From contig JBEWZL010000053.1 in the NCBI GenBank assembly GCA_045837725.1, forward strand, positions 1 to 64,000: a stretch of 64,000 bases of DNA, given 5' to 3'. Source of the stretch: Vermamoeba vermiformis. Lineage: Eukaryota. A model generated the notes under the pieces. That model made no database searches. It saw only the letters and a list, made by a program, of their open reading frames with translations, and had not been told where the DNA came from. Of this stretch, positions 1-64,000 are shown piece by piece (positions within the stretch are counted from its first letter, which is position 1; each line of letters starts with the position of its first letter). The translations under genes were made by a program, and so were the position numbers.

Positions 1-2052
1 TAACCTTTCTATTATTAATTTAGGTGCCCGTTAATAAATATTATGACGAAATGGGATGCAATAAATACAATTGATTGATAGGACACTTTTCAGTAATCAC
101 GACACGAGCTGTGGATATTCTACGAGATATTTAAATATTTAATTTTATATTTTAATATTTTATGTATTGTTTGATATAAAACGGCGACTTATTACAGAAT
201 GATTAATAATAACATCCCCTTCGTCCCAGATCCGCCAGCAATTTCGGTGCATACATTATTTTGTATACACAGATTATAATGTACACGAAAAAGGAGAACC
301 AATTAGCCAAGTAATTAACAATGTTTTATTCAAACAAAGTGGAGAATACAATGACGTTGGAAAAGAGATCGCTATTCCACGGAAGAACATGTGAGACTAC
401 TGGGGCATCTTTGTGTAGCTCGGATCCAGACTTTTCCGGCTTTTGTTATAGCCCATGCCTCGTAGATCACTTGGTCAAGCGCTGTTGCTGGCGCTAGCTG
501 AACCAACAGTCTTGCCTCTTCTACAGAGAGTCGTACGTACTTGCGGTTTTCAGCGTCGGTAACGCAAACTCTGATGCAACTGCAGGTAGGGTAATTTACT
601 GGGTTCCAGTCCATGTTCATTTGTGGTCGTGTTTTGCTGTTTGAAGTTAAAAAACTTATTTTTTTTTCACCGGTTATTTTGTTACCTTGTCGAAGCCTCG
701 ACAACCAGAGCTCTGTAGACCAAACCAATTAATTGTCAATGTAATTAACAGTGCTGTCTCGGAAACGGATTATCAGGTACTTTAATTCGTGACTGGCAGT
801 CTGACATACGGATGTCAATAAATATTTTTCATTTCAACCCTTCGTTTCTTGAATAATTCTTTTTATTAATGGATATCCCCCCCACCTAGCATCTTTCATA
901 GCGCGTAAGGCTTAGGACACTGACTTACAAGTACGAATAATTTTTTGTATTGTTTTGGATGCAGGTTTTATAGCACTCAAGTGACGCACTACACGGCATA
1001 AATTCAAGTGTAGCACGTTTCGAAATCAAACCTGGCTTGTCAACGCTCAGCTGTAGCCACATTCCTAAAAGTCCTGCAGAGAAATTTTCGGTACGTAAAA
1101 CCTTACATTTTCCAAACCTCTGAAGGGTTAGTTTAGGTCGTAACACGCGAGCTACGAGGTTTGCGAGGGTTTGAAAGCCAGTGCGCACCCGTGGGTTTGC
1201 CAGAGGGATGAGCAAACCCTCTGTTAAAACAACGTAAGTCAAGGAGTATGCCTTGTCACGAATATTACTAACAGCGTTAGCAGTGCACGGAATTAATGCA
1301 TTCATCAATTATTCTTGCCAAGGGCTAGCACAGAGGAACGAGACTCCTGTTTGTATACACAATCGGTGGAATGTATATGACAAACAAATTTGTATACACA
1401 ATTTACAAAATGCACATGTTATTTAAAGTAAATGTCCCTGTTGTACTGTAGACTCTCCTCAGTGTTTCCTTTATTATTCTCGACTGATAAATGCTTAAAA
1501 ATAGGAGCAAATTCCGTTCCCAAGTCCTAAAGATGCAAGAGCACTTGTATATATACATAACAGATTTCGTATACACATTCACTCTTTTTTAATGCGGACT
1601 GGGTAACAACTGGAAGGAAGAAGAATAACACAATTTAAGTATATTAATAGGCATTTCCTAAAAATGCTTTGAAAAAAGCGTTCATGGAACCATAAGCAAT
1701 CAAACTTTAAATTTTGTATATACTTTTTTATTTTGTATACGCATTACACGGCAAGTTTCATTGTTTAATGTCACAAAAGCCTATAAACCTAAGCCAGCCT
1801 ACTCCTAAGGCTATATATAATTCTAAGTAAATTAAAGTTAAACTTGTCTCTTAGTGTTTTTATTTTGGCATGCTTTTCAATGCAAAAGTGACTGCAAAAA
1901 GACAAAAAAAGTCAAAATTTAACAAAAAAGGGGTTTAACTGGACTTTAAACTCTATAACCCTTAAATTTCTATAACCCAGAAGCCTACTATAATTTGTTT
2001 ATTTTAGTAACTTTTCAAGGCTAGCCCTATATGGCCAGGCCATTTTACATAT

Positions 2053-2074
2053 GGCAAGATCCACGAGTCTCAGC
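2053..2074 (+). repeat. Left terminal inverted repeat
   Basis: GGCAAGATCCACGAGTCTCAGC, exact reverse complement of 7258-7279. Confidence 0.95.
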
Positions 2075-2267
2075 TTATGAGAAATTGTAATATGTAAGCA
2101 GAACAAGAAGAAAACTGTAAAAGTTTAACAAAAATAAAGGCGTTCGATGATGAAACTGCAAAATTTAAAGATAAAAGGAGTAGTAAAATAAATTCTAAGA
2201 ATACCAATTTATTTAGTTAGTAGAGCAAAAACCTTCGAGCAAGGATAAAAAGATCTACAAAAAGTGC

Positions 2268-4993
2268 TTAGTCGTCTTCTTCTGTTAAAGCAAATCGACG
2301 GACTGGTGACATTTGCCCGTCTTCTGCATCACCAACATCAGCTTCTTCAACATTGTTGTTGTTGAATTTCGGCATTGGAGTGGTTCCTCGGACACTTGGA
2401 GTAACAGGCAACAAAGGCTCATCAAAGGCGTCTGGCAAAAAAGCTTTGGCTGGAGTGCTTGGCTGTTGGGCTGTCCCCTCAGGTGCAGCAAGAGAGGACA
2501 CAGCAAGGGCAGTAGAGACAGCTAGAGCAGCCTGGGGGTCATCGACAGAGCGGCTCAAAACTCGGCAAACGTGGGCTTTAATCTTGTTCTTCAGTGGGCC
2601 GTTGGTGATGTAGCCCACGTAGCTGCGGCTTGATAGGGCAGCAGCAATGTAACCGGTCTGTAAATGAGTTAGTAAAGCAAGGCGAAGGATACAACACGAC
2701 ATACACCAGATAAGTTGTTGAGCTCCAAAATAACACCATCAGCAGGAGTGTACACAGAGAAGATGAAGCACAGAACCTGGACTGGAGGTTGGCGGGGAAA
2801 CAATGCCGTTGAGGTCAAACTGAGCTTTTCACGAAGCATCTCGTAAGCAGGAGGTGTTTTAAAGACACCATGCTGCCAATTTGGGTTGTAATGCCCATGC
2901 TTGACCCAGTTACCTTCATTGGTATTAAAACATGGAGCATTGCCAGCACGAAGGCGCAAGAAGTAGAAATCCCACGTGGTTTGAACAGGATTAATGCCAG
3001 TGAAGGACTTAACAGGAGGGGCGCTCAGGCATGCAGTGTACTTGAACTCGAAAACCAAAGGATTCTGTGGTTGAGAAAGCGAGTGAAAAATTGAATACGC
3101 TGCGCTTGGATCCGCAAGAATGACCAGGCGAGAAGAAAGGTGCATGCATTTCAGAATTGGCTGCAGCAAGGAGTTGCGGAATTGCTCAGCATTTTCAAGC
3201 ACCAAGAAAATAAGATCTGCTCTGAGCTGCAGCTGAATATGAGAGAAGGAGTTCACCACTCGGAAATGCGGGTCAAAATGCTTTTCAACATTAGCCACCA
3301 AGTCTTTGCGGAAGGGAACATCCTCGTCCACGTCACTCTCAGATTCATCATTGCCAGGCGCAGTAATGACAGCGCCTTCACTATCGTCCTTCTTCTGTGA
3401 AACGTAATGAGAAAAGAAAAACGCGCGGCGCGTTTTTGGTGACTTACATTTGTACGTGACTTTTTTTGTGGTGGTTCTGCATCTGCAGGTGCAGCAGGGT
3501 CGCGGTCTCGTTTTCGGGATTCCTTTTCTGGAACAGGGAGATCAACTGGCAAGCGTTCTTTAAGAACCTTATCTGCACCTTTCGTGTTCTTTGAGGCAGT
3601 AGGTGACTTCTACAAGGAGTCAGATTGGTGGGGGCAAAAACGCGTGGCGTGTTTTTAAGGGTACTTACAGGTACTGTTTTTGTTGTTGCAACAGCTTTGA
3701 CTTTCACGCTTTTCACAGCAACAGAGGCGTTCAAATCTTTGATGAAGGCTTGCATTGCAGCACTCTCCAAATCATTTGCCGTAGCGGTCTCCAATGCTTC
3801 AAAAGTTCCAGCTTGGATTGCTTCCACATAGTCTTCCAGAAGATCCGCATTGGGTGCCTGCTGCCTGACATAATCAACCATTGAAACAATGTGTGCTTGA
3901 CGAGCAACGATGCCAGAAAACTCTGAAAATGATTAGATGGTAAAAACGTGCCACGCGTTTTTGCTTACCAGTCAAACTTGCTTTGTTGTCGTTTTTGATA
4001 GCCCACGACACAAATTCCTCAATGGCAGCAAGTTTGTACATATCGTCCAACTTCCAGAATGCTTTGTTCTCAGTGATGCAAGATAGCTTCATGGGGTTTT
4101 TGTAGCCGTACTTCAGATGCAACTCCTTGAGTTTCTTGTAAACAGCGTTTTGGGCAATGTCTTCCGCTCCTTTGTTTGTTAGCTTGTTGTATGCGGTGTA
4201 CAACTTCTTGGCCAAGTCCAACGCGAGCCCATCACGTTTTCCCTGTCGTCCTCGTTAGAAAGAATTATTGGCCTTCAAATATTGCTACTTACAGACAACT
4301 GGTGAATGCGTGCCCAGTTTACCGTGACCTTTTTTCCCTTCGTTTTTGTTCGTACACCAGGCATTTCAAGGTACCGAATTAGCTTCTGCAGGTACTCGAA
4401 CCAAGGGGCTTTGGCAGTACCATCTTGCGCTTTAGCATTATTTGCACCAGCAAGAACCTCGCGTTCTTCTTCAGTCATGGTAACTCCGTTGAGAGAAGCC
4501 TTCAAAATGAGGCATGGCCACTCTTCAATATCACTACAAAAAGTTAGCTAGAGCAAAAACGCGTCACGCGTTTTTACTCACTGGCTTTGTAAAACTTCAA
4601 AACGGTGATTTCCACCAAGAATTAGGTACTCGGGCTTCTTATCTTTGTTAATTTTGTCTTCTTCGGGAAGCTCTTGTAACAGAAAAGGCTCGCTATAATC
4701 CAAGCCTTTGTCGAAGTTTCCTCCACCCATCTTTATTATTTGTTGCTCGATGGTTTTTTTGCCTTCTTCCGTCACCAAACGGTAGTTTCCTGAATGGAGG
4801 TTAGTAAAAACGCGCCACGCGTTTTTGCTCCCGTACCTCGTTTTGTCATTTGAGACAGCAGAACATTGCGTGGCTTATCGTACTTCAGCCATTTCTGGAG
4901 CAGTTCTATGGGCTTGTCTATGTTGACAAGCTGTTGTTCCTCGTCTGTATCCTCCTGTTTCTTGGAGGTATTTCTTTTATTTGTGTTGCTCAT
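2268..4993 (-). CDS. Transposon accessory protein: N-terminal ParB/Srx-like domain plus C-terminal degenerate beta-class N4/N6 DNA methyltransferase fold (8 exons)
   Basis: Removing introns 4790-4836, 4534-4581, 4243-4292, 3923-3968, 3610-3668, 3395-3447 and 2658-2704 (all GT-AG) gives one continuous frame. ParB-like: GNYRLVTEEGKKTIEQQI...YLILGGNHRFEVLQSHDIEEWPCLIL. MTase-like: ADLIFLV...FPRQPPVQVLCFIFSVYTPADGVILELNNLSGTGYIAAALSSRSYVGY. Confidence 0.75.
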
Positions 4994-5718
4994 GTTTGAA
5001 GGGAATGAATAATGACCGCATAAAAATTTTTTTTGTTCGACGGTTTGACCAAACGTTGACCGTTGACCAAACGTTGACCAGGTCCAAAAGGAAAAACGCG
5101 CCACGCGTTTTTGCCATTCATATGGTTAATCACAACAACAATGGACACACCTCTTCTTGATGTCGTTCTTGCTCTACCTCCGCACGAAATTGAGCCTGCT
5201 ATTTTGGACGTTTTGCAGCATCATCGCATCACTCTGCACTTGCGTGTTCTCAAGCATGCTTCTGTCCAGCATGCTCTGCTATCAAATTACGGTAGATCCC
5301 TGCGGATTGCGGCAAGCAGTGAACGCACTTCAGGGTTCTTCCGTGGATCTTTGTCCTCAATGCTTCACGCTTCGATTGACAAGGCAGCAGTTGCTTCATT
5401 GCTTAATGTATCACCAAGTAGCGTTTCTCGTGCGCTTTCCATTTCAAATGAACGCTATCACAATGGGTTAATGACTGGCATTCACAACAAGTTTGCTTCC
5501 CCCACCAAGTACAAAGTTAGTCGACTTCCCGTGGCCACCTCCATTGTGACTGATTGGATAATTTCACACTGTCGCCCTTCTGCAAACTCGGCAAATGTTG
5601 TTCGCAATCGCAATGCTGATGGCACATGGTCTTATGAAATAATGCACTACCGCAATGAATCAATTGCAGAGCTGTTCACCAAGTACAAGGCAGGTACCAA
5701 AAACGCGTGACGCGTTTT
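3417..5718. repeat. Seven dispersed copies of the 21-bp palindrome AAAAACGCG-NNN-CGCGTTTTT
   Basis: Copies at 3417-3437, 3636-3656, 3942-3962, 4555-4575, 4806-4826, 5092-5112 and 5699-5718, each with 0-1 mismatch. Six lie in introns and one in the divergent promoter. Confidence 0.95.
4994..5140. promoter_or_regulatory. Bidirectional promoter of the transposon genes, with TTGACCAAACGTTGACC direct repeats and one palindrome copy
   Basis: 147 bp between divergent ATGs, tandem GTTGACC(AAAC) repeats at about 5044-5080, palindrome at 5092-5112. Confidence 0.55.
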
Positions 5719-7179
5719 CTAATACCCTTCCTTCAGGTGCAACATCAAGCAGATGCTGTTGGCAAATCTACGTTCTATTCACTTGTGCCCAAATGTGTTT
5801 ATCTTCAGCCCTACTATTCTGGCCTCTGCCCAACATGTGCATCTGATAAACATTGGCAAATGATGCTTAATCGAAACAGGCGCTCTTGGCATGCCGACTG
5901 CCACTGCCAGTGCACCTACTGCACAGTTTGCAACCATGCTCTGTCATGCCCTGCTGATTGTGTTTGCAAAGGTGATGAGTGTCCTATTGAAATGTCAAAC
6001 ATTCCACAACAATGGATTGTTCCTCAGGCCAGCAAGGCTCTGCGCAATGACCGTGACAAGCATGCCCCAAATCAAATGGTACATGTATGGCAGCAAGGCA
6101 CGCGCCGCCAGTTCATGGAGAATTGCAGTCTTGTTGCTGAAAGGTGCACTGATCACAAGCTTCATGTTTCTTGGCAAAAGCAAGTTATTTCAACACTTAA
6201 GAAAAAGCTTCCTTGGAACACTGTAATGATGCGCTGGGATTTCTTGATGAACTATTCCCATGTTAGCTCAGTTGAAGTGGGCAATGCTTTCTATGGGCGC
6301 CGCCAGTCTACTGTTCTAATTGCCACTGTCTGGTATCATGGACCTGACAGTACGCCAGAATCCCCAAAAATCACCAAAACCTACCATGCATTTGTCAGCC
6401 CTTACCTGTCCCATTCTTCTTTGGTTTTTCAGAAAGCATTTGCTGCACTACTTCCACAATTGGATTTGCACACAGATGTTGTCAACTGCATCATTCTCTC
6501 CGATGGTGGCATGCAGCATTTTAAAAACAGAATCTCAATGCATTGGGGAACAACTGTCTTCAACAAGTTCAACATCCGCTTACGTTGGATAATTGACCCT
6601 GCTTACCATGGCAAGGGTGAATGTGATGGCCGTGGTGCTAAGCTGAAAAAGAAAGCTAAAATTCATGTTCTCAAGGAAGATGGTTTCCTTGATACTCCAG
6701 AACAGCTAGCCAATTATTGGAATACAGTGCCAGGTGGCACTTCTTCGTTTCTCAACATAGACTGGGAGGACACAGAACAGGATGTGCAGACGATAAATGG
6801 CATTAAAGCCTGCTATGACTTCTGCTTCTCACGCAATGAAACTCAGTTGTACATGAGGAAATGGCCTTGTGTGTGTGCCGACTGCCTTGACTTTAACTTT
6901 GGCAGTTGCAAGCGAGGTGCTCAAGTAGGAGAATGGCTGTTTCGTCAGACAAAGCCAACCAATGTAAATCACCCAAAAGGACTCAACCCTCCTGTTGTTG
7001 TGGAAGAAGAAGTCGAACACTGTGAGGTTGAGAAAATTGTTGGTAAACGTATGTTCAAAGACAAAGTACAGTATCAGATTAAGTGGCTTGGTTTCACCGA
7101 AGAGTACAATGAATGGAAGTACGAAGATGAAATGGATTGCGAAGACCTTGTTCTTGCTTTTGAAAACGATCACAAATAA
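5141..7179 (+). CDS. Sola2-like DDD transposase with Cys-rich region and C-terminal chromodomain (2 exons)
   Basis: GKSTFYSLVP, CPTC/Cys cluster, catalytic Asp codons at about 6238 (WDF), 6502 (SDG) and 6625 (CDG), CxCxxC motif, chromodomain EVEKIVGKR..KVQYQIKWLGF.EEYNEWKYEDEMDC. One intron at about 5690-5736. Confidence 0.85.
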
Positions 7180-7257
7180 AAATGCAACCCTTTTATTTTT
7201 GTACAATAACAGCAATTTCAACATAAAAATAAATTCTTGTAAATATTGGCGGTTTTG

Positions 7258-7279
7258 GCTGAGACTCGTGGATCTTGCC
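7258..7279 (-). repeat. Right terminal inverted repeat
   Basis: GCTGAGACTCGTGGATCTTGCC followed by ATAT. Confidence 0.95.
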
Positions 7280-7299
7280 ATATATGAATAATCAAAAAC

Positions 7300-9096
7300 A
7301 TGACACAATCAGCAGAAAACCAAAGGAGGTTTTTAGGGCATTCAACCCCACTGATGATACTAAAGGTAACTTAAATGATATTGATTCTTATAAAATTAAT
7401 CCAAAAAAACTCAATCAATAGCTATATAAACTAATCTGCTTACTTGTAGTCTCAATCAAGCAGTGAAAGGCCTTTGCTGAGAAAGTCTACAAGCAGACTG
7501 GTGAAAGAATCCAACAAAAAGCCACCCAGAATATTCATTGCCATGAAAAGAAGTACAATGTGTGAGTGTTTCTTCCTGGTGAGATCATGTGAGTGGATGT
7601 AGGCAAACAGTCAAAATTGAAGAAAAAACGGGAAGTAAAGAAGGCAATAGTTGTAGTGATACTTACCAATAACTACTATCTCATCGAATTTTGGTGAAGG
7701 AGATCAGCAAGGAAAGCAAAAAGAGTTTGGCACGAACAACTTGAGTTGTATTTCAAGAATGTCACATAGAACTTTGTTGGCATCCAAAAATATTTTTGAA
7801 TTAACTTCATCGACAACTACTTCAAATCTTTTTTTTACATCCTTGTTCACTTGATTTTTTAAGTCTACTAATTTATCTATTCCAGGCAAAACTTCATCCA
7901 GCTCACCAAGTTGCCGAAAGGTCTTGTAAGCATCATCACTCATTAAGCCTTCCATTTTGGCTAGTAGCAATTGTAAACAACTATTTTAAGCTTATTATCT
8001 ATACCTTTTTACAATACATTTTGCCTCTCTTGCTTGGCAACGTCAGTTGGGGTGCTGCATTAGTTAACATCCATTGCCGAACAGCAGCTAATATTGGATG
8101 AATAGCTTTGCAAATACACGTTGCTACCTCTTCAATTGATAATTGTTCATTAACAAGCAAATGGTCAAGCATCTGCAGCAGTCCCTCAATCCTCTTCATT
8201 CAGAACCATTTGGTGGCTACAAGTCCAGCTGGAACTCTATGCCTACCTGGCAAGTTTCTATTTTGTTGCTGTTGCATGCTGAATAATAAAATTCAACTGA
8301 TTTACAAAACATAATTAAATTTTATTTTTACCAAATTAGTACATGACTATCACGCTACATCATGAACTGCACAAACTTAATTAAATATAGTACCTTGCTC
8401 TTTCTTTTTCTCTTTTCACTGCAAACCAGAATTGGACACGACATACCTTGGATTTGATACAATAACTCCATTTGAAATGACCTTGGCGAAGCTCCAAGTA
8501 ATATGGATTGTTGTTTGTGTCTACTAATGTTTTGTTACTGATGTCCTTTCCGAACACGGTAGTGATAAGTTGTGTAGAATTGAAAACTCCACGGACACGT
8601 GTACTGCTTTGTGTTTGGTTTCCTTTGAGCCTCTCCTTCAAAACAGTCCATTTTAACTCTGACGCATCGAAATTGGCAAACAACAGATTTGCAAAGGCAA
8701 CGCTGGGCAACTAATAAATTAATTAATTTATTCAATTAATAATATGTATTTCACTTACCCAAAACTGAAACCTTGCTCGTGGCCTTCCATTGCATCTTTT
8801 TCCCTATTTGGCCTTCGATATAAGCATGAGCCTCATCCGCCACCAAACTTGAGCCAGCGTCGTTATTCACCAAATTTTCCAAAATAGTGCTCTCATGCAT
8901 TATGTGTGCTGTCCTAGGAGTGAGGCGACGACGTGAAACAGCCCGCAATGCTCGTCTTAGTTCTTCATCTTCAGTTCGGCGACGGATGGGACATTGGAAA
9001 CCCCTACGCAGCTCTGGGGTGGCTCTTCTAGCAGGCAAAACTCGTGCACCAGATGAGACGCTGAGTTGCACTAAAGTAGCTTCAGTTGAAGACATG
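7300..9096 (-). pseudogene. Degenerate multi-exon gene, possibly an older transposase-like gene interrupted by the Sola2-like insertion
   Basis: Fragmented minus-strand ORFs (8751-9155, 8381-8710, 7999-8199, 7704-7970) with stops. The segment MSDDAYKTFRQLGELDEVLPGIDKLVDLKNQVN resembles the 'S..Y..lR...lP' N-terminal motif of Transib/RAG/P-type transposases. Part of the region appears CpG-poor by eye. Confidence 0.3.
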
Positions 9097-9241
9097 ATAG
9101 CAATTTTAATATTTAATAAGACAATTTGTTGTTGATAATTCAATACATACCTCATTGCTAGCGTTCATATTTATGTTGTTGTAAAACTTGGGTTATATCA
9201 CGTTGCGAAGGCGATTTTTCAGCATTCACTGAAAACCCGTT

Positions 9242-10680
9242 CTATTGAACTGCCGTAGAAAAGATGTTCGCTATAATCCAACATCCCAGCATCAGTGCGA
9301 GGGTTGTAACGCGCGGGCGTGATAAGTACCACGGTCGCTCGAGGTTTGTTAATAGCCACGCTACACCGGCACGAGCGATGAGAGTCTTCCAGTCCATGCT
9401 TATTGTGAGCTCACCTACAGAAAAGGCGAATGCACAAAAAGTTGCAGCTGTAATCCATTGCAATCGTTGCTCACCGACCAACCGATCGCGGAATAACTTG
9501 AACCAGAACCAGAGCATGTAAAAGCGACTGCACATTGCTACAATATCAAGGTACAGCGACGCATTCGAGGCAGCTAAAACGACTTCGACAAGCACAGCGA
9601 GAGGGAGGTGGATTCGAAGTGTTGGTCGTGCAGGTACCATCGAGATAAAATTCGACACACGTTTGATGGAGTAGGGCAGATATCGTGATAAAGAAAGGAC
9701 ACCACGCATGACCGACGAATGGGGAGCGAGACTAATCACTGCCGACAGTATCAACGGTGAGGCCGCCAGAAACACTGCTTCGAGCGTGGCCGAAGTGCGC
9801 GGAAATATGCCTGAGAAGAGTTAATTGACTGAAAATGGAGTGCAGGAGTGGAGCGTACCAGCAACGAGAGCTCTCTTTTGTTTGACTCTATAGTGCAATA
9901 TCTTTAACACCGCACCTTCGTTGTGTGAGACACATAACAGTGTGACATCGTCGCCCGCGTGCAGTTCTTGGCCTGGACACGTGTCGTCCAGAATCTTGCG
10001 CTGCACGAGTACATCGCGCCGCGTGGAATCTTTCAAATGCACGTACAAATCATGCGTGCGCACCTGGCTGATATTGCCCTCGAATTTAAACAGCAAGCTG
10101 TTGGGAGGGTTAGATTAGTACAGGCGATCGCAAGTCTATGTCATACGTATTCTCCTCTTCAAGTGGTGTAGTCAATGCTATTCGGTTCGTAAATCGATAT
10201 TTGTAATCAATAAGGATCATATTGCGCTCGCGAGCAAAGAACGCATCGAGGTAACGTTCTTTCCAAGGCTGATCGAGTAACTGCGCGGATTAATTTGTTA
10301 TTTTCAATAAAAAAAACAACGTACCTCCATTGTCAATCTTCTATATTGTCCAAACGCCCGGCTTAACACCGCGTGTGGGGCAGTAGGAAATGCATCCCTT
10401 GGTTGAAATTAGTTTTGACCAAACAGGAGGAGACGTAATACACGTACTTTATATATAAATCTCGCCATAATGATTTAGCGATACGTGACCATTTTTTAGA
10501 TACGCTCTCGCACCGTGCCAACGAAAAATGCGACAGATGAAGCAAGATTAGGCACAACAGTTCCTACGAGCATCAAAAAAATATTAAAAAAATTATGATA
10601 GGCTCCAACAAAGCCAAACATGACCCGTGCAGCACCGTCACGTATCAACAAAAATAAATTACCTCAGGTAGGGCGTTCAT
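9242..10680 (-). CDS. F-box protein with hydrophobic C-terminus (multi-exon; downstream exons tentatively joined)
   Basis: Spliced N-terminus MNALPE|ELLCLILLHLSHFSLARCESVSKKWSRIAKSLWRDLY is an F-box motif. Downstream ORFs 9821-10096 and 9242-9775 lie on the same strand. Confidence 0.55.
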
Positions 10681-10892
10681 TCAAGCAAGACTCCGTTTTG
10701 TATAACGGTTATCGCCGATACATTTATAAACGAAATTATTAATATTTTATTGCCCCCTCGTGAAGGACAGAAGCGAACTTGACGAAAATTATTTTTTATT
10801 TTGTTAAACCTTCCTTTTCAGAACACAACAGGGTAACCCTTTAGGTTCTGCCACCAAACCCTAATAACCCTTTTATTTTGCTTTCCCGTAGA

Positions 10893-11955
10893 ATGGAACC
10901 AACAACATTATCACCCGAAGCATTGGCTAAAGTAAGTCGAATCTGTCACCTCTAACAAATAGAGTGTCAAGATTTGTTCAATTTTACGGCCATAATTTAA
11001 TATTGCCGCAGATCGAAGCCAACCGTCAAGAAGCGCTCGCTAAGAAGCAACAGGCCGAGGAACGGAAGAAAGCGCAGATCGAAGCCCAGATCGAAACCAA
11101 TCGTCAAGAAGCGCTCGCTAAGAAGCAACAGGCTGAGGAACGGAAGAAAGCGCATATAAGGGTAATTACACCATATTACTCAACTTGATAAGCGCCGTTG
11201 TCTAATTCCCGGAAAAGTCATTGATTGCTGAACTTCTCTTCCTGTTTAGTTGCAAGAAGGCGTCGTGCACCTTAAACAAGTAGTGAGACCACAAGAACAA
11301 ATTCAATTGTACGCTGATATCGCTGAAGGTGCCAAAACATACGCGGCAAAGCAAGCGAGGAACCGGAAGAGCAATTTCAAAAAGATCTTGACTTACAACT
11401 GGGAGCGAGACGCAGCCAAAGTTCCCGACAGCTTCGAATTCTTCAGCACACTGGCGTGTAAAGAAGCGAGTACCGTATGCAGCACGATCCCACCAGCGTT
11501 CAAGCCCAATTACGTCACTGCCTTTTGCTACCCCCAGAAAGACGGGCGATTAAGAGGTAGGCGCTTCATAAATTCTCACACCACTTACAAAATAACGCAG
11601 GCCACGTGGACAAGGTGCTTGGTTGGGTTGTCTTATTCTCGCTTGGGTGCACGTGTAAGTTTTGGATAAAAGGCCCACAGATGCAACGGAAACAAAGTAA
11701 GCCAAATTTACAACTGTCAATATTAACATTAATTATAATAATTTTCTAGCAATCGACTTTGAGTCGGGAGACGTGCTTGTATTCAATGGCGGTACCGAAT
11801 ACGGCATCCAGCATGGAATCGATACCATCGTGCCCCAATCATGTCCTGAACACTTGAATAAGGACTTGGCGCACTGTAGAGTTAGTCTTCAATTTCGTCA
11901 AACCTTGCGAAATGATATTGTCCGTAAATTCGGGTACCCGAAAAAGAAGCACTAG
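10893..11955 (+). CDS. AlkB-like 2OG-Fe(II) dioxygenase with duplicated N-terminal RPA-binding-like helix
   Basis: Spliced YP..DGRLRGHVD (HxD), VVLFSLGC, ESGDVLVFNG, HGI, RVSLQFRQ. N-terminal LSPEALAKIEANRQEALAKKQQ, repeated. Confidence 0.8.
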
Positions 11956-12183
11956 ATGCGTGGTCCACCACTCACTTGTAAATCGTTGTAAATTAGATTC
12001 ATAGTTTTGATGGTGCCAGAAATGTTATTCGCTCGCAATCGTGCGTACACAAAACGATCACGTGCCTCGAGTTAAAAAGTCTGAAAGTCGGTCCAAATCA
12101 TCAAGCAGAAATATCAGCGCTTTCATTGCATTTTACAACAAATAGATAGTAAGCAACAACTTATTGTCTAAAAATCGACGATA

Positions 12184-15100
12184 ATGTCTAAACGTAAGTT
12201 ACTTACCCACCTTTGAGCCTAAGCGGACCTCACGGATCGATCTTGAAAACTTTTTCGGCTTTGCAATTTCATTCTTGCTAATTTTAATGCCTTACTACAG
12301 CGTACGTGGTTAGATTTAGAGTTAATTATCAAACGAACCCGGGCCAAAATGTCCTCGTAGTTGGAAATGACAAATCTCTTGGCGGATGGCAGCATCAATC
12401 AGGCCTTCACTTGTCTTACAGCGCTGGAAATAATTGGGAAGCTGAAATTCAATTATCAGATGTACCAAATGGTGTATTGGAATACAAGTACGTGCTTGTT
12501 GATGAGGGAACAGGATGCGTCTTTTGGGAAGCCGGCAGCAATCGAGTCGTCAACTTGAAGGAAGAACCTACTGGCGTAGTTGATATGCGCGACACCTGGA
12601 AGGTAAATTTAATTTTGCAATTTTAATCACGAAAATTTTTCTCGTGGATCCACACCGCAATTTTACACCTACAAATGCAATTTAACAAAGTTTTCGATAG
12701 TGACTCGCTTTCTGATAATTTTTGAAATTTTTAGTCCACTCATTTGCCCGAACTAGCCTACTTGCACACGACTTTGTTCCGAGATGTCATTTTCGGCCGC
12801 GACGTCGAGACTAAGAAGCGCTTTGATGGTAAGACTATTCTGTTAATTACTGCGCACATTCTAATAGTACCTTAGCTGCTTCTGTCAAGAGCTCATTAGT
12901 TGTGCGCTTCAAGATCACTTCGGGAATCACTTCTCCAAAACACAAAATCGCTGTCGTTGGCAGCTCTGCAGCCCTTGGAAGGTATTATACATTTCCAGTG
13001 CTTTTACAGTATACTAATGTCAACTATTCAGCTGGGATGTGTACAAGGGTGTAACTTTGCAATACACTTATCCCGACTTTGAGGCGGATGTAATCGTTGA
13101 TGTGCGCGATTTGCCTTTGGAGTACGTAGCACAATGCATATTAGCAATTGCAAATCCGTCCTAACACATTTGAAATTAGATACAAATACGTCGTGGTCGA
13201 TGAACACAACAACGTCGTAGAATGGGAAAACGGCGGCAACAGAGTGATCGAATTGGACCCCAAAATTGTTCGCGTCTTCTTTGACGATCAGGGTAGAAAT
13301 TACACTGTTAAAACGACCGATATATTCAGAGTACGTGCCCAGTTTGAAAACATTAGCGCTGTTTTGTCTGACCCTTTGTTTACAGCGAGGCAATTACAAC
13401 TGGCGTGCCATGGGTGTCGCCATTCCTGTATTCTCACTACGTACCCGCCAGTCCATGGGTGTCGGTGAGTTCTTGGACTTGAAGCCCTTCGCTGACTTGT
13501 GTAACAAGGTACGTTAAACATGTGGTTCGCGAGGTATTATTTGACTGCTAACTTTCTGCTCTACAGTTCGGCTCTCGTCTTATTCAGATCTTGCCCATCA
13601 ATGACACGTCGTGCCGTCTTAACTGGCGCGATTCCTACCCTTACAGCGCTTTGTCAGTCTTCGCGTTGCACCCCATCTACTTGCGCATCAAGAACTTGAC
13701 CGATGACGCAACTATTCTCAAAGAAGCTGAAGCCGCTGCTCAAAAACTCAATGCATTGCACCAGATTGACTACGAGGCCGTGTACAACACCAAGATCAAC
13801 CTCGCCAAGCGCATCTACTTGGCTCAAAAGAAGAACTTTGCTGCTTCGCTGCCCGCCCAAGACTTCATCAAGGAGAACGACGAGTGGTTGACTCCTTACG
13901 CCGTATTCTCGCATTTGCGCGACGTTTACAAGACAAGCAACTGGGCCAAGTGGGACGCCAAGCACAAGAACTTGAGCACTGTTGAGATCAAGAAACTCGC
14001 TGAAGAGTTCCAGGACGAAGTTAGCTTCAACTACTTCTTACAGTACCATTTGCACGTGCAATTGAAGGAGGCCACTGCCTATGCCGAGAGCTTGAAGATC
14101 GGAATTAAGGGTGATTTGCCTATTGGTGTCAACCCTGCTAGCACTGACACTTGGACCAATCCCAACCTCTTCCGCATGCAAATGTCCACTGGTGCTCCTC
14201 CCGATCAATTCTGTAAGTAATATCGTGCACTAAAGTCGTCACCAATCGACTAATGCGCTGACAGCTGAGGACGGTCAAAACTGGGGCTTCCCTACTTACA
14301 ACTGGGCTGAGATGGCCAAAGACAACTACGCTTGGTGGCGTGCTCGTTTGCAATCGATGGCCAAGTACTTCCACGCCTACAGAATCGATCACATTCTCGG
14401 ATTCTTCCGCATTTGGGAGATCCCCCGCAGTTCTTTGAGCGGTCTCATGGGCTACTTCAATCCCAGCACTCCTGTGCACCGACACGAACTCGAGCGCAAT
14501 GGTTTGTGGGACATTCAGCGATTTACCGAGCCCTACGTTCGATGGGGTCTGTTGGAATACTACTTTGGCTCTGATGTTAGTAGAACAGCCACTACAGTGA
14601 CGGCACGATTAACACTACCCTACAGGCCAAATACGTCTCTGACACGTACTTCTATGTTTACGGCTGGGATCGCTTCCAGTTCAAAACCGAATACAACACT
14701 GAACGCAAGGTTTTGGACCACATCAAGTCACTCCCTGGTATGTTCTGGCGATTAAACAATTTAATTGCATCGTATTAATGCGGTCGCAGATGACTCCGAT
14801 GGTGCTCGCAAGTGGCGTCAAAAGCTTCAAAAGGGTCTCGTAGCCTTGCAACAAAATGTCATCTTCTTGCGCTACCCCGACAACCCTGACATGGAATTCA
14901 TTCCTCGTGTCAACTTGCACCGCACAATTTCATTCCAAGAACTCGACGGCGATACTCAACGCTCTCTTTGGAAGCTGTACGTCTCTTACTACTTTGAGCG
15001 CCAAGAGTCGCTGTGGTACAACATCGGCATGAACCGCTTGCCCGTCATCAAGAACGCCACCCGTATGTTGGTGTGCGGTGAAGATTTGGGCATGGTTCCC

Positions 15101-15659
15101 AAGTGTGTCGAGCCTGTCATGAATGACTTGTCTATTCTCGGATTGCGCGTTCAACGGTAAGTCGTTGCCCTTAACTTCCGGTCCTTCAAGTGCTAATGTC
15201 TCCTTCAGTATGCCAAGCGACCCTGAAGAGGAGTTCGGACACCCCGCGCACTACGGCTACATGACAGTCAACACGACGAGCTCGCACGACACATCGAGTT
15301 TGCGTGCCTGGTGGGAAGAAGATCGCGGCAAGTCACAACACTTCTGGAACACCGTGCTCGGTCAACAAGGTGCTGCCCCTTGGTTCTGCGAGGACTGGCT
15401 CGTTGAAATGATTCTCCGCCAACACTTGCACAGCCCGTCAATGTGGGCTATCTTCCCCTTGCAAGACTTGTTCGCTCTTCGTCACGACTTGCGCGTTCAA
15501 GACCCCAACAGCGAGCGTGTCAACGTCCCTGCCAATCCCAAGCACTACTGGCGCTATCGCATGCACGTCTCCATCGAGGACTTGCTTGCTAACGAACACT
15601 TCATTGGTCACGTGAAGAGTTTGGTGCGCGAGAGTGGTCGTGCTCACGAATACATTTAA
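12184..15659 (+). CDS. DPE2: 4-alpha-glucanotransferase / disproportionating enzyme 2 (two CBM20 + GH77)
   Basis: CBM20 (VRFRVNYQT.PGQ...LGGW, YKYV, WE.G.NR) twice. GH77 motifs DSYPYSALSVFALHPIY, KGDLPIGV, GAPPD, NWGFPTYNW, RIDHILGFFRIW, CGEDLG, SSHDTS, YWRYRMH. Confidence 0.95.
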
Positions 15660-15711
15660 TAGCGAAACTAAATAAAGATGCTCGCGAGCATTCAATAACA
15701 TTACGCCTTTA

Positions 15712-18700
15712 TTACGGCATTGAAACATTTACAAGCCGGATCTTGGTCGGTTTTTGGACCTCTTTGCCTACTTTCATCCATTTAATTAGCTTCTCCCATC
15801 GCAAAATGACTGCTCTTATGGCGAACAAATAAGCGTTGAATTTTATCATCTCTGGGTGCAGTGTGTGCAGCTTCTTGTTGTTGTAGTTGAATTCGCTCGT
15901 CTGCATGTGCCGCCGTTGAACACGGGACAGAATTTTTTGCATTTTTCTGGCTGCTCTACGGTGCCCGGGATGCAATTGATTTGTCTTCAAGAATTTCCTG
16001 AACAAATGAGCTTGGATCTGCGCTAGTTCGCCAATGTCCGAGAGATCTGATTTTAGAGGCTCAAACAACTCGTGCAAAATGTTGTCTGAAAACCCTCCTC
16101 GACAGATCTCGCGAGCAGCAACGAGAAAGAATGAAATGTACGCTGTGTGCTTCGTTACTTTTTTCAACATCTTCCTTCGTCTTCGGGCCAAAATTAGCTC
16201 TGACTTGGCCTCTTTGAGCAACCTGTTTGATATTTCGTAAGCACCAACTTAGATCTTTAATTAGCTATGGAGCCCTACCTTGCTTGAGGCTGCACAGCTG
16301 AAGTGACTTCTTTGATTTTCGTGCACATCTCGTTAAACAGATCACCCCGCAACTCATCAACACGCGTCAGTGCCTGCATGGCATCAGCACTCGCTTTAAC
16401 AGTGGTGAGGAAACTCGATTGCAATTTCTTGTACGAGAGCACTGGAAAGGGTAGTGCAGCGAGAATACCCACAATGACACCTGTGACTGTTAGAACGAAC
16501 CCCAACAGCACGCGTTGAACTTACCAGCCAGCACGTTACCCGCACGATAGACTGCAGGCCCCCAGTTGAAGAAGTCAGGATTGGGATAGGCAGGATAGGC
16601 CACGACAAGAAACGCAGGAACAGCGACAGACCTACGAGAGTTAGCGAAAAGAGTTGTCTAATATGCTTAAACTTACATCGAGTAGGACTTCTGATAGAGC
16701 GCACTGTACTTGAAGTAGATGGTGATTGGTGCGAAGATTGCAGTCACAGCTAAAATGATCGCGAGTGGGTCTGCATAGGTAGCGATGATAATCGTCACCT
16801 CGCCCACTGCCACACCAATAAATGTGCCGATAACTCGGTGAATGCCTCGCTTCAATGTCGCACCTAATGTCGGTGTTGTGACCATCACTAATGTCGTCAC
16901 TGACCACGCTTGCTTCGAGTTCGGCAGCACATCAGAAACTAATGAACCATTAGGACTTGTACAGGCCCATCATCTCGTGGTCGATTCTTACCATATATCG
17001 TTGCAATACCCACGGCTCCAGCAGCGATGGCAAGTCTGACAGGATAGCGATACATTTTGTTCTTCCAAATGGCTTTCCAGCTCTCAAAATATTCTTTGCG
17101 AGCCTTAATTGAACCTATGAATCGATTAATTCAGATTCTCGTGCTGTCAATTTCAATCATACCAATCGATTTGCACACGAGATAAATGTCCACAAACGGA
17201 TAAGCAATGACATGTGGCACCGCGTGGCCATAACGCCAAGACTTGTCTTTTTGAGTTGTTTCGTTGAACTTGTTCACGGCCTCTTCGACTTCTTGCAAAT
17301 GAGTCACGAGACCAATCAACTGCCACATGTACAAGTTCATCCGCGCTACCTTAGCCGTGGCAACCATCTTGAGTTCCTTTCTGTTCTCCTTGTCTTTGAT
17401 AATTTCCATGTACTGGCGTGAAATTAATTCGGAGATGTCGCCGATTTTGTGTTTAGTCGCGTGACCATCAGCAGGTTTCGGCAGGTAGGTGTCGATTAGA
17501 ATAGCATCAACTTCTTCAACATTCTGGCTCTTCTTTTGTCTCGGCGGCAAGTACGCGTGCAGCAGCGTGTCACGTGCGTCCTCAATGTGGGCATTGAACT
17601 ACAAGTAGTTAGAAATGACTCTCCAAACGATTGTTGCTTCACACTTACACGACTCGACAGCAAGTCAAAGAGCGGTGAAATCTTCGGAAATATGTCGTGC
17701 GTGGTGCTTCTAATGAATCCTTGACCGAGAGCCACTTGCATGGTGACTAAATGTCCGACCAACGTGTCTAATTTTTTGACCATTTCTTCTTCAGCCCGAT
17801 GTATGTCGCCGTGCACCCAGCGCTCTAATTTACTCTCTTCTAATATGGAATACAGCCATCGAATGTTTTTGATGAGTTTTCGCGACAGATCTACTAATTT
17901 TCGTTCGTCGTATTCTCGTTGAATATCAGCGTCTGAAATCATTTCTTTTTCTTTCGGTTTGATATGACCGTTAATACTGCTCTTCAATAGATCGTGTAAT
18001 TTCGGCACTGGGGTTTTTTCTTTCGGTTGTCTTGACAACTTGATCATCAGCGCAAACATTTTGTGACAGTTTTTCAACGTGTACGCGCATTCATCGGGCA
18101 ATTTAATCACCCATCGCGTCGGAAAAATTAACATTACGCACAAGCTGATGATGAATACTAGCGTGTCGCACACAAGGCATTGAACTGGTGTTGCGTAATA
18201 ATAATTGTATGCCTCGCCGTTAGAGACCTTCGGGTACAAAAATATATTGACCAAGTTCATTGCTGTAAATCTGAATGCTGTCACGTGCACTAATTTGGTG
18301 TCTGCGGCCATGTACAAGATGCCAATGATGAAGATCCAAAATAAAAATACACCCAAGCCAATCCACCGATTATCTTTTGTGACGGGATAAAATAACAGGC
18401 CAGGGATAATAGAAACCAATCCTAAACCAATCGGTCAGTATGAGCTGGATCCGATTCACAAATCCAAGTCCGCACCCACAACTAAATTAGGGAATCCAAA
18501 CAAAAACTTGATTATTATAATTACCTGAGGCTAAATAATATTTTGCAGATTGAATTGAGCCACCAAGACTGTGACTAGTTGATACCGAAATGCCGGTGAG
18601 CAAGATCAACAATATAGCCCATGATTTGTCGAGAACCACTTCTGTTCCAGGCACAAAAAAGAATAAAGATGCCATTAATATTGCCGCGGTGCCTCTAATT

Positions 18701-18964
18701 GACGTCTTCAAGCGGATGAGCGACACGGAGTACTTTCCGCAGGGCAGCTTGCTCTCTTGGCACAATCTGAAGGATAAAATAATTACTTTCCATTACAAAC
18801 TAAATTTTAATAACTACAGATCATTTTTTCGTTTTCTTGAATCAATTAATCGAGATCCAATCACTCAACTTCGGTTAAAAATAATCAACCGCTCGAAATT
18901 AATTAATTATTATTTATATACCCGTACGGGTTGCAAGCACTTACCTTTCCGCAAGCTTTGTCAT
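15712..18964 (-). CDS. FUSC/ALMT (aromatic acid exporter)-like multi-pass membrane protein
   Basis: Two hydrophobic blocks, with WSVTTLVMVTTPTLGATLKRGIHRVIGTFIG and TRAVGVRSN/GVIVG..A.LPFP segments typical of FUSC-like repeats. Confidence 0.7.
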
Positions 18965-19194
18965 TTTAAAATTCTTCTTGCATCTAATACTAAACCAAAC
19001 TATGTACAATATTTACAAGTGGATCCTGCACTCCGACCAAGTACGGTACTGGTACTGGTGCTTCACTGACAATAAATTTTGAAATAAATTAAAATTCTGC
19101 GTGATACGTTGTGACTTCTCTCGTTCATGAAACATTCAATTGACAATTAACTTGACAACCTCCCAATTAGGATAAAAAAATCCGCTCTACCTCT

Positions 19195-20306
19195 TTATTT
19201 GGCGGGATGCATAGCAGAGTACACGTGATCGATTAAGAATCCAACGCCTTCAAATACCTGAAAAAATGATCAGAACTCACTCCTCCGCACCTGTGAAAAA
19301 TTACCTGATTTGCTTGTGCATCTGGATGACCAAATCCAGTAGTACTGATCACGTGATGCAGGCGATCTTCATGGACCTCACCAACTTTCTTTCTGATAGT
19401 CTTTGCACCAATTTGTTCGATTGCCTTTTCAAGATTTTCACGTGCTCCAACCGCGACAGTAATATGCGGCAAGCACTTCGCAGCCAACAAGCAGGCGGAG
19501 TGACTTACTCCGATAGGTTTCTTAAGACGGTTGAACTCATGGATGACCCTGACAATGCTCAAAGTTAGGTACATCCGCGAGCTAAAAATACTACCGAAGG
19601 CTTACCTCTCCACATGAGCATTAACAGACATATTAGGACCATCGTGCGTGTATGTACACAAGTTACTCAAAACACCATCACTGGTCACTGAAGTTAGAAT
19701 ATGGGGAGGATCCAACAATACGAACCAACGAACTTACCCTCCAGGAATGAGCACCGCATCGTAATTGTGCGCGGACAAATCGGTGATATCTGCCATCGTG
19801 CCTCCTTCGGCCAATCGAGCTGATTCAATCAACACGTGACGCTGATGTTCGATAGGAGTGTTGTCAAAGTGGTTCCACACCCAATGCTAAGTAACAAAGT
19901 CAGACGAAGAAAAATAGAGCAAATTAATTTTCAATCGTACTTGACGAGTGTTAGGAGCGTAAAAATTGAAGACAGTCCCGTGACGACTCAAGTGAATGAT
20001 CATGCCTGCTGTTTCAAGTGGATCCGAGCCATCTTTAGCACCGCATCCAGCTGAATTAAGGAATGATTATTATTATCTTTCATACAGCAATATTTGGCGA
20101 AAATTTTTCACTAAAAATCAAAAAATATCCTAGAAGACTTATTTCTTACCTAAGATGATAGCAACCTTTCTTTTTCTACCCCGAAAAACTTCTTTAGTCC
20201 CCGTGTAATTTCGGAAAGCAGATCCTGCGGCCAAAGACGGAGCGACAGCAGATGTCGTACCAGCCCTGTTTAAAATAGTGCACAATGTTTTTGTAAGGGA
20301 ATTCAT
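19195..20306 (-). CDS. ES1/ElbB/GATD3-like DJ-1/PfpI-superfamily protein, probably mitochondrial
   Basis: LIESARLAEGG..DITDLSAHNYDAVLIPGG, SNLCTY..DG.NMSVNAHVERVIHEF.RLKKPIG, basic N-terminal presequence. Confidence 0.8.
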
Positions 20307-20573
20307 AGCTAATATGTTGTATTCGTATTGTATAGTGCTACTTTAACTTAGAAAAGCAAAATTGGCCTTTGAAAGATGGCGAGCAGTTTTCAGGCAAAAT
20401 TCGTGAATCATGCTAGCCTGCTTAGCGAAAATAAAAATCGGACGGGAATGTGCAAGAGAATTTTGCACTCGAAGTAAATATCATAAGGTTTATTGGCACA
20501 CGAATCAAATCTAATTTGACACGCGATCCAGATCCCTCATGTTAGCATAAACTTATTTACATATGTACACACC

Positions 20574-22963
20574 TTACAAATTCATTTCGTCATCCCAATT
20601 CGTCTTGCTAAGCAAGCGTTCCTCTTCCGTAGAGTGCTTTGAGCGTGCCTTGATCTTGGAATGGATAGCAATGGCGACTAAACTAAGTCAATATCTCGCC
20701 TTGAAAATATTAACAGCTACTTACTTGCGACAACTATAGCAGCAAACACAGATATTCCTGCTATGATAGCGCCAATAACCCATCGAGGGAATGCTTCTGT
20801 TGAAAGATTAAAAATGCTGTCAAAAGAAGTGGCTGGACTTACTTCTCGCGTAGACTTCAAAAATGACGCTGGAATTAGTTCCAGCGATGGAAGCTCGAAT
20901 AAAACTAGAGCCTGTTGTGCATGTATTAGTAATTAGTGATTACGATTCTGCAATTGTTTCGTACCTTCTCCAATGGCCGCGATGACATTTTGTGACAGGC
21001 CATTGACACCAGAGCTGCTGCGAGGGTTCATCAACTCAGCCGTACCATTAAGTACGTGCCATTCAATGATGTATCCAACTGCAGCCGTGGCGCGCTGATC
21101 GTCGTACTTGATTTGAACTACTAACGGATCGAACTCGTCATTCGTGGTCATATTTTGATTGTTGCCCGCTTTCAGCTCCATATTTACAGAATAGGCTATT
21201 TGGCGTTAATATCATACCGAATTGGGCAAATCAACGAACTTACTCGCACAATCTTTCACGGGAGCGAATCCCATTTGTTTGTTTTGACGATCAAAAATCA
21301 CATTGAAAGCTTGCATAAAAATATCACCCAAAATAATACCGCCTTAATGATACGTATTAATAAAAAAGAATTAGAATAATAAATAAAACGTACTGTAGCT
21401 TCCAACACTAATGCCCAAACATTTTTCAGCTTGTTTGTGCGAGGTGGTAAGGCTCAAGAAATAATGTTCAGGCTTTAAAGTCACTCTTCCCGCTCCTATT
21501 AGCAACAGGATTACAAATAGTCCTATCGATAGATCATTTAATCGAATTTTCGACGACTTACCAGGGAAGTCAAATTGAATGTCGGGATAATCCTTGATGA
21601 TATCTTCGCCCAACAAACAATAGCCATTGAATATAGTCTGTGATCCTCCGATGCCAGGCAAGTGCGGATAAACTTTTTTGAAAGTGTCACGCAGCTGATC
21701 AAAAACCACTTGTGGGACGAGCAACAAAGTTGTTCCACTATCTATACAATTCACATTAAATACGAACAATAGGTCTAATGTTTAAGCGATACTTACCAAC
21801 GATCGTATTGTTTTGAATCGCTGGATAATTAGCGAGTTTGAGCGAGAAATCTCCCACGTAAATGTCGTTCGTTTTAATCACGTAGTAAGTCTCTTGCGTT
21901 ATTGGCGTCCAAACAGGTGGTTGTGCGTGGAACTTAGTATCTGTCATATAATTAGACATCGTCTAACATTATGTTATGCTAACTTACCGTAGCCGCCTAA
22001 CACAAGCATTCCACCTTGATAACCGAGACACATGCTGAATACATTTGCAACTTCGTGCTCCTTGACTAGCTTGTCGAACATAGCGTCGCCGCCGTTACCG
22101 TGCAAATTCTTATAAGCCATGCCCATAATACCATCGACATTCGGTCGAACAAATCGTTGACTTTGTTGCAGAATAGATCCAAACTCAATTTCTATTGACT
22201 TCCCTCCAATTGTAACCTAGCTTTCGATTAATCCGTGTATATTACAGCTAGCTAGTTATTAACTTACAGTATCTTTAATTAAGACTCCCATGATTGTACT
22301 TCCGTCTCCGTATTTCACTCTTGAAATTGAAAGTCGGTTACAAAAAATTATGAAATTAGCAGAAATATGTGGACATACTTAAATATACATTCGTTTTTAA
22401 TAGCGCTGCATGTTGAACATTTTTGGCCGGCTCCGCAAAGTACTAATCTCGCGCTATCAGATTGAAGATAATCGTAAGACGGATCCACTGAGGCACATCT
22501 TTGTCCCTACGATTACCCGTGTTAATAATAACAATAAATAATAATATGGAGTATTTTATCGTCTTTCTTTCAACGACTTTTCGTTGAGATTGAGAAATTT
22601 GAGATCACGATACAAAATTTAATTTTTTATGATTTCATAAAATTATCCTACCGTTTCTAGGCCGGAAGAGTTTGTTAACATGCACCCTGCGCCTGGTATT
22701 GCAGTCGATGTGCTTCCTGTGTCAATTTGAACTGTAAACATCTGTCTTTGAGACCCAATCTCGATCGCCATAAAGTATTCTAACGTAGTGTTGACTGCTC
22801 CATACATATATACTAACGGACTGTCGTACGCGATTGCTCGTTTCGTTAAACTGTCCAACGTAGTCTGAGGAATGTTCATCCTCCGCATTAGCGGGAACGA
22901 GAGGATCTGCGCGTACGAACAGACCAATAAAGAACACAAAATAATTAAATATGTTGTGGTCAT
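20574..22963 (-). CDS. Pepsin-family (A1) aspartic protease with signal peptide, Ig-like domain and C-terminal TM
   Basis: DTGS and DSGT catalytic motifs, YGDGS, DGIMGMAY, ILGDIF, C-terminal WVIGAIIAG TM. Confidence 0.9.
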
Positions 22964-23128
22964 GGCCGAGGCTGTTCTTTCAAAAGAATTAAACGAAACG
23001 CGCACTAAAAACAAGATAAGGGCACGAGGTCCTGCCCAGCCGGCAGCAAGTTCCTGCCGAGTAGCCACTAACTTTCTTCAATATTTCGCTTTTCGTCATT
23101 TTGATTTTTTTTTGCTGCAGGATACAAC

Positions 23129-23945
23129 ATGAGCGGTAATGATGGTGTGGATCTTTCGAAGCACCCTAGTGGCATCGTTCCTATCCTTCAGAACATTGTC
23201 AGCACGGTGAATCTGGGCACCAAGCTCGATTTAAAACAGATTGCACTCAAAGCCAGAAATGCAGAATATAATCCAAAGCGTTTTGCAGCCGTTATTATGC
23301 GTATTCGTGATCCAAAGACTACAGCCTTGATTTTTGCATCAGGCAAGATGGTATGCACCGGAGCCAAGAGTGAAGATCTGTCGAGATTAGCAGCCAGAAA
23401 ATATGCTAGAATTATTCAAAAGCTCAATTACCCAGCCAAATTTTTGGACTTCAAAATTCAGAACATTGTAGCTTCGTGCGACGTTAAATTTGCAATTAGG
23501 CTTGAAGGATTAGCATCTGCCCACAACTCCTTTTCGAGTTACGAACCCGAATTATTTCCTGGTATGCATTATTATTTATCACTCCTACGTACTGCAAATT
23601 AACGGTCCTTCCTGCATCTGAAATTTTTTCCAGTAACTCAAAGCACCATTTATCGTTTTATTATTAATGTATTCCGTTTTGCTTTGAGTTAATTATTGCC
23701 ACCAATAATTATAACGGTCCTTTTGGCTGCGTGCTCGCTCGTCTTAGCGTTTATTTCTACCGTGATCAAGTGGTGTTAATTAGCTTTTGTTTGCAGGTCT
23801 TATCTACCGCATGGTCAAGCCTAAAGTCGTACTGCTGATCTTCGTGTCAGGCAAGATTGTATTAACTGGTGCTAAAGTGCGAACAGACATTTACGAAGCC
23901 TTTGAGAATATTTATCCTGTGTTGACCGAGTTCAAGAAGAGTTAG
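23129..23945 (+). CDS. TBP: TATA-box binding protein (2 exons)
   Basis: [58 protein letters not shown]...[34 protein letters not shown]. Confidence 0.98.
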
Positions 23946-24309
23946 GCACCGCAACGGCGATTCTTATCTCTACTACCATTTTTGTTCAAATCATTGTTGC
24001 ACTTGTAACCCTTTCGGCCTGTTCTTGTTGTTGAAAAGTAGATCGGATCGTGGTCCACTTTTTGCGATCAGAACAAGCTTTAATGTAAAATAAAACCGTC
24101 GAAAACAATATCTCGTACGAGAAGCCGTTGAAAGTAACGCACAGTAATTACCAACTATTTATAATTTATTTAGTATTGGCAAAAAAGCTGTACAAAAACT
24201 GCGTGTCACGATCCACGATAAAAAATTAAATTGCGTGGCTCGAGCATCATTCTTTCTTATTATACATTGTCGTGCGTTCTATATGAAATACATAGGCTCG
24301 GTTAATAGC

Positions 24310-25094
24310 TTAGTAGTAACCAGGGTAAGTGCCAGGATAAGGATTGGTTTGGTAGACAACAGTGTTTTGCGGGGGGGAATAGACCATTGGAGGAGGTTGA
24401 GTTTGATAGACTAAGAATTAAGCGGTTAATATTTGCGCGAAGGATCGATAGTTAGGACGAAATGCTGAATTTCCGATCAGTTAGGTAAAGCTTGAGAAAG
24501 CCCGAAAAAAGCGCTAAATCTTTCCTATGTCTTCGGTAATTGTTTCAAATATTTACCTGTAGTAGCCTGCATGGGAGGAGGGACAACTGTCATCATCGGT
24601 TGTGAAACCATCATTGGTGGAGGCATGGGAGCCGGATTGGTGTAAATTGTCTGTAAATTATTTGTTAATATTCACATTACTGCAATAATTGTTATGCACC
24701 CGTAGTTAGAAGTAAATTAGCAAAAGTAATAGGTAATTAAAATTAGAAATTTGATCAATTAATTAAATCCAGCCAGATCTCAATACTTACAGTAGTAGTC
24801 ATAGGAGGAGGTGGAGGAGGTTGTTGCATATAATATGTAGTGGTAGTTGTAGAGGTAGGAGGAGGGGGAGAAGGACGAGGAGCATTAATATAAGTTACGT
24901 GTGTTACACGGTGTCTGCATTCCTTGCAGCGAGCTGAGTTATAAGCTCCTTGAGAATAATATCGACCTAATTAATTAATACACGATAATTAGTCCGCCAT
25001 TCTGTTAACGAGATCGGAGACGTGGAGTAAGACCAGAGCTCGCTGATTCACGTCAATAGTATGACCACTTACCACACTCTACGCAATGAGGCAT
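24310..25094 (-). CDS. Small protein with N-terminal CxxC...CxxC zinc-ribbon-like motif and Pro/Thr/Met-rich tail (4 exons)
   Basis: Spliced MPHCVECG|RYYSQGAYNSARCKECRHRV...PPPPP...YPGTYPGYY*. Confidence 0.65.
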
Positions 25095-25981
25095 ATCGAG
25101 TTAAGTTGTTGTTGCTTGTTGATTGCAAATTGAATGAAATGAAAAAGCTAGACCGGTGCAAGTTTTTAACCTGGCAGAAAATTTCGCCTTCAAAGAATAA
25201 TTACGCGATGCTCAGAAGAAAACAAAGGAGAAGGAATTTTACGCACATTTGTGGGAGCTTCGAACCGCCTAGCGAGCCTTTAAGCGCAAATTTTATTATA
25301 TTTATGTTCCGGTAGTCGCCGCGCTGCGCCAGCAGCTCGGATTTGCGCGGGTTGACCTATTGGGCCCGGAGTTTTTGAGGGGGCCCGACGCCGCTTTTAA
25401 AGAGCAGATGGCCGGGATGTGTCGCGCCTGGAAAACTTGCGCCGAGGGAAAAAGAAAAATAATGGTATTTAGTCAGGCGGCACGCCGCGGACGGGAGCAG
25501 GTTATTTAAAAATATTTCAGAAAAAAGTCGCCCTGAAAATAATTGCAAACATAAACGCATTAACTGGGCGCACCTAGCCCCCTATCTATTATATCTATGC
25601 TTTGGTGCGGAATAATCACTGCAATTTTCGTAATCTCACAATGTGCGTAAAATTTCTTCTCAGGAATGTGAAAAAGAGGAAGATTTCGCTGCATTTTGTA
25701 CAAAAATGTATATTTGACGCGAGTTTTTGGAATAATAGCAGGTAATTTGACCGAGATCTCTGAACTTTTGGTTCGTCGATTACCGCGGCACTCTTTCGTT
25801 TTTGCTAGCTTTTAGGGCCATTACAGATTCTTCGCATTTTTTTAGGCTATGGAGTAATTTAATTACTTTTGGGTGGAAGTATTTACAGGTGTTACAACGG
25901 CTACATGAAGCCCGTCTGACAAAAATATTGCGCTTTTGCAACTGCGCTTAGAATTGTTGTTTCGAAATAAGTTATGTATTA

Positions 25982-26566
25982 TTAGAAGAATTTGGTTCCT
26001 TGCGCTTGCAATTGCTTCATTCGCTCCGTAGTTTGTTCGTGGATGCAGTCTTCCAAAGCCTAAAAATTCCAAATATTAATATAAATTAATTAACAGGCTA
26101 TAGATTGCGAATGATATGAAGGCGAAGAAGTTCAAGGTTATTGATATTGCATAATGGCGTGTTACTTACGTGTTCTCCGTAGATCCACATGCCAGCTGTC
26201 ATTATACCTAGAAACTATTTTAGTATATCACATTATATGGCGTGAAATTATATTGCAATATTTGTCGAATTTTGGATAACTTGCTAATGAAAATTTGTTC
26301 AAGATTTGACATACCGGTGACAAACAAAATTCCATGGTTGACCCGCAGGCGTTTTTGAATCCACAATGCTGTAAGTAAGATTATTAGGACAGAATACAAT
26401 TGAAGAAAATTTCTCTAGTCAAATCTATACATTTTTTGAATGCAGCGTATGTTAAGGTGCCAGAAACAGCACCATAAATTATTGCACCAAGTGTTCCTTG
26501 CTTAGCGACTCTTCCGAGGCATTCTGAAAGGTTCTTTTTTTTCTCTACTTCGTAAGGTGTGGTCAT
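25982..26566 (-). CDS. Small two-TM membrane protein of unknown function (4 exons)
   Basis: MTTPYEVEKKKNLSECLGRVAKQGTLGAIIYGAVSG...GIMTAGMWIYGEH|ALEDCIHEQ...KFF*, joined via GT-AG introns. Confidence 0.55.
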
Positions 26567-27457
26567 CTTGGGTTACTATAGAAATAAATAGCTAACTAAA
26601 TACTGATACGTGACTTCGACGTGATCGGGTAATGTGGTGTTTGCTTCGCGCAAAAATTGCATTAAATAACATTGCACACTAAACTCACAGCGCCGCCAGT
26701 CACGTGACTACTCACAAACTCCTAATAACTCCGGGACCGAATTCACTGCTGCGCGTTAGTGAATAGTTTCCCTATTTTATTTGCACCAGATTGTAAAGTT
26801 GCCGAATGAATCCCGCGATAGGCCGAGGAATTAAATATGTTTGTCGATCAGCTGCGCACTTTTGGACATTTATCCTGTAGGCTAACGGTACATCACCCAG
26901 TTATCTAAAAATATTCTATATCCTTCGGTGATGGCGCTACCAAACTTCAATGCACGTTTAGTCGGAGACAGCTCCGAATGGCATTGGAAATAATTATTAA
27001 TAATGAACATCTCCGGCTCTTGTCGTTCAAAATTGAAAAGTAATTTCTCTGTCAAATCCATGAGCACCTACTTTATTGCAATCGAGTTTGATTTGTTGAA
27101 CTGTCAAATTGAAATATAAGGTAATCGTGAATAACGCTTAATCGTAACACTTTTCACCTTATTTATACAGGGGAAATTGCGTCGTCATTTTGTAAGGTCG
27201 CGCGCATATAATTCATTTAATTTCACCTAGTTGTAACCTGGGGCCTGAACGAGCAGCAATCAGGAGTGCAAATTCTAATTGCAGATTTCCAAATTTTGGT
27301 ATTACGAACTATTCTCTTGCGGTTATGCGATAGGGTTTCAAGTAAATTTGGCCGAGCACAAATCTTACTTTTTTCTGGCCTGACGTCAGGCTCAACAACA
27401 GCTATTTATGCTTCATTATTTGCAAGTAGCAATGGTGCAGTAATACTCCTTGCTCCA

Positions 27458-28635
27458 ATGGGTATGTTTCATAGTACGAGCGGGAAGCATTTCTACCGGC
27501 CATACAAAATGGTGGTAGACTTAGTAATCCCCAAGGAGACTCTGCGCAAGATTCTGATCCGCGAAGACGAGCTCCGCTATTCAAAAGAATATTTGGAGAA
27601 GTACGATAAGGCTCAGCAAGAGAAAAGCTTGGGCAGAATTCGAGATGTAACTTTGGAAATTCAAAATCAAGCTTTGAAGGAATTTGGATATTGGGATATG
27701 CGAGGCATTACTGTTTTAAATAATGCTCGACACGAGTATAAGTAAGCGACATTTTTTAAAATTCGGCGTTACTTAAAATAATAATTGTTTGCTCTGATAA
27801 AACTTTCGCGTTCAGTATTAACATTAACGTCGATTAGAGACGACCCCGAGATGAATAAGCTCACTGTGTATATGCGATGCGACCATAGTACTGAAGGAGA
27901 TATCGCTAAACAGAAAATGGCTCCGGATGCAGCACTCGTGACTTTGAACGGCGAACAAACCTCTCTCACCTCATACTTGGCTTCATTGACTCCCAAACTG
28001 TACGTATATCATGTGGCCAATGTAGTCGAAGCTAATTCAACTGTATCAGACCTGTGGTGATTCTTTCAGGCTCGTTGACATGACCTCCGTTTCGTTTTGC
28101 AATTGAAGAGATGAATCAGTTGCAAAAGAAATATGAAGGCAAAGCACACTTTATCTACGTGTACATTGAAGAAGCTCATGCTGAGTGAGTAGACGAACAA
28201 ACGTGAGATATCTGGTTGTTTATCTAACGTTGATTTTGTAGTGACGAGTGGCCGTTGAGCACCACGTTCTGCATCAAACAACACAAAACAATGGAAGAAC
28301 GACTGACTGCAGCGAAGATGTTGGTGAATGAGTTCGGTTCGACCATTCCAGTGCTTGTTGACTCGATGGCGAATGAGTTCAACACCAAGTACTCTGTCTG
28401 GCCTGAGAGGTACGAGCTTCTTATTCAGAGTTTGTAATGACTTATCAGTACTGATATTAATTTATCGAAATTTAGATTCTTCATTGTGGGTGGTGAAGGC
28501 GAGATGATTCTTGCGGCTTATCCGACTACCGAGTTCGGATTTGATCGTGGTTTGATTGACACGCACTTGCAAAGCTTGACAGTGCCTCCTCAGGACAAGG
28601 CGGCTGTAGTGATGCAGGAAGCGCAGTCAAAATGA
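27458..28635 (+). CDS. Iodothyronine deiodinase-like selenoprotein, copy 1 (Sec codon TGA 28081-28083)
   Basis: Spliced PKLPVVILSGSLT-TGA-PPFRF, VYIEEAHA.DEWP, IKQHKTMEERL.AA, VLVDSM.NEF..KYSVWPERFFI, i.e. deiodinase thioredoxin-fold motifs. SECIS downstream. Confidence 0.9.
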
Positions 28636-28683
28636 GTGTAATTGTTAGACTAGTTATGTCCAGCGTAGCATTCTTATGCAACT

Positions 28684-28752
28684 CGATTTCGTGATGACAA
28701 AGTGAACGGTCAAACTCTAATTTAAAACGAGTCCCGTCACTTTTGAGAATAA
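28684..28752 (+). promoter_or_regulatory. SECIS element (type II-like) of deiodinase copy 1
   Basis: ATGA(28694)-CAAAGTGAACGG-TC-AAA-CTC...GAG-TC-CCGTCACTTTT-GA: AUGA/GA core, stem, unpaired AAA, apical mini-stem. Confidence 0.85.
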
Positions 28753-29868
28753 GAAGCGGTTGTTTTAGCGAGTGCGAAGCTGCAAGGAGCTAGTTTGTAA
28801 ATAAAAAATTGTAGTTAGCGCAAAATCAGTTTCAGGTCTTGAGACAATTATAGAATTCAGATCTTCCGGTAAACTAATGATTGACGTTCAGCAATCTTTT
28901 TGACAGATAAGTGCAGCGATTATACGATATTTCAATTATATTACATTATATTAGTACATAATATTTTTTCAATTCAAAGGTTTCGAAACCTCTCCAACAC
29001 CTGTACGGAAATAAGTGAAAAGCTGAGATGACATAGCAGTATCGATGGCTACTCACAACATCGAGCGCAATTTCTGACAGATCTGTTGAGCCAATTTCGC
29101 AATCAATGGCCCTTCACAACTTGTCGAAACAAGGCTTTTTGAGATGCAATAATCATCTTGAGCTTAATGGGAGATTGATCGGGACACCATAGTACAAATA
29201 TGATTAGATTTCGAACGGTTCCATTGTTTTGGGTGTACGTAATTCTTTTAACGGCGTAGCAAGGCTCTTTTTCAGGTAGATCGGCTAAAAACTATAACAA
29301 TAATTAATATCCTTGCCGTATAACAATTTATTGCCGAGTGATACCTGTTCGTAAGAGGATCCTGGACTTCCGAATTTATCGATCGTAATTGAATTTGTAG
29401 AACGGTCGTATTTGAAAGTAATGTAACCATAGACTTGAACGAGTTTTTAGTGCTTCAAATTCTCGAGGACATGCTTCTGAAATAGTGATTGCGGCAGAGG
29501 GAGGAGGCAGCTGAGTGTTTAAAATAAACAAAATAAATAAATTAAAAATTTGATTATAGGCGTTTTGAGTACAGTAATAATGCATACCATCTCACAAGGC
29601 TATTTAGAAAATAAAAATATTAATGCCAATTGCAAGCGTAGTTCAAACCTGCTTACCATGTCAACCATTTTGGCTTTGAAACGATATAATTTGCAATTGT
29701 ATATATATAAGAGTAATTTTGGCTTCGATTGTTGCAATCGTGGTTGCGCAATGAAATTGACGTTCTTAACTATTTCTGTCCACTGGAGAGTCTTTTGTCC
29801 TCCCATGCAAAATAAACCTCAAGAAGACTATTTCAAAACCAAACGCGATCTAGATACCACAGCCCGCA

Positions 29869-31179
29869 ATGGGCATGTTTCATAGTACGAGCGGGAAGGA
29901 GTTTTACAGCCCCTACAGCCGGCATGTTCGTTGCGAAATACGGAAAGAAACGCTGAAACAGATATTGATTCGTGAGGATGAGCTCCGCTTTTCGAAAGAA
30001 TATTTAGAAAAATGTGACAAAGCTCAACAAGAAAAAAGCTTGGCGAAAATTCGAGATGCGACAATTGAAATTCAAGATCGAGCTTTGAAGGAATTCGGCT
30101 TTGAACAAAAGAACTGGCCAGAATAGTATTGTACAATGCGCGTCACAAATATAGGTATATTTAATTTTAATAATCAGTTTAAATTCAAAATATTGACGTA
30201 AATTGACAGAGACGATCCCGAGATGAATAGGCTCACAGTGTACATGAGACACGATCACAGTGAGAGAGGAAATTTAATTCCTAAATATGCAGGATATCCT
30301 CAGAGGAAAGAAGACTACACAGCTCCAGATGCAGCACTCGTGACTTTGAACGGTGAACAAACCTCTCTCACCTCCTACTTGACTTCACTGACTACCAAAC
30401 TGTACGTATATCACATCGCCAATGTAGTCGAAACTAATTCAACTGTATCAGACCTGTGGTGATTCTTTCAGGTTCATTGACATGACCTCCGTTTCGCTTT
30501 GCAATTGAAGAGATGAATCAGTTGCAAAAGAAATATGAAGGCAAAGCACATTTTGTCTACGTGTACATTGAAGAAGCTCATGCTGAGTGAGTAGACGAAC
30601 TGACGTGAGATATCTAGTTGTTTATGTAACGTTGATTTTGTAGCGACGAGTGGCCGTTGAGCACCACGTTCTGCATCAAACAACACAAAACAATGGAAGA
30701 ACGACTGACTGCAGCAAAGATGTTGGTGAATGAGTTCGGTTCGACCATTCCAGTGCTTGTTGACTCGATGGCGAATGAGTTCAACACCAAGTACTCTGTC
30801 TGGCCTGAGAGGTACGAGCTTCTTATTCACAGTTTGTAATGACTTATCAGTACTGATATTAATTCTTATTCATACTTAATCGTACGATCTTTCTCCTCTG
30901 CCACGGAACTTATCTACTTGCGTAAAGCCTTATTAACATGTTGCATTAACTAGATTCTTCATTGTGAATTGCGAATCCGAGCTGCTTTACGTTGCCTCTC
31001 CAACCACAGAGTTCGGCTTTGATCGCACTGAGATTGACAGGGAGTTGCAAAGACTTTCAGCTCCCGCCTCAAATCCAGAGCCGACTTCATCTGCAGAGAC
31101 CGCTTTTGTTCCCGTGCCCCCAGCGACCGTGCCCAGTCCAGGCATACAAAAGACTGAAGATGAAGCTAAAGATGAATAA
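29869..31179 (+). CDS. Iodothyronine deiodinase-like selenoprotein, copy 2 (Sec codon TGA 30483-30485), with apparent 1-nt frameshift near 30105
   Basis: Paralog of 27458-28635 with the same intron positions and GSLT-TGA-PPF. Exon 1 shifts frame before IVLYNARHKY. Confidence 0.8.
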
Positions 31180-31229
31180 CACATTCATTATGGACGTCTA
31201 ATTACTTCAGCGCGTATTCGCAGGGCAAC

Positions 31230-31300
31230 TCGATTTCGGGATGACAAAGTGAACGGTCAAACTCTAATTTAAAACGGGTCCCGCCACTTTTGAGAATAAG
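31230..31300 (+). promoter_or_regulatory. SECIS element of deiodinase copy 2
   Basis: ATGACAAAGTGAACGGTCAAACTCTAATTTAAAACGGGTCCCGCCACTTTTGAG, nearly identical to the copy 1 SECIS although the adjacent last exon diverges. Confidence 0.85.
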
Positions 31301-31458
31301 AAACAGTTGTATTAGCGAGTGCGAAGCTGTAGATGCGTCTAATTGTAGTAGTAATAGTAAGTAAATAGCGATACCTAAATTTGCGTCCTGAGCTTGTGTC
31401 CGATAAAAATTTCTGCGCAGATCAAAAGCTTTTAAAGTTGACCACGCATACCACATCT

Positions 31459-33064
31459 ATGGATCATTTTCTAATACGCGCAACGACTAGCTCGCTATTA
31501 ACGCTCATTATGGAGCCCTCCCACAGCTGGTTCGTACGATCCCCGTCTTTTTATTCATCTGCTACTCGCCTCAAGTAATAAAAATAAGCACAACAATATT
31601 AAAATTAAATTGCATAATATTTATTGAGATCAATAATATTATATTAGTAAAGTGCGAGAAGCTGGATCTGGGTAATAAAAATTAATTAATTACAACTTTG
31701 TTTATCCAGATAGAAGGCAACGAAGAACCCAAGCATGGCAATTACTACTGATGCATTTGCCTTTAAGATATCTAAAGGGCCGGATGCAGATTGGGCTACG
31801 GTATGTCCTCACAAAACAAAACAATAATTTGCTAACGGCGTATTGCCGGAGAAAGGTTCGGAGCTGCATTAATACGAGCAAAAGGAGTTAGCAAGTTACG
31901 CCGCAGTTAGTTAACCGGTTTATCCTTTCCTTTTCAAGCAAGTTCGGATCACGAGGTTGATTGACAAGTCGTCCATCAGCCGTAAAAAATGCAGGTTTAA
32001 AAGTGTAGCGTTAATTAATGGTTTATTAATCGTACACAATACAATAGAAGCACAACAAGACCCACCATGGACAGCAGCTTGCTTTCTCATCCCCAGATTC
32101 ACTTCGCGCATTCGCCTTTGGAGTTCACCTCGCCATTTGACTTGCCTATAAATTCTGTGTTCGACATAGGATATACTTTGGTCGAGACGTACGAGCGATT
32201 TATCCAAGTTGGAGTCAGCCAGCCCAAAGCCGATCAAATCTCAACGCCCACATCCGCCTCTTCTCAAAGTCAAATGCAACGAGTAAATTTCGACTATATC
32301 AATTCAACATTCGAAGGTCAAGAAACTCTTACTGGATTCTTGAGCTGCCTCAGATCCTCGATCGAGGAGCAAGAACAGCATTTCCGTCACTTGCACAACT
32401 TCAGTACAAAATACATCGCACATATCGAGTACGTAGATACTGCACTCTTATGTAAGGTACTAATGACTATCTACAGTAATCGCCAGAGCGAAGAGGAAGA
32501 AGAAGAAAAAGAACGAAGGCCCGTTGAAAAGTTGATCCCCGAGTGGGTTGGGATCGATTGGAACGCGTTGGATGAAGACAATAGTACATCATTGCACATA
32601 GACGCTATTAACCCCGCCAAGAAACGACAAGGAAATCTTCCGAAGTCTATAACGGAGCAACTTAAGGTACCACACATCCGCATCCCAAATGCTTGATTCA
32701 ATTTCCTAATCTTTGCTTTGTTTAGTCGTGGCTTCGTGAGCATATAGACAACCCGTATCCGGTTAGTACATTGCAAGTTAACTTCTTAATTCAAGTTAAT
32801 TAACGAAGGAAATTTCAGAACGAGATCGAAAAAGAAAGATTGCTTAAAGAGACGGGGTTGACTTCAGTGCAATTGGCTAACTGGTTCATCAACGCACGTA
32901 GAAGATATGTAAGTATCAAATGACAGGATAATGAACCTTAAAAGAAATACTAACCGTATCTTCAGGTGCCGAAACTAATGCAACACGATCCGATCAGAAA
33001 GCGCGCAGTCATTAAGACAGAAACGAGAAGAGGCCGTAAGAAGGGATCCAAAAAGGCCAAGTAA
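31459..33064 (+). CDS. TALE-class homeobox transcription factor (5' end uncertain)
   Basis: Spliced KKRQGNLPKSITEQLK|SWLREHIDNPYP|NEIEKERLLKETGLTSVQLANWFINARRRY. Confidence 0.85.
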
Positions 33065-33334
33065 GCCAGTATTTAGTGCTTATTTCTGTATAAGTACGCT
33101 GTAAATATATTTTGTTTTACGAAGGCTGTGAGCTGTCTTTTAATTGTCAAATCTTTTTGTTGCTATTTTTAAAACATATAGTGGCACCAAATTTCGCAGG
33201 ATTATGCGAAAGAATTACGCTTCGGGGCTTTTGTACAATTCCCTCCCGATCCAAAACTAGCTGTCAAAAAATGTCACCAACCGGTTTTCCTACGCACAAA
33301 TCCAATTATTCATCAAATTAACATCAACGACAAT

Positions 33335-36300
33335 ATGGGCACCTCACCTTTTCATTTAGGTACGTTTTCCTGCTATTACATCTCACTTTTCATCGGATCT
33401 AACAATCCATACAAATTCACATTGCTCGTCAAGGTTCTAATTGGTCATTATATTAATTAGGATGGGTAGCTCTTCTACTAGTATGTTTTCTGTCACCTAG
33501 CATGAGTGCATTGTTGCAAACCGAAAAGGATGTGATGGTCGAGTTAGCAAACGAGTGGAAATTATGGAATACCACAGCTGATTTTTGCTCGTTAAGATAC
33601 ATCAATTGCACCGTTTTGGGAGGTTCAGTTCAGGTGATGTAAGTAAACAATATCTTTCGAAATTCATGTGCTTATCTATAAAATTGCCGATAATGCACAA
33701 TTATATGCCATTATTTTCTTTAATTATTATGACTCGGCGATACTACATGGTAATTTTTTATAAAATCTGCGGCCTTACTGACCTATTGTTGCTTTTCAGA
33801 AATATTGCGGGCATGGGTGTTTCCGGGACCATTCCGCCATCAATCGGCAACCTCACCAATTTATTTTTTCTGTAAGTAGCTTAAATATCGAGTGATTGGC
33901 TAAATTTGACTGCAGTAAACTCGAAAATAATCAATTAACGGGGACGATTCCGGATGTGTTCAACAGCTTCACCAAGATAACGCTGTTTGTGTAAGTAGAA
34001 ATGGTGGCGACATCGATAATACATAAAACTGACGCATATTACTTAAAAGGAACCTTAGCGGAAATCAACTTACCGGAACCATTCCCCCAAGTCTCGAAAA
34101 TGTACTTTCGGTGTAAGAGCTCGTGATTTCTGACCAATGACACGGAATTAATAGCTAACTGCAGCGACTTGTCGTACAACTATTTAACCGGCACGATTCC
34201 ATTCAAGTACTTTCGATCTCTCTTAATGTACGTACTCTGCTCTCTCGATTAACAGCTTGACTAAACATTAACGAATTCGAAAAGAAATCTCGGTTCGAAT
34301 CAACTGACCGGCACTATACCTTCTGATGGAGTTTTCGATTTTGGTGCGACTCTGTAAGGAGCTTTGGTTTGTTACTACAGCCCAGATCTAACGGTATTTT
34401 GCAAAGCGATCTTTCTTCAAATCAGCTTACTGGGCCTATTCCACCTCAAATGTTCGACTTGACATCAAATTTAGCGCGACTGTAAGTTACTCCACTCTGA
34501 TCTCGAACGACCGAAGTTGACACGTGTCATCGCTTCTTGACGCGTCATTCTGATCTCTTACATGAAGTACCGAACTAATTTACGCAACAGGGATCTCTCA
34601 AATAATCAACTTAGTGGCACACTACCACCGATATTGAAATCTCCGCCATTATTGTAAGGAGATGTTTAATTGTACGGGAGGTGCGACAGCACTTAATTAA
34701 GAATTTCTTTATAGGAAATTTGCTTCGAATCGATTGAACGGTACTGTTAACATTCAATCTTCATCGCTTGACGTCATTGTAAGTGGAAATTCCGTTTCAG
34801 TCGAGATTATTATAGACTAATTGAAATAGGGACATTTCATTCAATGAATTTGAGAGCTTTAATAACTTGGGCGGCCTTTTCGCACAACTTAAATTGGATT
34901 ATTTGTAAGTAAAAATAATTGGCTTCATTGTTCGCTGATTTTTTTTGTAGGTACGCCAAAGGAAACAAATTCGCGTTTAATTTGACTACGGTCAGATTTT
35001 GGAACTTCTTTGCTAACGTGCTTGAATTGTAAGATATTTTGAGCCAAAAAATATTTCGAAGTATGCGCTTAATTTTAACTCTCTTATCCCTAGGGACTTA
35101 AGCTCGAACTTATTCGAATCGGAAATACCTAGTATTCCATTCTTGGTCCACCCGTTAACCATCAAATTGTAAGACTAGGTCTATGGTCGCCAGATCTGAC
35201 TAATTTCTACAGAAATTTGAGCAACAATAAGCTTCGTGGCACTATCCCAGACACCATAGTACAACTAACGAAAATGCAAGAACTGTAAGACTACATATAT
35301 CCACCTTTGTTTGTTTTTCGGTGAAGTTAACCAGATCTGTTAGGGATTTGAGTTTCAACAAACTATCCGGGGAAATTCCGTTTTCAATTAGCAAAATGAG
35401 GAGCGTAAAGATATTGTACGTCGATGATAATACCCTCCCTAACAAAAACTAACGTTTGTGCAGCAATTTGGAGTCAAATCAATTTCGAGGTACTTTTCCT
35501 GCAGCATTGGCTCAAGTACCATCGCTCGAAGAACTGTAAGTTAGATAGTAAGTTATATATATATGTTTAACTAATTGTTATCAGAAATCTTGAAAACAAT
35601 CTAATGACCGGTACATTACCTGATTCCATCGGAGACATGCGACGATTGCAAAAACTCAAGTTGGCCGGCAATAAAATCAGCGGGACATTGCCAGAATCGA
35701 TCTTTGAATGCCCATTGGTCGAGTTGTTAGAAGTATTTCTGCCGTTCATGAATGATGACTTAACTTTTTGCCAGGTCATTGAGCAGCAATCAATTTAGTG
35801 GCGCATTAGTGATCAGTCCGAATAGTTCTCATTCGCTAAAACTACTGTAAGGCATTGCTATTTATAGCTCAGTATTTGTCATTGACATTTATTTTTGGCA
35901 GCGATCTTCAAGACAATCAATTTTCAGGGCCTTTTCCCACGGACAATTTCAACCTACTCTCGGAGCTGTTTCAATTGTAAGGATCTTTTTTTCAGTGATA
36001 GTGCAACTCTGACACTTTACTAAGGAACCTCGCCGGCAACAGATTCGTTGGTTCGTTCGCACCAAATATGGAACTGCAGACGTGTTCTGTGGCTGGAAAT
36101 CAATTCTGCTGCGCTGCAAATTCATCGACAGCGTGTGCCTCGAATACACCATGTAAGATTATGATATAGGCGTGATTAAACTTGACTTGTGACACTTTGA
36201 CAGGTTCATTGCCCGTACTACATGTTTCCGGAAATTACACGCACAATGTGTCTACTACAACGTACCAAAGTAAGCGGGTGTAATGTTATCCTATGCTTAT

Positions 36301-37252
36301 ACTAACGCTTCATTAACTAGCGATTGATGTGCAAAGTGACGGAACTTTAATTTTCAACGTTGACACTTCATTCGAAGCCTACTGTTTGACACTCGATGGC
36401 TTGGTTGCCGTGAACATGCCGAGAGATAATCAACTAGAAGAAGGGTCTAGCACAGTAGAGCTATTTAAATACGGAGTATTGTATTCAACGCCGCCAACAG
36501 ATCAATTCTACATCGTCGACAATGAGAAGTGCGTCGACTACTCAATTCAACAGTGGATTATTACAGAGCCGAATAATGACCAGTTTGGAAGTATAAGCGT
36601 CGTATTATCAAAGAACCGAATCGTTGGATGCGTGGATCTATCTGAAACAGAGTCGCTGATCATTGGCTTGGTGGTTGGACTCGGATCCCTGTTAATTTTG
36701 GCGGGAATTGTCATTCTGATCTTGTGGAAGAAAGGAAAGCTACGAAAGAATATCAGACCCATATCAAAGACTATGTTGAACGTATTATCAGCCGAAAGGT
36801 CCTTTTTGACATCGGTTTCATCACTGAAAGTAGAAAAAGAACTTGGATCCGGCAGCTTTGGCAAGGTCTATATTGGTAAATGGCATCAAACTAAAGTAGC
36901 TCTGAAATTCTGCAACGTTCCTGGAAAAATGGATGAATTTCTTCAAGAAGCTTCGTTGATGATGAACTTGACGCCGCATCCGAACGTGTTGCAGTTGCTA
37001 GCTATCAGTATTGATGGTCCAGAGCCAGTCATAGTTTTAGAATATTGCGATGAAGGTGCATTGGACATTCTGCTCTTCGATACAAACGAAAGAGTCTCGC
37101 AAGAAAAACAGATCGCCTTAGCAACAGGTACGAATTTATTTCTTCAATTCAATAATATTATCTAGTAGATATATAGTAATATGATACATTAGGTGTTGCT
37201 AGAGGCATGCTTCACTTGCACCAAAATAACTTGATCCATCGAGATCTGGCCG
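33335..37252 (+). CDS. LRR receptor-like tyrosine-kinase-like (TKL) kinase; kinase domain breaks off after HRDLAA
   Basis: Signal peptide, many LxxNxLxGxIP exons, TM LIIGLVVGLGSLLILAGIVILILW, kinase GSGSFG, VALK, HPNV, HRDLAA. Confidence 0.85.
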
Positions 37253-37489
37253 CAATTCTCTTAAGAGAAGATTGAGTCGCGATAAGATGCCAGGAGAATT
37301 GACGCAGAAAGAAGAGAGCACCCACGAGAGCACAGGGGCTGTACAGTATTTTGTATTGTTTAGAAGAGTAGTGAAAAAAAAATAGCCGCCCAGGGCGAAG
37401 AGAGGAAGAAAAAAAAAAAACATAGCGGAGGAGGAGAGGCGAAAAAACCCACGGAGGGCCGGGGGCCCCTATCCCGTGGTGGACGGATG

Positions 37490-39356
37490 GCAGTCCGTAC
37501 CAGATGCGAAGCTCGGTCAGCTTGGTTAAAGTCGATAAATAGCAGTAATCTTCGTCCGAGGCAATCTGATGGATGCTAAGGCTGTCCAATGCTGTCAAAG
37601 TTGAAAAATAGCTGCAATAGTGTGTTTGGCGCGGATGGAACGAGAGCGATTTTAACGTTGTTAAAGCAGACACATACGTGTAATCAGTACTAGAATGTGT
37701 CATCCAATCATGGTTAAATTCTAACTTTGTCAAGCTCGTCAAACCGGTAAATCCGGTGAGCAGGCTGGAAGGTGAGGGAGTTATTATCAGACGCTCCAAC
37801 TTTGGCAAGTTCGAAATTTCAGCGGAACATCCTTTGAGTTTCAGCCAGTCCAAATTTGTAAAAATTGTCAGTGGGAAGCCAAGTTCAGTGTCTCCGTTGT
37901 TAACTTCAATCTGCAAACATTCCAAACGAGTTAGTTGCGATATCGCTGACAGGTCTTGAAATTTTTTGTTTTGGGTGCCAATGTAAAGCTCTCTCAGTGA
38001 AGTTAATCGCGAAAAGTAGCTCAAATCTAACGGCCTGCAAATTGTAATTTGCAACTTGTTCAAGTCCGTTGGTGCGAATGATAGTCCATCGCCTTCCATT
38101 GGATCTATATTCAAGTACTCTAATGACGTCAGTGCTGCCAACCATTGATATGAATATCTTTGTCGTGGATTTACATGCAAACTGTCATCCGTTTCGCTGC
38201 TCGATTCATTTTCTTCGAGCGGTTCAATCTCGTTGTCATTATCATTATCATCTGAACCATTGGGTTCTTCTTGACCGTTATTATCGTTATCATCACCAAT
38301 GTCGTTATTATTTGCACCTTCGTCTGCTGCAAGCTCTTCGTTCTGCTCATCGTCACTGTCGCTGTCATCGCCCAAAATATCCAAATCCAAAATGAACTCC
38401 TTGAGATTGCGCAACTTGTCAACTGCTCGCTCGATATATTGCTCCTGTGCTTGGAACAACTCTAAGAACGTCAATTTCGTGCTGTTCAACTCGTGGATCT
38501 GACCTCCAGCAAAACAAATGCTTTCAAGCGAAGTAAGCGATCTTAATGATATATCATCGCCTTTATGATTCCGAACTGAAAATTGCAACTCTTTGAGGTT
38601 ACCCACGTTCTGAAACCAATTTTCGGCTGTGCTGTGGGCGACGTCCGGCATGTAGATTGAGAGATACGTCATTTTTGAATAAGGCCGCTCGAATAAGTTA
38701 ACTTCAAGGTCATGATCTAGTCCTATAGACAAGCTTTGCAACTTCGTCCATTGTTTAATAGCTCTTAGAATCATTTCTTTGTCGACTTCCTCGCTGCTCC
38801 AAGGTAGGTTGAAACTGGTAAGGTGCTGCAGGCTCGTTATGGCCTCTAATGGTATATTGTAGTCGTGATTGGCTACTGTTAACTGAGTGAAGGTTAGGCA
38901 ATGCTGTCAATTTGAACCATTCTGCTTCGACATCGGATTCGTCTTCGTCAAGATCGTCAAACGAGAGATCCGTCAAATTTGTCAGTCGGAGTAAGTGTTC
39001 ATTGATATCTTTTAAGCTCTTCATGATGTTCTTACGAAAATTAAGACTGATTGGCTTGGTGTAGGACGAAAGCCGATCCACGATCTTCGGCCACTCTGAA
39101 TGCTTCGTCAAATAAATTTCAAATTCTCTGTAGTCAACTATATTGAACCATTCTCTGCATGCTAGGCGGGCTAATCTTCTCGTTTGGTCATCGCAGATAT
39201 TTAAAATAATTTTCTGAAGTTCTTTTGGTATATCCTAAATAAATAATAAAGATGACTTAGTCGAGCGAAAATTCTAGTAAATACTGGCAGCTACCGAATT
39301 GTAGATTTAATTAATGCCAAAAAATACCAACTGGATCGTTCGTTTTTACGCACCAT
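37490..39356 (-). CDS. F-box/LRR protein with acidic insertion; apparent frameshift near 38870; 3' end lost in garbled sequence
   Basis: F-box DIPKELQKIILNICDDQTRRLARLACREW, repeated LTxLxxLxL motifs, D/E/N-rich stretch. Confidence 0.7.
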
Positions 39357-39816
39357 TTCTTTTCCTTCGGCGCCAGTTAGCAGTGGTCCTTGCTTGGAGG
39401 TGATAGCAAGGTTGCAAAATGGTATTATTACATTTTTCTCGTTTTGTCCGCGTCAGGGGACTTGACAGGAATAAAAAATCAGTTCTTTGGGACCAAACAT
39501 TCAATCCTAACGGTATACCAATTGGTGTATCATTGTTTTATCAACTACTTGTTGCTAAACTCTCTTAATGCTGTTTGGTGCTCTTAGTATTTTTCCGGAT
39601 TAGAGATCTTGTTCGTTCCAGAATACATTCAAATAGAGTTTATTATTTACAATACAATTTGATTTCCGATTCGAAAATAAATTGCTACAATCGAAGACAA
39701 TAGCTCGCTCAACAAAATTAATAAAACAAACGCAGCTGCAGATCTCGATCTCGCGACTCATTCTCGATGAATTAAGTTAAATCTAACATCTAAAACGTAA
39801 AGGAGGTCCTATATAC

Positions 39817-42480
39817 TTAAATATAGGCCTTGATTCTCTTCTTCGTCGAAACGGACATCGGCACATCCAGCTCAAGTCCGTTTCGCAAATAAACGTCTTG
39901 GTAAGTCTTAGCTGCCAATTCATGGGGCTTTTCGAATTGCTAATAAAATATGATTAGACGTGTTGCATTTTAATCATGGTTGGAAATCGAATTTGGATAG
40001 CAGATCTGATCCGCCAACTTTGCATAACAAAATTGCGCTCGGTAAATAAGCTCAATACTTACAATAGTCTTCGATCGTTCACGAGGACCATCTTCATCGT
40101 CAGAGTCTAAATAACGGTCGTGCCAGGTCTTAGCCATTGATTTCAACGGAATGTCAACAGGTACGGATGTGGCCAATTGACTCAACACCTCTGATGAATA
40201 GAGCAAATTAATATCATAACCACCGCTATAAATTATGTGCAAGTGCGAGTCACTATAACTACAGACATCAAATGCATTGAATGGATTAAATGACTTACCG
40301 TCCTCTTCTTCAACATTATCTTCGTCAATGAAATCGACTTTTTCTACAGAGAAGCAATTATTAGTCGATATGATCACTAAGAACTATTTAAGATCGAATA
40401 TAATAACGAAAGTAGCCTTATAATATTAATTAAACTAATTTATAAAATCGAAACTGAAGGTAAACGAAAAATTTAAACCAGATCTCGTAAAGTTTATAAA
40501 ATATTCAATTAGACAGTAAAAGACTAAGTATATGTAGTGTATTTACCTTGTTCTTGACTCTCTTCGTCATCGTCAGGCAAAAACTTCTCGACTGGCTTAT
40601 CGACCAGCGCATCTTCTTCAAACTCGAAAATTGCTGGACAAGAAACACGACTGTAAGTATCTACTAGCCAATCATGTAGTTGTTCGCGGGACAAAATATT
40701 GCTGGAGATGTATTTAGGAAAGTAAAGCTTCATATCCCGTTCAGATAAAAGAAGCTGATCGAGATCAGAAGATCGTTTTGAGATGCGAGCTTGTTGCCTG
40801 CAGGACACTAGAGGATGGTCTGGTTCAGCTACCAGGTATCGGCTATATATCGTTGAGTGAGGTAAAGCTTGCGCCATATTTTAATAAGACTTTTTAAGTA
40901 TTTTCTTGTGGGCGGTTCCAAATCCACGCTTGCCGGGTGCTTGGTACCTTGGCTTGAGTATAAATTGATTACACAAATGCTCGCGACGTCACGATTAAGT
41001 ACTTTTCTATCGGCACACGTGGGGTACGCTCCAAAAAGGGCGTTGATCTCAATTTTTCCGAATTGCACCGAGATCTCTGAGAATTTGCTCGCGGATCGAA
41101 CTTGATTCTCGAGAATAATACTCAATGCCAAAGAAAAGGATAAATTAAGCGCGATATAGCTTTAATCTCAAACAAATTTCCAAACTTTTTGTGCGTGTTA
41201 GGAACCGGATTTCAACCAAAAGGAAGTCTGAATTAGCCGATGTTACCGCCGAAACTTACTCTCAGCGTAAAAATAATGCATATTTTAGTAACGGCATTGC
41301 AATTTTGGCGCAGAACTCAAAACTGCACGCCAAACTTGGATCCGCACCAACAAATTTGATGAAAATTTAACAAATTAACCAGCAATATTATGTCCTCGCT
41401 ATATTAAATGTCCCGTATAAAATATGCAAATTTAAAAGGTAAGCAAATGTAACTATGGTCTCAAAATATTAAAGTTATGTTGGTGCACACGTACCAGGAT
41501 CTTCACTCTGTGACAGCTTGACAACAGATTTCTTCGTGATGGGATTGCTTTCACCAGTAGAGCTCGTCCTCCTGCTTCCAATACCAATACCTCCTCGCGA
41601 ACTGTCGCTAGAGTTCGTGGATGTACCAAGCAGATTCTGACGCTTTGACGGAGTATTGGGCGTTGCGTTCTTCGAGCCCAAACTGCCGCTGTTGCTCAAG
41701 CTATTTGTATTGGTGCTGCTAATAGATGTGGTGCGCGAGCCAGCTTTAATTGCGCCACTAGTGGATGGAACCTCCAACTTCTAATCCGAAGAGAATTAGA
41801 TCAAATAACGTAATCATCGCATATAATTAAGCTACTCGTATAATTAATATGAAATAAGCTGTAAATATTATGAGGAATCGGCGGTTGCACATTTGATTAC
41901 ACAAATCGTGCGTGAATCCGATCGAACTTTCTAGAGGTTTTTCGTCGCACATAGAGGCGAGAACAAATCTTATAATCGCAATTATTCGATAAATATTATA
42001 ATTAATAATAAATAGGTAATAATAATATTACGAAACGGAGAATACATACAGCCGCACCATCGGGTTTGGCAGCACTGAGCTTGGCTTGAATTGCTTTCAT
42101 CCAGCCTTCTCTTTCAGGTACTGAAGGCGCTGACAAATACCATACTCGTTGATTGGTTTCGATCTACAGATAAGCCCGTTAATAAAAGATTTTGGGCGGG
42201 GGAGATCGTATCTCGCAAAATATTAATAATAAATGCACAAATGTAAATATTAAATCGTGTCCTCGGTGTATAATAATACCTGGAATCCATAACCATCTCT
42301 GGCATGAGTACGGTCGTTAACAGTAACCGTGCCAGCTTGATTCAGGTTGATGAATCCCACGACTGGCTCTCCTTTATCCTTGAAATAAAACATCTTTTCG
42401 TCATCCATCAAGAACCAACGACGACGCCAGCTCTTCACGAGGCCTTTTTCTCCTTGTTTAAACAAATAGCCTTCCATCAT
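39817..42480 (-). CDS. PH-domain protein with Ser-rich linker (downstream exons tentatively joined)
   Basis: MMEGYLFKQGEKGLVKSWRRRWFLM...YFK...VGFINL is a PH domain. Further minus-strand exons lie at 41494-41780, 40546-40870, 40040-40190 and 39817-39940. Confidence 0.7.
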
Positions 42481-43159
42481 TTTGTGATCGTGTGGGTAAA
42501 GATTCAGTCGTCTTCAATATTACAAAATCATACAAATATAGATAAACAAATATTTAACAAATATATATGGTACTATGTGTACATTGGGTTATTAATTGCT
42601 GGCGATCTAAGCGCAAAATTGTCTTTGTCCGAAAATTTGACCGTCAAAATTAATTTTTTCAGCCAAAACCGTTGGTCATTTTTCTATTTCGCGCCTTTGA
42701 ACGACAGAACGGACGATACCAAAAGTCGAAATATATCGTGGTTGTCATATTTTTATTGATTTATACGTGATTAGTGCGAAGGTAAGAAACGCTAATCTGC
42801 TTCGGTTTTATTCTTGAATTATCGTTATTTAGTTTCAAATTCGACAACTATATCAATAAAAAAATGTCAATAAATAATTGTGATGGAAGTATACTGAAAT
42901 ACGCGATAGAGAATGAAATCGGAGTTATCGATCCGTTATTCATTTTCGCTTACCGCTCAAAAAATTACTTAACTATAATCTCGGCTTTTGAAATCATATT
43001 TATAGTGCAAATAACAAAAATAAATAGTATTGGACGGTATTAGAATAGTTCCGTCAGATCTACGATTTTCTAAAACTTTTCAGCGCGCGATACTAATCTA
43101 TTAATCAGAATTAGCAATAATCATCGAGGACAAACGATAAATATAAATCAATATTGGAG

Positions 43160-45576
43160 ATGAGTCAGCCTCCACAACAGCCACCAATTCAATTGGTGAA
43201 TCCGGTTACAGGCGCGATCTCCACGGGCGTCCCTTCAGTGCAGTCACCTATGCAAACACCGCAAGGCATCATGCAGAATCCAGCACAATTCACAGCACAG
43301 AAATTCATACCAATGTACACGCCTGGAAATGCACAACAAGGTGGTATTCCCACAGGTCAACCGTCCTTTCCCGTGCACCAGTCCGTGATGTCAAACCCCG
43401 TGACGCCTAATGTCATCCCTGGCGCAGTAACAGTCGTCAAGCCTAACGTTATGACCGGTACGCCGATGCCAGTACCCGTGCAGATTCCGGGCCACACTAC
43501 CGTGAATTTTCACCCGACCCCGAGTACGCCTGGCACACCCGTGACACCTGGTGCAGGCACACCTTGGGGTATGAATCCTACCGTGTCCCCTGCAACGCCT
43601 AAAGGAGGATTTCTTGTTGCCAATACACCGACCAAGGTATGGTTGTGGATCTACATTTGGTGGAGTTGCTAACAGCTTGTAGTTCTCGCCCATGCAAGGA
43701 CAAATCACACCTGGCACACCGGGTACACCGCACACACCCACTGCAACAGGACACCCAGTCACTCCTGGATCGGGCCAGGGCTCTAACACAGGTGGTAGCA
43801 ACGTCGCCACCGCGGCGAACATTCAAGTGTTGGCTGCACAAATCCCCGCAGTGTTGACGGGCATTGACATGCGGCGAAGAGATTGGCCAGCAAGACGAGT
43901 GGCCAGAGATAAGGATGAAGAGACTCAAGAAGAGGTACGTCAATCAACTCTCGTCTTATGTAGCCTTACTGACTTTGGTTCAATAGTTGCGATCATTTGC
44001 TGAGGACTCCAAGTTGTTTGGCCGACTACTGGCCTTTGAGAAATTAGTTGACGCGAGCATTAAGAAGCGTCACACGCACATCTCCGAAGCATTGCCTCGC
44101 GAGAACAATCAAACAGTGACCGTGACTCGTGTTCTTCGTCTATGTATATACAACACTTTTGAGAACCAAGGCGGAACATATCAAAACGAAGCGGTAAGCT
44201 CTATTGACTTCAATTGAACACTTGACTAACTTTTACGTCAGGCTGGTGTTGGTGCCGAGCCTGCTTCATGGTCACTAAGGATCGAAGGAAAGCTCCGTGA
44301 AGATGTGAGTATTGCACGTGCGTATGGCATTGGAGCGGATCTAACATTCGTGTCAAACATAGGTACAGCAGCCTGTGAATACAAGGGTCAAGATTCCAAC
44401 GGACAGGAAGTTCTCATCATTTTTCAAGAAGATATTTATTCAACTCGACAAAGATTTATATCCCGACAATTGGCTAATAGAGGTATGTAATGTGTCCTCC
44501 TGAATCAAAGAACACGTGCTAAAATTTAAATTAGTGGAACAAAGATTCGTCAGCCACAGCGGACACAGAAGGCTTTGAAATCAAGCGTATTGGCTCAAAA
44601 GAATTCACAGTGAACTTGTTCCTGCATTTAGATCACAAGCCTGCACGTTACAAGTTATCACCGCAATTGGCACAGTTGTTGCAACTGAACGATTCATACA
44701 CTAAAACACACGTCATTTTAAGTCTATGGCATTACATTAGGGTGAGTAGCTTAGTATACTATGCACGATATTATGGATATTAATACGATATTATTGTAGA
44801 GAGCAAAGCTGCAAGATGCCGAACAACGATCTGTTGTGCACTTAGACGAGCCTTTGCGACAAATTTTTGGCGTGTCAAAATTCGATTATGTTGATATCCC
44901 CAACTTATTACAACAGCACTTGGGACCTCCTGATCCTATTCAATTAAGCTATACTATTAAGTAAGTACCAACTAAGCGCGACTGAAGCAAAGCTCGTGCC
45001 TAACATAATTTCAGATTGAGCGGAAATCCTGAGAATCACGAGCAATGGTACCAAATCCCTGTCGAAGTTGAAAACCCTGCCGCCACCTTGAAGACTAACC
45101 CTAATACTAAGAAAGAAATAGACACCCTAAACCAAAAAGTAAGCTCGGATCCGTCACTTGGCAGTACCAAGATCTAACATTTCCATTGAATAGATACACG
45201 AGAATATTTTGAAAATTAAAGAAAAGAAGCGAAAGCGAGAGTTTTTCGGCGAATTTGCTGACGATCCTGTTGGCTTTATGAACGATTTTTTGACCTCACA
45301 AATCCGCGATCACAAAGTACGTACCAGAGACCTAATGCCTTACCATTTAACTTGGCACCACGTACTAATATTCGTATTTAATAGTATGCACGTACTATTG
45401 GTCGCGACATTGAAGAAGAGAGACACGCTTCGTACTACCGAAATCCGCTGATTAAAGATGCAATCAATCAGTACCTCCAAAAGCTGCCTATGAAACTCGA
45501 AGTCGAGTACAATGGCATGGAGGCAGACACTAATAGCATTAATGGCGATGGTGCAAATTCCACCAGCGAAAAATAA
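43160..45576 (+). CDS. SMARCD: SWI/SNF complex subunit SMARCD/BAF60/Swp73 (SWIB domain)
   Basis: LLAFEKLVDASI, LRLCIYNT, WSLRIEGKL, RKFSSFFKKIFIQLD, EGFEIKR, LWHYI...KLQD, PPDPIQLSY, KRKREFF.EFADDPVGF. Confidence 0.9.
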
Positions 45577-45804
45577 GTGGATCCGATCAACCACAATTTT
45601 GTAATAAAACCTGTCTTAGTAGCATGCCGCAAGCACAGTATAATATGAGTACCCTTAATATCCTTTTGGCAGCGACGGAAATTCTGGCCGATTTTGTTGT
45701 TCGAAAAAGTCAAAATTTAATGTTATTGTAATTGATAGCGAATTCAACTGCTCATATTGCCCTAATTGCGTATATATATTGTAAATAATAGCAATTAGAC
45801 CAAT

Positions 45805-48800
45805 ATGCTGCAGAAGTTAAAGAGGTTGATTGGCGCCTCTGATAGATCAGAAAAATCAGCGGCTATTTCAGGAGACCTATTAAAAGATCAACGACTAACC
45901 AATTCAATTAATGAAATACAATTTCTTGAAGGCCACACGGATATTGTTAGATTATTGTTGCGGATTGATCAACGAAGGTACCAGAATCTTTCCTCAAAAT
46001 GTCCCTAGAATATTATGAAGATTTTTGCTAATAATATTGTGTACAATAATTTCATTTTGGCAGAGTTTTGAATTTAAACTCCATGTTCAGAAAATTAAAT
46101 AGAAATTGGCAGATCTTTTTATAAACCGTAAAAATGATAATTAAACCTCTACGTACAAATTTTACTTGACATAAATCATTTAATAATAATTAATAGGCCG
46201 TTAATAACATTCAGAAGGGTAGTTGATTAAAATTGAGGTTCTATTTTTAGGTTTTGCTCTGGCGGAGACGACGGTGCAATCTTAGTGTGGGACAGTGATT
46301 CAGGCGAGCTCTTGCTGCGATTGGTCGGTCACACGAGTCAAGTCACGTGCTTGTTGTTGCTGGATCGGGACACGTTGGTTACAGGCGGCAGTGACAAAAC
46401 ATTGCGACTATGGTCGTTAGTAGACGGCAAATGCCTTAAAGTCGTCGAACAGGCTCATAATGGCAGCGTTAAGGTAAAAAAAATCAAAAATTAACGCAAA
46501 ATATCCCAGATCCGTTTTTTTAGTTTAAATCGATTCTAGAATTAGCATAACATACATGTTAATTAGCCAATATTTTTGCAAATAATATTAATATTAATGA
46601 TGTTATTATGTAGTGTCTTACACGCATCAACACAAATCAATTTTGTTCTGGTGGCAATGACCGATATTTGCGCGTGTGGAACAACGATGGCAGTGCTGTC
46701 GGTGCTATTGAACGGCAAGAAGAAGAAAGTACGTAGCAAGTGCTATATTAATATGGTTTGATATTAATAATATTGGTTCATAGATCTGCATTGCATGACG
46801 GCGATTTCTGGCAACAAATTGGTGACCGGATCCACTTCTAGTTTATTACGTATCCTTTACATCCTATTAATAGCAATTATATTAGTAATATAATCGTATA
46901 TTTCCTTAATTATATTTAGTTGTATATAATACGGAGAGCTTAAAGTTCATGAAATTATTGGCTTATCACCGCGAATCTATTCGATGTATTGTTAATTTGA
47001 ACTGTAAGTCTACTGATTGATAATTACTAAATATGGTAATGCGAAATAATTCTTGCAATGTTTAGCGGAGAGTTTTATCTCGGCTTCGTTGGACGGAGCA
47101 ATTGTAATATGGAATTCGGACTCGTTGAATCCGACTTGTAAATTAGAGTACCCTGACAAATTTAAGACCGAACACAATCAATTTATATTGCCTGTACATC
47201 ATTTAGAACGATTAGGATACGTAAGTACATCAAATCTTTCGGAAATTCGAGTATTTTTTCTAAGAATTATTTTTCAGAATTATATTGCGGCGTGTATATC
47301 AAACGGATTTAGAATATACGACATTCAAACTGGTGATTGTGTGATGGATTGTCAAGGCGCGCATGAAGGCAATGTTAACCATATTATCCCTCTTTACAAC
47401 GGGTACGTTACATCCGCGACATTTTTTCGTCAGACAAATATCAATATCATTGTTGCTTATATCATATATATATATATATTAGTTTCGAATAATAATGATA
47501 TTAATAGTTTCAAAATAAGAAAATTTAAAAGCAGATCCGATCTGATTGATTTTTCATAATTATTGTAGTAACTAATATTCAATATGCTATTACAGTACGA
47601 GGCTTATTACATGCTCTGGTGATGCATCTATTCGAGTATGGGGCACTAAAGAAGACTTTACATTCCGCCGATCAATTTCAACGCAGAACGGATCTGTTTC
47701 AACTTCAGGCGAGTTCATAACGACCAGTGTTAGCATCAGTTCGGACGATATAATTAGCACCAACAACAATAACAACACTAATGGCACCAATGCTGGCGGC
47801 AGTTCTAGCGCCAAATCAATTCCAATTCCCTCCGCGAATAACAAGCGCGTGTTGTCCATGACCAAATCTGCTTCGACCAACAAATTGTCGTCGGCAAGGA
47901 AGAAAAAGAAGACTTATGTGCCGTAAGTATAATATACTCTCTATACTATACTTCCATAATGGTTGTTTGTGAATTTTTTTGTTTGGATGTAGTTCTTTTT
48001 TTGCTAGCCTGATTAATAGTCATATGAAAATGTAGTAAAAATATTATAACGTTCGTAGTATTATTTTGCGAAAGTGTTAATGTGTTTATGTTTTGCAGGC
48101 CTATTCTGGTGGGTGAGATGTGGGCTCATTCAGCGAGCATCAACACGTTGCTGCAAATTGACGAATCGACATTTGTCTCTGCTGGATCTGACGGACTATT
48201 GGTCATTTGGCGAGTACGTCATCATTAACTAACATTTACAGCATATTTATTATGGACAATGGTGATTCTAATGACTGCTTTATGGTAGGACGGAAAAATT
48301 CAAAATGAGAAGCGGATCGAGTCTTGCATTTATTGGCAACAAGAATTTGGCTGCAATGAAGACGAAGATAACAACAACGACGCGCTGTCAATGAACGAGT
48401 CGCGTAGTTTGAGACGAGTGGCCTCACAAGATTTTTTCAGCCTGGACGAAGATAATTTTGCGAGCCAATCGGAAATTTCCGAAGACGCGAAATCTACCAA
48501 TTCTGCGAGCGGAAAATACGATTCAGTGTCAAGTCAGTCGAATTTATTTTTGACGACATCAGGTGCCGGGCTGAACGATTCGAACAGCGGATTATTTGAC
48601 AGTATTGTCAGCACGGACGATCTCGACAGCGGTCTCTCGTCGCCGGCCAATCAATCCACGCCGACATTAGCCGTGCCTGTCGCACCGACGATGCTCGTCA
48701 GCAGTCCTTCGCTGTCACACGGCGGGTTAATTGGCGTGACAACAGTGCCGTCTTACATTTTGGAATACGCGGAAGAGTTGTACAAGGAGAAAGGCGTACG

Positions 48801-49017
48801 TATATTTAGGCGAATTAATTTACTTTAATTATAATTAAAATAATTAATTTTTTTGTTCAAAGATGTCATTGCAAGATATTTCAGCGCAATTGAAAAAACA
48901 AGTAAGTGACCGAAATATGATTATTTTTGATTAAAGGCTTATATTAATATTTTTTATTAGGGCAATAGCGATTCAATAATTAATGCAACAGTGTCACATC
49001 TGAAACAGCTCAAGTAA
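45805..49017 (+). CDS. WDR41: WD40-repeat protein, WDR41-like, with Ser-rich C-terminal extension
   Basis: EIQFLEGHTDIVRLLLRID.RRFCSGGDDG.ILVWD...GELL..L.GH and C-terminal AHSASI...VSAGSDGLLVIWRDG match my recollection of WDR41 termini. Confidence 0.7.
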
Positions 49018-49093
49018 AAAAGGTCTAATTTAATATTATTTATTATTTCTTTCATACGAATATTGTTCTCCATATAACTACCAAATGATCATT

Positions 49094-50840
49094 TTAAAGG
49101 AGGGCAATGATTGCGACAATCATCGAGGCCATTCCGAGCACAACAGTTGAAGCAGTGCTGGAAGGATCGCTGAACGGCACAGCGGCGGTGGGAGTTTGAG
49201 AGTTCAACGGCGTGATGAGCATTTGAGTGTCAAACTTCTTGTTCTGAGTGCCAGTAGGAGGACCGTTGGATTGCGCGAGAGCAAATGTGAATCGCTTGGC
49301 GGTGGCTAAATCGTTAAGACCTTGCCATTGGACCTCGATATTAGCGCTGAATAGGAACGGTGCGTTGCTGTCGGTGTTGACGGGGAACATGTCCACCGGG
49401 GTCTCACCGACTGACACGACGAATTGGAAGCCCTCGGCGGTGGCGTTAAGTGGCGTGATCGCAAACTGGTTGGCTTGGGCGAGTAGGGTCTGAGCACCAG
49501 CAGCGAACAAAGAGCGTGAAGTGCTGTCTGGCAGCGTGTAAAATACGCTGGAGATGGACGAGTCGATGATCGTGGCTTTCGTGGACCACACTGTGGCCTT
49601 GAAGTACGCTGTTTGTGACGGCAAGAACGCGGTCTTCTTGGTCGTGTGTTGCGCGTCTTGATAGACCTCTAAGACACCGTTGAGATCAATGTCGAAACGA
49701 ACGACTTGGCAGAAGTCTTCTGAGACGACGTTTGAAGCAATGAGACCGGTGTTGGTGTTCGCATCCAGCGGGCAGGCGGCACTTGGACCACGACAAGCGA
49801 ACAACGTGGTCAAGTTGTATTGACCAGTCATGTTGCACGCTGTGTTGGGCTCCAAGACTAAACGGATCTTTTGAGTGCAAATGGAGTTCTGGGTCTCAGG
49901 GCAGTTCAGATCCGTGATGCTGTAGTTGGATGTGATCGGGAATGGAGTCTGGTAAGAAAATTAAAATTAGAATGGATATTCAATACTATTTATTACTTAC
50001 AACAAGGTTAATAATATCGGAGATCTTGAAAGGATATTGCAAGGAGGTCGTGTACTCCAAAACACCAGTGTTGGTGATCGGATCGTACCCTTGCAACGTA
50101 ATTGCAGCCAAGAGGTTGACGGCGCTAAATACGGAAATCTCAGAAGTGACCTATAATATAAATGGATTAGTAAGTATGGAGTGTACTCCTTAAATCTCGG
50201 AAAAATTTTGTGGATGTGGCGAGATACTTACGGTGATTCGTTTAGGGAATCGGATTTCCACGCGGATGATGGATTGCGTGGTACGGGTCAACGGAACACC
50301 TCGTTGCTCACCAATCATATCGCGTTGAGTAATCTTCAAGACATTTCTCAAGTAGGTGTAAGTGCTGTCGGAGTTGTCGTAGGTCCATCCGCAAGATCCA
50401 ACGGCATCGGCTATAGTAACGACAATGACGAAGGTATCATTGCATCCAGTGACGGTCTTAGTCCACAAAGCACCGGGGTAAGTACAAGTTCCGTCTTCAT
50501 TGAGCATTTCGATGGTCGCATCCAATCTGCTTGTAACGAGCGGGGATTTGATAACGAGAGTAATTTCGCCATTGTTCACGCTAGATTGGCTTTCATCGAG
50601 GTAAGGAATATATCCGGTTACCAATTGATCGGGAGCAGGATTAAAAGCGCATTGAGGATCTGCTTTCAAGGAACAGTCGGCAAAGCCCGATCCAGCGCCG
50701 TAGTAGCCAGAGTAGCAGCTGCAGATAAGGCCAGGAGTTTGAACGCCTCCATTGACGGTATTGTCGTACGGGCAGTAAGTTTGAGCGAATGCTGCGCCGA
50801 TGAGGCAAAAGACGAGGAGACTTTTGAGAGCTTTGTTCAT
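49094..50840 (-). CDS. Secreted/cell-surface Cys-containing protein with C-terminal hydrophobic (GPI/TM) anchor
   Basis: Signal peptide MNKALKSLLVFCLIGAAFA, C-terminal VVLGMASMIVAIIALL, strong codon bias, 3 exons. Confidence 0.7.
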
Positions 50841-51169
50841 AAGACGTGACCAAAAAAAAGGTATGCTATATAGGCAATATATTCTTTTTTTCTTCTTCTA
50901 ATTTATCGTTCGATCGTCTTCTAGCTTTCTGTTTGAGTTTTCTTCTTGCTTTGTTCGATCTAAAGTTGTTCTTTGCTGTTCTTCTTTTTGTTCTCTTCTT
51001 CGCGGTTTGTCAGTTGTTGTCTATGCTTTGTTTTTAAACCAAGATTTGGGTATTGACGTTCGATCATTTAAACCTGCAAAATCTGGCCGAGCGCAGAAAT
51101 AATCTACAAGTTTTTGCCGTAAAAGGAAATTTGTGTGGCAACTAATCCATTACAACAGTAGTGCGCGAA

Positions 51170-53756
51170 TCCACTCACCATATCATCGAGATTCTTTATT
51201 CGTACTGCTGGATTTGGCCTGGTTGGAGGCTCTGAGGATTGCAGTGGATTTGGATCCCACCGCATCCAGCGTTTTAACCGGGCCTGTGCCGTTTAGCGCA
51301 TTATATCAATAAATATATTTTTAAGTATTTACTCATTCCAAAATATTATGTTTATTAATTTACAAGCGGTTCTCAGAGCCAGGCTGACTGGTGGATGCAG
51401 TGAAGTGATGACCGCACGAGGGACATTGCACGTGCACCGTGTTGTTAGCTGGGAACGAGACTCGTACACTGCGACTGTGACGTTGTGACGGGTCAGGCGA
51501 GTATAGCCCTGAAGACGTGCTGTGACCCGGATGCAGATCTCGTCGAACAATTGGCTCTATAAACAAACATTAGTAAAATATTTCAAAAACTCCGATAAGC
51601 CCAAAACATAAATTATTATTATTTAAATATTAAAATTGCTTGAATTTTCCGACAGCAAATTTAGATTTGGATGTGGATGCAGATCCAAATGGATTACTTA
51701 TAATAAGGGGTTATAATAATAGGTACCTATAATGATCTTCTGTTGTGTTTGGGATCTAGCGACATCAGCGATGAGTTTAGACAAATCGTTGATCGAGCCA
51801 ATGCGCGGTGGCGTGTGAATGTTGGGCGAAGGCGTGATGAACACGTGATTGTCGGGACTGGTCGGCGGAATATTCGTGTTGTTGATGGTGTTGGACAGCA
51901 AGGTCTTTTCTTCTTCCGCTTGTTTTTCTTTGTCTTCTTTGTCGCCTTCATCCTCCTCCTTTTCTTCCTTTTCGTCTTTTTTTTCTTCTTTCTCGTCTTC
52001 TTCGTCGTAGTCCTGGGACCAAAAATATCGATTAATAAATAATTGAATATAAGAGGTTGTCGCAAAAATTATAATTAGTATTAAACGAGTTATTTTGTGA
52101 CATTTTCAGGGCTGTCGATTGAAATAGCTTGCTTCCGTGAAAAAATAGTTTGACACCTGTCAATCACTGATCTCCGTGAAAGTCGTCAATTTGATCGTAC
52201 AATCGCTTGAATGTCACTTACAAGCGAGGCCGTACAAATCTGACAACAGTCAGACCGAAAAGTTTCAGCGCGTGTCAATTGACACCAATGACACGTGTCA
52301 AACAAAAATTAAAGAACGTGAGCGCCCTCTCGTACCTTTTCGTCTTTTTCATCGCGCTGCTGCACAATGCTCTCAAAGTCCACGTCCAGATAAGCCATGG
52401 CCGGGTCATTCGGATGCATTTTGAACCACTGCACTAAAAAGCCGTTGCCTATTGTGGCAATAGGAATGGCGAACAATGCGACTACAGAAATGAATTAGCA
52501 TTACCATGTTAGGAAAGTGCTTTGGGATCGTTACGCACTTGATGCAAATGCGGCGATCGATGACAACATTTTTCCAACAGGCGTGAAGGGATAACCTTCA
52601 AAGCCACCCATGCCTGACAACTGCAGCGTTGCAATCCATAATGTGCGGGGCATACTAAATAAGGAAATTATGAATAAAATTGATAAAATAGTTGCAAAGT
52701 TTAAGCGCCCTTTTGATGCATCAAAAAAATATACGAGTTTCTAATTAAAGTTCATCGAATTATATATGATATTTTCCTTATTAGGAAGTGCTGTCACGTG
52801 ATTTTTTGGTCTTACCTGCCAAAGGCGTCTTCGTCAACCGTTCGCTGCGTGATGTAAAGTAACGTGGCTTGCACGACCATCAACACTGCGTCTAAAAATA
52901 GCGCGGCACCCAAGACCTTTCTACTGTCCCAAATGACTTTTCCTATTATGGAAAATGTGTGCGAGTACTTCTCGGCTTTGAAAAGACGGAAAAATCTGAG
53001 CACTCGGAAGAGGAACACGTAACGGAGTTTTCGCTCGTAGTAAAATATCAATAGGTCCAAGTAGTATGGAACAATTGATACGAGATCGATGAGCGATATT
53101 GGAGAGAAGAAAAATCTGAAAATTTCATTAAATAAATAATAATAATAATTATTTTTTATATTTAGTCAAATTATTAATAGACTTACTTTAATCTCGTGCA
53201 ACAACAATTCCTCGATTTTTTTAAATTTTCTACGGAGCACCATAATCTAAAATAAGCAAGTTAGGAAATGTCAACTGAAAAGGCGGAGCTACATCCGAAA
53301 TTTACCTCAAAAGATACTCTACGGTGAATACTGATACTGTACATGTTTCTATAGTATCAAATATAAAGCTCGCTTTGGGATTGTCCGCGAGCGTTTGTTC
53401 CGTGCTTAAAATAAACGACAAAACGTTTATAAAGATCATGCTGCCGATCACCAACTCCAACGTGCGACTAAATATTTTTAATAATTTATATGAATATTTT
53501 AGAGTTATTTACCTCCAAGTAGAATAGCCAAACATCAATCGGTAAGTCTGGTACCGCAATCTGAAATATTCATAACAAATTAATTTTATAAGGTTAATTC
53601 AGAAAATTATAAGATTAAGAAATTATCGCTTCCGAAATAATAATATGATACTTACCTTCGATATAATGAATAAGCTGTTGGTCTACTTCTAAATCCAGAA
53701 GAATAGAAATGCGGATTTATTAACGGACTGTTTTCTTCATTTGCTTCTCCTTCCAT
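51170..53756 (-). CDS. 6-TM voltage-gated K+-channel-like ion transport protein with non-canonical selectivity filter (3' end approximate)
   Basis: S2 FTVEYLLRLW, S3 SPISLIDLVSIVPYY, S4 FRVLRFFRLFKAEKYS, pore FGSMPRTLWIATLQLSGMGGFEGYPFTPVGK, S6 FAIPIATIGNGF. Confidence 0.8.
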
Positions 53757-54065
53757 TTCGAATTTCATAACATGCTAACACTAATTATTCATTACTTAAG
53801 TGTATTGTTTCAATAGATACACTATTTAAGTAATAACCAAAAATTACCAAAAAAAACTTTTATTTATTCCATGGAATCACGTGATTATCGAAGACTTATC
53901 GGGTATAAGACAGGTATTTGTGCGCTTAAATATAATATTTACACTAGAATAAGAATGATCTGAAGCTTGACATCGTATCGTAGCTTCAAATTTATTGCCT
54001 TATTTTAATCGTTATTTTCTGGATTAAATTCCTCAAAATTGTTAAAATTCCTTAATTTCCTTCTA

Positions 54066-55580
54066 TTAGCCAAGAATTCTATTGTATTCTTGCGACTGAG
54101 GCACGAACGAGATTTTCTTCTGCAAATTTCCATTCTCGTCCAAATATAACAACACAACAGCACCTCTATTCGGAGTCATATAATTATAGCATGTAGGACT
54201 GAATAATTTGAGCAATTTTCCGTCAAAAATAAATTCTGCTCCGTCTTTGCCCAGGTAACTCGATTGAATGATCAGTTCCAACTTGTTCGTCTTCAAGAAC
54301 TAATAACAATAATAAAATTAATTAAAATAACCACGTAATATTCTCAAAAAAATAAATATCAAAAAGGATTTACCAAGGCCTGGATCTGGATCAATTTCAA
54401 AAAATGAGATCCAGTATTGAATTTAACTATCAAAGAGTTTCTTCCACTTACTTCGTGTACGACATTACTGCCAAATATAAATCCAGCTCCTCGTGGAGAC
54501 AGTTGAAATCCTTCAATGCCTTCTTCAGGCGTGGAATACATCAGTGCGGACATTGGTCCGTCGGCTGGAATGTCTTGTTTGCGATCAATGGCAAGGATAT
54601 CATCGATAGTATGGATGTCTAGTAATAATAAGCTATTAGCATCTAACTAACTGAATAACGGATCTAGCTTTTTTTTTGATGGAAATTTAGCGTACCTGGA
54701 GATAAGCCACCATGAAGGCAAAATGCCTTTTTATCGACAATCTGAATTAAATATTAGTTTTATTAAATAATTAAATTTATTATTGAATTAAATTGTGCGG
54801 ACTTACAGCGCATAAAGGCAAACAATCGAAGACGTCGCAAAAAGAATCAAATAGAGTCGGATGATGATGGTATTTCCCCATCAATTCATCATAAAATCCA
54901 TATATTTGCGTAATTTCACGTGATTCATGCGAGCCTCGTAATATTGTAATGCGATGAGGGTACCTAAAACCAAAATTAGATCTTGAGAAAAAAATTAGCT
55001 GAAATAGGTGATTGGTTAAAATGGTCGGTATTACTTACATGTCCTTCAAGGCAAATAAATATACTATTGATTCAATACTATGAAGGCCTCGGTCAACAAC
55101 ATCGCCCTGAACAAAAAAGATGAGAAACTTGAAACAGCACTACTGTCGATTTTAACAATAAATATATCAGTATAATGTTATATATAATATGTATAGAGTA
55201 TTAATCGTACCAGAAATAGATATTGATGGGCAGGTAAGTCTCCACCAATTTTGAAGATCTCGAGTAACTCGAAGAACTGACCGTGTATGTCCGAAACTAC
55301 TGTTACCGGTCCTTTAATATCAATGATGTTCGATTCAGCATCGAAAATCGCCTTTACCTGACGTAGATAATAATTAAATTTTTGATCGGTTATTATCCTT
55401 ATTAATTTCGATTTGAACGTTAAAATTAGATTCATTAGCATGAATAATTGCAACAAATATTTACGGCATATTATTTGCGTATTTGTGATTGCTTACCCGC
55501 GTTAGTAAGTTAATTAACTCCTCTGCATCCAGCAGCTCGCATTTCTCCAGCTTGGCAAGCAAGCTTCGTTCGCATTCCAT
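54066..55580 (-). CDS. PP2A/PP4/PP6-like PPP Ser/Thr phosphatase, probably catalytically impaired
   Basis: [40 protein letters not shown] is replaced by QSSY and SAPNY by SPTCY. Confidence 0.85.
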
Positions 55581-55748
55581 AATAAATTAATAATATTATG
55601 CTTCTGGAAATATTTACATAATTGTTGCTATTCTGTTGTTGTGTTTGTGATTTCAGATCTGAAAAAACGTCAAACAAGAAAGTACTGAGTTTAGTCTTAT
55701 CAATGATTTTCGTAATCATAATTTGAACATTCACTCTTTGAAAGTTTA

Positions 55749-57064
55749 TTAGATTATCATGACAAGTACAAGCATCAATAGCATCGAGTTTACAAAGATC
55801 GAGTTGCCGTTGGAGATCTGGCTACTGCTTGGGCTGTTGTAATTGTTTTTGGACGGACTGTTGCTCGCACTTGGACTGCTTGGGCTATCACTAGGATTGT
55901 TTATTGATGACGGACTGTTGCTCTCGCTTGGACTATTATTGTTATCGCTGGGTACTGCAACAGCTTGGCAGCCATTCGGACCGACGCCGTTACCAGTGTA
56001 GCCGTCGTTACACGTGCACGTGTATCCACCATCGTTGTTCAAGCATGTTGCAAATGAGCTGCATGGCGAGAGAGTGGCGCACTCATCGATGTCTATATAA
56101 AGAAAATTAGCATATGAGTGGACTCAAAGATCGGGATCCAGCTGTCGCGGAACTTACCAACACAAGTTCCGTTATTCTTCTCAAATCCTTCATCGCAAAC
56201 GCATTCGAACGATCCTGGAGTATTTGAACACGTGACATTGTAGCCCTGACAGGGAGACTCACTGCATTCGTCAATATCTAGAAGATCAGTTAGTACACAC
56301 GCAAAGTCACCAAAAATCTTTAAAGAGTTAAAAATCTTTTCATATATAAGCAGTTTTGGCTCGTTAAGTGATGCTATATATGATGCTGGTAGCTTACCAA
56401 CGCATTCAGTGCCGTTAAAACGAAAGCCTTGATTGCACGTGAGGTATTGCAGGTTGTCGATAAAGCACGGCACGTTCGGGGCAAAAAAATTGATGTATCC
56501 AATGGGTACAGTCGATGCATAGCCAATAGTCTTATAAGTGTTGACTCCGGGAAGAGTTGGCAAATCCTGGCACTCAATGGAGTGCGATTGTGGATCGTAG
56601 ATCTGGACCGAAGGGACCGGAGTGGCCCAAGCAGTTGCATAATTAACTCTTGCAACGAACGCAGTGATTGGTGGGATAAATTGGAGGGTGCATAGGCCAG
56701 CTGTTAAGCCCTGCATGAAGAATCCAGGCATTTCCGTTGCAGATCCGCTCCAGACCACGGTGCTATTCCAGCTCATAGACCTATAGCCTGCACTGCCATT
56801 TACAATAGCGCAATGAACGTATCCAGGCGTGCCTTGTTGAAACACAGCAATCGATTGGTTGCCTTGAGAAAGACTGAGGGGGCCAGAACTACCGTACCAA
56901 GTGCTTTGCAGTCCAAGGTCATCAAAGGTGATCATATTTGACGTAGGTAATGGTGCGTTAAGTGGTGTTGCCGCCGGATTGCCGCTCGGATAGCATTGTG
57001 ATCTGACAACAGATCCACTCACTAAAGCAAGAACGATAAATAACAGAACTGAATTATGGGACAT
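55749..57064 (-). CDS. Secreted/membrane protein with calcium-binding EGF repeats and Ser/Pro-rich stalk
   Basis: Signal peptide, DIDEC..PC...C.NT.GSF.C.C..GF repeats on separate exons, hydrophobic C-terminus. Confidence 0.85.
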
Positions 57065-57755
57065 TATTATTGTGTTGTTGTATGTATATAACAAAAACAG
57101 ATATTAAACTAACCTGGCACTTGGTTTTTATGCTTTTCGAAAGGACTTGACACGGTGGCGTTTTGACAGTTAATCAAACTTCGAAAGTTAAAAATCTTCT
57201 GTTATATAATCGCTACAATAGATCTATTGCTTACCCCTTATTCTGTGGATTTAGTTTTGGAAGGCTCCGCTGGTTTCAACCCCTTTCAAAACCGTACATT
57301 CCGTACGGAAAACTCGCTACAGGCGTGTAGCCGTTTTGGATGTACTAAAGTTACTAATGAGTCTGTTTCAATCATAAATCGAGGAGCACTAGTGCTATTA
57401 GATTATTACATAGTGGTCAAGCACAGCGGAAGTTATTCTATTTGTACGAAAATATTTTTCGACCAACTGCTTAATTATTAAAATTAGCTTTCAAAAATTG
57501 GATTTAACCTAATGAGCGAAAACGTACTGTACGGTTACATTTAAATCGGTCGATTAAAAAATTAAAAATAAATTTTGGTAATTTTAGTATTGAACGTTAT
57601 GCTTTAATAAAGGGTTATTATGCACATGTAGTGCGAAAATATAATAATATTACCTTCCATTATATTTCTTTCGGTTTTGTATAAAATCAAAGATACTTGG
57701 TGCACAGAAAGTCAAGCGGACAAACTATTTCCACATTTTTTCTGAAGAAACCAAA

Positions 57756-59528
57756 ATGGATACAATACCAAATGAAATATTTGCACTAATATGTTCATAT
57801 CTGCAACCTAGAGTGCTCGGGCTCTTGACAAGTTGCAGCAAGCGGATTGACCATCTCGTCAAATCAGACACCGTTCTAGCGTACCACAAAGAAGCACTGT
57901 ACAAAAAATGGTATTTTAGCCGCAAAATTGATAGTTTTAAGTCTACAGCTTCGATTTTCGAGAGGATCAAGTTGCGGATTAACTACCAAAATCGCTGGAA
58001 ATCGCAATCGCAGCCGTCTGGTTATTTACTACCAATAGGAGAAGATAAAATTACCACAATTAAATGCAAGAAAAATCGGTACGTCCCCTGCTGTATTTTA
58101 AAATTAATTTTTTAGATCAAAATCATTTTGGCGGCAACGTTGTAACGTGTCTGACATTATCATTTAAGCATTTAATAATTATCAATATTTATTTCTGTTG
58201 AAGGCTGCTCGTATTGTCAGTGTCCGAAGGCAAGGCAACAAAAATTTCGGTGTACGATCTGGAAACCTTAAAACTGTTGGCCACGACAGAAACCCAGTTG
58301 TTTCGTGGAAGTGCCGCTAAAATATGGTGGAAGGTACACAGAATAATATTATTTGGACAGTCAATTAATTTGCTTTTGAAGGGTAACGACTGGGTTTTGT
58401 TTTCGTATGGCTCCGCATTAGCCACGTGGAATATTTCTCAAAATTTCGTCGAAGAAGTTAAAATTGAATCGAGACTGAATTTTCCTATTAATTTTTCGGA
58501 CTTCGCGCACTTCGACGGCCATGAAACAGTTGTATACCATAATGGATCCTTCTCTATGGAAAGATCTGTAAGTAGTATGTTAATAATAGAAGTATAATAA
58601 CGTTATTATTAAGATCTACAATGTACGAACGAAAGAAACACGAGTGATTGACTGGATCGAGTGTCAATCCGTTTATATTTGGATCAATTTTGACATTAGA
58701 ACGATTATTTATCAAAAAGCCGATGCCAAATATTATATGGAGAAATACACAACCGATTGGAAACGAGTTGTAAGTAGTTTTTGTTTGACATTTGCAATGA
58801 CACGTGTCAACAAAATTAACTCTTATTAGAGCTCCACGCCGTTAGAAGTGTTAGACTGTTATGGCTCTATTGATTTTAAGATCACTCCCGATTACACTTT
58901 TCTTTTTTATTCTTCGCAGTCTGCACCCGCAAGAGTACGATCGGAACAAAAGTAGTTTTTTTTCAACGAGTTTTTTAACTTTTGTTTTATCGTTTAGGTC
59001 TTTTCTTCACGGACAGGAGCATTTATTTTGCGCATGCCTGTCAATGTCAACGCAGATCGAACGAAATTGAAGTATTCGAAGGACGGCATGCTGATCCACA
59101 AATATAAATCGAACAATTCTGTAGTTGGAGTGTATTCGCTGAAAAATAATAGACTGGAGCAAATTACATGGATCACACAGCCTTACAGCGAAAAAGCCGT
59201 TTTCAAAATGATCACAAAAGAGTTGGTAAGAGCAGAGATTATATTTTTGGATCCGACCTCGCGGCCCTGAAATGACTGTTAACGTTTTAAATAGGCGCTC
59301 ATTAAGTATGGCAAATCGATTGCGTTCAAAACAGCCACAACAAAGACCGACATTGTTAGCGGAGCGAAATTAACACCGCAGATCAGCAAGCTCGTAGCGA
59401 ATGAGTACGCGACATGGCGAGTCATGGATACTGCACTGTCTGAAACACAAATTATTTTGCACGTGCAATCACAAGCAAAGCAGAACACGATTATAGTGCT
59501 CGATTATTGTAATTCTGTCGTTCAATAA
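57756..59528 (+). CDS. F-box protein with beta-rich C-terminus
   Basis: MDTIPNEIFALICSYL.PRVLGLL.SCSKR N-terminal F-box, multiple downstream exons. Confidence 0.65.
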
Positions 59529-59759
59529 TGATAAAGTGCACTACGTTTTTTGTATTCATTCCCGATGCTGTTGGATTTGCGACTTGGGCTTAGTTGCACA
59601 AATTGCCGCAAGATCGTAAAAAGTCATATTTTGCTCTTAAAAAAATTGTTCGTCGGTTGAAATTCGTTCTGTGCTGATCCCAGTTTTTTCTTATTCGAGC
59701 CGCTACTTCACCACATTTGTCATATTAGTGCGGTGCACTAATAGTCCCAATAATTCGAT

Positions 59760-60697
59760 ATGACCGACCCAACGGATTACGTTTGGTACGCCTGCTACGG
59801 ATCCAACATTAACAAGCAACGGTTTATGCTTTACATCCTTGGAGGCCAAGACAATATCGAAGGCACATTGTTAGATGAGGATGGTGCACGAGACAAGTCT
59901 CATCCAATCGAAGAAAGGTAAGATCTAATTTTTTTAAAATTCGTTATCATTTTTTTATAAATTTGTATTTGCAGTTACAGCGCTTTATCTACTCATAAAA
60001 TGTTAAAAATAATTTTAAAAATATTATAGAGCAATAGATATTCCGTATTCGCTTTATTTTGCGAAACACTCATCCAGGTGGGGCGGAGGATGTGCCTTTT
60101 TGAATCCGCACGTTAAGCTAGACAAGACAGGTACTAATCATATTCGTAATTTACTAGTGTTAATTAATATTATGCAGATCCGAAGCATGCAGAGCAGTTT
60201 ACGCTCGGCAAAATGTATTTAGTCACGCGCCATCAATTTATCGACATTATGAACCAAGAAAATTGCACAAAATTTAACGAAAATGATATGAATAAGGCTA
60301 TTAATAGAGTCACAAAAGAATCTTCGCAGCAGTTAGTCATAAATCAGCAATCTTGGTACGGAAATTTAATGTTGCTCGGATACGCCGCGGGATCTGGCGA
60401 AAATGACTCTCAATATCCAATCTTGACATTCACATCACCTATATGCTTCACGCCTCTCAATAAGCCGAGCATGAGTTATATTAGAGCAATTTACAAAGGT
60501 AAATATTTCTCGATCTGATTTTTGGCGCGAACTTATTTTGGATCTGCTTTGTAGGAGTTGAAGATTTATACAAGGATTATACTATAGAAGACTATATTCG
60601 GTATTTTCATTCCAAGCAAGGAATTAAAGACCTCTACACTCGCGAACAAATCAAGAAAATGTTATTGACCGAATCCGCGACGAAAGGAAAGAATTAA
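59760..60697 (+). CDS. Gamma-glutamylcyclotransferase-fold (GGCT-like) protein of a bacterial-type family
   Basis: VWYACYGSNIN..RF..YILGG, GARD.S.P, LYFAK.SSRWGGGCAF, YLVT..QF.DI..QE, YP.LTFT, N.PS.SY...IY.G. Confidence 0.7.
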
Positions 60698-61160
60698 TAC
60701 ACGTAAATGCGAGTGCCTATACTATACCGTCAAAATTCGATGGAACGAGTTCTACAGATAATGTAGCCGCGGGTCTTCCTTATTTGGTAATTTCTGTTTG
60801 TTTACCTGCCCACAGTTACTACACTCAATCTCGAGTAATTAACTGTGCTGAACATTATTACGCAACAATTTACAATTAAGCGGTTAATTCTTGCGCTAAT
60901 AAAGATCGGAGCCAAATCCGACGTATTTTCCTTGCCTGTTGAAGCGTAGTTAGAGGTTTCACGGACCTCACTAAATTTATTATCTGATGCATAAAGTGTC
61001 GTGTATGATTGGGTTCTGACTCGCATTTCCGCGTTTGTGAAACATTCAGACCAAAAAAATTAGCCGGTAAATCATTTTGCGGGCTTGTTTCACTCAGTAC
61101 TCGCTCTATTACACCACTAAAGCCCTTTGTATATTCAGTTGCTTAATCCGAGCTGTAAAA

Positions 61161-63529
61161 ATGCGAAAAATTCTCGGATCTAAGCGTAACGCTTTCGATG
61201 AGCGAAGTCCGATGCCGACGAAGGTATTAGGATGTTTCTCCTATGAAATGGGATACGTAGTCATATTGGGCGTGGCATTTTGCACGTTGTTCTCGGCCTT
61301 CAACGCGACACAGGTAAGTTTACGTTACATCTAGATCCTTCAAGTAAATTAGCGCCCTTTCACTTAATATAGGCTTGAAATAGTTTTTGGAATATTGTTA
61401 TGAATATTAAACAGACAATTTACTTTTTTAACACTCAATGGTGCGAGATCCGGATTTGATATTTAATTTTTCGTTCATGAAAATATTTAACTGAACCAAA
61501 TTACACCAACTTAACCCAAATAATCGATCATAATACCCATCGCTTTAATGTGTTGCAATCATGCTAATTCTAATAATTTGATCTAACAGAGTTTGCAAGG
61601 CACGGTTAATGCCAAGTGGGGATTTTGGAGTTTAGGCTTATTATATATTGTATTTTCTATATCTAATGCCCTCGTACCTGAATTGGTCATTAAAATTGGC
61701 GAGAAGTAAGTCCCGAGCTTAATTTCCGGATCTTTCGGTTGATCCACATTTTATTGAAGCATCAACTTATTTTCTATTTGCGTAGGGCCTCTTTGTTAAT
61801 CGGAGGAGCTACATTTGTATTATTTATTGCGAGTAATATCAAGGTTTTGGTGCCTACACTCATGATTTCAGCCGCGATCTGCGGATTTGGTGGCGCTGTC
61901 TTATGGAGCGGTCAAGGAGTAAGTTTATCGCATAAGATTATAGACTTGTATCTTATATACATATTTTAGGCGTTTTTAGTCCGAATCTCAGCGAAAGAAA
62001 ACGTCGGAAAAAACAGTGGCATCGTAAGTCAGATCTAAATCAATTATTCAACGTGCAAATATTAATTTTATGCTTCAAATTTCTGTCTATGATAAATTTA
62101 AATAATATCACGAGAATTAATGGCTTAGTGATGAACTTCTTATCATCCTTATCTGCGTAGTATGAATAAGATTGATTTTAATATGATTCTAATTTGCCAA
62201 TTACAAATTCATAGTACTTCATATTATTAACTCATAGCAACATATTTAATAACGTATTTTACGTGGTTTTAGTTCTTCGCATTCCATCAGTCCAGTACGT
62301 GCTTGGGCAATCTCTTAGGCGCTGTTCTATTAAGCAGTGGAGGCGTTAGCAATGTCGTATTGTTCATTATATTCACTGTTATTGGCATATTTGGTGTTGC
62401 TGTATTCTTAGCGCTAAGGTAAGCACTTGGAAAATATTCTTTGCTTGGATCGAGATCGCTAACTTTCCAAATTTAGAAATCCGCCGCAGACCTCCGAAGA
62501 GATCGCACTGCGCGCTGAAAATGCTAAGCAGCCGTTGTCTTATCGATTGTTCAAGGCATTTACTATGTTCAAAGACAAACGATTTTTGATTTTGGTTCCG
62601 TTCATCATTTACAGCGGCATGAGGTACGAATAACGATATCGATTACCAAATAAGGAAATATTCATATTAATGTCTATATGTAGTCAAGGATATATCTACG
62701 GAACATTTGCTACGGAGCTTGGAAAGTTTTGGTTGGGTTGGGTCATGGCCTCTTTTGGCGCGTCAAATGCTCTTTGTACGTACTTCCGATTGACATTTTG
62801 ACACGTGTCATCGCTCATGCTCGGCACCGACGCCTTTCTCTAATACTTTTCCATATTAATAGGCTCGACTATGGTTGGCAAAATCCTCAGCAAGATCGGC
62901 TGCAAAGGCACCATTACTTTATCGACGGTGTGCTTCCTTATTTGCAGTATTACGATGGCTGCAACACCGACTGAAGTCTTGCAACAAAATTACGGTGTTT
63001 TGTTCATGTGCGCCATTTTCTTAGGTACGTACAAGTTATTCGGTGGAGCTGGGTCTCTCGAAATTTCAACATTTGTATACAATGAGGTTAAATCTTTAAT
63101 GTACTAATATGATTATGATTATCAGGTGCGGCAGATGCAGGCTATAATACGACAATTTACGCGATCTGGGGCGCGTACTGGCCAAAAACAATTGAAATGG
63201 CATTTGGAGGCTTTAGATTTATTCAAGGCTCAGCTATTGCACTATTTTTGGGCATAGGACCGGTAGTTAACTTGACGCAAGCCACAGTGCTTATCGTCGT
63301 GTTTATCTTCGCCGGATTGACTGCCGTCCTAATCTGCGATCGAATTATTCAGCCTATGGATATTAAGCCTGGTCAAGAGGATCATAACGAAGTTAATTTT
63401 ACTACGAGCACCCATACAGAAGTCGCTTCTGCTTTGGAGAATGGCGATCATTACACGAATGGAACGGATGTGGATGACATGAGATCCGTTCCTCTCGACG
63501 ACAACTCACCTGTTACTGGAGCAGCCTAA
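61161..63529 (+). CDS. UNC-93-like MFS membrane protein
   Basis: LGVAFCTLFSAFNATQSLQ, GFWSLGLLY, ICGFGGAVLWSGQG.F, FIIYSGMSQG, FGGFRFIQG. Confidence 0.9.
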
Positions 63530-63754
63530 TATCCTTGGCATCAGTATGTCAATTTCTACGAATGTAAATAGCCTATTTATTTGCGGAAACGTTTTGTGCG
63601 CCATCGCCAAATTGCACGAGAATTCATTTTATTGCAATTATTCTCCTAGAATTCTTTCAATCATCACGCAATATCACGCGGTATCGAAACGACAAATAGT
63701 GAATCGAATATCGCGAAAGTCTATTTTGAAGTTCATTTGGATCAAGGAACAACG

Positions 63755-64000
63755 ATGGCGACTAAAAGAAAGCACGAAGACGACTCAATTGCTGGACGAT
63801 TGACTAAACGTCTTAAGACTGATACTATCGAAGCTGAGCGTAAGTTATGCATTTACCAGATATTTATTCTGAGAAATTCTTATCGTTTTTTTATTTCAAT
63901 TACAGAAAAGCTTGATGAGGTCTGGAAGAACCTCAATGACCAACTCGGAGCTATCCAATACCCTGCTGTCACCGAGGAAGAGGTCGATCAATGGGAAATG
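63755..64000 (+). CDS. 5' part of a gene running off the window, possibly SMI1/KNR4-like
   Basis: MATKRKHEDD...|QKLDEVWKNL...YPAVTEEEVDQWE resembles the SMI1/KNR4 N-terminal P.atEEei..E motif. Confidence 0.4.
   Translation, partial: MATKRKHEDDSIAGRLTKRLKTDTIEAERKLCIYQIFILRNSYRFFISITEKLDEVWKNLNDQLGAIQYPAVTEEEVDQWEM

What the first reader, a model, noticed from the sequence alone, without database searches (positions are those of the whole stretch)
2053..7279. Complete DNA transposon pairing a chromodomain-transposase with a ParB + methyltransferase-fold accessory gene and its own palindromic operator array
Seen in the sequence: perfect 22-bp TIRs, an ATAT duplication, two intact divergent genes, and seven copies of one palindrome restricted to non-coding positions. 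Established: Sola elements are DDD transposons with 4-bp TSDs that generally encode only a transposase. Bacterial ParB proteins load on clustered palindromic parS sites. Arabidopsis VANDAL elements encode VANC anti-silencing proteins that bind motifs in their own non-coding DNA. Inference: this may be a self-contained chromatin-targeting or anti-silencing system, in which the accessory protein recognises the CG-rich palindromes and the chromodomain reads host chromatin. I do not know of this architecture being described.
Basis: partly seen in the sequence, partly recalled or inferred. Interest (0 to 1): 0.92.

Follow-up and report, generated by a model that had tools for sequence, protein, structure and literature searches.

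The report
Compact transposon with methylase-like helper gene
This is an intact 5.2-kb jumping gene that carries, besides its chromatin-reading transposase, a second gene resembling a DNA methyltransferase and seven copies of a CG-rich palindrome hidden in its introns, a layout reported recently in algae.

Summary
Window 2053-7279 is a complete DNA transposon with perfect 22-bp inverted ends, ATAT on both sides and two intact divergent genes. It carries seven copies of a 21-bp palindrome. All seven are non-coding: six in introns, one between the two start codons. None occurs elsewhere in the 64 kb.

The transposase ends in an HP1-type chromodomain. The C-terminal domain of the 791-aa accessory protein is homologous to N6/N4 DNA methyltransferases. 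Three weak sequence lines and a shuffle-controlled profile comparison support this. Its catalytic motif is not canonical.

The ParB call got no statistical support. It rests on a GGNHR-like motif and on precedent.

A diverged relative from a metagenome has the same gene pair, similar ends and CpG-decayed relics of the palindrome at equivalent sites. The array is therefore an old, conserved part of the element.

The architecture is already in print. An Ectocarpus Sola1 family has an opposite-strand ParB plus methyltransferase gene. Red-algal Plavaka elements have a ParB-like accessory beside inverted-repeat arrays.

Verdict: a new, compact variant of a known kind. The Sola assignment and protein-palindrome binding remain untested.

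The parts
2049..2052 (.). Left copy of the ATAT target-site duplication
   Evidence: Read; identical to 7280-7283.
2053..2074 (+). Left terminal inverted repeat, 22 bp
   Evidence: perfect inverted match to 7258-7279, and no other copy in the window at up to 3 mismatches.
2268..4993 (-). Accessory gene of 791 aa with 8 exons: 4993-4837, 4789-4582, 4533-4293, 4242-3969, 3922-3669, 3609-3448, 3394-2705, 2657-2268 (stop included)
   Evidence: Manual GT-AG model, with an open frame. The exon 7/8 junction matches the uninterrupted homologue P0015. Exons 1-4 are found by tblastn in L001/L002. No RNA support.
2505..3280 (-). N6/N4 DNA-methyltransferase-like domain (about aa 471-713, interrupted by intron 7). 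DPHF sits at 3263-3274 where hhalign places DPPY; FPRQPPVQ at 2777-2800; LSGTGY at 2649-2713
   Evidence: hhalign against 6 PF01555 enzymes scored 29.4 against a null of 13.6 +/- 2.6, and 0 of 100 shuffles reached it. Homologue P0015 hits PHROG methyltransferase at E 9.8e-5 and NCBIfam PRK13699 at E 0.12. ESM Atlas leads point to PF01555 clusters at 0.90 and 0.88. There is no Pfam hit.
4599..4625 (-). LILGGNHRF motif in exon 2, the basis of the ParB/Srx reading of the N-terminal region
   Evidence: Coordinates. hhalign places it opposite the DGxHR motif of phage ParB N-domains, but the score is within the null. No family library hit.
3417..3437 (.). Palindrome copy in accessory intron 6 (3447-3395)
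3636..3656 (.). Palindrome copy in accessory intron 5 (3668-3610); one CpG reads TpG
   Evidence: 1 mismatch.
3942..3962 (.). Palindrome copy in accessory intron 4 (3968-3923); one CpG reads TpG
4555..4575 (.). Palindrome copy in accessory intron 2 (4581-4534)
   Evidence: it forms a 13-bp RNA stem.
4806..4826 (.). Palindrome copy in accessory intron 1 (4836-4790)
5045..5079 (.). Tandem 18-bp direct repeat (1.9 copies) in the divergent promoter spacer
   Evidence: (D8).
5092..5112 (.). Palindrome copy in the 147-bp spacer between the two start codons, 29 bp upstream of the transposase ATG
5141..7179 (+). Transposase gene of 663 aa: exon 1 5141-5689, intron 5690-5736 (GC-AG), exon 2 5737-7179. 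Candidate catalytic acids lie in RWDFLMNY (6232-6255), LSDGGMQHFKN (6496-6528) and HGKGECDG (6607-6630)
   Evidence: ORFs and coordinates. The invariant D residues come from a 9-sequence alignment. There are 6 database relatives at E <= 0.001. The donor position matches the GT donor of L001. The catalytic role is inferred.
5699..5719 (.). Palindrome copy in the transposase intron
7024..7167 (+). C-terminal HP1-type chromodomain of the transposase
   Evidence: Pfam PF00385 at E 3.9e-9, 36.7 bits against a cut-off of 25.1. PDB HP1beta at E 1.1e-12. Family profile against CBX5 at E 6.6e-15.
7258..7279 (-). Right terminal inverted repeat, 22 bp
7280..7283 (.). Right copy of the ATAT target-site duplication
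   Evidence: In DNA run X1, 2 contigs follow the element through 7283 and then diverge from this flank (table 7).

Best explanation
Window 2053-7279 is an intact, probably autonomous cut-and-paste DNA transposon. It belongs to a rare family of the type described as Sola1 with a ParB-methyltransferase accessory gene.

Shown here:
- 22-bp inverted ends with a 4-bp ATAT duplication.
- A 663-aa transposase with invariant acidic residues and a C-terminal HP1-type chromodomain.
- A divergently oriented 791-aa accessory gene whose C-terminal domain is homologous to beta-class N6/N4 DNA methyltransferases.
- Seven copies of a 21-bp CG-rich palindrome, confined to introns and the shared promoter spacer. 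Relics at equivalent sites in a diverged relative show the array is conserved.

Inferred:
- The transposase excises and inserts the element at ATAT sites.
- The chromodomain biases where it lands or which chromatin it is recruited to.
- The palindromes act as DNA, not RNA. They are the element's own cis sites, placed in introns because a compact element has almost no other non-coding room.
- The accessory protein recognises them through its N-terminal or middle region. It then either methylates the element's DNA (N6-adenine or N4-cytosine) or, if catalytically dead, occupies these CpG-rich sites. Either way it would control the divergent promoter or shield the element from host silencing.

My odds for each step: real mobile element 0.95; methyltransferase homology 0.8; ParB-like N-domain 0.5; palindromes bound by the accessory protein 0.35.
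For: Ends and duplication.

Gene models: open spliced frames. The uninterrupted homologue P0015 bridges the exon 7/8 junction.

Chromodomain.

Methyltransferase homology:
- P0015 against PHROG 'methyltransferase', E 9.8e-5.
- P0015 against NCBIfam PRK13699 DNA methyltransferase, E 0.12, same region.
- ESM Atlas clusters carrying PF01555, scores 0.90 and 0.88 (leads only).
- A colinear hhalign against 6 PF01555 enzymes scored 29.4, against a column-shuffle null of 13.6 +/- 2.6 with maximum 22.4. 0 of 100 shuffles reached it.

Mobility and family:
- In DNA run X1, 188 contig pieces were laid on the stretch: 115 at >=99%, 50 at 95-99% and 23 at 90-95% identity. Summed depth is higher inside the element than on the right flank. 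One contig starts exactly at 7280. Two contigs leave the window's flank after 7283.
- Metagenome locus L001/L002 has the transposase at 52-75% aa identity and accessory exons 1-4 at 58% in the same divergent layout. Its right end differs from the TIR at 3 of 22 positions and is followed by ACAT.
- L004 (46%) keeps a homologue of accessory exon 1 facing away from the transposase.
- P0012, P0019 and P0020 are each recorded with a longest contig of 4886 nt in the same source, consistent with one contig carrying both genes.

Palindromes:
- 7 of 7 are in the element and non-coding.
- The half-site AAAACGCG occurs 12 times in the window, all 12 inside the palindromes.
- L001 has relics in accessory intron 1 (three), intron 2, the spacer and the transposase intron (read by eye in the printed sequence). 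Three of them match a degenerate CpG-decay pattern, against 0.125 expected.
- 27 of the element's 182 CpGs lie in the 147 bp of palindromes, while the element as a whole has CpG o/e 0.69.

Precedent: the Ectocarpus Sola1-1_Ec32 accessory gene (PMC12477816, passages) and Bostrychia Plavaka PAG2/PAG3 with inverted-repeat arrays (passages).
Against: - No transcript evidence. Three RNA-seq runs with the same species label gave zero depth over 2094-7600. Splicing and expression are therefore unshown, and the strain sampled may lack the element.
- ParB: there was no hit in Pfam, PHROGs, NCBIfam, the ESM Atlas or the PDB profile search. hhalign against 8 phage ParB N-domains scored 11.8 against a null of 12.6 +/- 2.5, and 58 of 100 shuffles reached it.
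- Pfam itself does not detect PF01555 in the window's protein or in P0015.
- Where hhalign puts DPPY, the window has DPHF, P0014 has EPHF and P0015 has ANHY. That part of the alignment is low-confidence, so catalytic activity is doubtful.
- Both AlphaFold models were unusable, with pLDDT 45.1 and 36.8, so there is no fold evidence.
- The first aromatic-cage position of the chromodomain is Cys here. Which residues form the cage is recalled, not tested.
- Only one full copy was seen directly. L001 is truncated after accessory exon 4 and has a broken transposase frame, so linkage of the methyltransferase-like domain to the transposase is shown only in this window.
- Sola membership was not tested against reference sequences.
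Confidence: 0.55

Rival explanations
1. The palindromes are binding sites for a host transcription factor. The cores contain one or two ACGCGT hexamers. They would serve as promoter and intronic enhancers for the divergent gene pair, for example coupling expression to a cell-cycle or stress programme. The accessory protein would not touch them.
For: One copy sits 29 bp upstream of the transposase ATG in the shared 147-bp spacer, and the rest lie within 1.7 kb of it. Two copies carry tandem ACGCGT hexamers. No DNA-binding domain was demonstrated in the accessory protein.
Against: The half-site AAAACGCG occurs 12 times in the window, all 12 inside the palindromes, against about 4 expected for the whole window. 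ACGCGT is not enriched in the window overall: 13 found against 13.0 expected, with 8 of the 13 in the element. So there is no sign that the host uses this motif near its own genes here. That rests on only 64 kb of host sequence.
Confidence: 0.2
2. The palindromes act as RNA hairpins inside very short introns (46-59 nt). They would tune splicing efficiency or cause intron retention, giving the element post-transcriptional self-regulation.
For: Six of seven copies are intronic. In four of these six introns the palindrome folds as a 8-13-bp stem. For introns 2 and 6 and the transposase intron, 0 of 200 shuffles fold as well. For intron 1, 12 of 200 do. In intron 2 the stem extends into the donor GTGAGT.
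Against: Introns 4 and 5 carry uncompensated CpG-to-TpG changes and fold no better than shuffles: -3.6 and -4.4 kcal/mol, with 85 of 200 shuffles as good in each case. One copy is outside any intron, in the promoter spacer. The relics in L001 have decayed by CpG transitions without compensation. There are no RNA reads to examine.
Confidence: 0.1
3. The palindromes are passive relics of a tiny palindromic insertion that once spread within the element and created or rode in its introns, in the manner of an introner or MITE. They would have no present function.
For: All copies share one 21-bp core with unrelated flanks. Palindrome-bearing introns are little more than donor, palindrome, branch site and acceptor. 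Two of the seven accessory introns lack the palindrome.
Against: No copy occurs anywhere else in 64 kb. Relics lie at equivalent sites in a lineage with only 52-75% transposase identity. The CpGs of the palindromes are kept in an otherwise CpG-poor element, with 27 of 182 CpGs in 2.8% of its length and an element o/e of 0.69. No target duplications flank the cores.
Confidence: 0.1

Closest known systems
Sola1-1_Ec32 of Ectocarpus (Genome Biol 2025, PMC12477816; passages read)
   Same: A TIR DNA transposon with the transposase and, on the opposite strand, an accessory gene. [quoted passage not shown] They suggest such proteins bind and modify their own transposon.
   Different: That family is 21.5 kb with a 1104-aa accessory protein. 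This element is 5.2 kb with a 791-aa protein so diverged that Pfam sees neither domain. The passages I read mention no chromodomain on that transposase and no intronic palindromes. I could not compare sequences, and the paper's supplements were not available to me.
Plavaka elements of the red alga Bostrychia moritziana, accessory genes PAG2 and PAG3 (bioRxiv 10.1101/2025.02.11.637652; passages read)
   Same: [quoted passage not shown] Arrays of inverted repeats lie next to the ParB-like gene and are read by the authors as self-binding sites.
   Different: They belong to a different transposase superfamily and are giant elements. The methylase is fused to SET and the ParB-like domain to a 2OG oxygenase, on separate genes. 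The repeats are tandem arrays beside the gene, not single copies inside introns.
Phage and prophage ParB-linked amino-methyltransferases, and eukaryotic ParB-HTH plus Dam fusions of chlorophytes and chytrids (Iyer, Zhang and Aravind, BioEssays 2016, PMC4738411; passages read)
   Same: A ParB-type module joined to an amino-methyltransferase, with repeated transfer from prokaryotic mobile elements to eukaryotes.
   Different: Those fusions involve a Dam-type (group 2) methylase, whereas the similarity here is to PF01555 enzymes. No prokaryotic relative of the accessory C-domain was found in 185,579 species genomes by pattern scan.
VANDAL transposons with VANC anti-silencing proteins of Arabidopsis
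   Same: It works like the proposal here. An element-encoded accessory protein recognises short motifs concentrated in the element's own non-coding DNA and changes its epigenetic state.
   Different: VANC is unrelated in sequence and fold class, VANDALs are Mutator-like, and VANC causes loss of methylation rather than carrying a methyltransferase-like domain.
Chromodomain-bearing integrases of Gypsy elements (mentioned in PMC12477816, passages read; the heterochromatin-targeting role is from the title of a reference listed there)
   Same: A C-terminal chromodomain on the enzyme that inserts the element, thought to direct integration to marked chromatin.
   Different: Here the chromodomain is on a DNA-transposon transposase and is HP1-like. 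The first aromatic-cage position is Cys in this lineage and Y or F in five relatives.

Membership tests
Sola superfamily of DNA transposons | 4-bp target-site duplication and terminal inverted repeats (PMC10741241, passage) | tested here: met
   ATAT on both sides and perfect 22-bp TIRs. Other copies in run X1 also run through ATAT before diverging. No empty site was seen.
Sola superfamily of DNA transposons | DDD transposase homologous to Sola1, Sola2 or Sola3 reference transposases | not testable with these tools
   No Sola reference sequence or profile is held. Pfam has none (PMC5751038, passage), and Bao et al. 2009 is not held. Invariant D residues in three conserved blocks are compatible. 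The absence of any Pfam transposase hit fits what says of Sola. The assignment rests on exclusion by TSD length (recalled) and on the Ectocarpus precedent.
ParB/Srx N-terminal domain (PF02195) | Significant match to the family profile or to member sequences | tested here: not met
   There is no hit at E <= 10 in Pfam for exons 2 and 3, nor for the read-through ORF of L001. PHROGs and NCBIfam gave none. The ESM Atlas gave no usable hit. The PDB profile search gave one chance hit at E 1.2. hhalign against 8 phage ParB N-domains lies within the shuffle null, with 58 of 100 shuffles reaching it.
ParB/Srx N-terminal domain (PF02195) | GxxR/DGxHR-type motif after a beta strand (recalled) | tested here: inconclusive
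   LILGGNHRF at aa 108-116 is placed opposite the DGxHR motif of the phage proteins in the hhalign output, but without significance.
N6_N4_Mtase (PF01555), beta-class amino-methyltransferases | Sequence or profile similarity to family members | tested here: met
   hhalign scored 29.4 over 209 columns, and 0 of 100 shuffles reached it. P0015 hits PHROG methyltransferase at E 9.8e-5 and NCBIfam PRK13699 at E 0.12. Pfam's own model gives no hit. The strong part is the motif X to motif I half.
N6_N4_Mtase (PF01555), beta-class amino-methyltransferases | Catalytic (D/N/S)PP(Y/F) motif (recalled) | tested here: not met
   The position aligned to DPPY of YhdJ reads DPHF in the window, EPHF in P0014 and ANHY in P0015. 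This stretch of the alignment has low confidence.
N6_N4_Mtase (PF01555), beta-class amino-methyltransferases | SAM-binding FxGxG motif (recalled) | tested here: inconclusive
   LSGTG in the window and LTGAS in P0015 are aligned to FAGSF of YhdJ.
Chromodomain (PF00385) | Match above Pfam's gathering score | tested here: met
   36.7 bits against a cut-off of 25.1, E 3.9e-9. PF00385 is recorded on 5 of the 6 database relatives. HP1/CBX chains in the PDB reach E 1.1e-12.
Chromodomain (PF00385) | Three-residue aromatic cage for methyl-lysine (recalled) | tested here: inconclusive
   Aligned to HP1beta, the window has C, W and F where HP1beta has Y, W and F. Relatives P0002-P0006 have Y or F at the first position.
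Transposon accessory proteins of the ParB plus DNA-methyltransferase type (Ectocarpus Sola1-1_Ec32) | [quoted passage not shown] | tested here: met
   Both genes lie between the TIRs, with start codons 147 bp apart. The same layout is seen in L001/L002 and, for exon 1, in L004.
Transposon accessory proteins of the ParB plus DNA-methyltransferase type (Ectocarpus Sola1-1_Ec32) | Sequence homology to the published accessory proteins | not testable with these tools
   The published sequences are not held. A full HMMER scan of 1.84 billion representatives with exon 7 found only 4 short relatives, all unnamed.

The most novel reading that the evidence does not exclude
The 21-bp palindromes are parS-like loading or recognition sites for the element's own ParB/methyltransferase-like protein. 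They sit in introns because a 5.2-kb element has no other free DNA. The protein writes a non-5mC mark (6mA or 4mC) on them or physically shields these CpG sites. The transposon would thereby set its own chromatin state, while the HP1-type chromodomain steers insertion. This would be the smallest, sequence-defined and directly testable case of a self-epigenome-writing transposon.
Probability: 0.2. Interest if true: 0.8.

Novelty: new variant of a known kind. Interest (0 to 1): 0.55.

Why it matters
Recent algal genome papers propose that some DNA transposons carry ParB-like and DNA-methyltransferase accessory proteins that bind and modify their own DNA. Nobody has a defined binding site or a small element to test this with.

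This element offers several advantages for such a test:
- It is 5.2 kb and apparently intact.
- It has a precise 21-bp candidate operator in seven copies.
- A diverged relative shows that the sites are conserved.
- Its host sequence in this window is not CpG-depleted, while the element is.

That makes EMSA or DAP-seq, long-read methylation calling and reporter assays straightforward. It also adds a chromodomain-transposase fusion and the idea that introns of a compact element serve as housing for cis sites.

Tried and rejected
- Whole-genome search: no genome is held for this window. The genome search cannot reach the metagenome records.
- PDB sequence searches found nothing for exon 7 or the C-domain profile, and only a chance hit for the N-domain profile.
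- Word-index search for longer relatives of exon 7: none among 1137 candidates.
- Prokaryotic relatives of the C-domain: 29 pattern matches, none confirmed.
I used single exons and the open read-through ORF of L001 instead.
- Rfam and tRNA scans of the window found nothing.
- No RNA holder was listed for the stretch.
- Earlier-findings look-ups gave nothing relevant: searches were empty, and one search returned only prokaryotic ParB-methylase modules.
- Bao et al. 2009, the paper that defined Sola, is not held.
- Paper searches turned up no chromodomain-Sola fusion and no intron-embedded palindromes in a transposon. Supplements were closed and may hold such details for the Ectocarpus and Bostrychia libraries.
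- My first automatic splice search read through real introns and was discarded.
- A contig in run X1 that skips 4581-4802 between two palindromes (table 5) is probably an assembly shortcut across the repeated core. I did not use it.

Full report
**What is there**

The sequence shows a 5,227-bp unit at 2053-7279. It is bounded by a perfect 22-bp inverted repeat. This repeat has no other copy in the 64-kb window even at 3 mismatches, against 0.00 expected. ATAT stands on both sides, at 2049-2052 and 7280-7283. Because ATAT is its own reverse complement, the repeat finder extends the arms to 31 nt at 94%. Beyond ATAT the flanks differ, so a 4-bp duplication is the simplest reading.

**Gene models**

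The + strand carries a transposase gene.
- Exon 1 is 5141-5689 and exon 2 is 5737-7179, giving 663 aa.
- The obvious GT at 5694 paired with the strong acceptor at 5736 breaks the frame.
- The frame closes with a GC donor at 5690. That is the position at which the relative L001 has a GT donor after the same Lys-Tyr codons.
- GT at 5694 with an acceptor at 5749 would also close the frame.

The - strand carries an 8-exon gene of 791 aa (4993 down to 2268). Its seven introns are 46-59 nt, with GT-AG ends and CTAAC-like branch sites (frames checked).
- The exon 7/8 junction is confirmed by P0015, a database homologue that runs through it without interruption.
- Exons 1-4 are recovered by tblastn in a metagenome relative.
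- There is no RNA evidence. Three RNA-seq runs labelled with the same species gave zero depth on 2094-7600, with about 46-48% of each run read.

**The palindrome**

A 21-bp core occurs seven times, and all seven are in the element. It has the form five A, CGCG, three variable bases, CGCG, five T. Shuffles give 0.00 expected.
- Five copies lie in accessory introns 1, 2, 4, 5 and 6.
- One lies in the 147-bp spacer between the two start codons.
- One lies in the transposase intron.
- Non-coding DNA is 859 of 5,227 bp.
- The 8-bp half-site occurs 12 times in the window, all 12 inside these palindromes, against about 4 expected.
- The two imperfect copies (introns 4 and 5) each differ from the consensus by a CpG read as TpG.

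**The transposase**

Only 6 database proteins match exon 2 at E <= 0.001, among 1969 candidates of a 5.8-billion-protein index. PF00385 is recorded on 5 of the 6.

A 9-row alignment shows invariant acidic residues in three blocks: RWDFLMNY, DGGxQHFKN and HGxGECDG. I take these as the catalytic triad by analogy with other RNase-H-like transposases. That is inference.

No Pfam transposase family matches. A paper on fungal transposons says the same of Sola and several other young superfamilies (PMC5751038, passage). Sola is described as having a DDD transposase and 4-bp duplications (PMC10741241, passage).

I could not test homology to Sola references. None is held, and the defining paper is not held either. 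The Sola label is therefore plausible but unverified.

The C-terminus is a clear chromodomain.
- Pfam gives E 3.9e-9, above the gathering score.
- HP1beta gives E 1.1e-12, and the family profile against CBX5 gives E 6.6e-15.
- At the first aromatic-cage position (recalled from HP1 structures) this lineage has Cys, whereas five relatives have Tyr or Phe.

**The accessory protein, C-terminal domain**

Pfam sees nothing in the window's exons or in the homologue P0015. A full HMMER scan of 1.84 billion representatives with exon 7 found only 4 relatives.

Four lines point to a PF01555-type DNA methyltransferase:
1. P0015 matches a PHROG annotated as methyltransferase at E 9.8e-5.
2. P0015 also matches NCBIfam PRK13699 (DNA methyltransferase) at E 0.12, over the same 55 residues.
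3. The ESM Atlas lists PF01555 clusters at 0.90 and 0.88 and a trimethylguanosine-synthase-named cluster at 0.94. These are leads only.
4. I built a profile of five family members and compared it with six phage or E. coli enzymes, each confirmed as PF01555. The alignment is colinear over 209 columns with score 29.4. One hundred column shuffles gave 13.6 +/- 2.6 with a maximum of 22.4.

hhalign's own probability is low (9.8%) because both profiles are thin. The convincing part is the stretch that corresponds to the HPTQKP and FxGxG region of YhdJ.

The position aligned to DPPY reads DPHF here and is not conserved in the family. The domain may bind SAM or DNA without being an active enzyme.

**The accessory protein, N-terminal domain**

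The ParB reading rests on LILGGNHRF (aa 108-116) and the pattern around it. Every test I could run was negative.
- No family hit was found.
- The ESM Atlas gave no usable lead.
- The PDB profile search gave one chance hit.
- The profile comparison with eight phage ParB N-domains scored 11.8 against a null of 12.6 +/- 2.5.
- The AlphaFold model was useless, with pLDDT 36.8.

The eight references are one kind of phage ParB, and the query profile holds only two lineages. This is absence of support rather than disproof. Exon 6 is a low-complexity, basic stretch that looks like a nuclear localisation region (by eye).

**Relatives and mobility**

A metagenome scan found 4 loci.
- L001 and L002 are one locus, 99.98% identical over 4218 bp.
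- That locus has the transposase at 52-75% identity and accessory exons 1-4 at 58% in the same divergent layout.
- Its right end differs from the window's TIR at 3 of 22 positions and is followed by ACAT.
- The copy is decayed. The transposase frame is broken, and the accessory gene gives way to unrelated sequence after exon 4.
- L004 (46% identity) keeps a homologue of accessory exon 1 facing away from the transposase, followed by a Gypsy-type reverse transcriptase.
- P0012 (transposase, 90% identity) and P0019 and P0020 (accessory exons) are each recorded with a longest contig of 4886 nt in the same source. This is consistent with one contig carrying both genes.

In the best DNA run, 188 contig pieces lie on the stretch at three identity levels. 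Summed depth is higher inside the element than on the right flank. One contig starts exactly at 7280, and two contigs leave this flank after 7283. I read this as several diverged copies in that organism. Summed depth is not a copy number.

**The palindrome array is conserved and is DNA-level**

L001 has recognisable relics in accessory intron 1 (three), intron 2, the spacer and the transposase intron (read by eye in the printed sequence). Each has CpG replaced by TpG or CpA. Three of them match a degenerate pattern, against 0.125 expected.

CpG observed/expected values are as follows:

| Sequence | CpG o/e |
|---|---|
| Element in the window | 0.69 |
| Rest of the window | 1.16 |
| Element part of L001 | 0.20 |

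Twenty-seven of the element's 182 CpGs sit in the 147 bp of palindromes. So the sites are kept in a live copy and decay like methylated CpG in a dead one.

As RNA, four of the six intronic copies would form stable stems. The two mutated ones would not, and their changes are not compensated. This argues for a DNA function.

**Comparison with what is known**

- The Ectocarpus transposon survey describes Sola1-1_Ec32, a 21.5-kb family. [quoted passage not shown] The authors suggest such proteins bind and modify their own transposon, and they cite green and red algal cases (PMC12477816, passages).
- The Bostrychia preprint describes Plavaka accessory genes with PF01555 plus SET, and with ParB-like plus 2OG oxygenase. 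It notes inverted-repeat arrays next to the ParB-like gene as likely self-binding sites (passages).
- Iyer and colleagues describe ParB-HTH plus Dam fusions in chlorophytes and chytrids, and phage ParB-linked methylases as sources of eukaryotic enzymes (PMC4738411, passages).

What I did not find in those passages, or in six searches, is threefold: a chromodomain on a transposase of this kind, a compact 5-kb version, or cis sites embedded one per intron. Supplements were closed and might hold such details.

**Verdict**

The methyltransferase-like domain, the chromodomain and the private, conserved palindrome array are real. ParB, Sola membership and protein-palindrome binding are not shown.
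- The claim of an undescribed architecture is wrong.
- This is a new, unusually compact and experimentally convenient variant of a recently recognised kind of transposon.

Noticed in passing
window 1700-2093: In DNA run X1 the left flank of the element has summed contig depth of 3742-4682, against 273 on the right flank. Several loose ends lie near 1992-1994. The element therefore seems to sit next to, or in, a much more abundant repeat.
   Followed up: partly
window 2053-7279 against the rest of the window: The element is CpG-poor (o/e 0.69, with TG and CA in excess), while the surrounding host sequence is not (o/e 1.16). The cause could be TE-targeted cytosine methylation or recent arrival from another host. 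This was not resolved.
   Followed up: partly
window 4581-4802: One X1 contig joins 4580 to 4803, skipping 222 bases between the palindromes of introns 2 and 1. This is either a deletion variant produced by recombination between palindromes or an assembly shortcut.
   Followed up: no
window 5045-5079: A perfect tandem duplication of an 18-bp unit lies in the divergent promoter spacer, next to the spacer palindrome. I saw no counterpart in the L001 spacer (by eye).
   Followed up: no
L004 1-960: Upstream of the remnant accessory exon 1, the contig holds Gypsy-type reverse transcriptase and integrase-end ORFs. In this relative a retrotransposon has apparently replaced or interrupted the accessory gene.
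   Followed up: no
L001 3651-3681: A perfect 15-nt inverted repeat with a 1-nt centre lies where the window has the 3' part of the transposase intron. No AG acceptor is visible there in this decayed copy.
   Followed up: no
window 11009-11154: A 78-bp unit repeated 1.9 times at 95% identity lies in host sequence. It looks like a coding repeat rich in Lys, Glu and Ala codons.
   Followed up: no

Follow-up and report, generated by a model that had tools for sequence, protein, structure and literature searches.

What could a short, CpG-rich palindrome be doing in the introns and the shared promoter of a single transposon, seven times over? The palindrome has the form A5-CGCG-N3-CGCG-T5 (21 bases). 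When the window, that is, the whole 64-kb stretch of DNA analysed, was searched for AAAAACGCGNNNCGCGTTTTT with ≤2 mismatches allowed, seven matches were found (at 3417, 3636, 3942, 4555, 4806, 5092 and 5699), and all seven positions given in a preliminary description of this DNA were recovered. That description had offered three roles (a dimeric DNA-binding site, a splicing-control RNA hairpin and introner-like creation of introns) and inclined to a DNA-level one, a reading that is partly supported here. Four copies are perfect and three carry one mismatch; all of them lie between 3417 and 5719, while 0.01 copies were expected and none of 100 shuffles reached seven. Judging from the sequence, we put at roughly 45% the probability that the palindrome is a DNA-level site for a dimeric protein, possibly the transposon's own accessory protein, and that this site works as the VANC motifs of Arabidopsis VANDAL elements do.

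Gene structure of the transposon and placement of the palindrome

The palindromes lie in a DNA transposon that is multi-copy in its source organism and contains only two divergent genes, an accessory gene and a transposase gene (Table 1). Its ends fall within an inverted repeat of 31 nt (2044–2074 and 7258–7288; complementarity 94%), and a contig of run X1 continues past 7283 into unlike sequence. Read depth over the transposon was ~2–3 times that over the right flank. The element may resemble the Zisupton/KDZ DNA transposons. The superfamily was left unassigned, as no 8-bp target-site duplication was recognised by eye in the flanks at 2049 and 7283, Pfam gave Chromo alone and the fold matches were weak; a duplication of 8 bp is the one described for Zisupton/KDZ elements in part of the published account (PMC12730594). 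No Rfam families were detected in the window. The predicted transposase model had a pLDDT of 50 and gave weak RNase-H-like matches in the fold search (TM 0.11–0.19), the chromodomain being its sole trustworthy match.

Table 1. Features of the transposon and their positions in the window
Feature	Position	Strand	Basis or remark
DNA transposon, ~5.2 kb	2049..7283	none	Terminal inverted repeats and read depth
Left terminal inverted repeat	2049..2074	+	Outer end from symmetry with right end
Right terminal inverted repeat	7258..7283	-	End 7283 from loose end of run X1 contig
Accessory gene, 8 exons	2268..4993	-	Frame joining
Predicted intron 1, 47 nt, perfect palindrome 4806-4826	4790..4836	-	Donor at same codon in L001
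Predicted intron 2, 48 nt, perfect palindrome 4555-4575	4534..4581	-	Predicted stem reaches 5′ splice site
Predicted intron 3, 50 nt, without palindrome	4243..4292	-	Alternative frame-joining model; junction HQLS|GKRDG common to L001
Predicted intron 4, 46 nt, palindrome 3942-3962 with one CpG transition	3923..3968	-	Frame joining
Predicted intron 5, 59 nt, palindrome 3636-3656 with one CpG transition	3610..3668	-	Frame joining
Predicted intron 6, 53 nt, perfect palindrome 3417-3437	3395..3447	-	Frame joining
Predicted intron 7, 47 nt, without palindrome	2658..2704	-	Absent in homologue P0008
Tandem TTGACCAAACGTTGACC, two copies, intergenic region	5045..5079	+	Repeat detection
Palindrome copy, 147-bp intergenic region between the divergent genes	5092..5112	none	29 nt upstream of transposase ATG
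Transposase gene, two exons, ~660 aa	5141..7179	+	RNase-H-like core (weak) and HP1-type chromodomain
Predicted transposase intron, palindrome 5699-5719 (mismatch at last base)	5690..5752	+	GC-AG 5690-5736 (47 nt) or GT-AG 5694-5749/5752 (56/59 nt)
Chromodomain	7024..7167	+	Pfam PF00385, E 4.2e-09; Foldseek matches HP1/CBX chromodomains, 37-47% identity

In the accessory gene, the minus-strand frames become a single open frame (791–795 aa) once seven short GT-AG segments are taken out, and the palindrome is present in five of these segments. The junctions of introns 1, 2 and 3 fall at the same codons in a relative, L001, and the junction of exons 7 and 8 was confirmed by the intron-less homologue P0008. 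For the transposase gene, a 43-nt intron (GT 5694 to AG 5736) had been claimed, which breaks the reading frame; the only frame-keeping introns are those listed in Table 1, and all of them hold the palindrome. Three RNA runs of the same species label, matched to positions 1–20000 of the window, gave 48, 73 and 84 reads, nearly all of them 95–99% alike and so from a diverged strain; these clustered at 14.7–16 kb, and neither a read nor a joint fell on the transposon.

With these gene models, the palindrome is present in 6 of the 8 predicted transposon introns (five accessory introns and the one of the transposase) and in the shared promoter. The non-exonic location that had been claimed is supported, since the gene model puts the accessory-gene copies in GT-AG segments. 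Each of the six intronic copies falls after the donor hexamer and before the branch point. The palindrome is absent from the transposon termini, and it is therefore not an end-binding site of the transposase. Beyond the transposon, 58.7 kb of window sequence contained no full motif, no AAAACGYG half-site and no CpG-decay-tolerant form, and the ~50 host introns predicted there likewise hold no copy, in agreement with the earlier remark that the motif was not seen in host introns of the window.

The arms and spacer were then compared among copies. The 3-nt spacer, which had been described as variable, is not free: all seven copies have Y-S-R there, and only transitions separate one spacer from another. 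The remark that the rest of each intron is unrelated says little, as the non-palindrome intron sequence is almost all splice signals. A GC dinucleotide abuts one side of five of the seven palindromes, in mixed orientation relative to transcription. The flank apparently common to the copies of introns 1 and 2 (GAGC...ACTNAC) was dismissed, being a branch point on one strand and a reverse-complemented donor on the other, with no extended element. A palindrome search of viral contigs gave one match, an intergenic hairpin of ordinary terminator type, by its looks, on phage contig L005; it was taken as unrelated.

Conservation of the arms in a diverged relative and CpG content

Relatives of the transposon were found at four loci in a metagenome scan and at none in scans of viral and prokaryote genomes. 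Two of the loci, L001 and L002, are the same element, so a single independent relative stands behind the conservation described here. Compared with the transposon, the transposase of L001/L002 is 75% and 52% identical and the accessory exons 61–68%, while at 4-fold sites only 65 of 162 (40%) are identical, that is, neutral sites are nearly saturated. Nevertheless, three matches to A4-YRYR-N3-YRYR-T4 were obtained in L001/L002, in the transposase intron and accessory intron 1, against 0.003 expected, and every difference in these three full matches is a CpG transition. Further, the left palindrome arm is kept in intron 2, the promoter of L001 carries a decayed palindrome after the same ACCAGG as in the transposon, and the place of the transposase intron is common to L001. 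Intron 1 of L001 has grown to ~330 nt and holds 3–4 decayed palindromes in both orientations. The more distant L003 and L004 (46% identity) are without the motif, and two further relatives are 89% (P0001) and 66% (P0007) identical.

Because CpG-decayed copies persist at homologous places in L001/L002 despite nearly saturated neutral sites, the arms must have been under constraint. The selective conservation claimed in the preliminary description is thus borne out by this diverged relative, and not by the weak argument from the spacer.

CpG content was assayed as observed/expected ratios, which were 1.16 in the host, 0.61 in the transposon outside the palindromes and 0.16–0.30 in the relatives, the element family as a whole being CpG-depleted (0.16–0.70). 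In the palindrome arms, 26 of 28 CpGs are intact, and the palindromes contribute 27 of the 182 CpGs of the transposon in 2.8% of its length. In the silenced relatives, the palindromes show CpG decay.

RNA folding, copying of the unit and host factors

An RNA hairpin regulating splicing, for which the palindrome would supply a 9-bp stem and a 3-nt loop between the 5′ splice site and the branch point, is a rather unlikely explanation, though it accounts for several of the observations. Such a hairpin would cut the distance from donor to branch point to 6–20 nt or, in intron 2, bury the 5′ splice site, so that the stem would have to be unwound for splicing, for instance through temperature, a helicase or protein binding; the copy in the promoter would then be a 5′-UTR hairpin, and the transposon would be gating all its introns with one hairpin. 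The interval occupied by all six intronic copies is the one expected, and predicted folding supports a stable stem (z ≤ −3.2) in three of the six palindrome introns, well beyond the stability of shuffled sequences. These are intron 2, at −17.8 kcal/mol (z −3.7), where the stem reaches over +3 to +6 of the donor, the transposase intron (z −3.5) and intron 6 (z −3.2). Comparable stems were not found in ~50 host introns of like length, predicted heuristically, none of which had a perfect stem of >6 bp, bar one AT-only stem of 8, so that within the window such hairpins are peculiar to the transposon. However, intron 1 reached only a moderate z of −1.6. Introns 4 and 5 folded no better than shuffles (z −0.05 and −0.11), and this last result is in favour of a role at the DNA level.

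The pattern of changes also speaks against the hairpin. No compensatory change was found among the seven copies, and each of the three single changes gives the sense RNA an A.C mismatch where a G.U pair would have kept the stem; what the arms preserve is sequence and not mere pairing. In yeast introns, stem-loops between the 5′ splice site and the branch point affect splicing and shorten long introns; a stable stem in exactly that interval is the likeness here, whereas the present introns are near minimal length, where a stem should hinder, and their arms are conserved in sequence. Moreover, the GC-flanked unit points either way with respect to transcription, and several copies in one intron of L001 would be senseless for a hairpin that sets a distance. 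The promoter copy is not intronic and yet is kept in L001. Since no AG follows it before the ATG, an intron role does not cover this copy, and the earlier claim that it favours a DNA-level role gains support. The orientation-free, dosage-like behaviour seen in the mixed GC flank and in the intron 1 array of L001 fits DNA sites.

A copied unit without a function of its own is less probable again. The introns could be paralogues, arising by intron transposition or in an introner-like way, or a unit of 23–25 bp could have been pasted into them by gene conversion or a micro-mobile element and have persisted as harmless. Some copying is still needed to explain the spread of the palindrome between introns, as seven identical 21-mers are impossible by point mutation. 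Common descent of the introns is conceivable when their remainder consists almost only of splice signals; the unit has an asymmetric GC flank, lies in both orientations and has multiplied in intron 1 of L001, and in one X1 contig 4580 is joined to 4803, a junction beside two palindromes. Many eukaryotes have documented introners, according to part of the published account (PMC9860276), and these share with the present case a near-identical sequence in several short spliceosomal introns (as far as described in parts of PMC9860276 and PMC3609843). In contrast to an introner, the palindrome unit makes up 21 (at most 25) of 46–59 nt, with donor, branch point and acceptor outside it and differing between introns; it carries neither a target duplication nor a splice site, and the places of introns 1–3 and of the transposase intron are old, being found in L001. 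The introner-like intron creation once suggested is not supported in that form. Copying without function also leaves unexplained that the motif can still be made out at homologous places where neutral sites have come close to saturation, that no copy occurs in the 58.7 kb of host DNA or the predicted host introns, and that one copy, in the promoter, is not intronic.

The MluI-box (MBF) and CGCG-box (CAMTA) families of transcription factors have consensus sites of their own, and a host factor of either kind could bind the ACGCG(T/C) cores, the palindromes serving as a promoter element and intronic enhancers, e.g., coupling expression to S phase. This was judged the least probable of the explanations weighed. 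ACGCGT occurs in 8 of 14 half-sites, 6 of the 7 palindromes have at least one, and one copy stands 29 nt before the transposase ATG (Table 1). But the invariant A5 and T5 runs, the fixed 3-nt spacing and the Y-S-R centre exceed such short consensus sites, no AAAACGYG was found in 58.7 kb of host DNA with its few dozen genes, and six of seven copies lie within genes and not upstream of them.

A proposed DNA-level site compared with known systems

As a DNA-level site, A5-CGCG-YSR-CGCG-T5 would be a cis-acting, two-fold symmetric element read by a dimeric DNA-binding protein. The bidirectional promoter has one copy, as does nearly each intron up to 1.7 kb away. The short spacers between 5′ splice site and branch point would be the sole places in this compact element where 21 fixed bases take nothing from coding capacity. 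We infer that a protein binds the palindrome, which protein it is and what its binding does: the likeliest binder would be a transposon product, either the accessory protein of 791 aa or the transposase through its helix-turn-helix-like N-terminus, and the likeliest purpose would be for the transposon to control its expression or the state of its chromatin. Above all, its CpG-rich centre may be kept free of the cytosine methylation that erodes the family. With seven identical sites, two candidate binders and, in dead relatives, a visible signature of decay by methylation, the system offers a clean experimental handle.

Family leads for the accessory protein came from language-model likeness, with Atlas values of 0.93 for exon 2 to ParB_N/DUF6551 clusters and 0.88 for exons 7–8 to PF01555 (N6/N4 methylase). 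For exon 2, no Pfam or PHROG match to ParB_N was found at E up to 0.1–1, nor any PDB match or longer homologue; neither the window exons nor P0007–P0010 matched PF01555 at E up to 1; and PDB sequence searches with a single accessory exon and with the family profile gave no match. Neither the catalytic nor the cofactor-binding motifs of methylases were seen by eye in the alignment of accessory homologues. An exhaustive HMMER search of 1.84 billion representatives yielded only four relatives, beyond which a profile word-search found none, and the predicted AlphaFold model of P0008 (pLDDT 44) was unusable and left out of the fold search. These are weak leads only to a ParB-N-like and methylase-like protein, whose methylase-like domain, if related in fold, may be inactive.

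ParB-N combined with an N6/N4 methylase, the two halves towards which these separate exons point by such likeness, is a known phage and bacterial DNA-binding architecture, and parS is a 16-bp site at which ParB undergoes CTP-dependent clamping and spreading. It is conceivable, if quite improbable, that a phage-type protein of this kind and parS-like palindromes were adopted by the transposon, a eukaryotic cut-and-paste element; the protein would load at the CpG palindromes, spread over the promoter-proximal 2.3 kb and shield it from methylation, or would tether or mark excised copies. If so, a ParB-type clamp would be working on eukaryotic chromatin, and more generally, a ParB-like or methylase-like accessory protein as the binder would mean that a eukaryotic selfish element has refitted a bacterial or phage DNA-binding module. 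The likeness lies in several palindromes clustered in and around a gene whose exon 2 is ParB-N-like and whose exons 7–8 are PF01555-like. In contrast to ParB–parS, the palindrome spans 21 bp around an odd centre, not 16 bp, and has no likeness by eye to parS, there is neither a Pfam ParB_N or methylase match nor a ParA partner gene, and the host is a eukaryote with spliced genes.

Other known systems are the 12-bp motifs of En/Spm TnpA and the internal enhancer/operator of phage Mu, where an element-encoded protein binds repeated, partly inverted motifs overlapping the promoter and expression, methylation state and transposition are coupled. Those sites are subterminal or form one block, whereas the palindromes here are spread through introns over 2.3 kb, with none at the termini.

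In a few known plant systems, a transposon carries cis motifs for an accessory protein of its own. VANC21, of the Arabidopsis Mutator-like element VANDAL21, binds a short motif (YAGTATTAY) concentrated in the introns and the intergenic and terminal non-coding DNA of that element and removes methylation, according to part of the published account (PMC5735166). As far as that account goes, both elements are DNA transposons with a non-transposase accessory gene and a motif nearly confined to the element, in introns and intergenic DNA; in both, the motif multiplies within introns of related copies and the family is a target of cytosine methylation. No accessory exon here has a Pfam family, by which criterion only the protein is set apart from VANC. 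If the accessory protein is the binder, it would be a second, unrelated case of sequence-specific anti-silencing. VANDAL21 carries same-orientation tandem arrays of its motif, again as described in part of its account, while the present site is a 21-bp CpG-rich palindrome with one copy per intron. One conserved, CpG-dense palindrome in nearly every intron of a compact element is a layout different from that of the known plant systems.

Distribution of the palindrome and structure of the transposon

The pattern AAAAACGCG-N3-CGCGTTTTT, with up to two mismatches allowed, matched the 64-kb window at the seven positions named in the preliminary description, while 0.01 matches were expected and 0/100 shuffles reached seven. 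Four of the seven palindromes are perfect and three carry a single mismatch, a CpG-to-TpG transition in those at 3636 and 3942 and a terminal T-to-C in that at 5699. Looser scans of the window outside the seven copies gave no match to the AAAACGYG half-site, the ACGYG-N3-CRCGT core, or A4-YRYR-N3-YRYR-T4, a form tolerant of CpG decay. The spacer had been described as variable; its letters do differ (CGG, TGG, CCA, TCA, CCA, CCA and TGA), but it is less free than claimed, being Y-S-R in 7/7 copies with variants separated by transitions only. A GC dinucleotide adjoins one side of 5/7 copies, 5′ in some introns and 3′ in others. A search of 2.9 million viral contigs gave a single exact match, in the 63-kb phage contig L005, where a hairpin with T's after it lies downstream of a gene and looks like an intrinsic terminator.

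Coordinates of features in the window and in other loci
Feature	Sequence	Position	Remark
Multi-copy transposon	window	2049-7283	
Inverted repeat	window	2044-2074 / 7258-7288	31 nt, 94% complementary
Palindrome copies	window	3417, 3636, 3942, 4555, 4806, 5092, 5699	pattern search of window
Tandem TTGACCAAACGTTGACC copies	window	5045-5079	four TTGACC hexamers
Transposase intron, earlier form	window	GT 5694 to AG 5736	43 nt
Transposase intron, frame kept	window	GC-AG 5690-5736; GT-AG 5694-5749/5752	
Left flank	window	1-2048	
Host direct repeats	window	11009-11157	71 nt, 94% identical, 78 nt apart
Stretch with RNA reads	window	14700-16000	
Different 9+3+9 palindrome	L001 (= L002)	3656-3676 (= 3843-3863)	CGATATTTGG-A-CCAAATATCG, perfect
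Coding palindrome	L003; L004	901-921; 4571-4591	21 nt, perfect
Exact motif match	L005	2747-2767	

The inverted repeat, the departure of a contig of DNA sequencing run X1 from the window sequence after 7283, and a depth over 2049-7283 ~2-3-fold that of the right flank together indicate a multi-copy element; no target duplication was seen on its flanks by eye. Its two divergent genes lie 147 bp apart. The plus-strand transposase (~660 aa) carries a chromodomain of HP1 type, matched in Pfam (E 4e-9) and, at 37-47% identity, to CBX/HP1 chromodomains in Foldseek. A model of low confidence (pLDDT 50) gave its core the strand/helix order found in RNase-H-like folds and matched PIWI, EndoV and TnsB weakly (TM 0.11-0.19). 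A presumed likeness to Zisupton/KDZ transposases found no support: neither a Pfam match to such a family nor an 8-bp duplication was seen. The left flank had 2-4-fold the contig depth of the right, with X1 loose ends at 1992/1994; the transposon seems to adjoin or sit inside another repeat, a position consistent with insertion guided by the chromodomain into chromatin rich in repeats. The two exact tandem copies just upstream of the promoter palindrome are intergenic, have no alignable counterpart in L001, a metagenome locus with a related transposon, and may form another cis element of the bidirectional promoter.

Host Pfam matches in the window were GH77 glucanotransferase, EGF_CA, LRR and kinase, and parts of the transposon occur in water and wastewater metagenomes; both point to a microbial eukaryote with a free-living habit. 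The host direct repeats appear to be a duplication that keeps the frame, within sequence coding for a charged, coiled-coil-like stretch. Only one part of the first 20 kb had RNA reads from runs with the same species label, and each read differed from the window at fixed positions, so the strain behind the transcriptome belongs to a lineage of that species diverged from the window. A heuristic search for short introns with open frames on both sides yielded 61 candidates, ~50 from the host and five of the seven accessory introns. The host candidates (41-88 nt, GTAAGT-type donors, CTAAC-type branch points) had perfect stems of at most 6 bp, one AT-only 8-bp stem excepted. The decay-tolerant pattern had no match in the host DNA of the window (58.7 kb), in line with the earlier observation that no copy was seen in its host introns. 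Recognition by a host transcription factor with an ACGCGT-type site would be an improbable explanation, the least likely of those considered.

Introns, hairpins and the promoter copy

Removing seven GT-AG segments (46-59 nt) from the minus-strand accessory gene joined a single ORF of 791-795 aa. The junctions of introns 1-3 lie at the same codons in L001 and that of exons 7/8 was confirmed by an intron-less homologue (P0008), while introns 4-6 were predicted from frame logic and canonical signals only. The palindrome lies within introns 1, 2, 4, 5 and 6 (5/7), is absent from 3 and 7, and is likewise contained in the predicted transposase intron, whose earlier form shifts the reading frame. In each intron it occupies the gap from donor hexamer to branch point; because little else remains, the earlier remark that the rest of each intron is unrelated carries little weight. 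Point mutation cannot have produced seven identical 21-mers, so all of the readings call for some means of copying, and origin is a question separate from function; that the palindromes are only a copied unit or paralogous introns, with no function of their own, is quite unlikely. One X1 contig joins 4580 to 4803, skipping the 222 nt of accessory exon 2 and placing the palindromes on either side of it next to each other; with a shorter side of only 27 letters, the join may reflect either a copy with a deletion or an assembly/alignment artefact at near-complementary repeats.

The hairpin that the palindrome could form in RNA abuts the donor, and covers it in intron 2, a position that lends some weight to splicing control. 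Predicted sense-RNA hairpins were much more stable than those of shuffled sequence in introns 2 and 6 and the transposase intron (z -3.7, -3.2 and -3.5, respectively) and moderate in intron 1 (z -1.6). Introns 4 and 5, with one A.C mismatch each, showed no gain in stability over shuffles (z about 0). Each of the three arm substitutions produces A.C instead of G.U in the sense strand, and no compensatory change was found among the seven copies. Further, the promoter copy, confirmed to have no AG before the ATG and counted, as earlier proposed, toward a DNA-level role, is conserved in L001. Together with the GC-flank orientation, these features favour, in a small sample, a site read as duplex DNA over a stem selected for at the RNA level, and splicing control by a hairpin is unlikely, if the likeliest of the alternatives.

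Conservation in relatives and CpG decay

The chief new finding came from the comparison with relatives. When metagenomes were scanned with the transposase alignment, four loci were recovered (L001-L004). L001 and L002 are one element, 75% and 52% identical to the window transposon across the two transposase exons and 61-68% across accessory exons; it has an in-frame stop, and its accessory gene is truncated. The strict motif was found in none of the four (4/4 searched), while the decay-tolerant pattern matched L001 three times (0.003 expected) vs. never in the host DNA. Decayed palindromes occur in the L001 transposase intron at the homologous place, in the intergenic region after the same ACCAGG, and, as 3-4 copies in both orientations, in accessory intron 1, grown to ~330 nt; intron 2 retains the left arm and spacer. 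All differences in the three full matches are CpG transitions. Four-fold degenerate sites were only 40% identical (65/162), near saturation, and survival of the arms indicates, as the preliminary description had proposed, that they were under selection for most of the divergence, with CpG deamination after the L001 lineage died (one independent relative). The distant L003/L004 (46% identity) had no trace of the motif, strict or decay-tolerant. Their coding palindrome, in transposase codons K-S-C-Y-D-F, was taken for a coding coincidence. The different palindrome of L001 lies at the beginning of transposase exon 2, shortly after the intron with the decayed CGCG palindrome, with no AG acceptor upstream.

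CpG observed/expected was 1.16 in the host part of the window, 0.70 in the whole transposon, 0.61 outside its palindromes, and 0.16-0.30 in L001-L004, with excess TpG/CpA. This depletion marks the family as one subject to cytosine methylation or to a comparable decay specific to CpG. In the window palindromes 26/28 arm CpGs are intact, and the palindromes hold 27/182 transposon CpGs in 2.8% of its length.

Accessory protein and known systems

Alignment-based searches found no family for the accessory protein, which had only 4 relatives among 1.84 billion representatives and gave an unusable structure model (pLDDT 44). Language-model likeness, offering leads only, related exon 2 to ParB_N/DUF6551 (0.93) and exon 7 to PF01555 N6/N4 methylases (0.88); neither the methylase catalytic motif nor the cofactor motif was seen by eye in the homologue alignment. 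ParB_N joined to an N6/N4 methylase is an architecture known from phages and bacteria. Among eukaryotic adenine methylases, a review notes fusions to ParB-HTH in certain chlorophytes and chytrids, though these are of another methylase clade (PMC4738411). In bdelloid rotifers, a bacterial N4-cytosine methylase is described as acting on transposons (PMC8885841).

The palindrome is best read as a putative DNA-level cis element bound by a dimer (probability about 0.45). Its sites lie in the promoter and in neutral spacers of promoter-proximal introns, and it would probably serve self-regulation or anti-silencing. Transposon-borne epigenetic modifiers have been reviewed (PMC12730594), and the closest working precedent is VANC21 of Arabidopsis VANDAL21, a protein that removes methylation and binds a short motif concentrated in the non-coding DNA of VANDAL21, namely its introns and its intergenic and terminal regions (PMC5735166).

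Follow-up and report, generated by a model that had tools for sequence, protein, structure and literature searches.

ParB-like proteins fused to DNA-modifying domains have been noticed only lately, in giant algal transposons, and to our knowledge no function has been demonstrated for these algal accessory proteins. In phages and prophages, a ParB-like nuclease is found joined to an N6/N4 DNA methyltransferase within a single protein of about 360–445 amino acids, in which a ParB_N-like domain is followed by a PF01555-type methyltransferase that carries DPPY and an intact glycine loop; examples are the "DNA modification methylase" of Gardnerella phage vB_Gva_AB1 and its counterparts in Streptococcus phages Javan422/346. 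Accessory genes of eukaryotic transposons that encode ParB-like and DNA methyltransferase domains have already been published (PMC12477816). Methyltransferase-like domains that have kept their fold and lost their active-site residues are also on record, i.e., METTL14 and the domain of the DIRS1 retrotransposon, the latter carried by a mobile element; these dead domains are proposed to serve as scaffolds or in nucleic-acid binding (PMC4738411).

Here we describe gene A, which lies in a 64-kb window (the whole stretch of DNA that we analysed, i.e., positions 1 to 64,000 of a contig from Vermamoeba vermiformis). Our preferred reading, to which we give a probability of about 0.6, is that gene A is an accessory gene of a compact transposon with terminal inverted repeats (TIRs), and that its product combines a ParB-like N-domain, which presumably recognises palindromes, with an inactive domain derived from PF01555-type methyltransferases. 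The coordinates of all features are given in Table 1.

Table 1. Features of the element and of its two genes (window coordinates; aa, residues of the gene A product)
Feature	Position	Strand	Remarks
Gene A	2268..4993	minus	8 exons, 791 aa; spliced frame open
Gene A exons 1–4	4993-4837, 4789-4582, 4533-4293, 4242-3969	minus	
Gene A exons 5–8	3922-3669, 3609-3448, 3394-2705, 2657-2268	minus	stop included
ParB/Srx N-domain-like region	4428..4789	minus	aa 53-157; spans intron 2
Methyltransferase-like domain	2589..3253	minus	aa about 480-685; spans intron 2704-2658
Statistically supported block	2598..2806	minus	aa 629-682; hhalign P 3.8e-5
Gene B	5141..7179	plus	exons 5141-5693, then 5753 or 5750 to 7179; about 659 aa
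Left terminal inverted repeat	2049..2074	plus	26 nt, perfectly complementary to 7258-7283
Right terminal inverted repeat	7258..7283	minus	pairs with 2049-2074
Palindrome copy 1	3418..3436		gene A intron 6
Palindrome copy 2	3637..3655		gene A intron 5
Palindrome copy 3	3943..3961		gene A intron 4
Palindrome copy 4	4556..4574		gene A intron 2
Palindrome copy 5	4807..4825		gene A intron 1
Palindrome copy 6	5093..5111		147-nt spacer between the two start codons
Palindrome copy 7	5700..5718		gene B intron

All seven introns of gene A are of the GT..AG type and are 46–59 nt in length. The intron at 2704..2658, which had been proposed in an earlier, sequence-only reading of this DNA, is as claimed: it runs from a GTATGT donor through a TACTAAC branch site to a CAG acceptor, and its excision joins ...NNLSG in frame to TGYIAAALSSRSYVGY. 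The residues that the same reading had quoted for 2540–3260 were likewise exactly those read from the minus strand. When the gene A product was compared with the window by tblastn, the matches were its own exons only. An exhaustive search among 1.84 billion representatives found four relatives (P0001–P0004), with 32–66% identity; querying a word index with exon 7, and likewise with the alignment of the family, yielded no further relatives, nor were any found in two metagenome-contig scans and one IMG/VR scan. On 1994–7600, three RNA runs labelled as this species yielded no reads, with a poly-A artefact near 1900 as the one exception in the neighbourhood; since no positive control showed that the runs cover this strain, the result has no bearing on expression or splicing.

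Gene A lies within an element bounded by inverted repeats that extend, beyond their perfect core, to 31 nt at 94% (2044–2074 / 7258–7288). The element thus delimited (about 2044–7288, 5.2 kb) is single-copy in the 64-kb window, and the bases flanking the repeats permit only an ambiguous TA/AT target-site duplication. The repeats enclose two divergent genes, A and B, on opposite strands and with start codons 147 nt apart. The product of gene B carries a chromodomain at its C terminus (7024–7167; Pfam Chromo, E = 4e-9), and also a weak helix-turn-helix (HTH), a cluster rich in Cys and a conserved core of the D..D..E-like type; it has six relatives with 52–89% identity, with 103 invariant columns. 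Its profile matched chromodomains only in the PDB, and there was no match to a transposase family in Pfam, PHROGs or the PDB. In the ESM Atlas it fell into unnamed eukaryotic clusters only, with DUF7869 present in 12% of one of them; there was no match for DUF7869 in the literature searched. From these features we infer that gene B is transposase-like. The eukaryotic-transposon setting that had been suggested for gene A is thereby supported, i.e., it sits inside a TIR-bounded element, beside a transposase-like chromodomain protein.

The N terminus of the gene A product was compared with 11 phage ParB-like N-domains using hhalign, giving an alignment over 77 columns with a score of 31.9 (Prob 46.2, P = 2.1e-4). 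After shuffling of residues, the score was not reached in any of 150 trials (maximum 19.1), and four other 210-residue slices of the gene A protein scored between 11.6 and 23.8 against the same N-domains. The sequence GGNHR stands in the place of AGHGR of the phage proteins, with the G-x-x-R box in register. Other approaches were negative: Pfam PF02195 (ParB_N) had no match on separate exon translations, the domain being split over three exons, and neither a ParB profile built from two sequences nor pairwise BLASTP reached significance. As possible sources of ParB sequences for comparison, four large viral records contained no ParB_N, and the ParB of the Rac prophage was present in IMG/VR as 80 near-identical loci, a set unsuited to the building of a profile. 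The hhalign result supports a predicted ParB-like N terminus in the gene A product. When the full-length protein was compared with ParB-methyltransferase fusions, there were two collinear matches, at aa 109–170 and then at aa 626–673. The ParB-methyltransferase arrangement that had been read into this gene is supported, with a ParB-like N terminus followed by a methyltransferase-like block, collinear with the phage fusions.

For the C-terminal domain, we used hhalign to compare an alignment of five family sequences with 41 viral methyltransferases of the PF01555 type (seven proteins of this kind were checked in Pfam, and all seven were PF01555). The two aligned over 54 columns with a score of 40.4 (Prob 70.9, P = 3.8e-5), a score that none of 150 column shuffles reached (mean 13.7, maximum 23.5), while the reversed alignment scored 15.5; with query and target exchanged, the values were Prob 46.5 and P = 2e-4. 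Within this block, FPRQPP falls in the place of HPTQKP, ILELNNLSGTG in that of motif I and RSYVGYI in that of motif II. Against six phage ParB-methyltransferases the same block gave P = 8.7e-4, with the register unchanged. The profile phrog_18293, annotated as "methyltransferase", matched residues 170–221 of P0002 (E = 9.8e-5), a match that covers the block, and the NCBIfam profile PRK13699 ("DNA methyltransferase") matched the same residues weakly (E = 0.12). With ESM Atlas features, 17 of the 30 matches of P0002 were in the set carrying PF01555, with a best score of 0.91. Taken as sequence evidence, these results support a relationship between a putative C-terminal SAM-binding sub-domain and the N6/N4 DNA methyltransferases.

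The sequence-only reading had drawn its parallel with the beta-class methyltransferase consensus along the whole of the C-terminal region. While the C-terminal half of that parallel is beyond chance, the N-terminal half is not: taken alone, the segment ADLIFLVL ... WDFYFL scored 17.3, compared with a mean of 11.8 and a maximum of 26.5 in 100 shuffles, and by itself it is not above chance. Its support consists of consistent spacing, the predicted order of strands and helices, and weak collinear HMMER alignments (4–10 bits) to a methyltransferase HMM in two relatives, at 50–98 and 174–220 of P0002 and 28–164 of P0003. The suggested comparison with the Pfam profile came back empty, with no PF01555 in any gene A exon at E <= 1 or in P0001–P0004 at E <= 10, and no methyltransferase or ParB family of any kind in the exons or the four relatives. 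Similarly, the family profile had no match among PDB sequences at E <= 10, and hhalign against YhdJ alone was null.

Structure prediction gave a divided answer. The predicted secondary structure of the domain is strand-helix-strand-helix-strand-strand ... helix-strand. AlphaFold models of P0002 and of a gene A exon were of low confidence (pLDDT 45.1 and 42.3, respectively). With the P0002 model, all ten Foldseek matches at E <= 0.001 were chains of permuted N6-adenine DNA methyltransferases (M.BceJIV, Mbo45V Mod and M1.HpyAVI; best E = 6.8e-5), but the superpositions were poor (TM 0.27–0.32, rmsd 10–14 Å). BFVD yielded no match at E <= 0.001; among the 50 rows listed, 23 were named methyltransferases. 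The gene A exon model gave nothing better than E = 0.11. The matches to methyltransferases thus came from the low-pLDDT model of a relative only, and on these models a complete Rossmann methyltransferase fold in the gene A product is not established.

The four sequences that we compared have no (D/N/S)PP(Y/F/W) directly after predicted strand 4. The claim that DPPY is degenerate holds, because its place is occupied by LENA, LDSA, TCTG and QCMG (or, in an alternative register, by DPSA, APDA, EPEH and EPED). The companion claim, that FxGxG is degenerate as well, is only half true, because the gene A product retains L-S-G-T-G. In the alignment, the SAM-binding places are occupied by E, N, L-S-G-T-G and I in the gene A product and by A, E, L-T-G-A-S and M in P0002, so that the Asp position of motif I is E or A, and the acid position of motif II is I (gene A) or M (P0002). 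Since these are the only two of the five family sequences that cover motifs I–II, the loss of these motifs across the family rests on two sequences of five. Retained are the helix-loop P-x-Q-x-P of motif X, the SGT part of the glycine loop, and R..G of the next strand. To judge from these residues, the domain is probably inactive, and may act as a "reader". Overall, the sequence-only reading is mostly correct. One further feature could matter, i.e., a DPPY-like tetrapeptide that precedes the predicted strand by about 35 residues and is DVPF in the gene A product and TVPF and TPPW in two relatives.

If that tetrapeptide served as motif IV, with L-S-G-T-G as the glycine loop, the domain might still methylate DNA (or RNA) by means of unconventional motifs. 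The pattern x-[V/P]-P-[F/W] is kept in all three sequences that cover it, and the gene A product does retain an x-G-x-G loop; a greedy hhalign alignment even places the tetrapeptide on DPPY, with near-zero confidence. However, the tetrapeptide follows an acidic linker rather than a hydrophobic strand, and falls at the start of a helix in the low-confidence models. P0002 has L-T-G-A-S at the position of the glycine loop, and the two sequences that extend over motif II have I or M in place of its acid, so we consider activity very improbable. Another view is that the domain does not derive from a methyltransferase, its 54-column likeness reflecting convergence on a helix-strand-helix Rossmann-like unit, with the remainder having a fold of its own. 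We think this unlikely, as three profile libraries or sets led to DNA methyltransferases through identical residues in an identical register, and the P-x-Q-x-P loop, which is typical of the PF01555-type family rather than of Rossmann folds generally, stands directly before the helix-strand unit that was matched. In addition, with its ParB-like N terminus the protein has its domains in the order seen in known ParB-methyltransferase fusions, and the predicted spacing of strands is that of YhdJ to within a few residues, with a shorter first helix. What convergence would explain is why significance is confined to the C-terminal block, why the Pfam and PDB sequence searches were empty, and why the models are poor, with none of the matches coming from that of the gene A exon.

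The missing motifs could also be the product of neutral decay in a dead element, or of domestication of gene A for a host function unrelated to transposition, and we give little credence to either. Genes A and B are intact, with eight canonical introns between them, the inverted repeats match perfectly along 26 nt, and the closest relative of gene B represents a cluster of eight sequences. Moreover, relatives with 32–66% identity keep the domain and share its non-catalytic residues, an indication of constraint. These points have to be set against the presence of a single copy in the 64-kb window and the great rarity of the family (the four relatives among 1.84 billion representatives).

The element also carries an array of palindromes, with the sequence AAAAACGCG-N3-CGCGTTTTT (19–21 nt) occurring in seven copies. 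All seven matches in the 64-kb window, where 0.01 would be expected, lie within 3418–5718, and no shuffle out of 100 reached this number. The palindromes occupy six of the eight introns of genes A and B, as well as the spacer that forms the shared promoter. We also considered whether the palindromic introns might be genome-wide "introner" insertions, and rejected this because every match in the window falls inside the element.

Under our preferred reading of gene A as an accessory gene with an inactive domain, the C-terminal domain (aa about 480–685) would have descended from a permuted, beta-class N6/N4 DNA methyltransferase of the PF01555 type. It would carry out no methyl transfer, would probably bind SAM poorly or not at all, and may have been retained as a pseudo-enzyme that contacts DNA or binds a partner. 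The ParB-like part would recognise the seven palindromes that lie in the element's introns and in its shared promoter, and we propose that the protein would in this way mark its own element. A more elaborate scheme, which we put forward as doubtful, is a eukaryotic self-system resembling ParB/parS. Here, the ParB-like domain would use seven candidate parS-like palindromes as loading sites, with the dead methyltransferase domain acting as a clamp on the DNA or as its reader and leaving it unmodified, so that together they might shield the element from silencing by the host or, with the chromodomain transposase, couple transcription to transposition; palindromes in introns would be spliced from the mRNA, so that coding capacity would not be spent on them.

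The methyltransferase-like domain is conserved although it has apparently lost catalysis; if both are real, the accessory function would do without methylation and may depend on DNA binding. With two genes in 5.2 kb, the locus is a small and tractable case, and the palindrome array offers a candidate binding site for the idea that such a protein binds its own transposon. Palindromes placed inside minimal introns are an unusual way for coding genes to carry cis-elements. Public protein collections contain hardly any members of the family, which is also invisible to Pfam, so that similar pseudo-enzymes may escape transposon annotation.

Compared with the phage fusions, the gene A product is longer (791 residues), with about 320 extra residues between the two domains; it is without the catalytic tetrapeptide and is encoded by a spliced eukaryotic gene. 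Another eukaryotic ParB-related fusion, in which an adenine methyltransferase of phage origin is combined with a ParB-type HTH, is that of the Dam-like methyltransferases of chlorophytes and chytrids (PMC4738411). These are, however, M.EcoKI/M.TaqI-like rather than permuted PF01555 enzymes, have the HTH rather than the N-domain of ParB, and are not described there as inactive. METTL14 and DIRS1 resemble gene A in their loss of active-site residues, and METTL14 chains were among the weaker Foldseek matches of the P0002 model; they differ in belonging to MT-A70 and PCIF1-like clades, in being without a ParB fusion and, for DIRS1, in being a retroelement (PMC4738411). The Plavaka PAG3 of Bostrychia, as described in a preprint (bioRxiv 10.1101/2025.02.11.637652), is a ParB-like accessory protein on an element with inverted-repeat units that are proposed binding sites. 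Its effector is a 2OG oxygenase, whereas that of gene A is methyltransferase-like, and its repeats form tandem arrays beside the gene, whereas the gene A element has seven dispersed palindromes in introns and promoter (bioRxiv 10.1101/2025.02.11.637652). Like gene A, the gene for the accessory protein of Ectocarpus Sola1-1_Ec32 lies within a DNA transposon, in the orientation opposite to that of the transposase gene (PMC12477816). On a comparison by description only, the protein is a predicted working methylase of 1104 amino acids in a 21.5-kb element, whereas the gene A element is 5.2 kb and its catalytic motifs are gone (PMC12477816). The gene A product is probably a variant of the ParB-methyltransferase accessory proteins reported from transposons of algae.

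The stretch with the methyltransferase-like domain (2540–3260) forms the C-terminal third of gene A, an eight-exon gene on the minus strand (4993–2268) encoding 791 amino acids. All seven of its introns (46–59 nt) have GT..AG ends. Excision of the 47-nt intron at 2704..2658 (donor GTATGT, branch site TACTAAC, acceptor CAG) yields the in-frame junction ...ILELNNLSG + TGYIAAALSSRSYVGY, and the sequence-only reading of 2540–3260 on the minus strand was correct. These introns, together with the GH77 glucanotransferase, kinase, LRR and EGF genes of the window, show that the host is eukaryotic.

Inverted repeats and host genes in the window
Feature	Position	Detail
Inverted repeats	2049–2074 and 7258–7283	perfect 26 nt; 31 nt at 94%
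Split GH77 4-alpha-glucanotransferase (host)	13552–15659	
Tyr/Ser-Thr-type kinase adjoining LRR protein (host)	36317–38906	
Calcium-binding EGF protein (host)	56093–57103	

An exhaustive phmmer search of 1.84 billion representatives with exon 7 (230 aa) returned four relatives (P0001–P0004; 32–66% identity), all of them fragments of 111–336 aa. Word-index searches found no further relatives of the gene A product, and no DNA encoding relatives was detected in two metagenome scans and one viral scan. A match to PF01555 (Pfam N6_N4_Mtase), the expected family if the domain were a beta-class N4/N6 methyltransferase, was sought with Pfam profiles in the gene A exons and the relatives, but none was found; no other Pfam family matched either, for the relatives even at E ≤ 10. 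The gene A family profile matched no PDB sequence at E ≤ 10.

A family alignment (spliced window residues 445–705 plus trimmed P0001–P0004) was compared by hhalign with 41 methyltransferases seeded by E. coli YhdJ and its IMG/VR relatives. For this set, 42 of 74 loci were chosen by hand, near-identical and partial loci being excluded, and one more was removed for stops; all seven proteins of this type that were checked against Pfam were PF01555. There was a single local match of 54 columns, between gene A residues 629–682 and YhdJ 193–246 (Prob 70.9, P = 3.8e-5, score 40.4), in which FPRQPP was paired with HPTQKP, ILELNNLSGTG with VLDPFxGSGTT, and RSYVGYI with RKFIGIE. The block was robust to other match-state settings, and the reverse direction gave Prob 46.5 and P = 2e-4. 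None of 150 column shuffles reached 40.4 (mean 13.7, SD 2.5, maximum 23.5), and the reversed alignment scored 15.5. The same block was recovered (P = 8.7e-4) with a smaller second set of six phage ParB-methyltransferase proteins, one of which was found to be without the methyltransferase part. The IMG/VR prophage locus L132 encodes a 461-aa protein with a Rac-type ParB domain at its start and no methyltransferase downstream; its C-terminal part does not align with five phage ParB-methyltransferases.

In library searches, phrog_18293 ("methyltransferase") matched P0002 at 170–221 (E = 9.8e-5), i.e., the residues of the gene A block, and NCBIfam PRK13699 ("DNA methyltransferase") matched there with E = 0.12. 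With P0002 in an ESM Atlas feature search, 17 of 30 matches fell in the PF01555-carrying set, scoring up to 0.91; the three leading clusters were unnamed or misnamed. Small purpose-built HMMs gave only 4–10 bits in HMMER, and hhalign of the family alignment against YhdJ alone was null. The N-terminal half of the domain, taken alone, was not above chance (score 17.3, shuffles up to 26.5).

At the other end of the protein, residues 53–157 were compared with eleven ParB N-terminal domains, drawn from one IMG/VR locus and nine phage records that sample the spread of identities among tblastn matches to the Rac prophage ParB fragment. The match covered 77 columns (Prob 46.2, P = 2.1e-4, score 31.9), with GGNHR of gene A in register with AGHGR. 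No residue shuffle (0/150) scored above 19.1, and four other slices of the protein scored 11.6–23.8. Pfam ParB_N did not match the separate gene A exons; the full-length protein gave two collinear matches on the ParB-methyltransferase alignment, at residues 109–170 and 626–673. There was also a second, weaker ParB_N-like segment at residues 237–259 (about 4140–4070, minus strand), with the KYGYKNP region on "fGf..P". Its score of 23.8 (P = 0.005) lay over every shuffle of the N-terminal query (maximum 19.1), and the segment may represent a degenerate second copy of the ParB_N-like domain.

The AlphaFold2 models had a pLDDT of 45.1 for P0002 (five-sequence alignment; near 76 for residues 40–95) and 42.3 for window exon 7. 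Both run strand, helix, strand, helix, strand, strand, long irregular stretch, helix, strand, the order expected for the permuted methyltransferase class. Against the PDB, the P0002 model gave ten Foldseek matches at E ≤ 0.001, all N6-adenine DNA methyltransferase chains (M.BceJIV seven, Mbo45V Mod one, M1.HpyAVI two); rotifer N4-cytosine methyltransferase, TTHA0409, MTA1 and METTL14 came next. BFVD returned nothing at E ≤ 0.001, and 23 of the 50 matches listed bore methyltransferase names. The Rossmann methyltransferase fold proposed earlier is favored by the P0002 matches, but the pLDDT values, the poor superpositions (TM 0.27–0.32 by query, rmsd 10–14 Å) and the exon 7 model (without the last helix and strand, nothing below E 0.11) count against it. 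On these results, a methyltransferase fold is likely, as a prediction.

In the register preferred from spacing, models and HMMER alignments of P0002 and P0003, LENA comes directly after the strand ADLIFLV in the window and LDSA, TCTG or QCMG takes its place in relatives, with neither conservation nor a proline pair at this position. In a weaker alternative register, the strand RLVILA precedes DPSA, APDA, EPEH or EPED. A DPPY-like DVPF/TVPF/TPPW, preceded by an acidic linker, is conserved about 35 residues upstream. In the aligned block, where two sequences only cover motifs I–II, the motif I Asp is E in the window and A in P0002, the acid at the end of strand 2 is I or M, and the first glycine of the glycine loop is L. 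The claimed degeneracy held for DPPY and only half for FxGxG, S-G-T being retained in the window. From these residues we infer that catalysis would be lost, and normal SAM binding probably also.

The inverted repeats enclose gene A and the divergent chromodomain gene, gene B (plus strand, 5141–7179), with 147 nt between start codons. Gene B has six relatives (52–89% identity, 103 invariant columns), and its product combines a chromodomain of HP1 type with a conserved core of blocks containing D, D and E. It matched no transposase family; we infer that it is a transposase. Its closest relative, P0005 (89% identity), represents a cluster of eight member sequences, a hint of several copies of the element in another assembly.

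The palindrome AAAAACGCG-N3-CGCGTTTTT occurs seven times in the window (0.01 expected), always inside 3418–5718: five copies lie in gene A's seven introns, one in gene B's single intron and one in the spacer. Intronic copies start 5–12 nt past the 5′ splice site, and six of the eight element introns (3418–5718) hold little beyond their 5′ and 3′ splice sites, a branch site and a 19–21-nt palindrome; 4292–4243 and 2704–2658 are the palindrome-free introns of gene A. The palindromes may act in DNA, as candidate binding sites, or in pre-mRNA, as candidate hairpins. Within the 147-nt spacer, four close TTGACC copies in a short direct-repeat pattern (5041–5085) adjoin palindrome copy 6, as a possible second group of promoter elements.

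Left of the element, an AT-rich 1.8 kb holds 6 of the 10 matches to TTGTATACAC (261–1742; one mismatch allowed), a window-wide count that is unremarkable (3/100 shuffles reach 10). Elsewhere, about 2.4 kb is duplicated in tandem at 27456–31329, where five repeat families have a common spacing of 2402–2547 nt (74–94% identity), and 11009–11157 carries two direct copies (94% identical, 78 nt apart) of a 71-nt coding-like unit rich in Gln, Glu and Lys.

The main proposal of the sequence-only reading, that gene A is a prokaryotic- or viral-type ParB-methyltransferase module which has lost its catalytic motifs and is carried by a eukaryotic transposon, is largely supported by the methyltransferase block, the ParB match and the inverted repeats. 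The literature searched described neither a catalytically degenerate ParB-methyltransferase accessory protein nor intron-embedded palindrome arrays. A 1104-aa protein combines ParB-like and N4C/N6A methyltransferase domains (PMC12477816), and a Plavaka accessory gene combines ParB-like and 2OG-oxygenase domains, with inverted-repeat arrays alongside (bioRxiv 10.1101/2025.02.11.637652). According to PMC4738411, eukaryotes have phage-derived adenine methyltransferases linked to ParB, and METTL14 and DIRS1 contain methyltransferase domains that are inactive.
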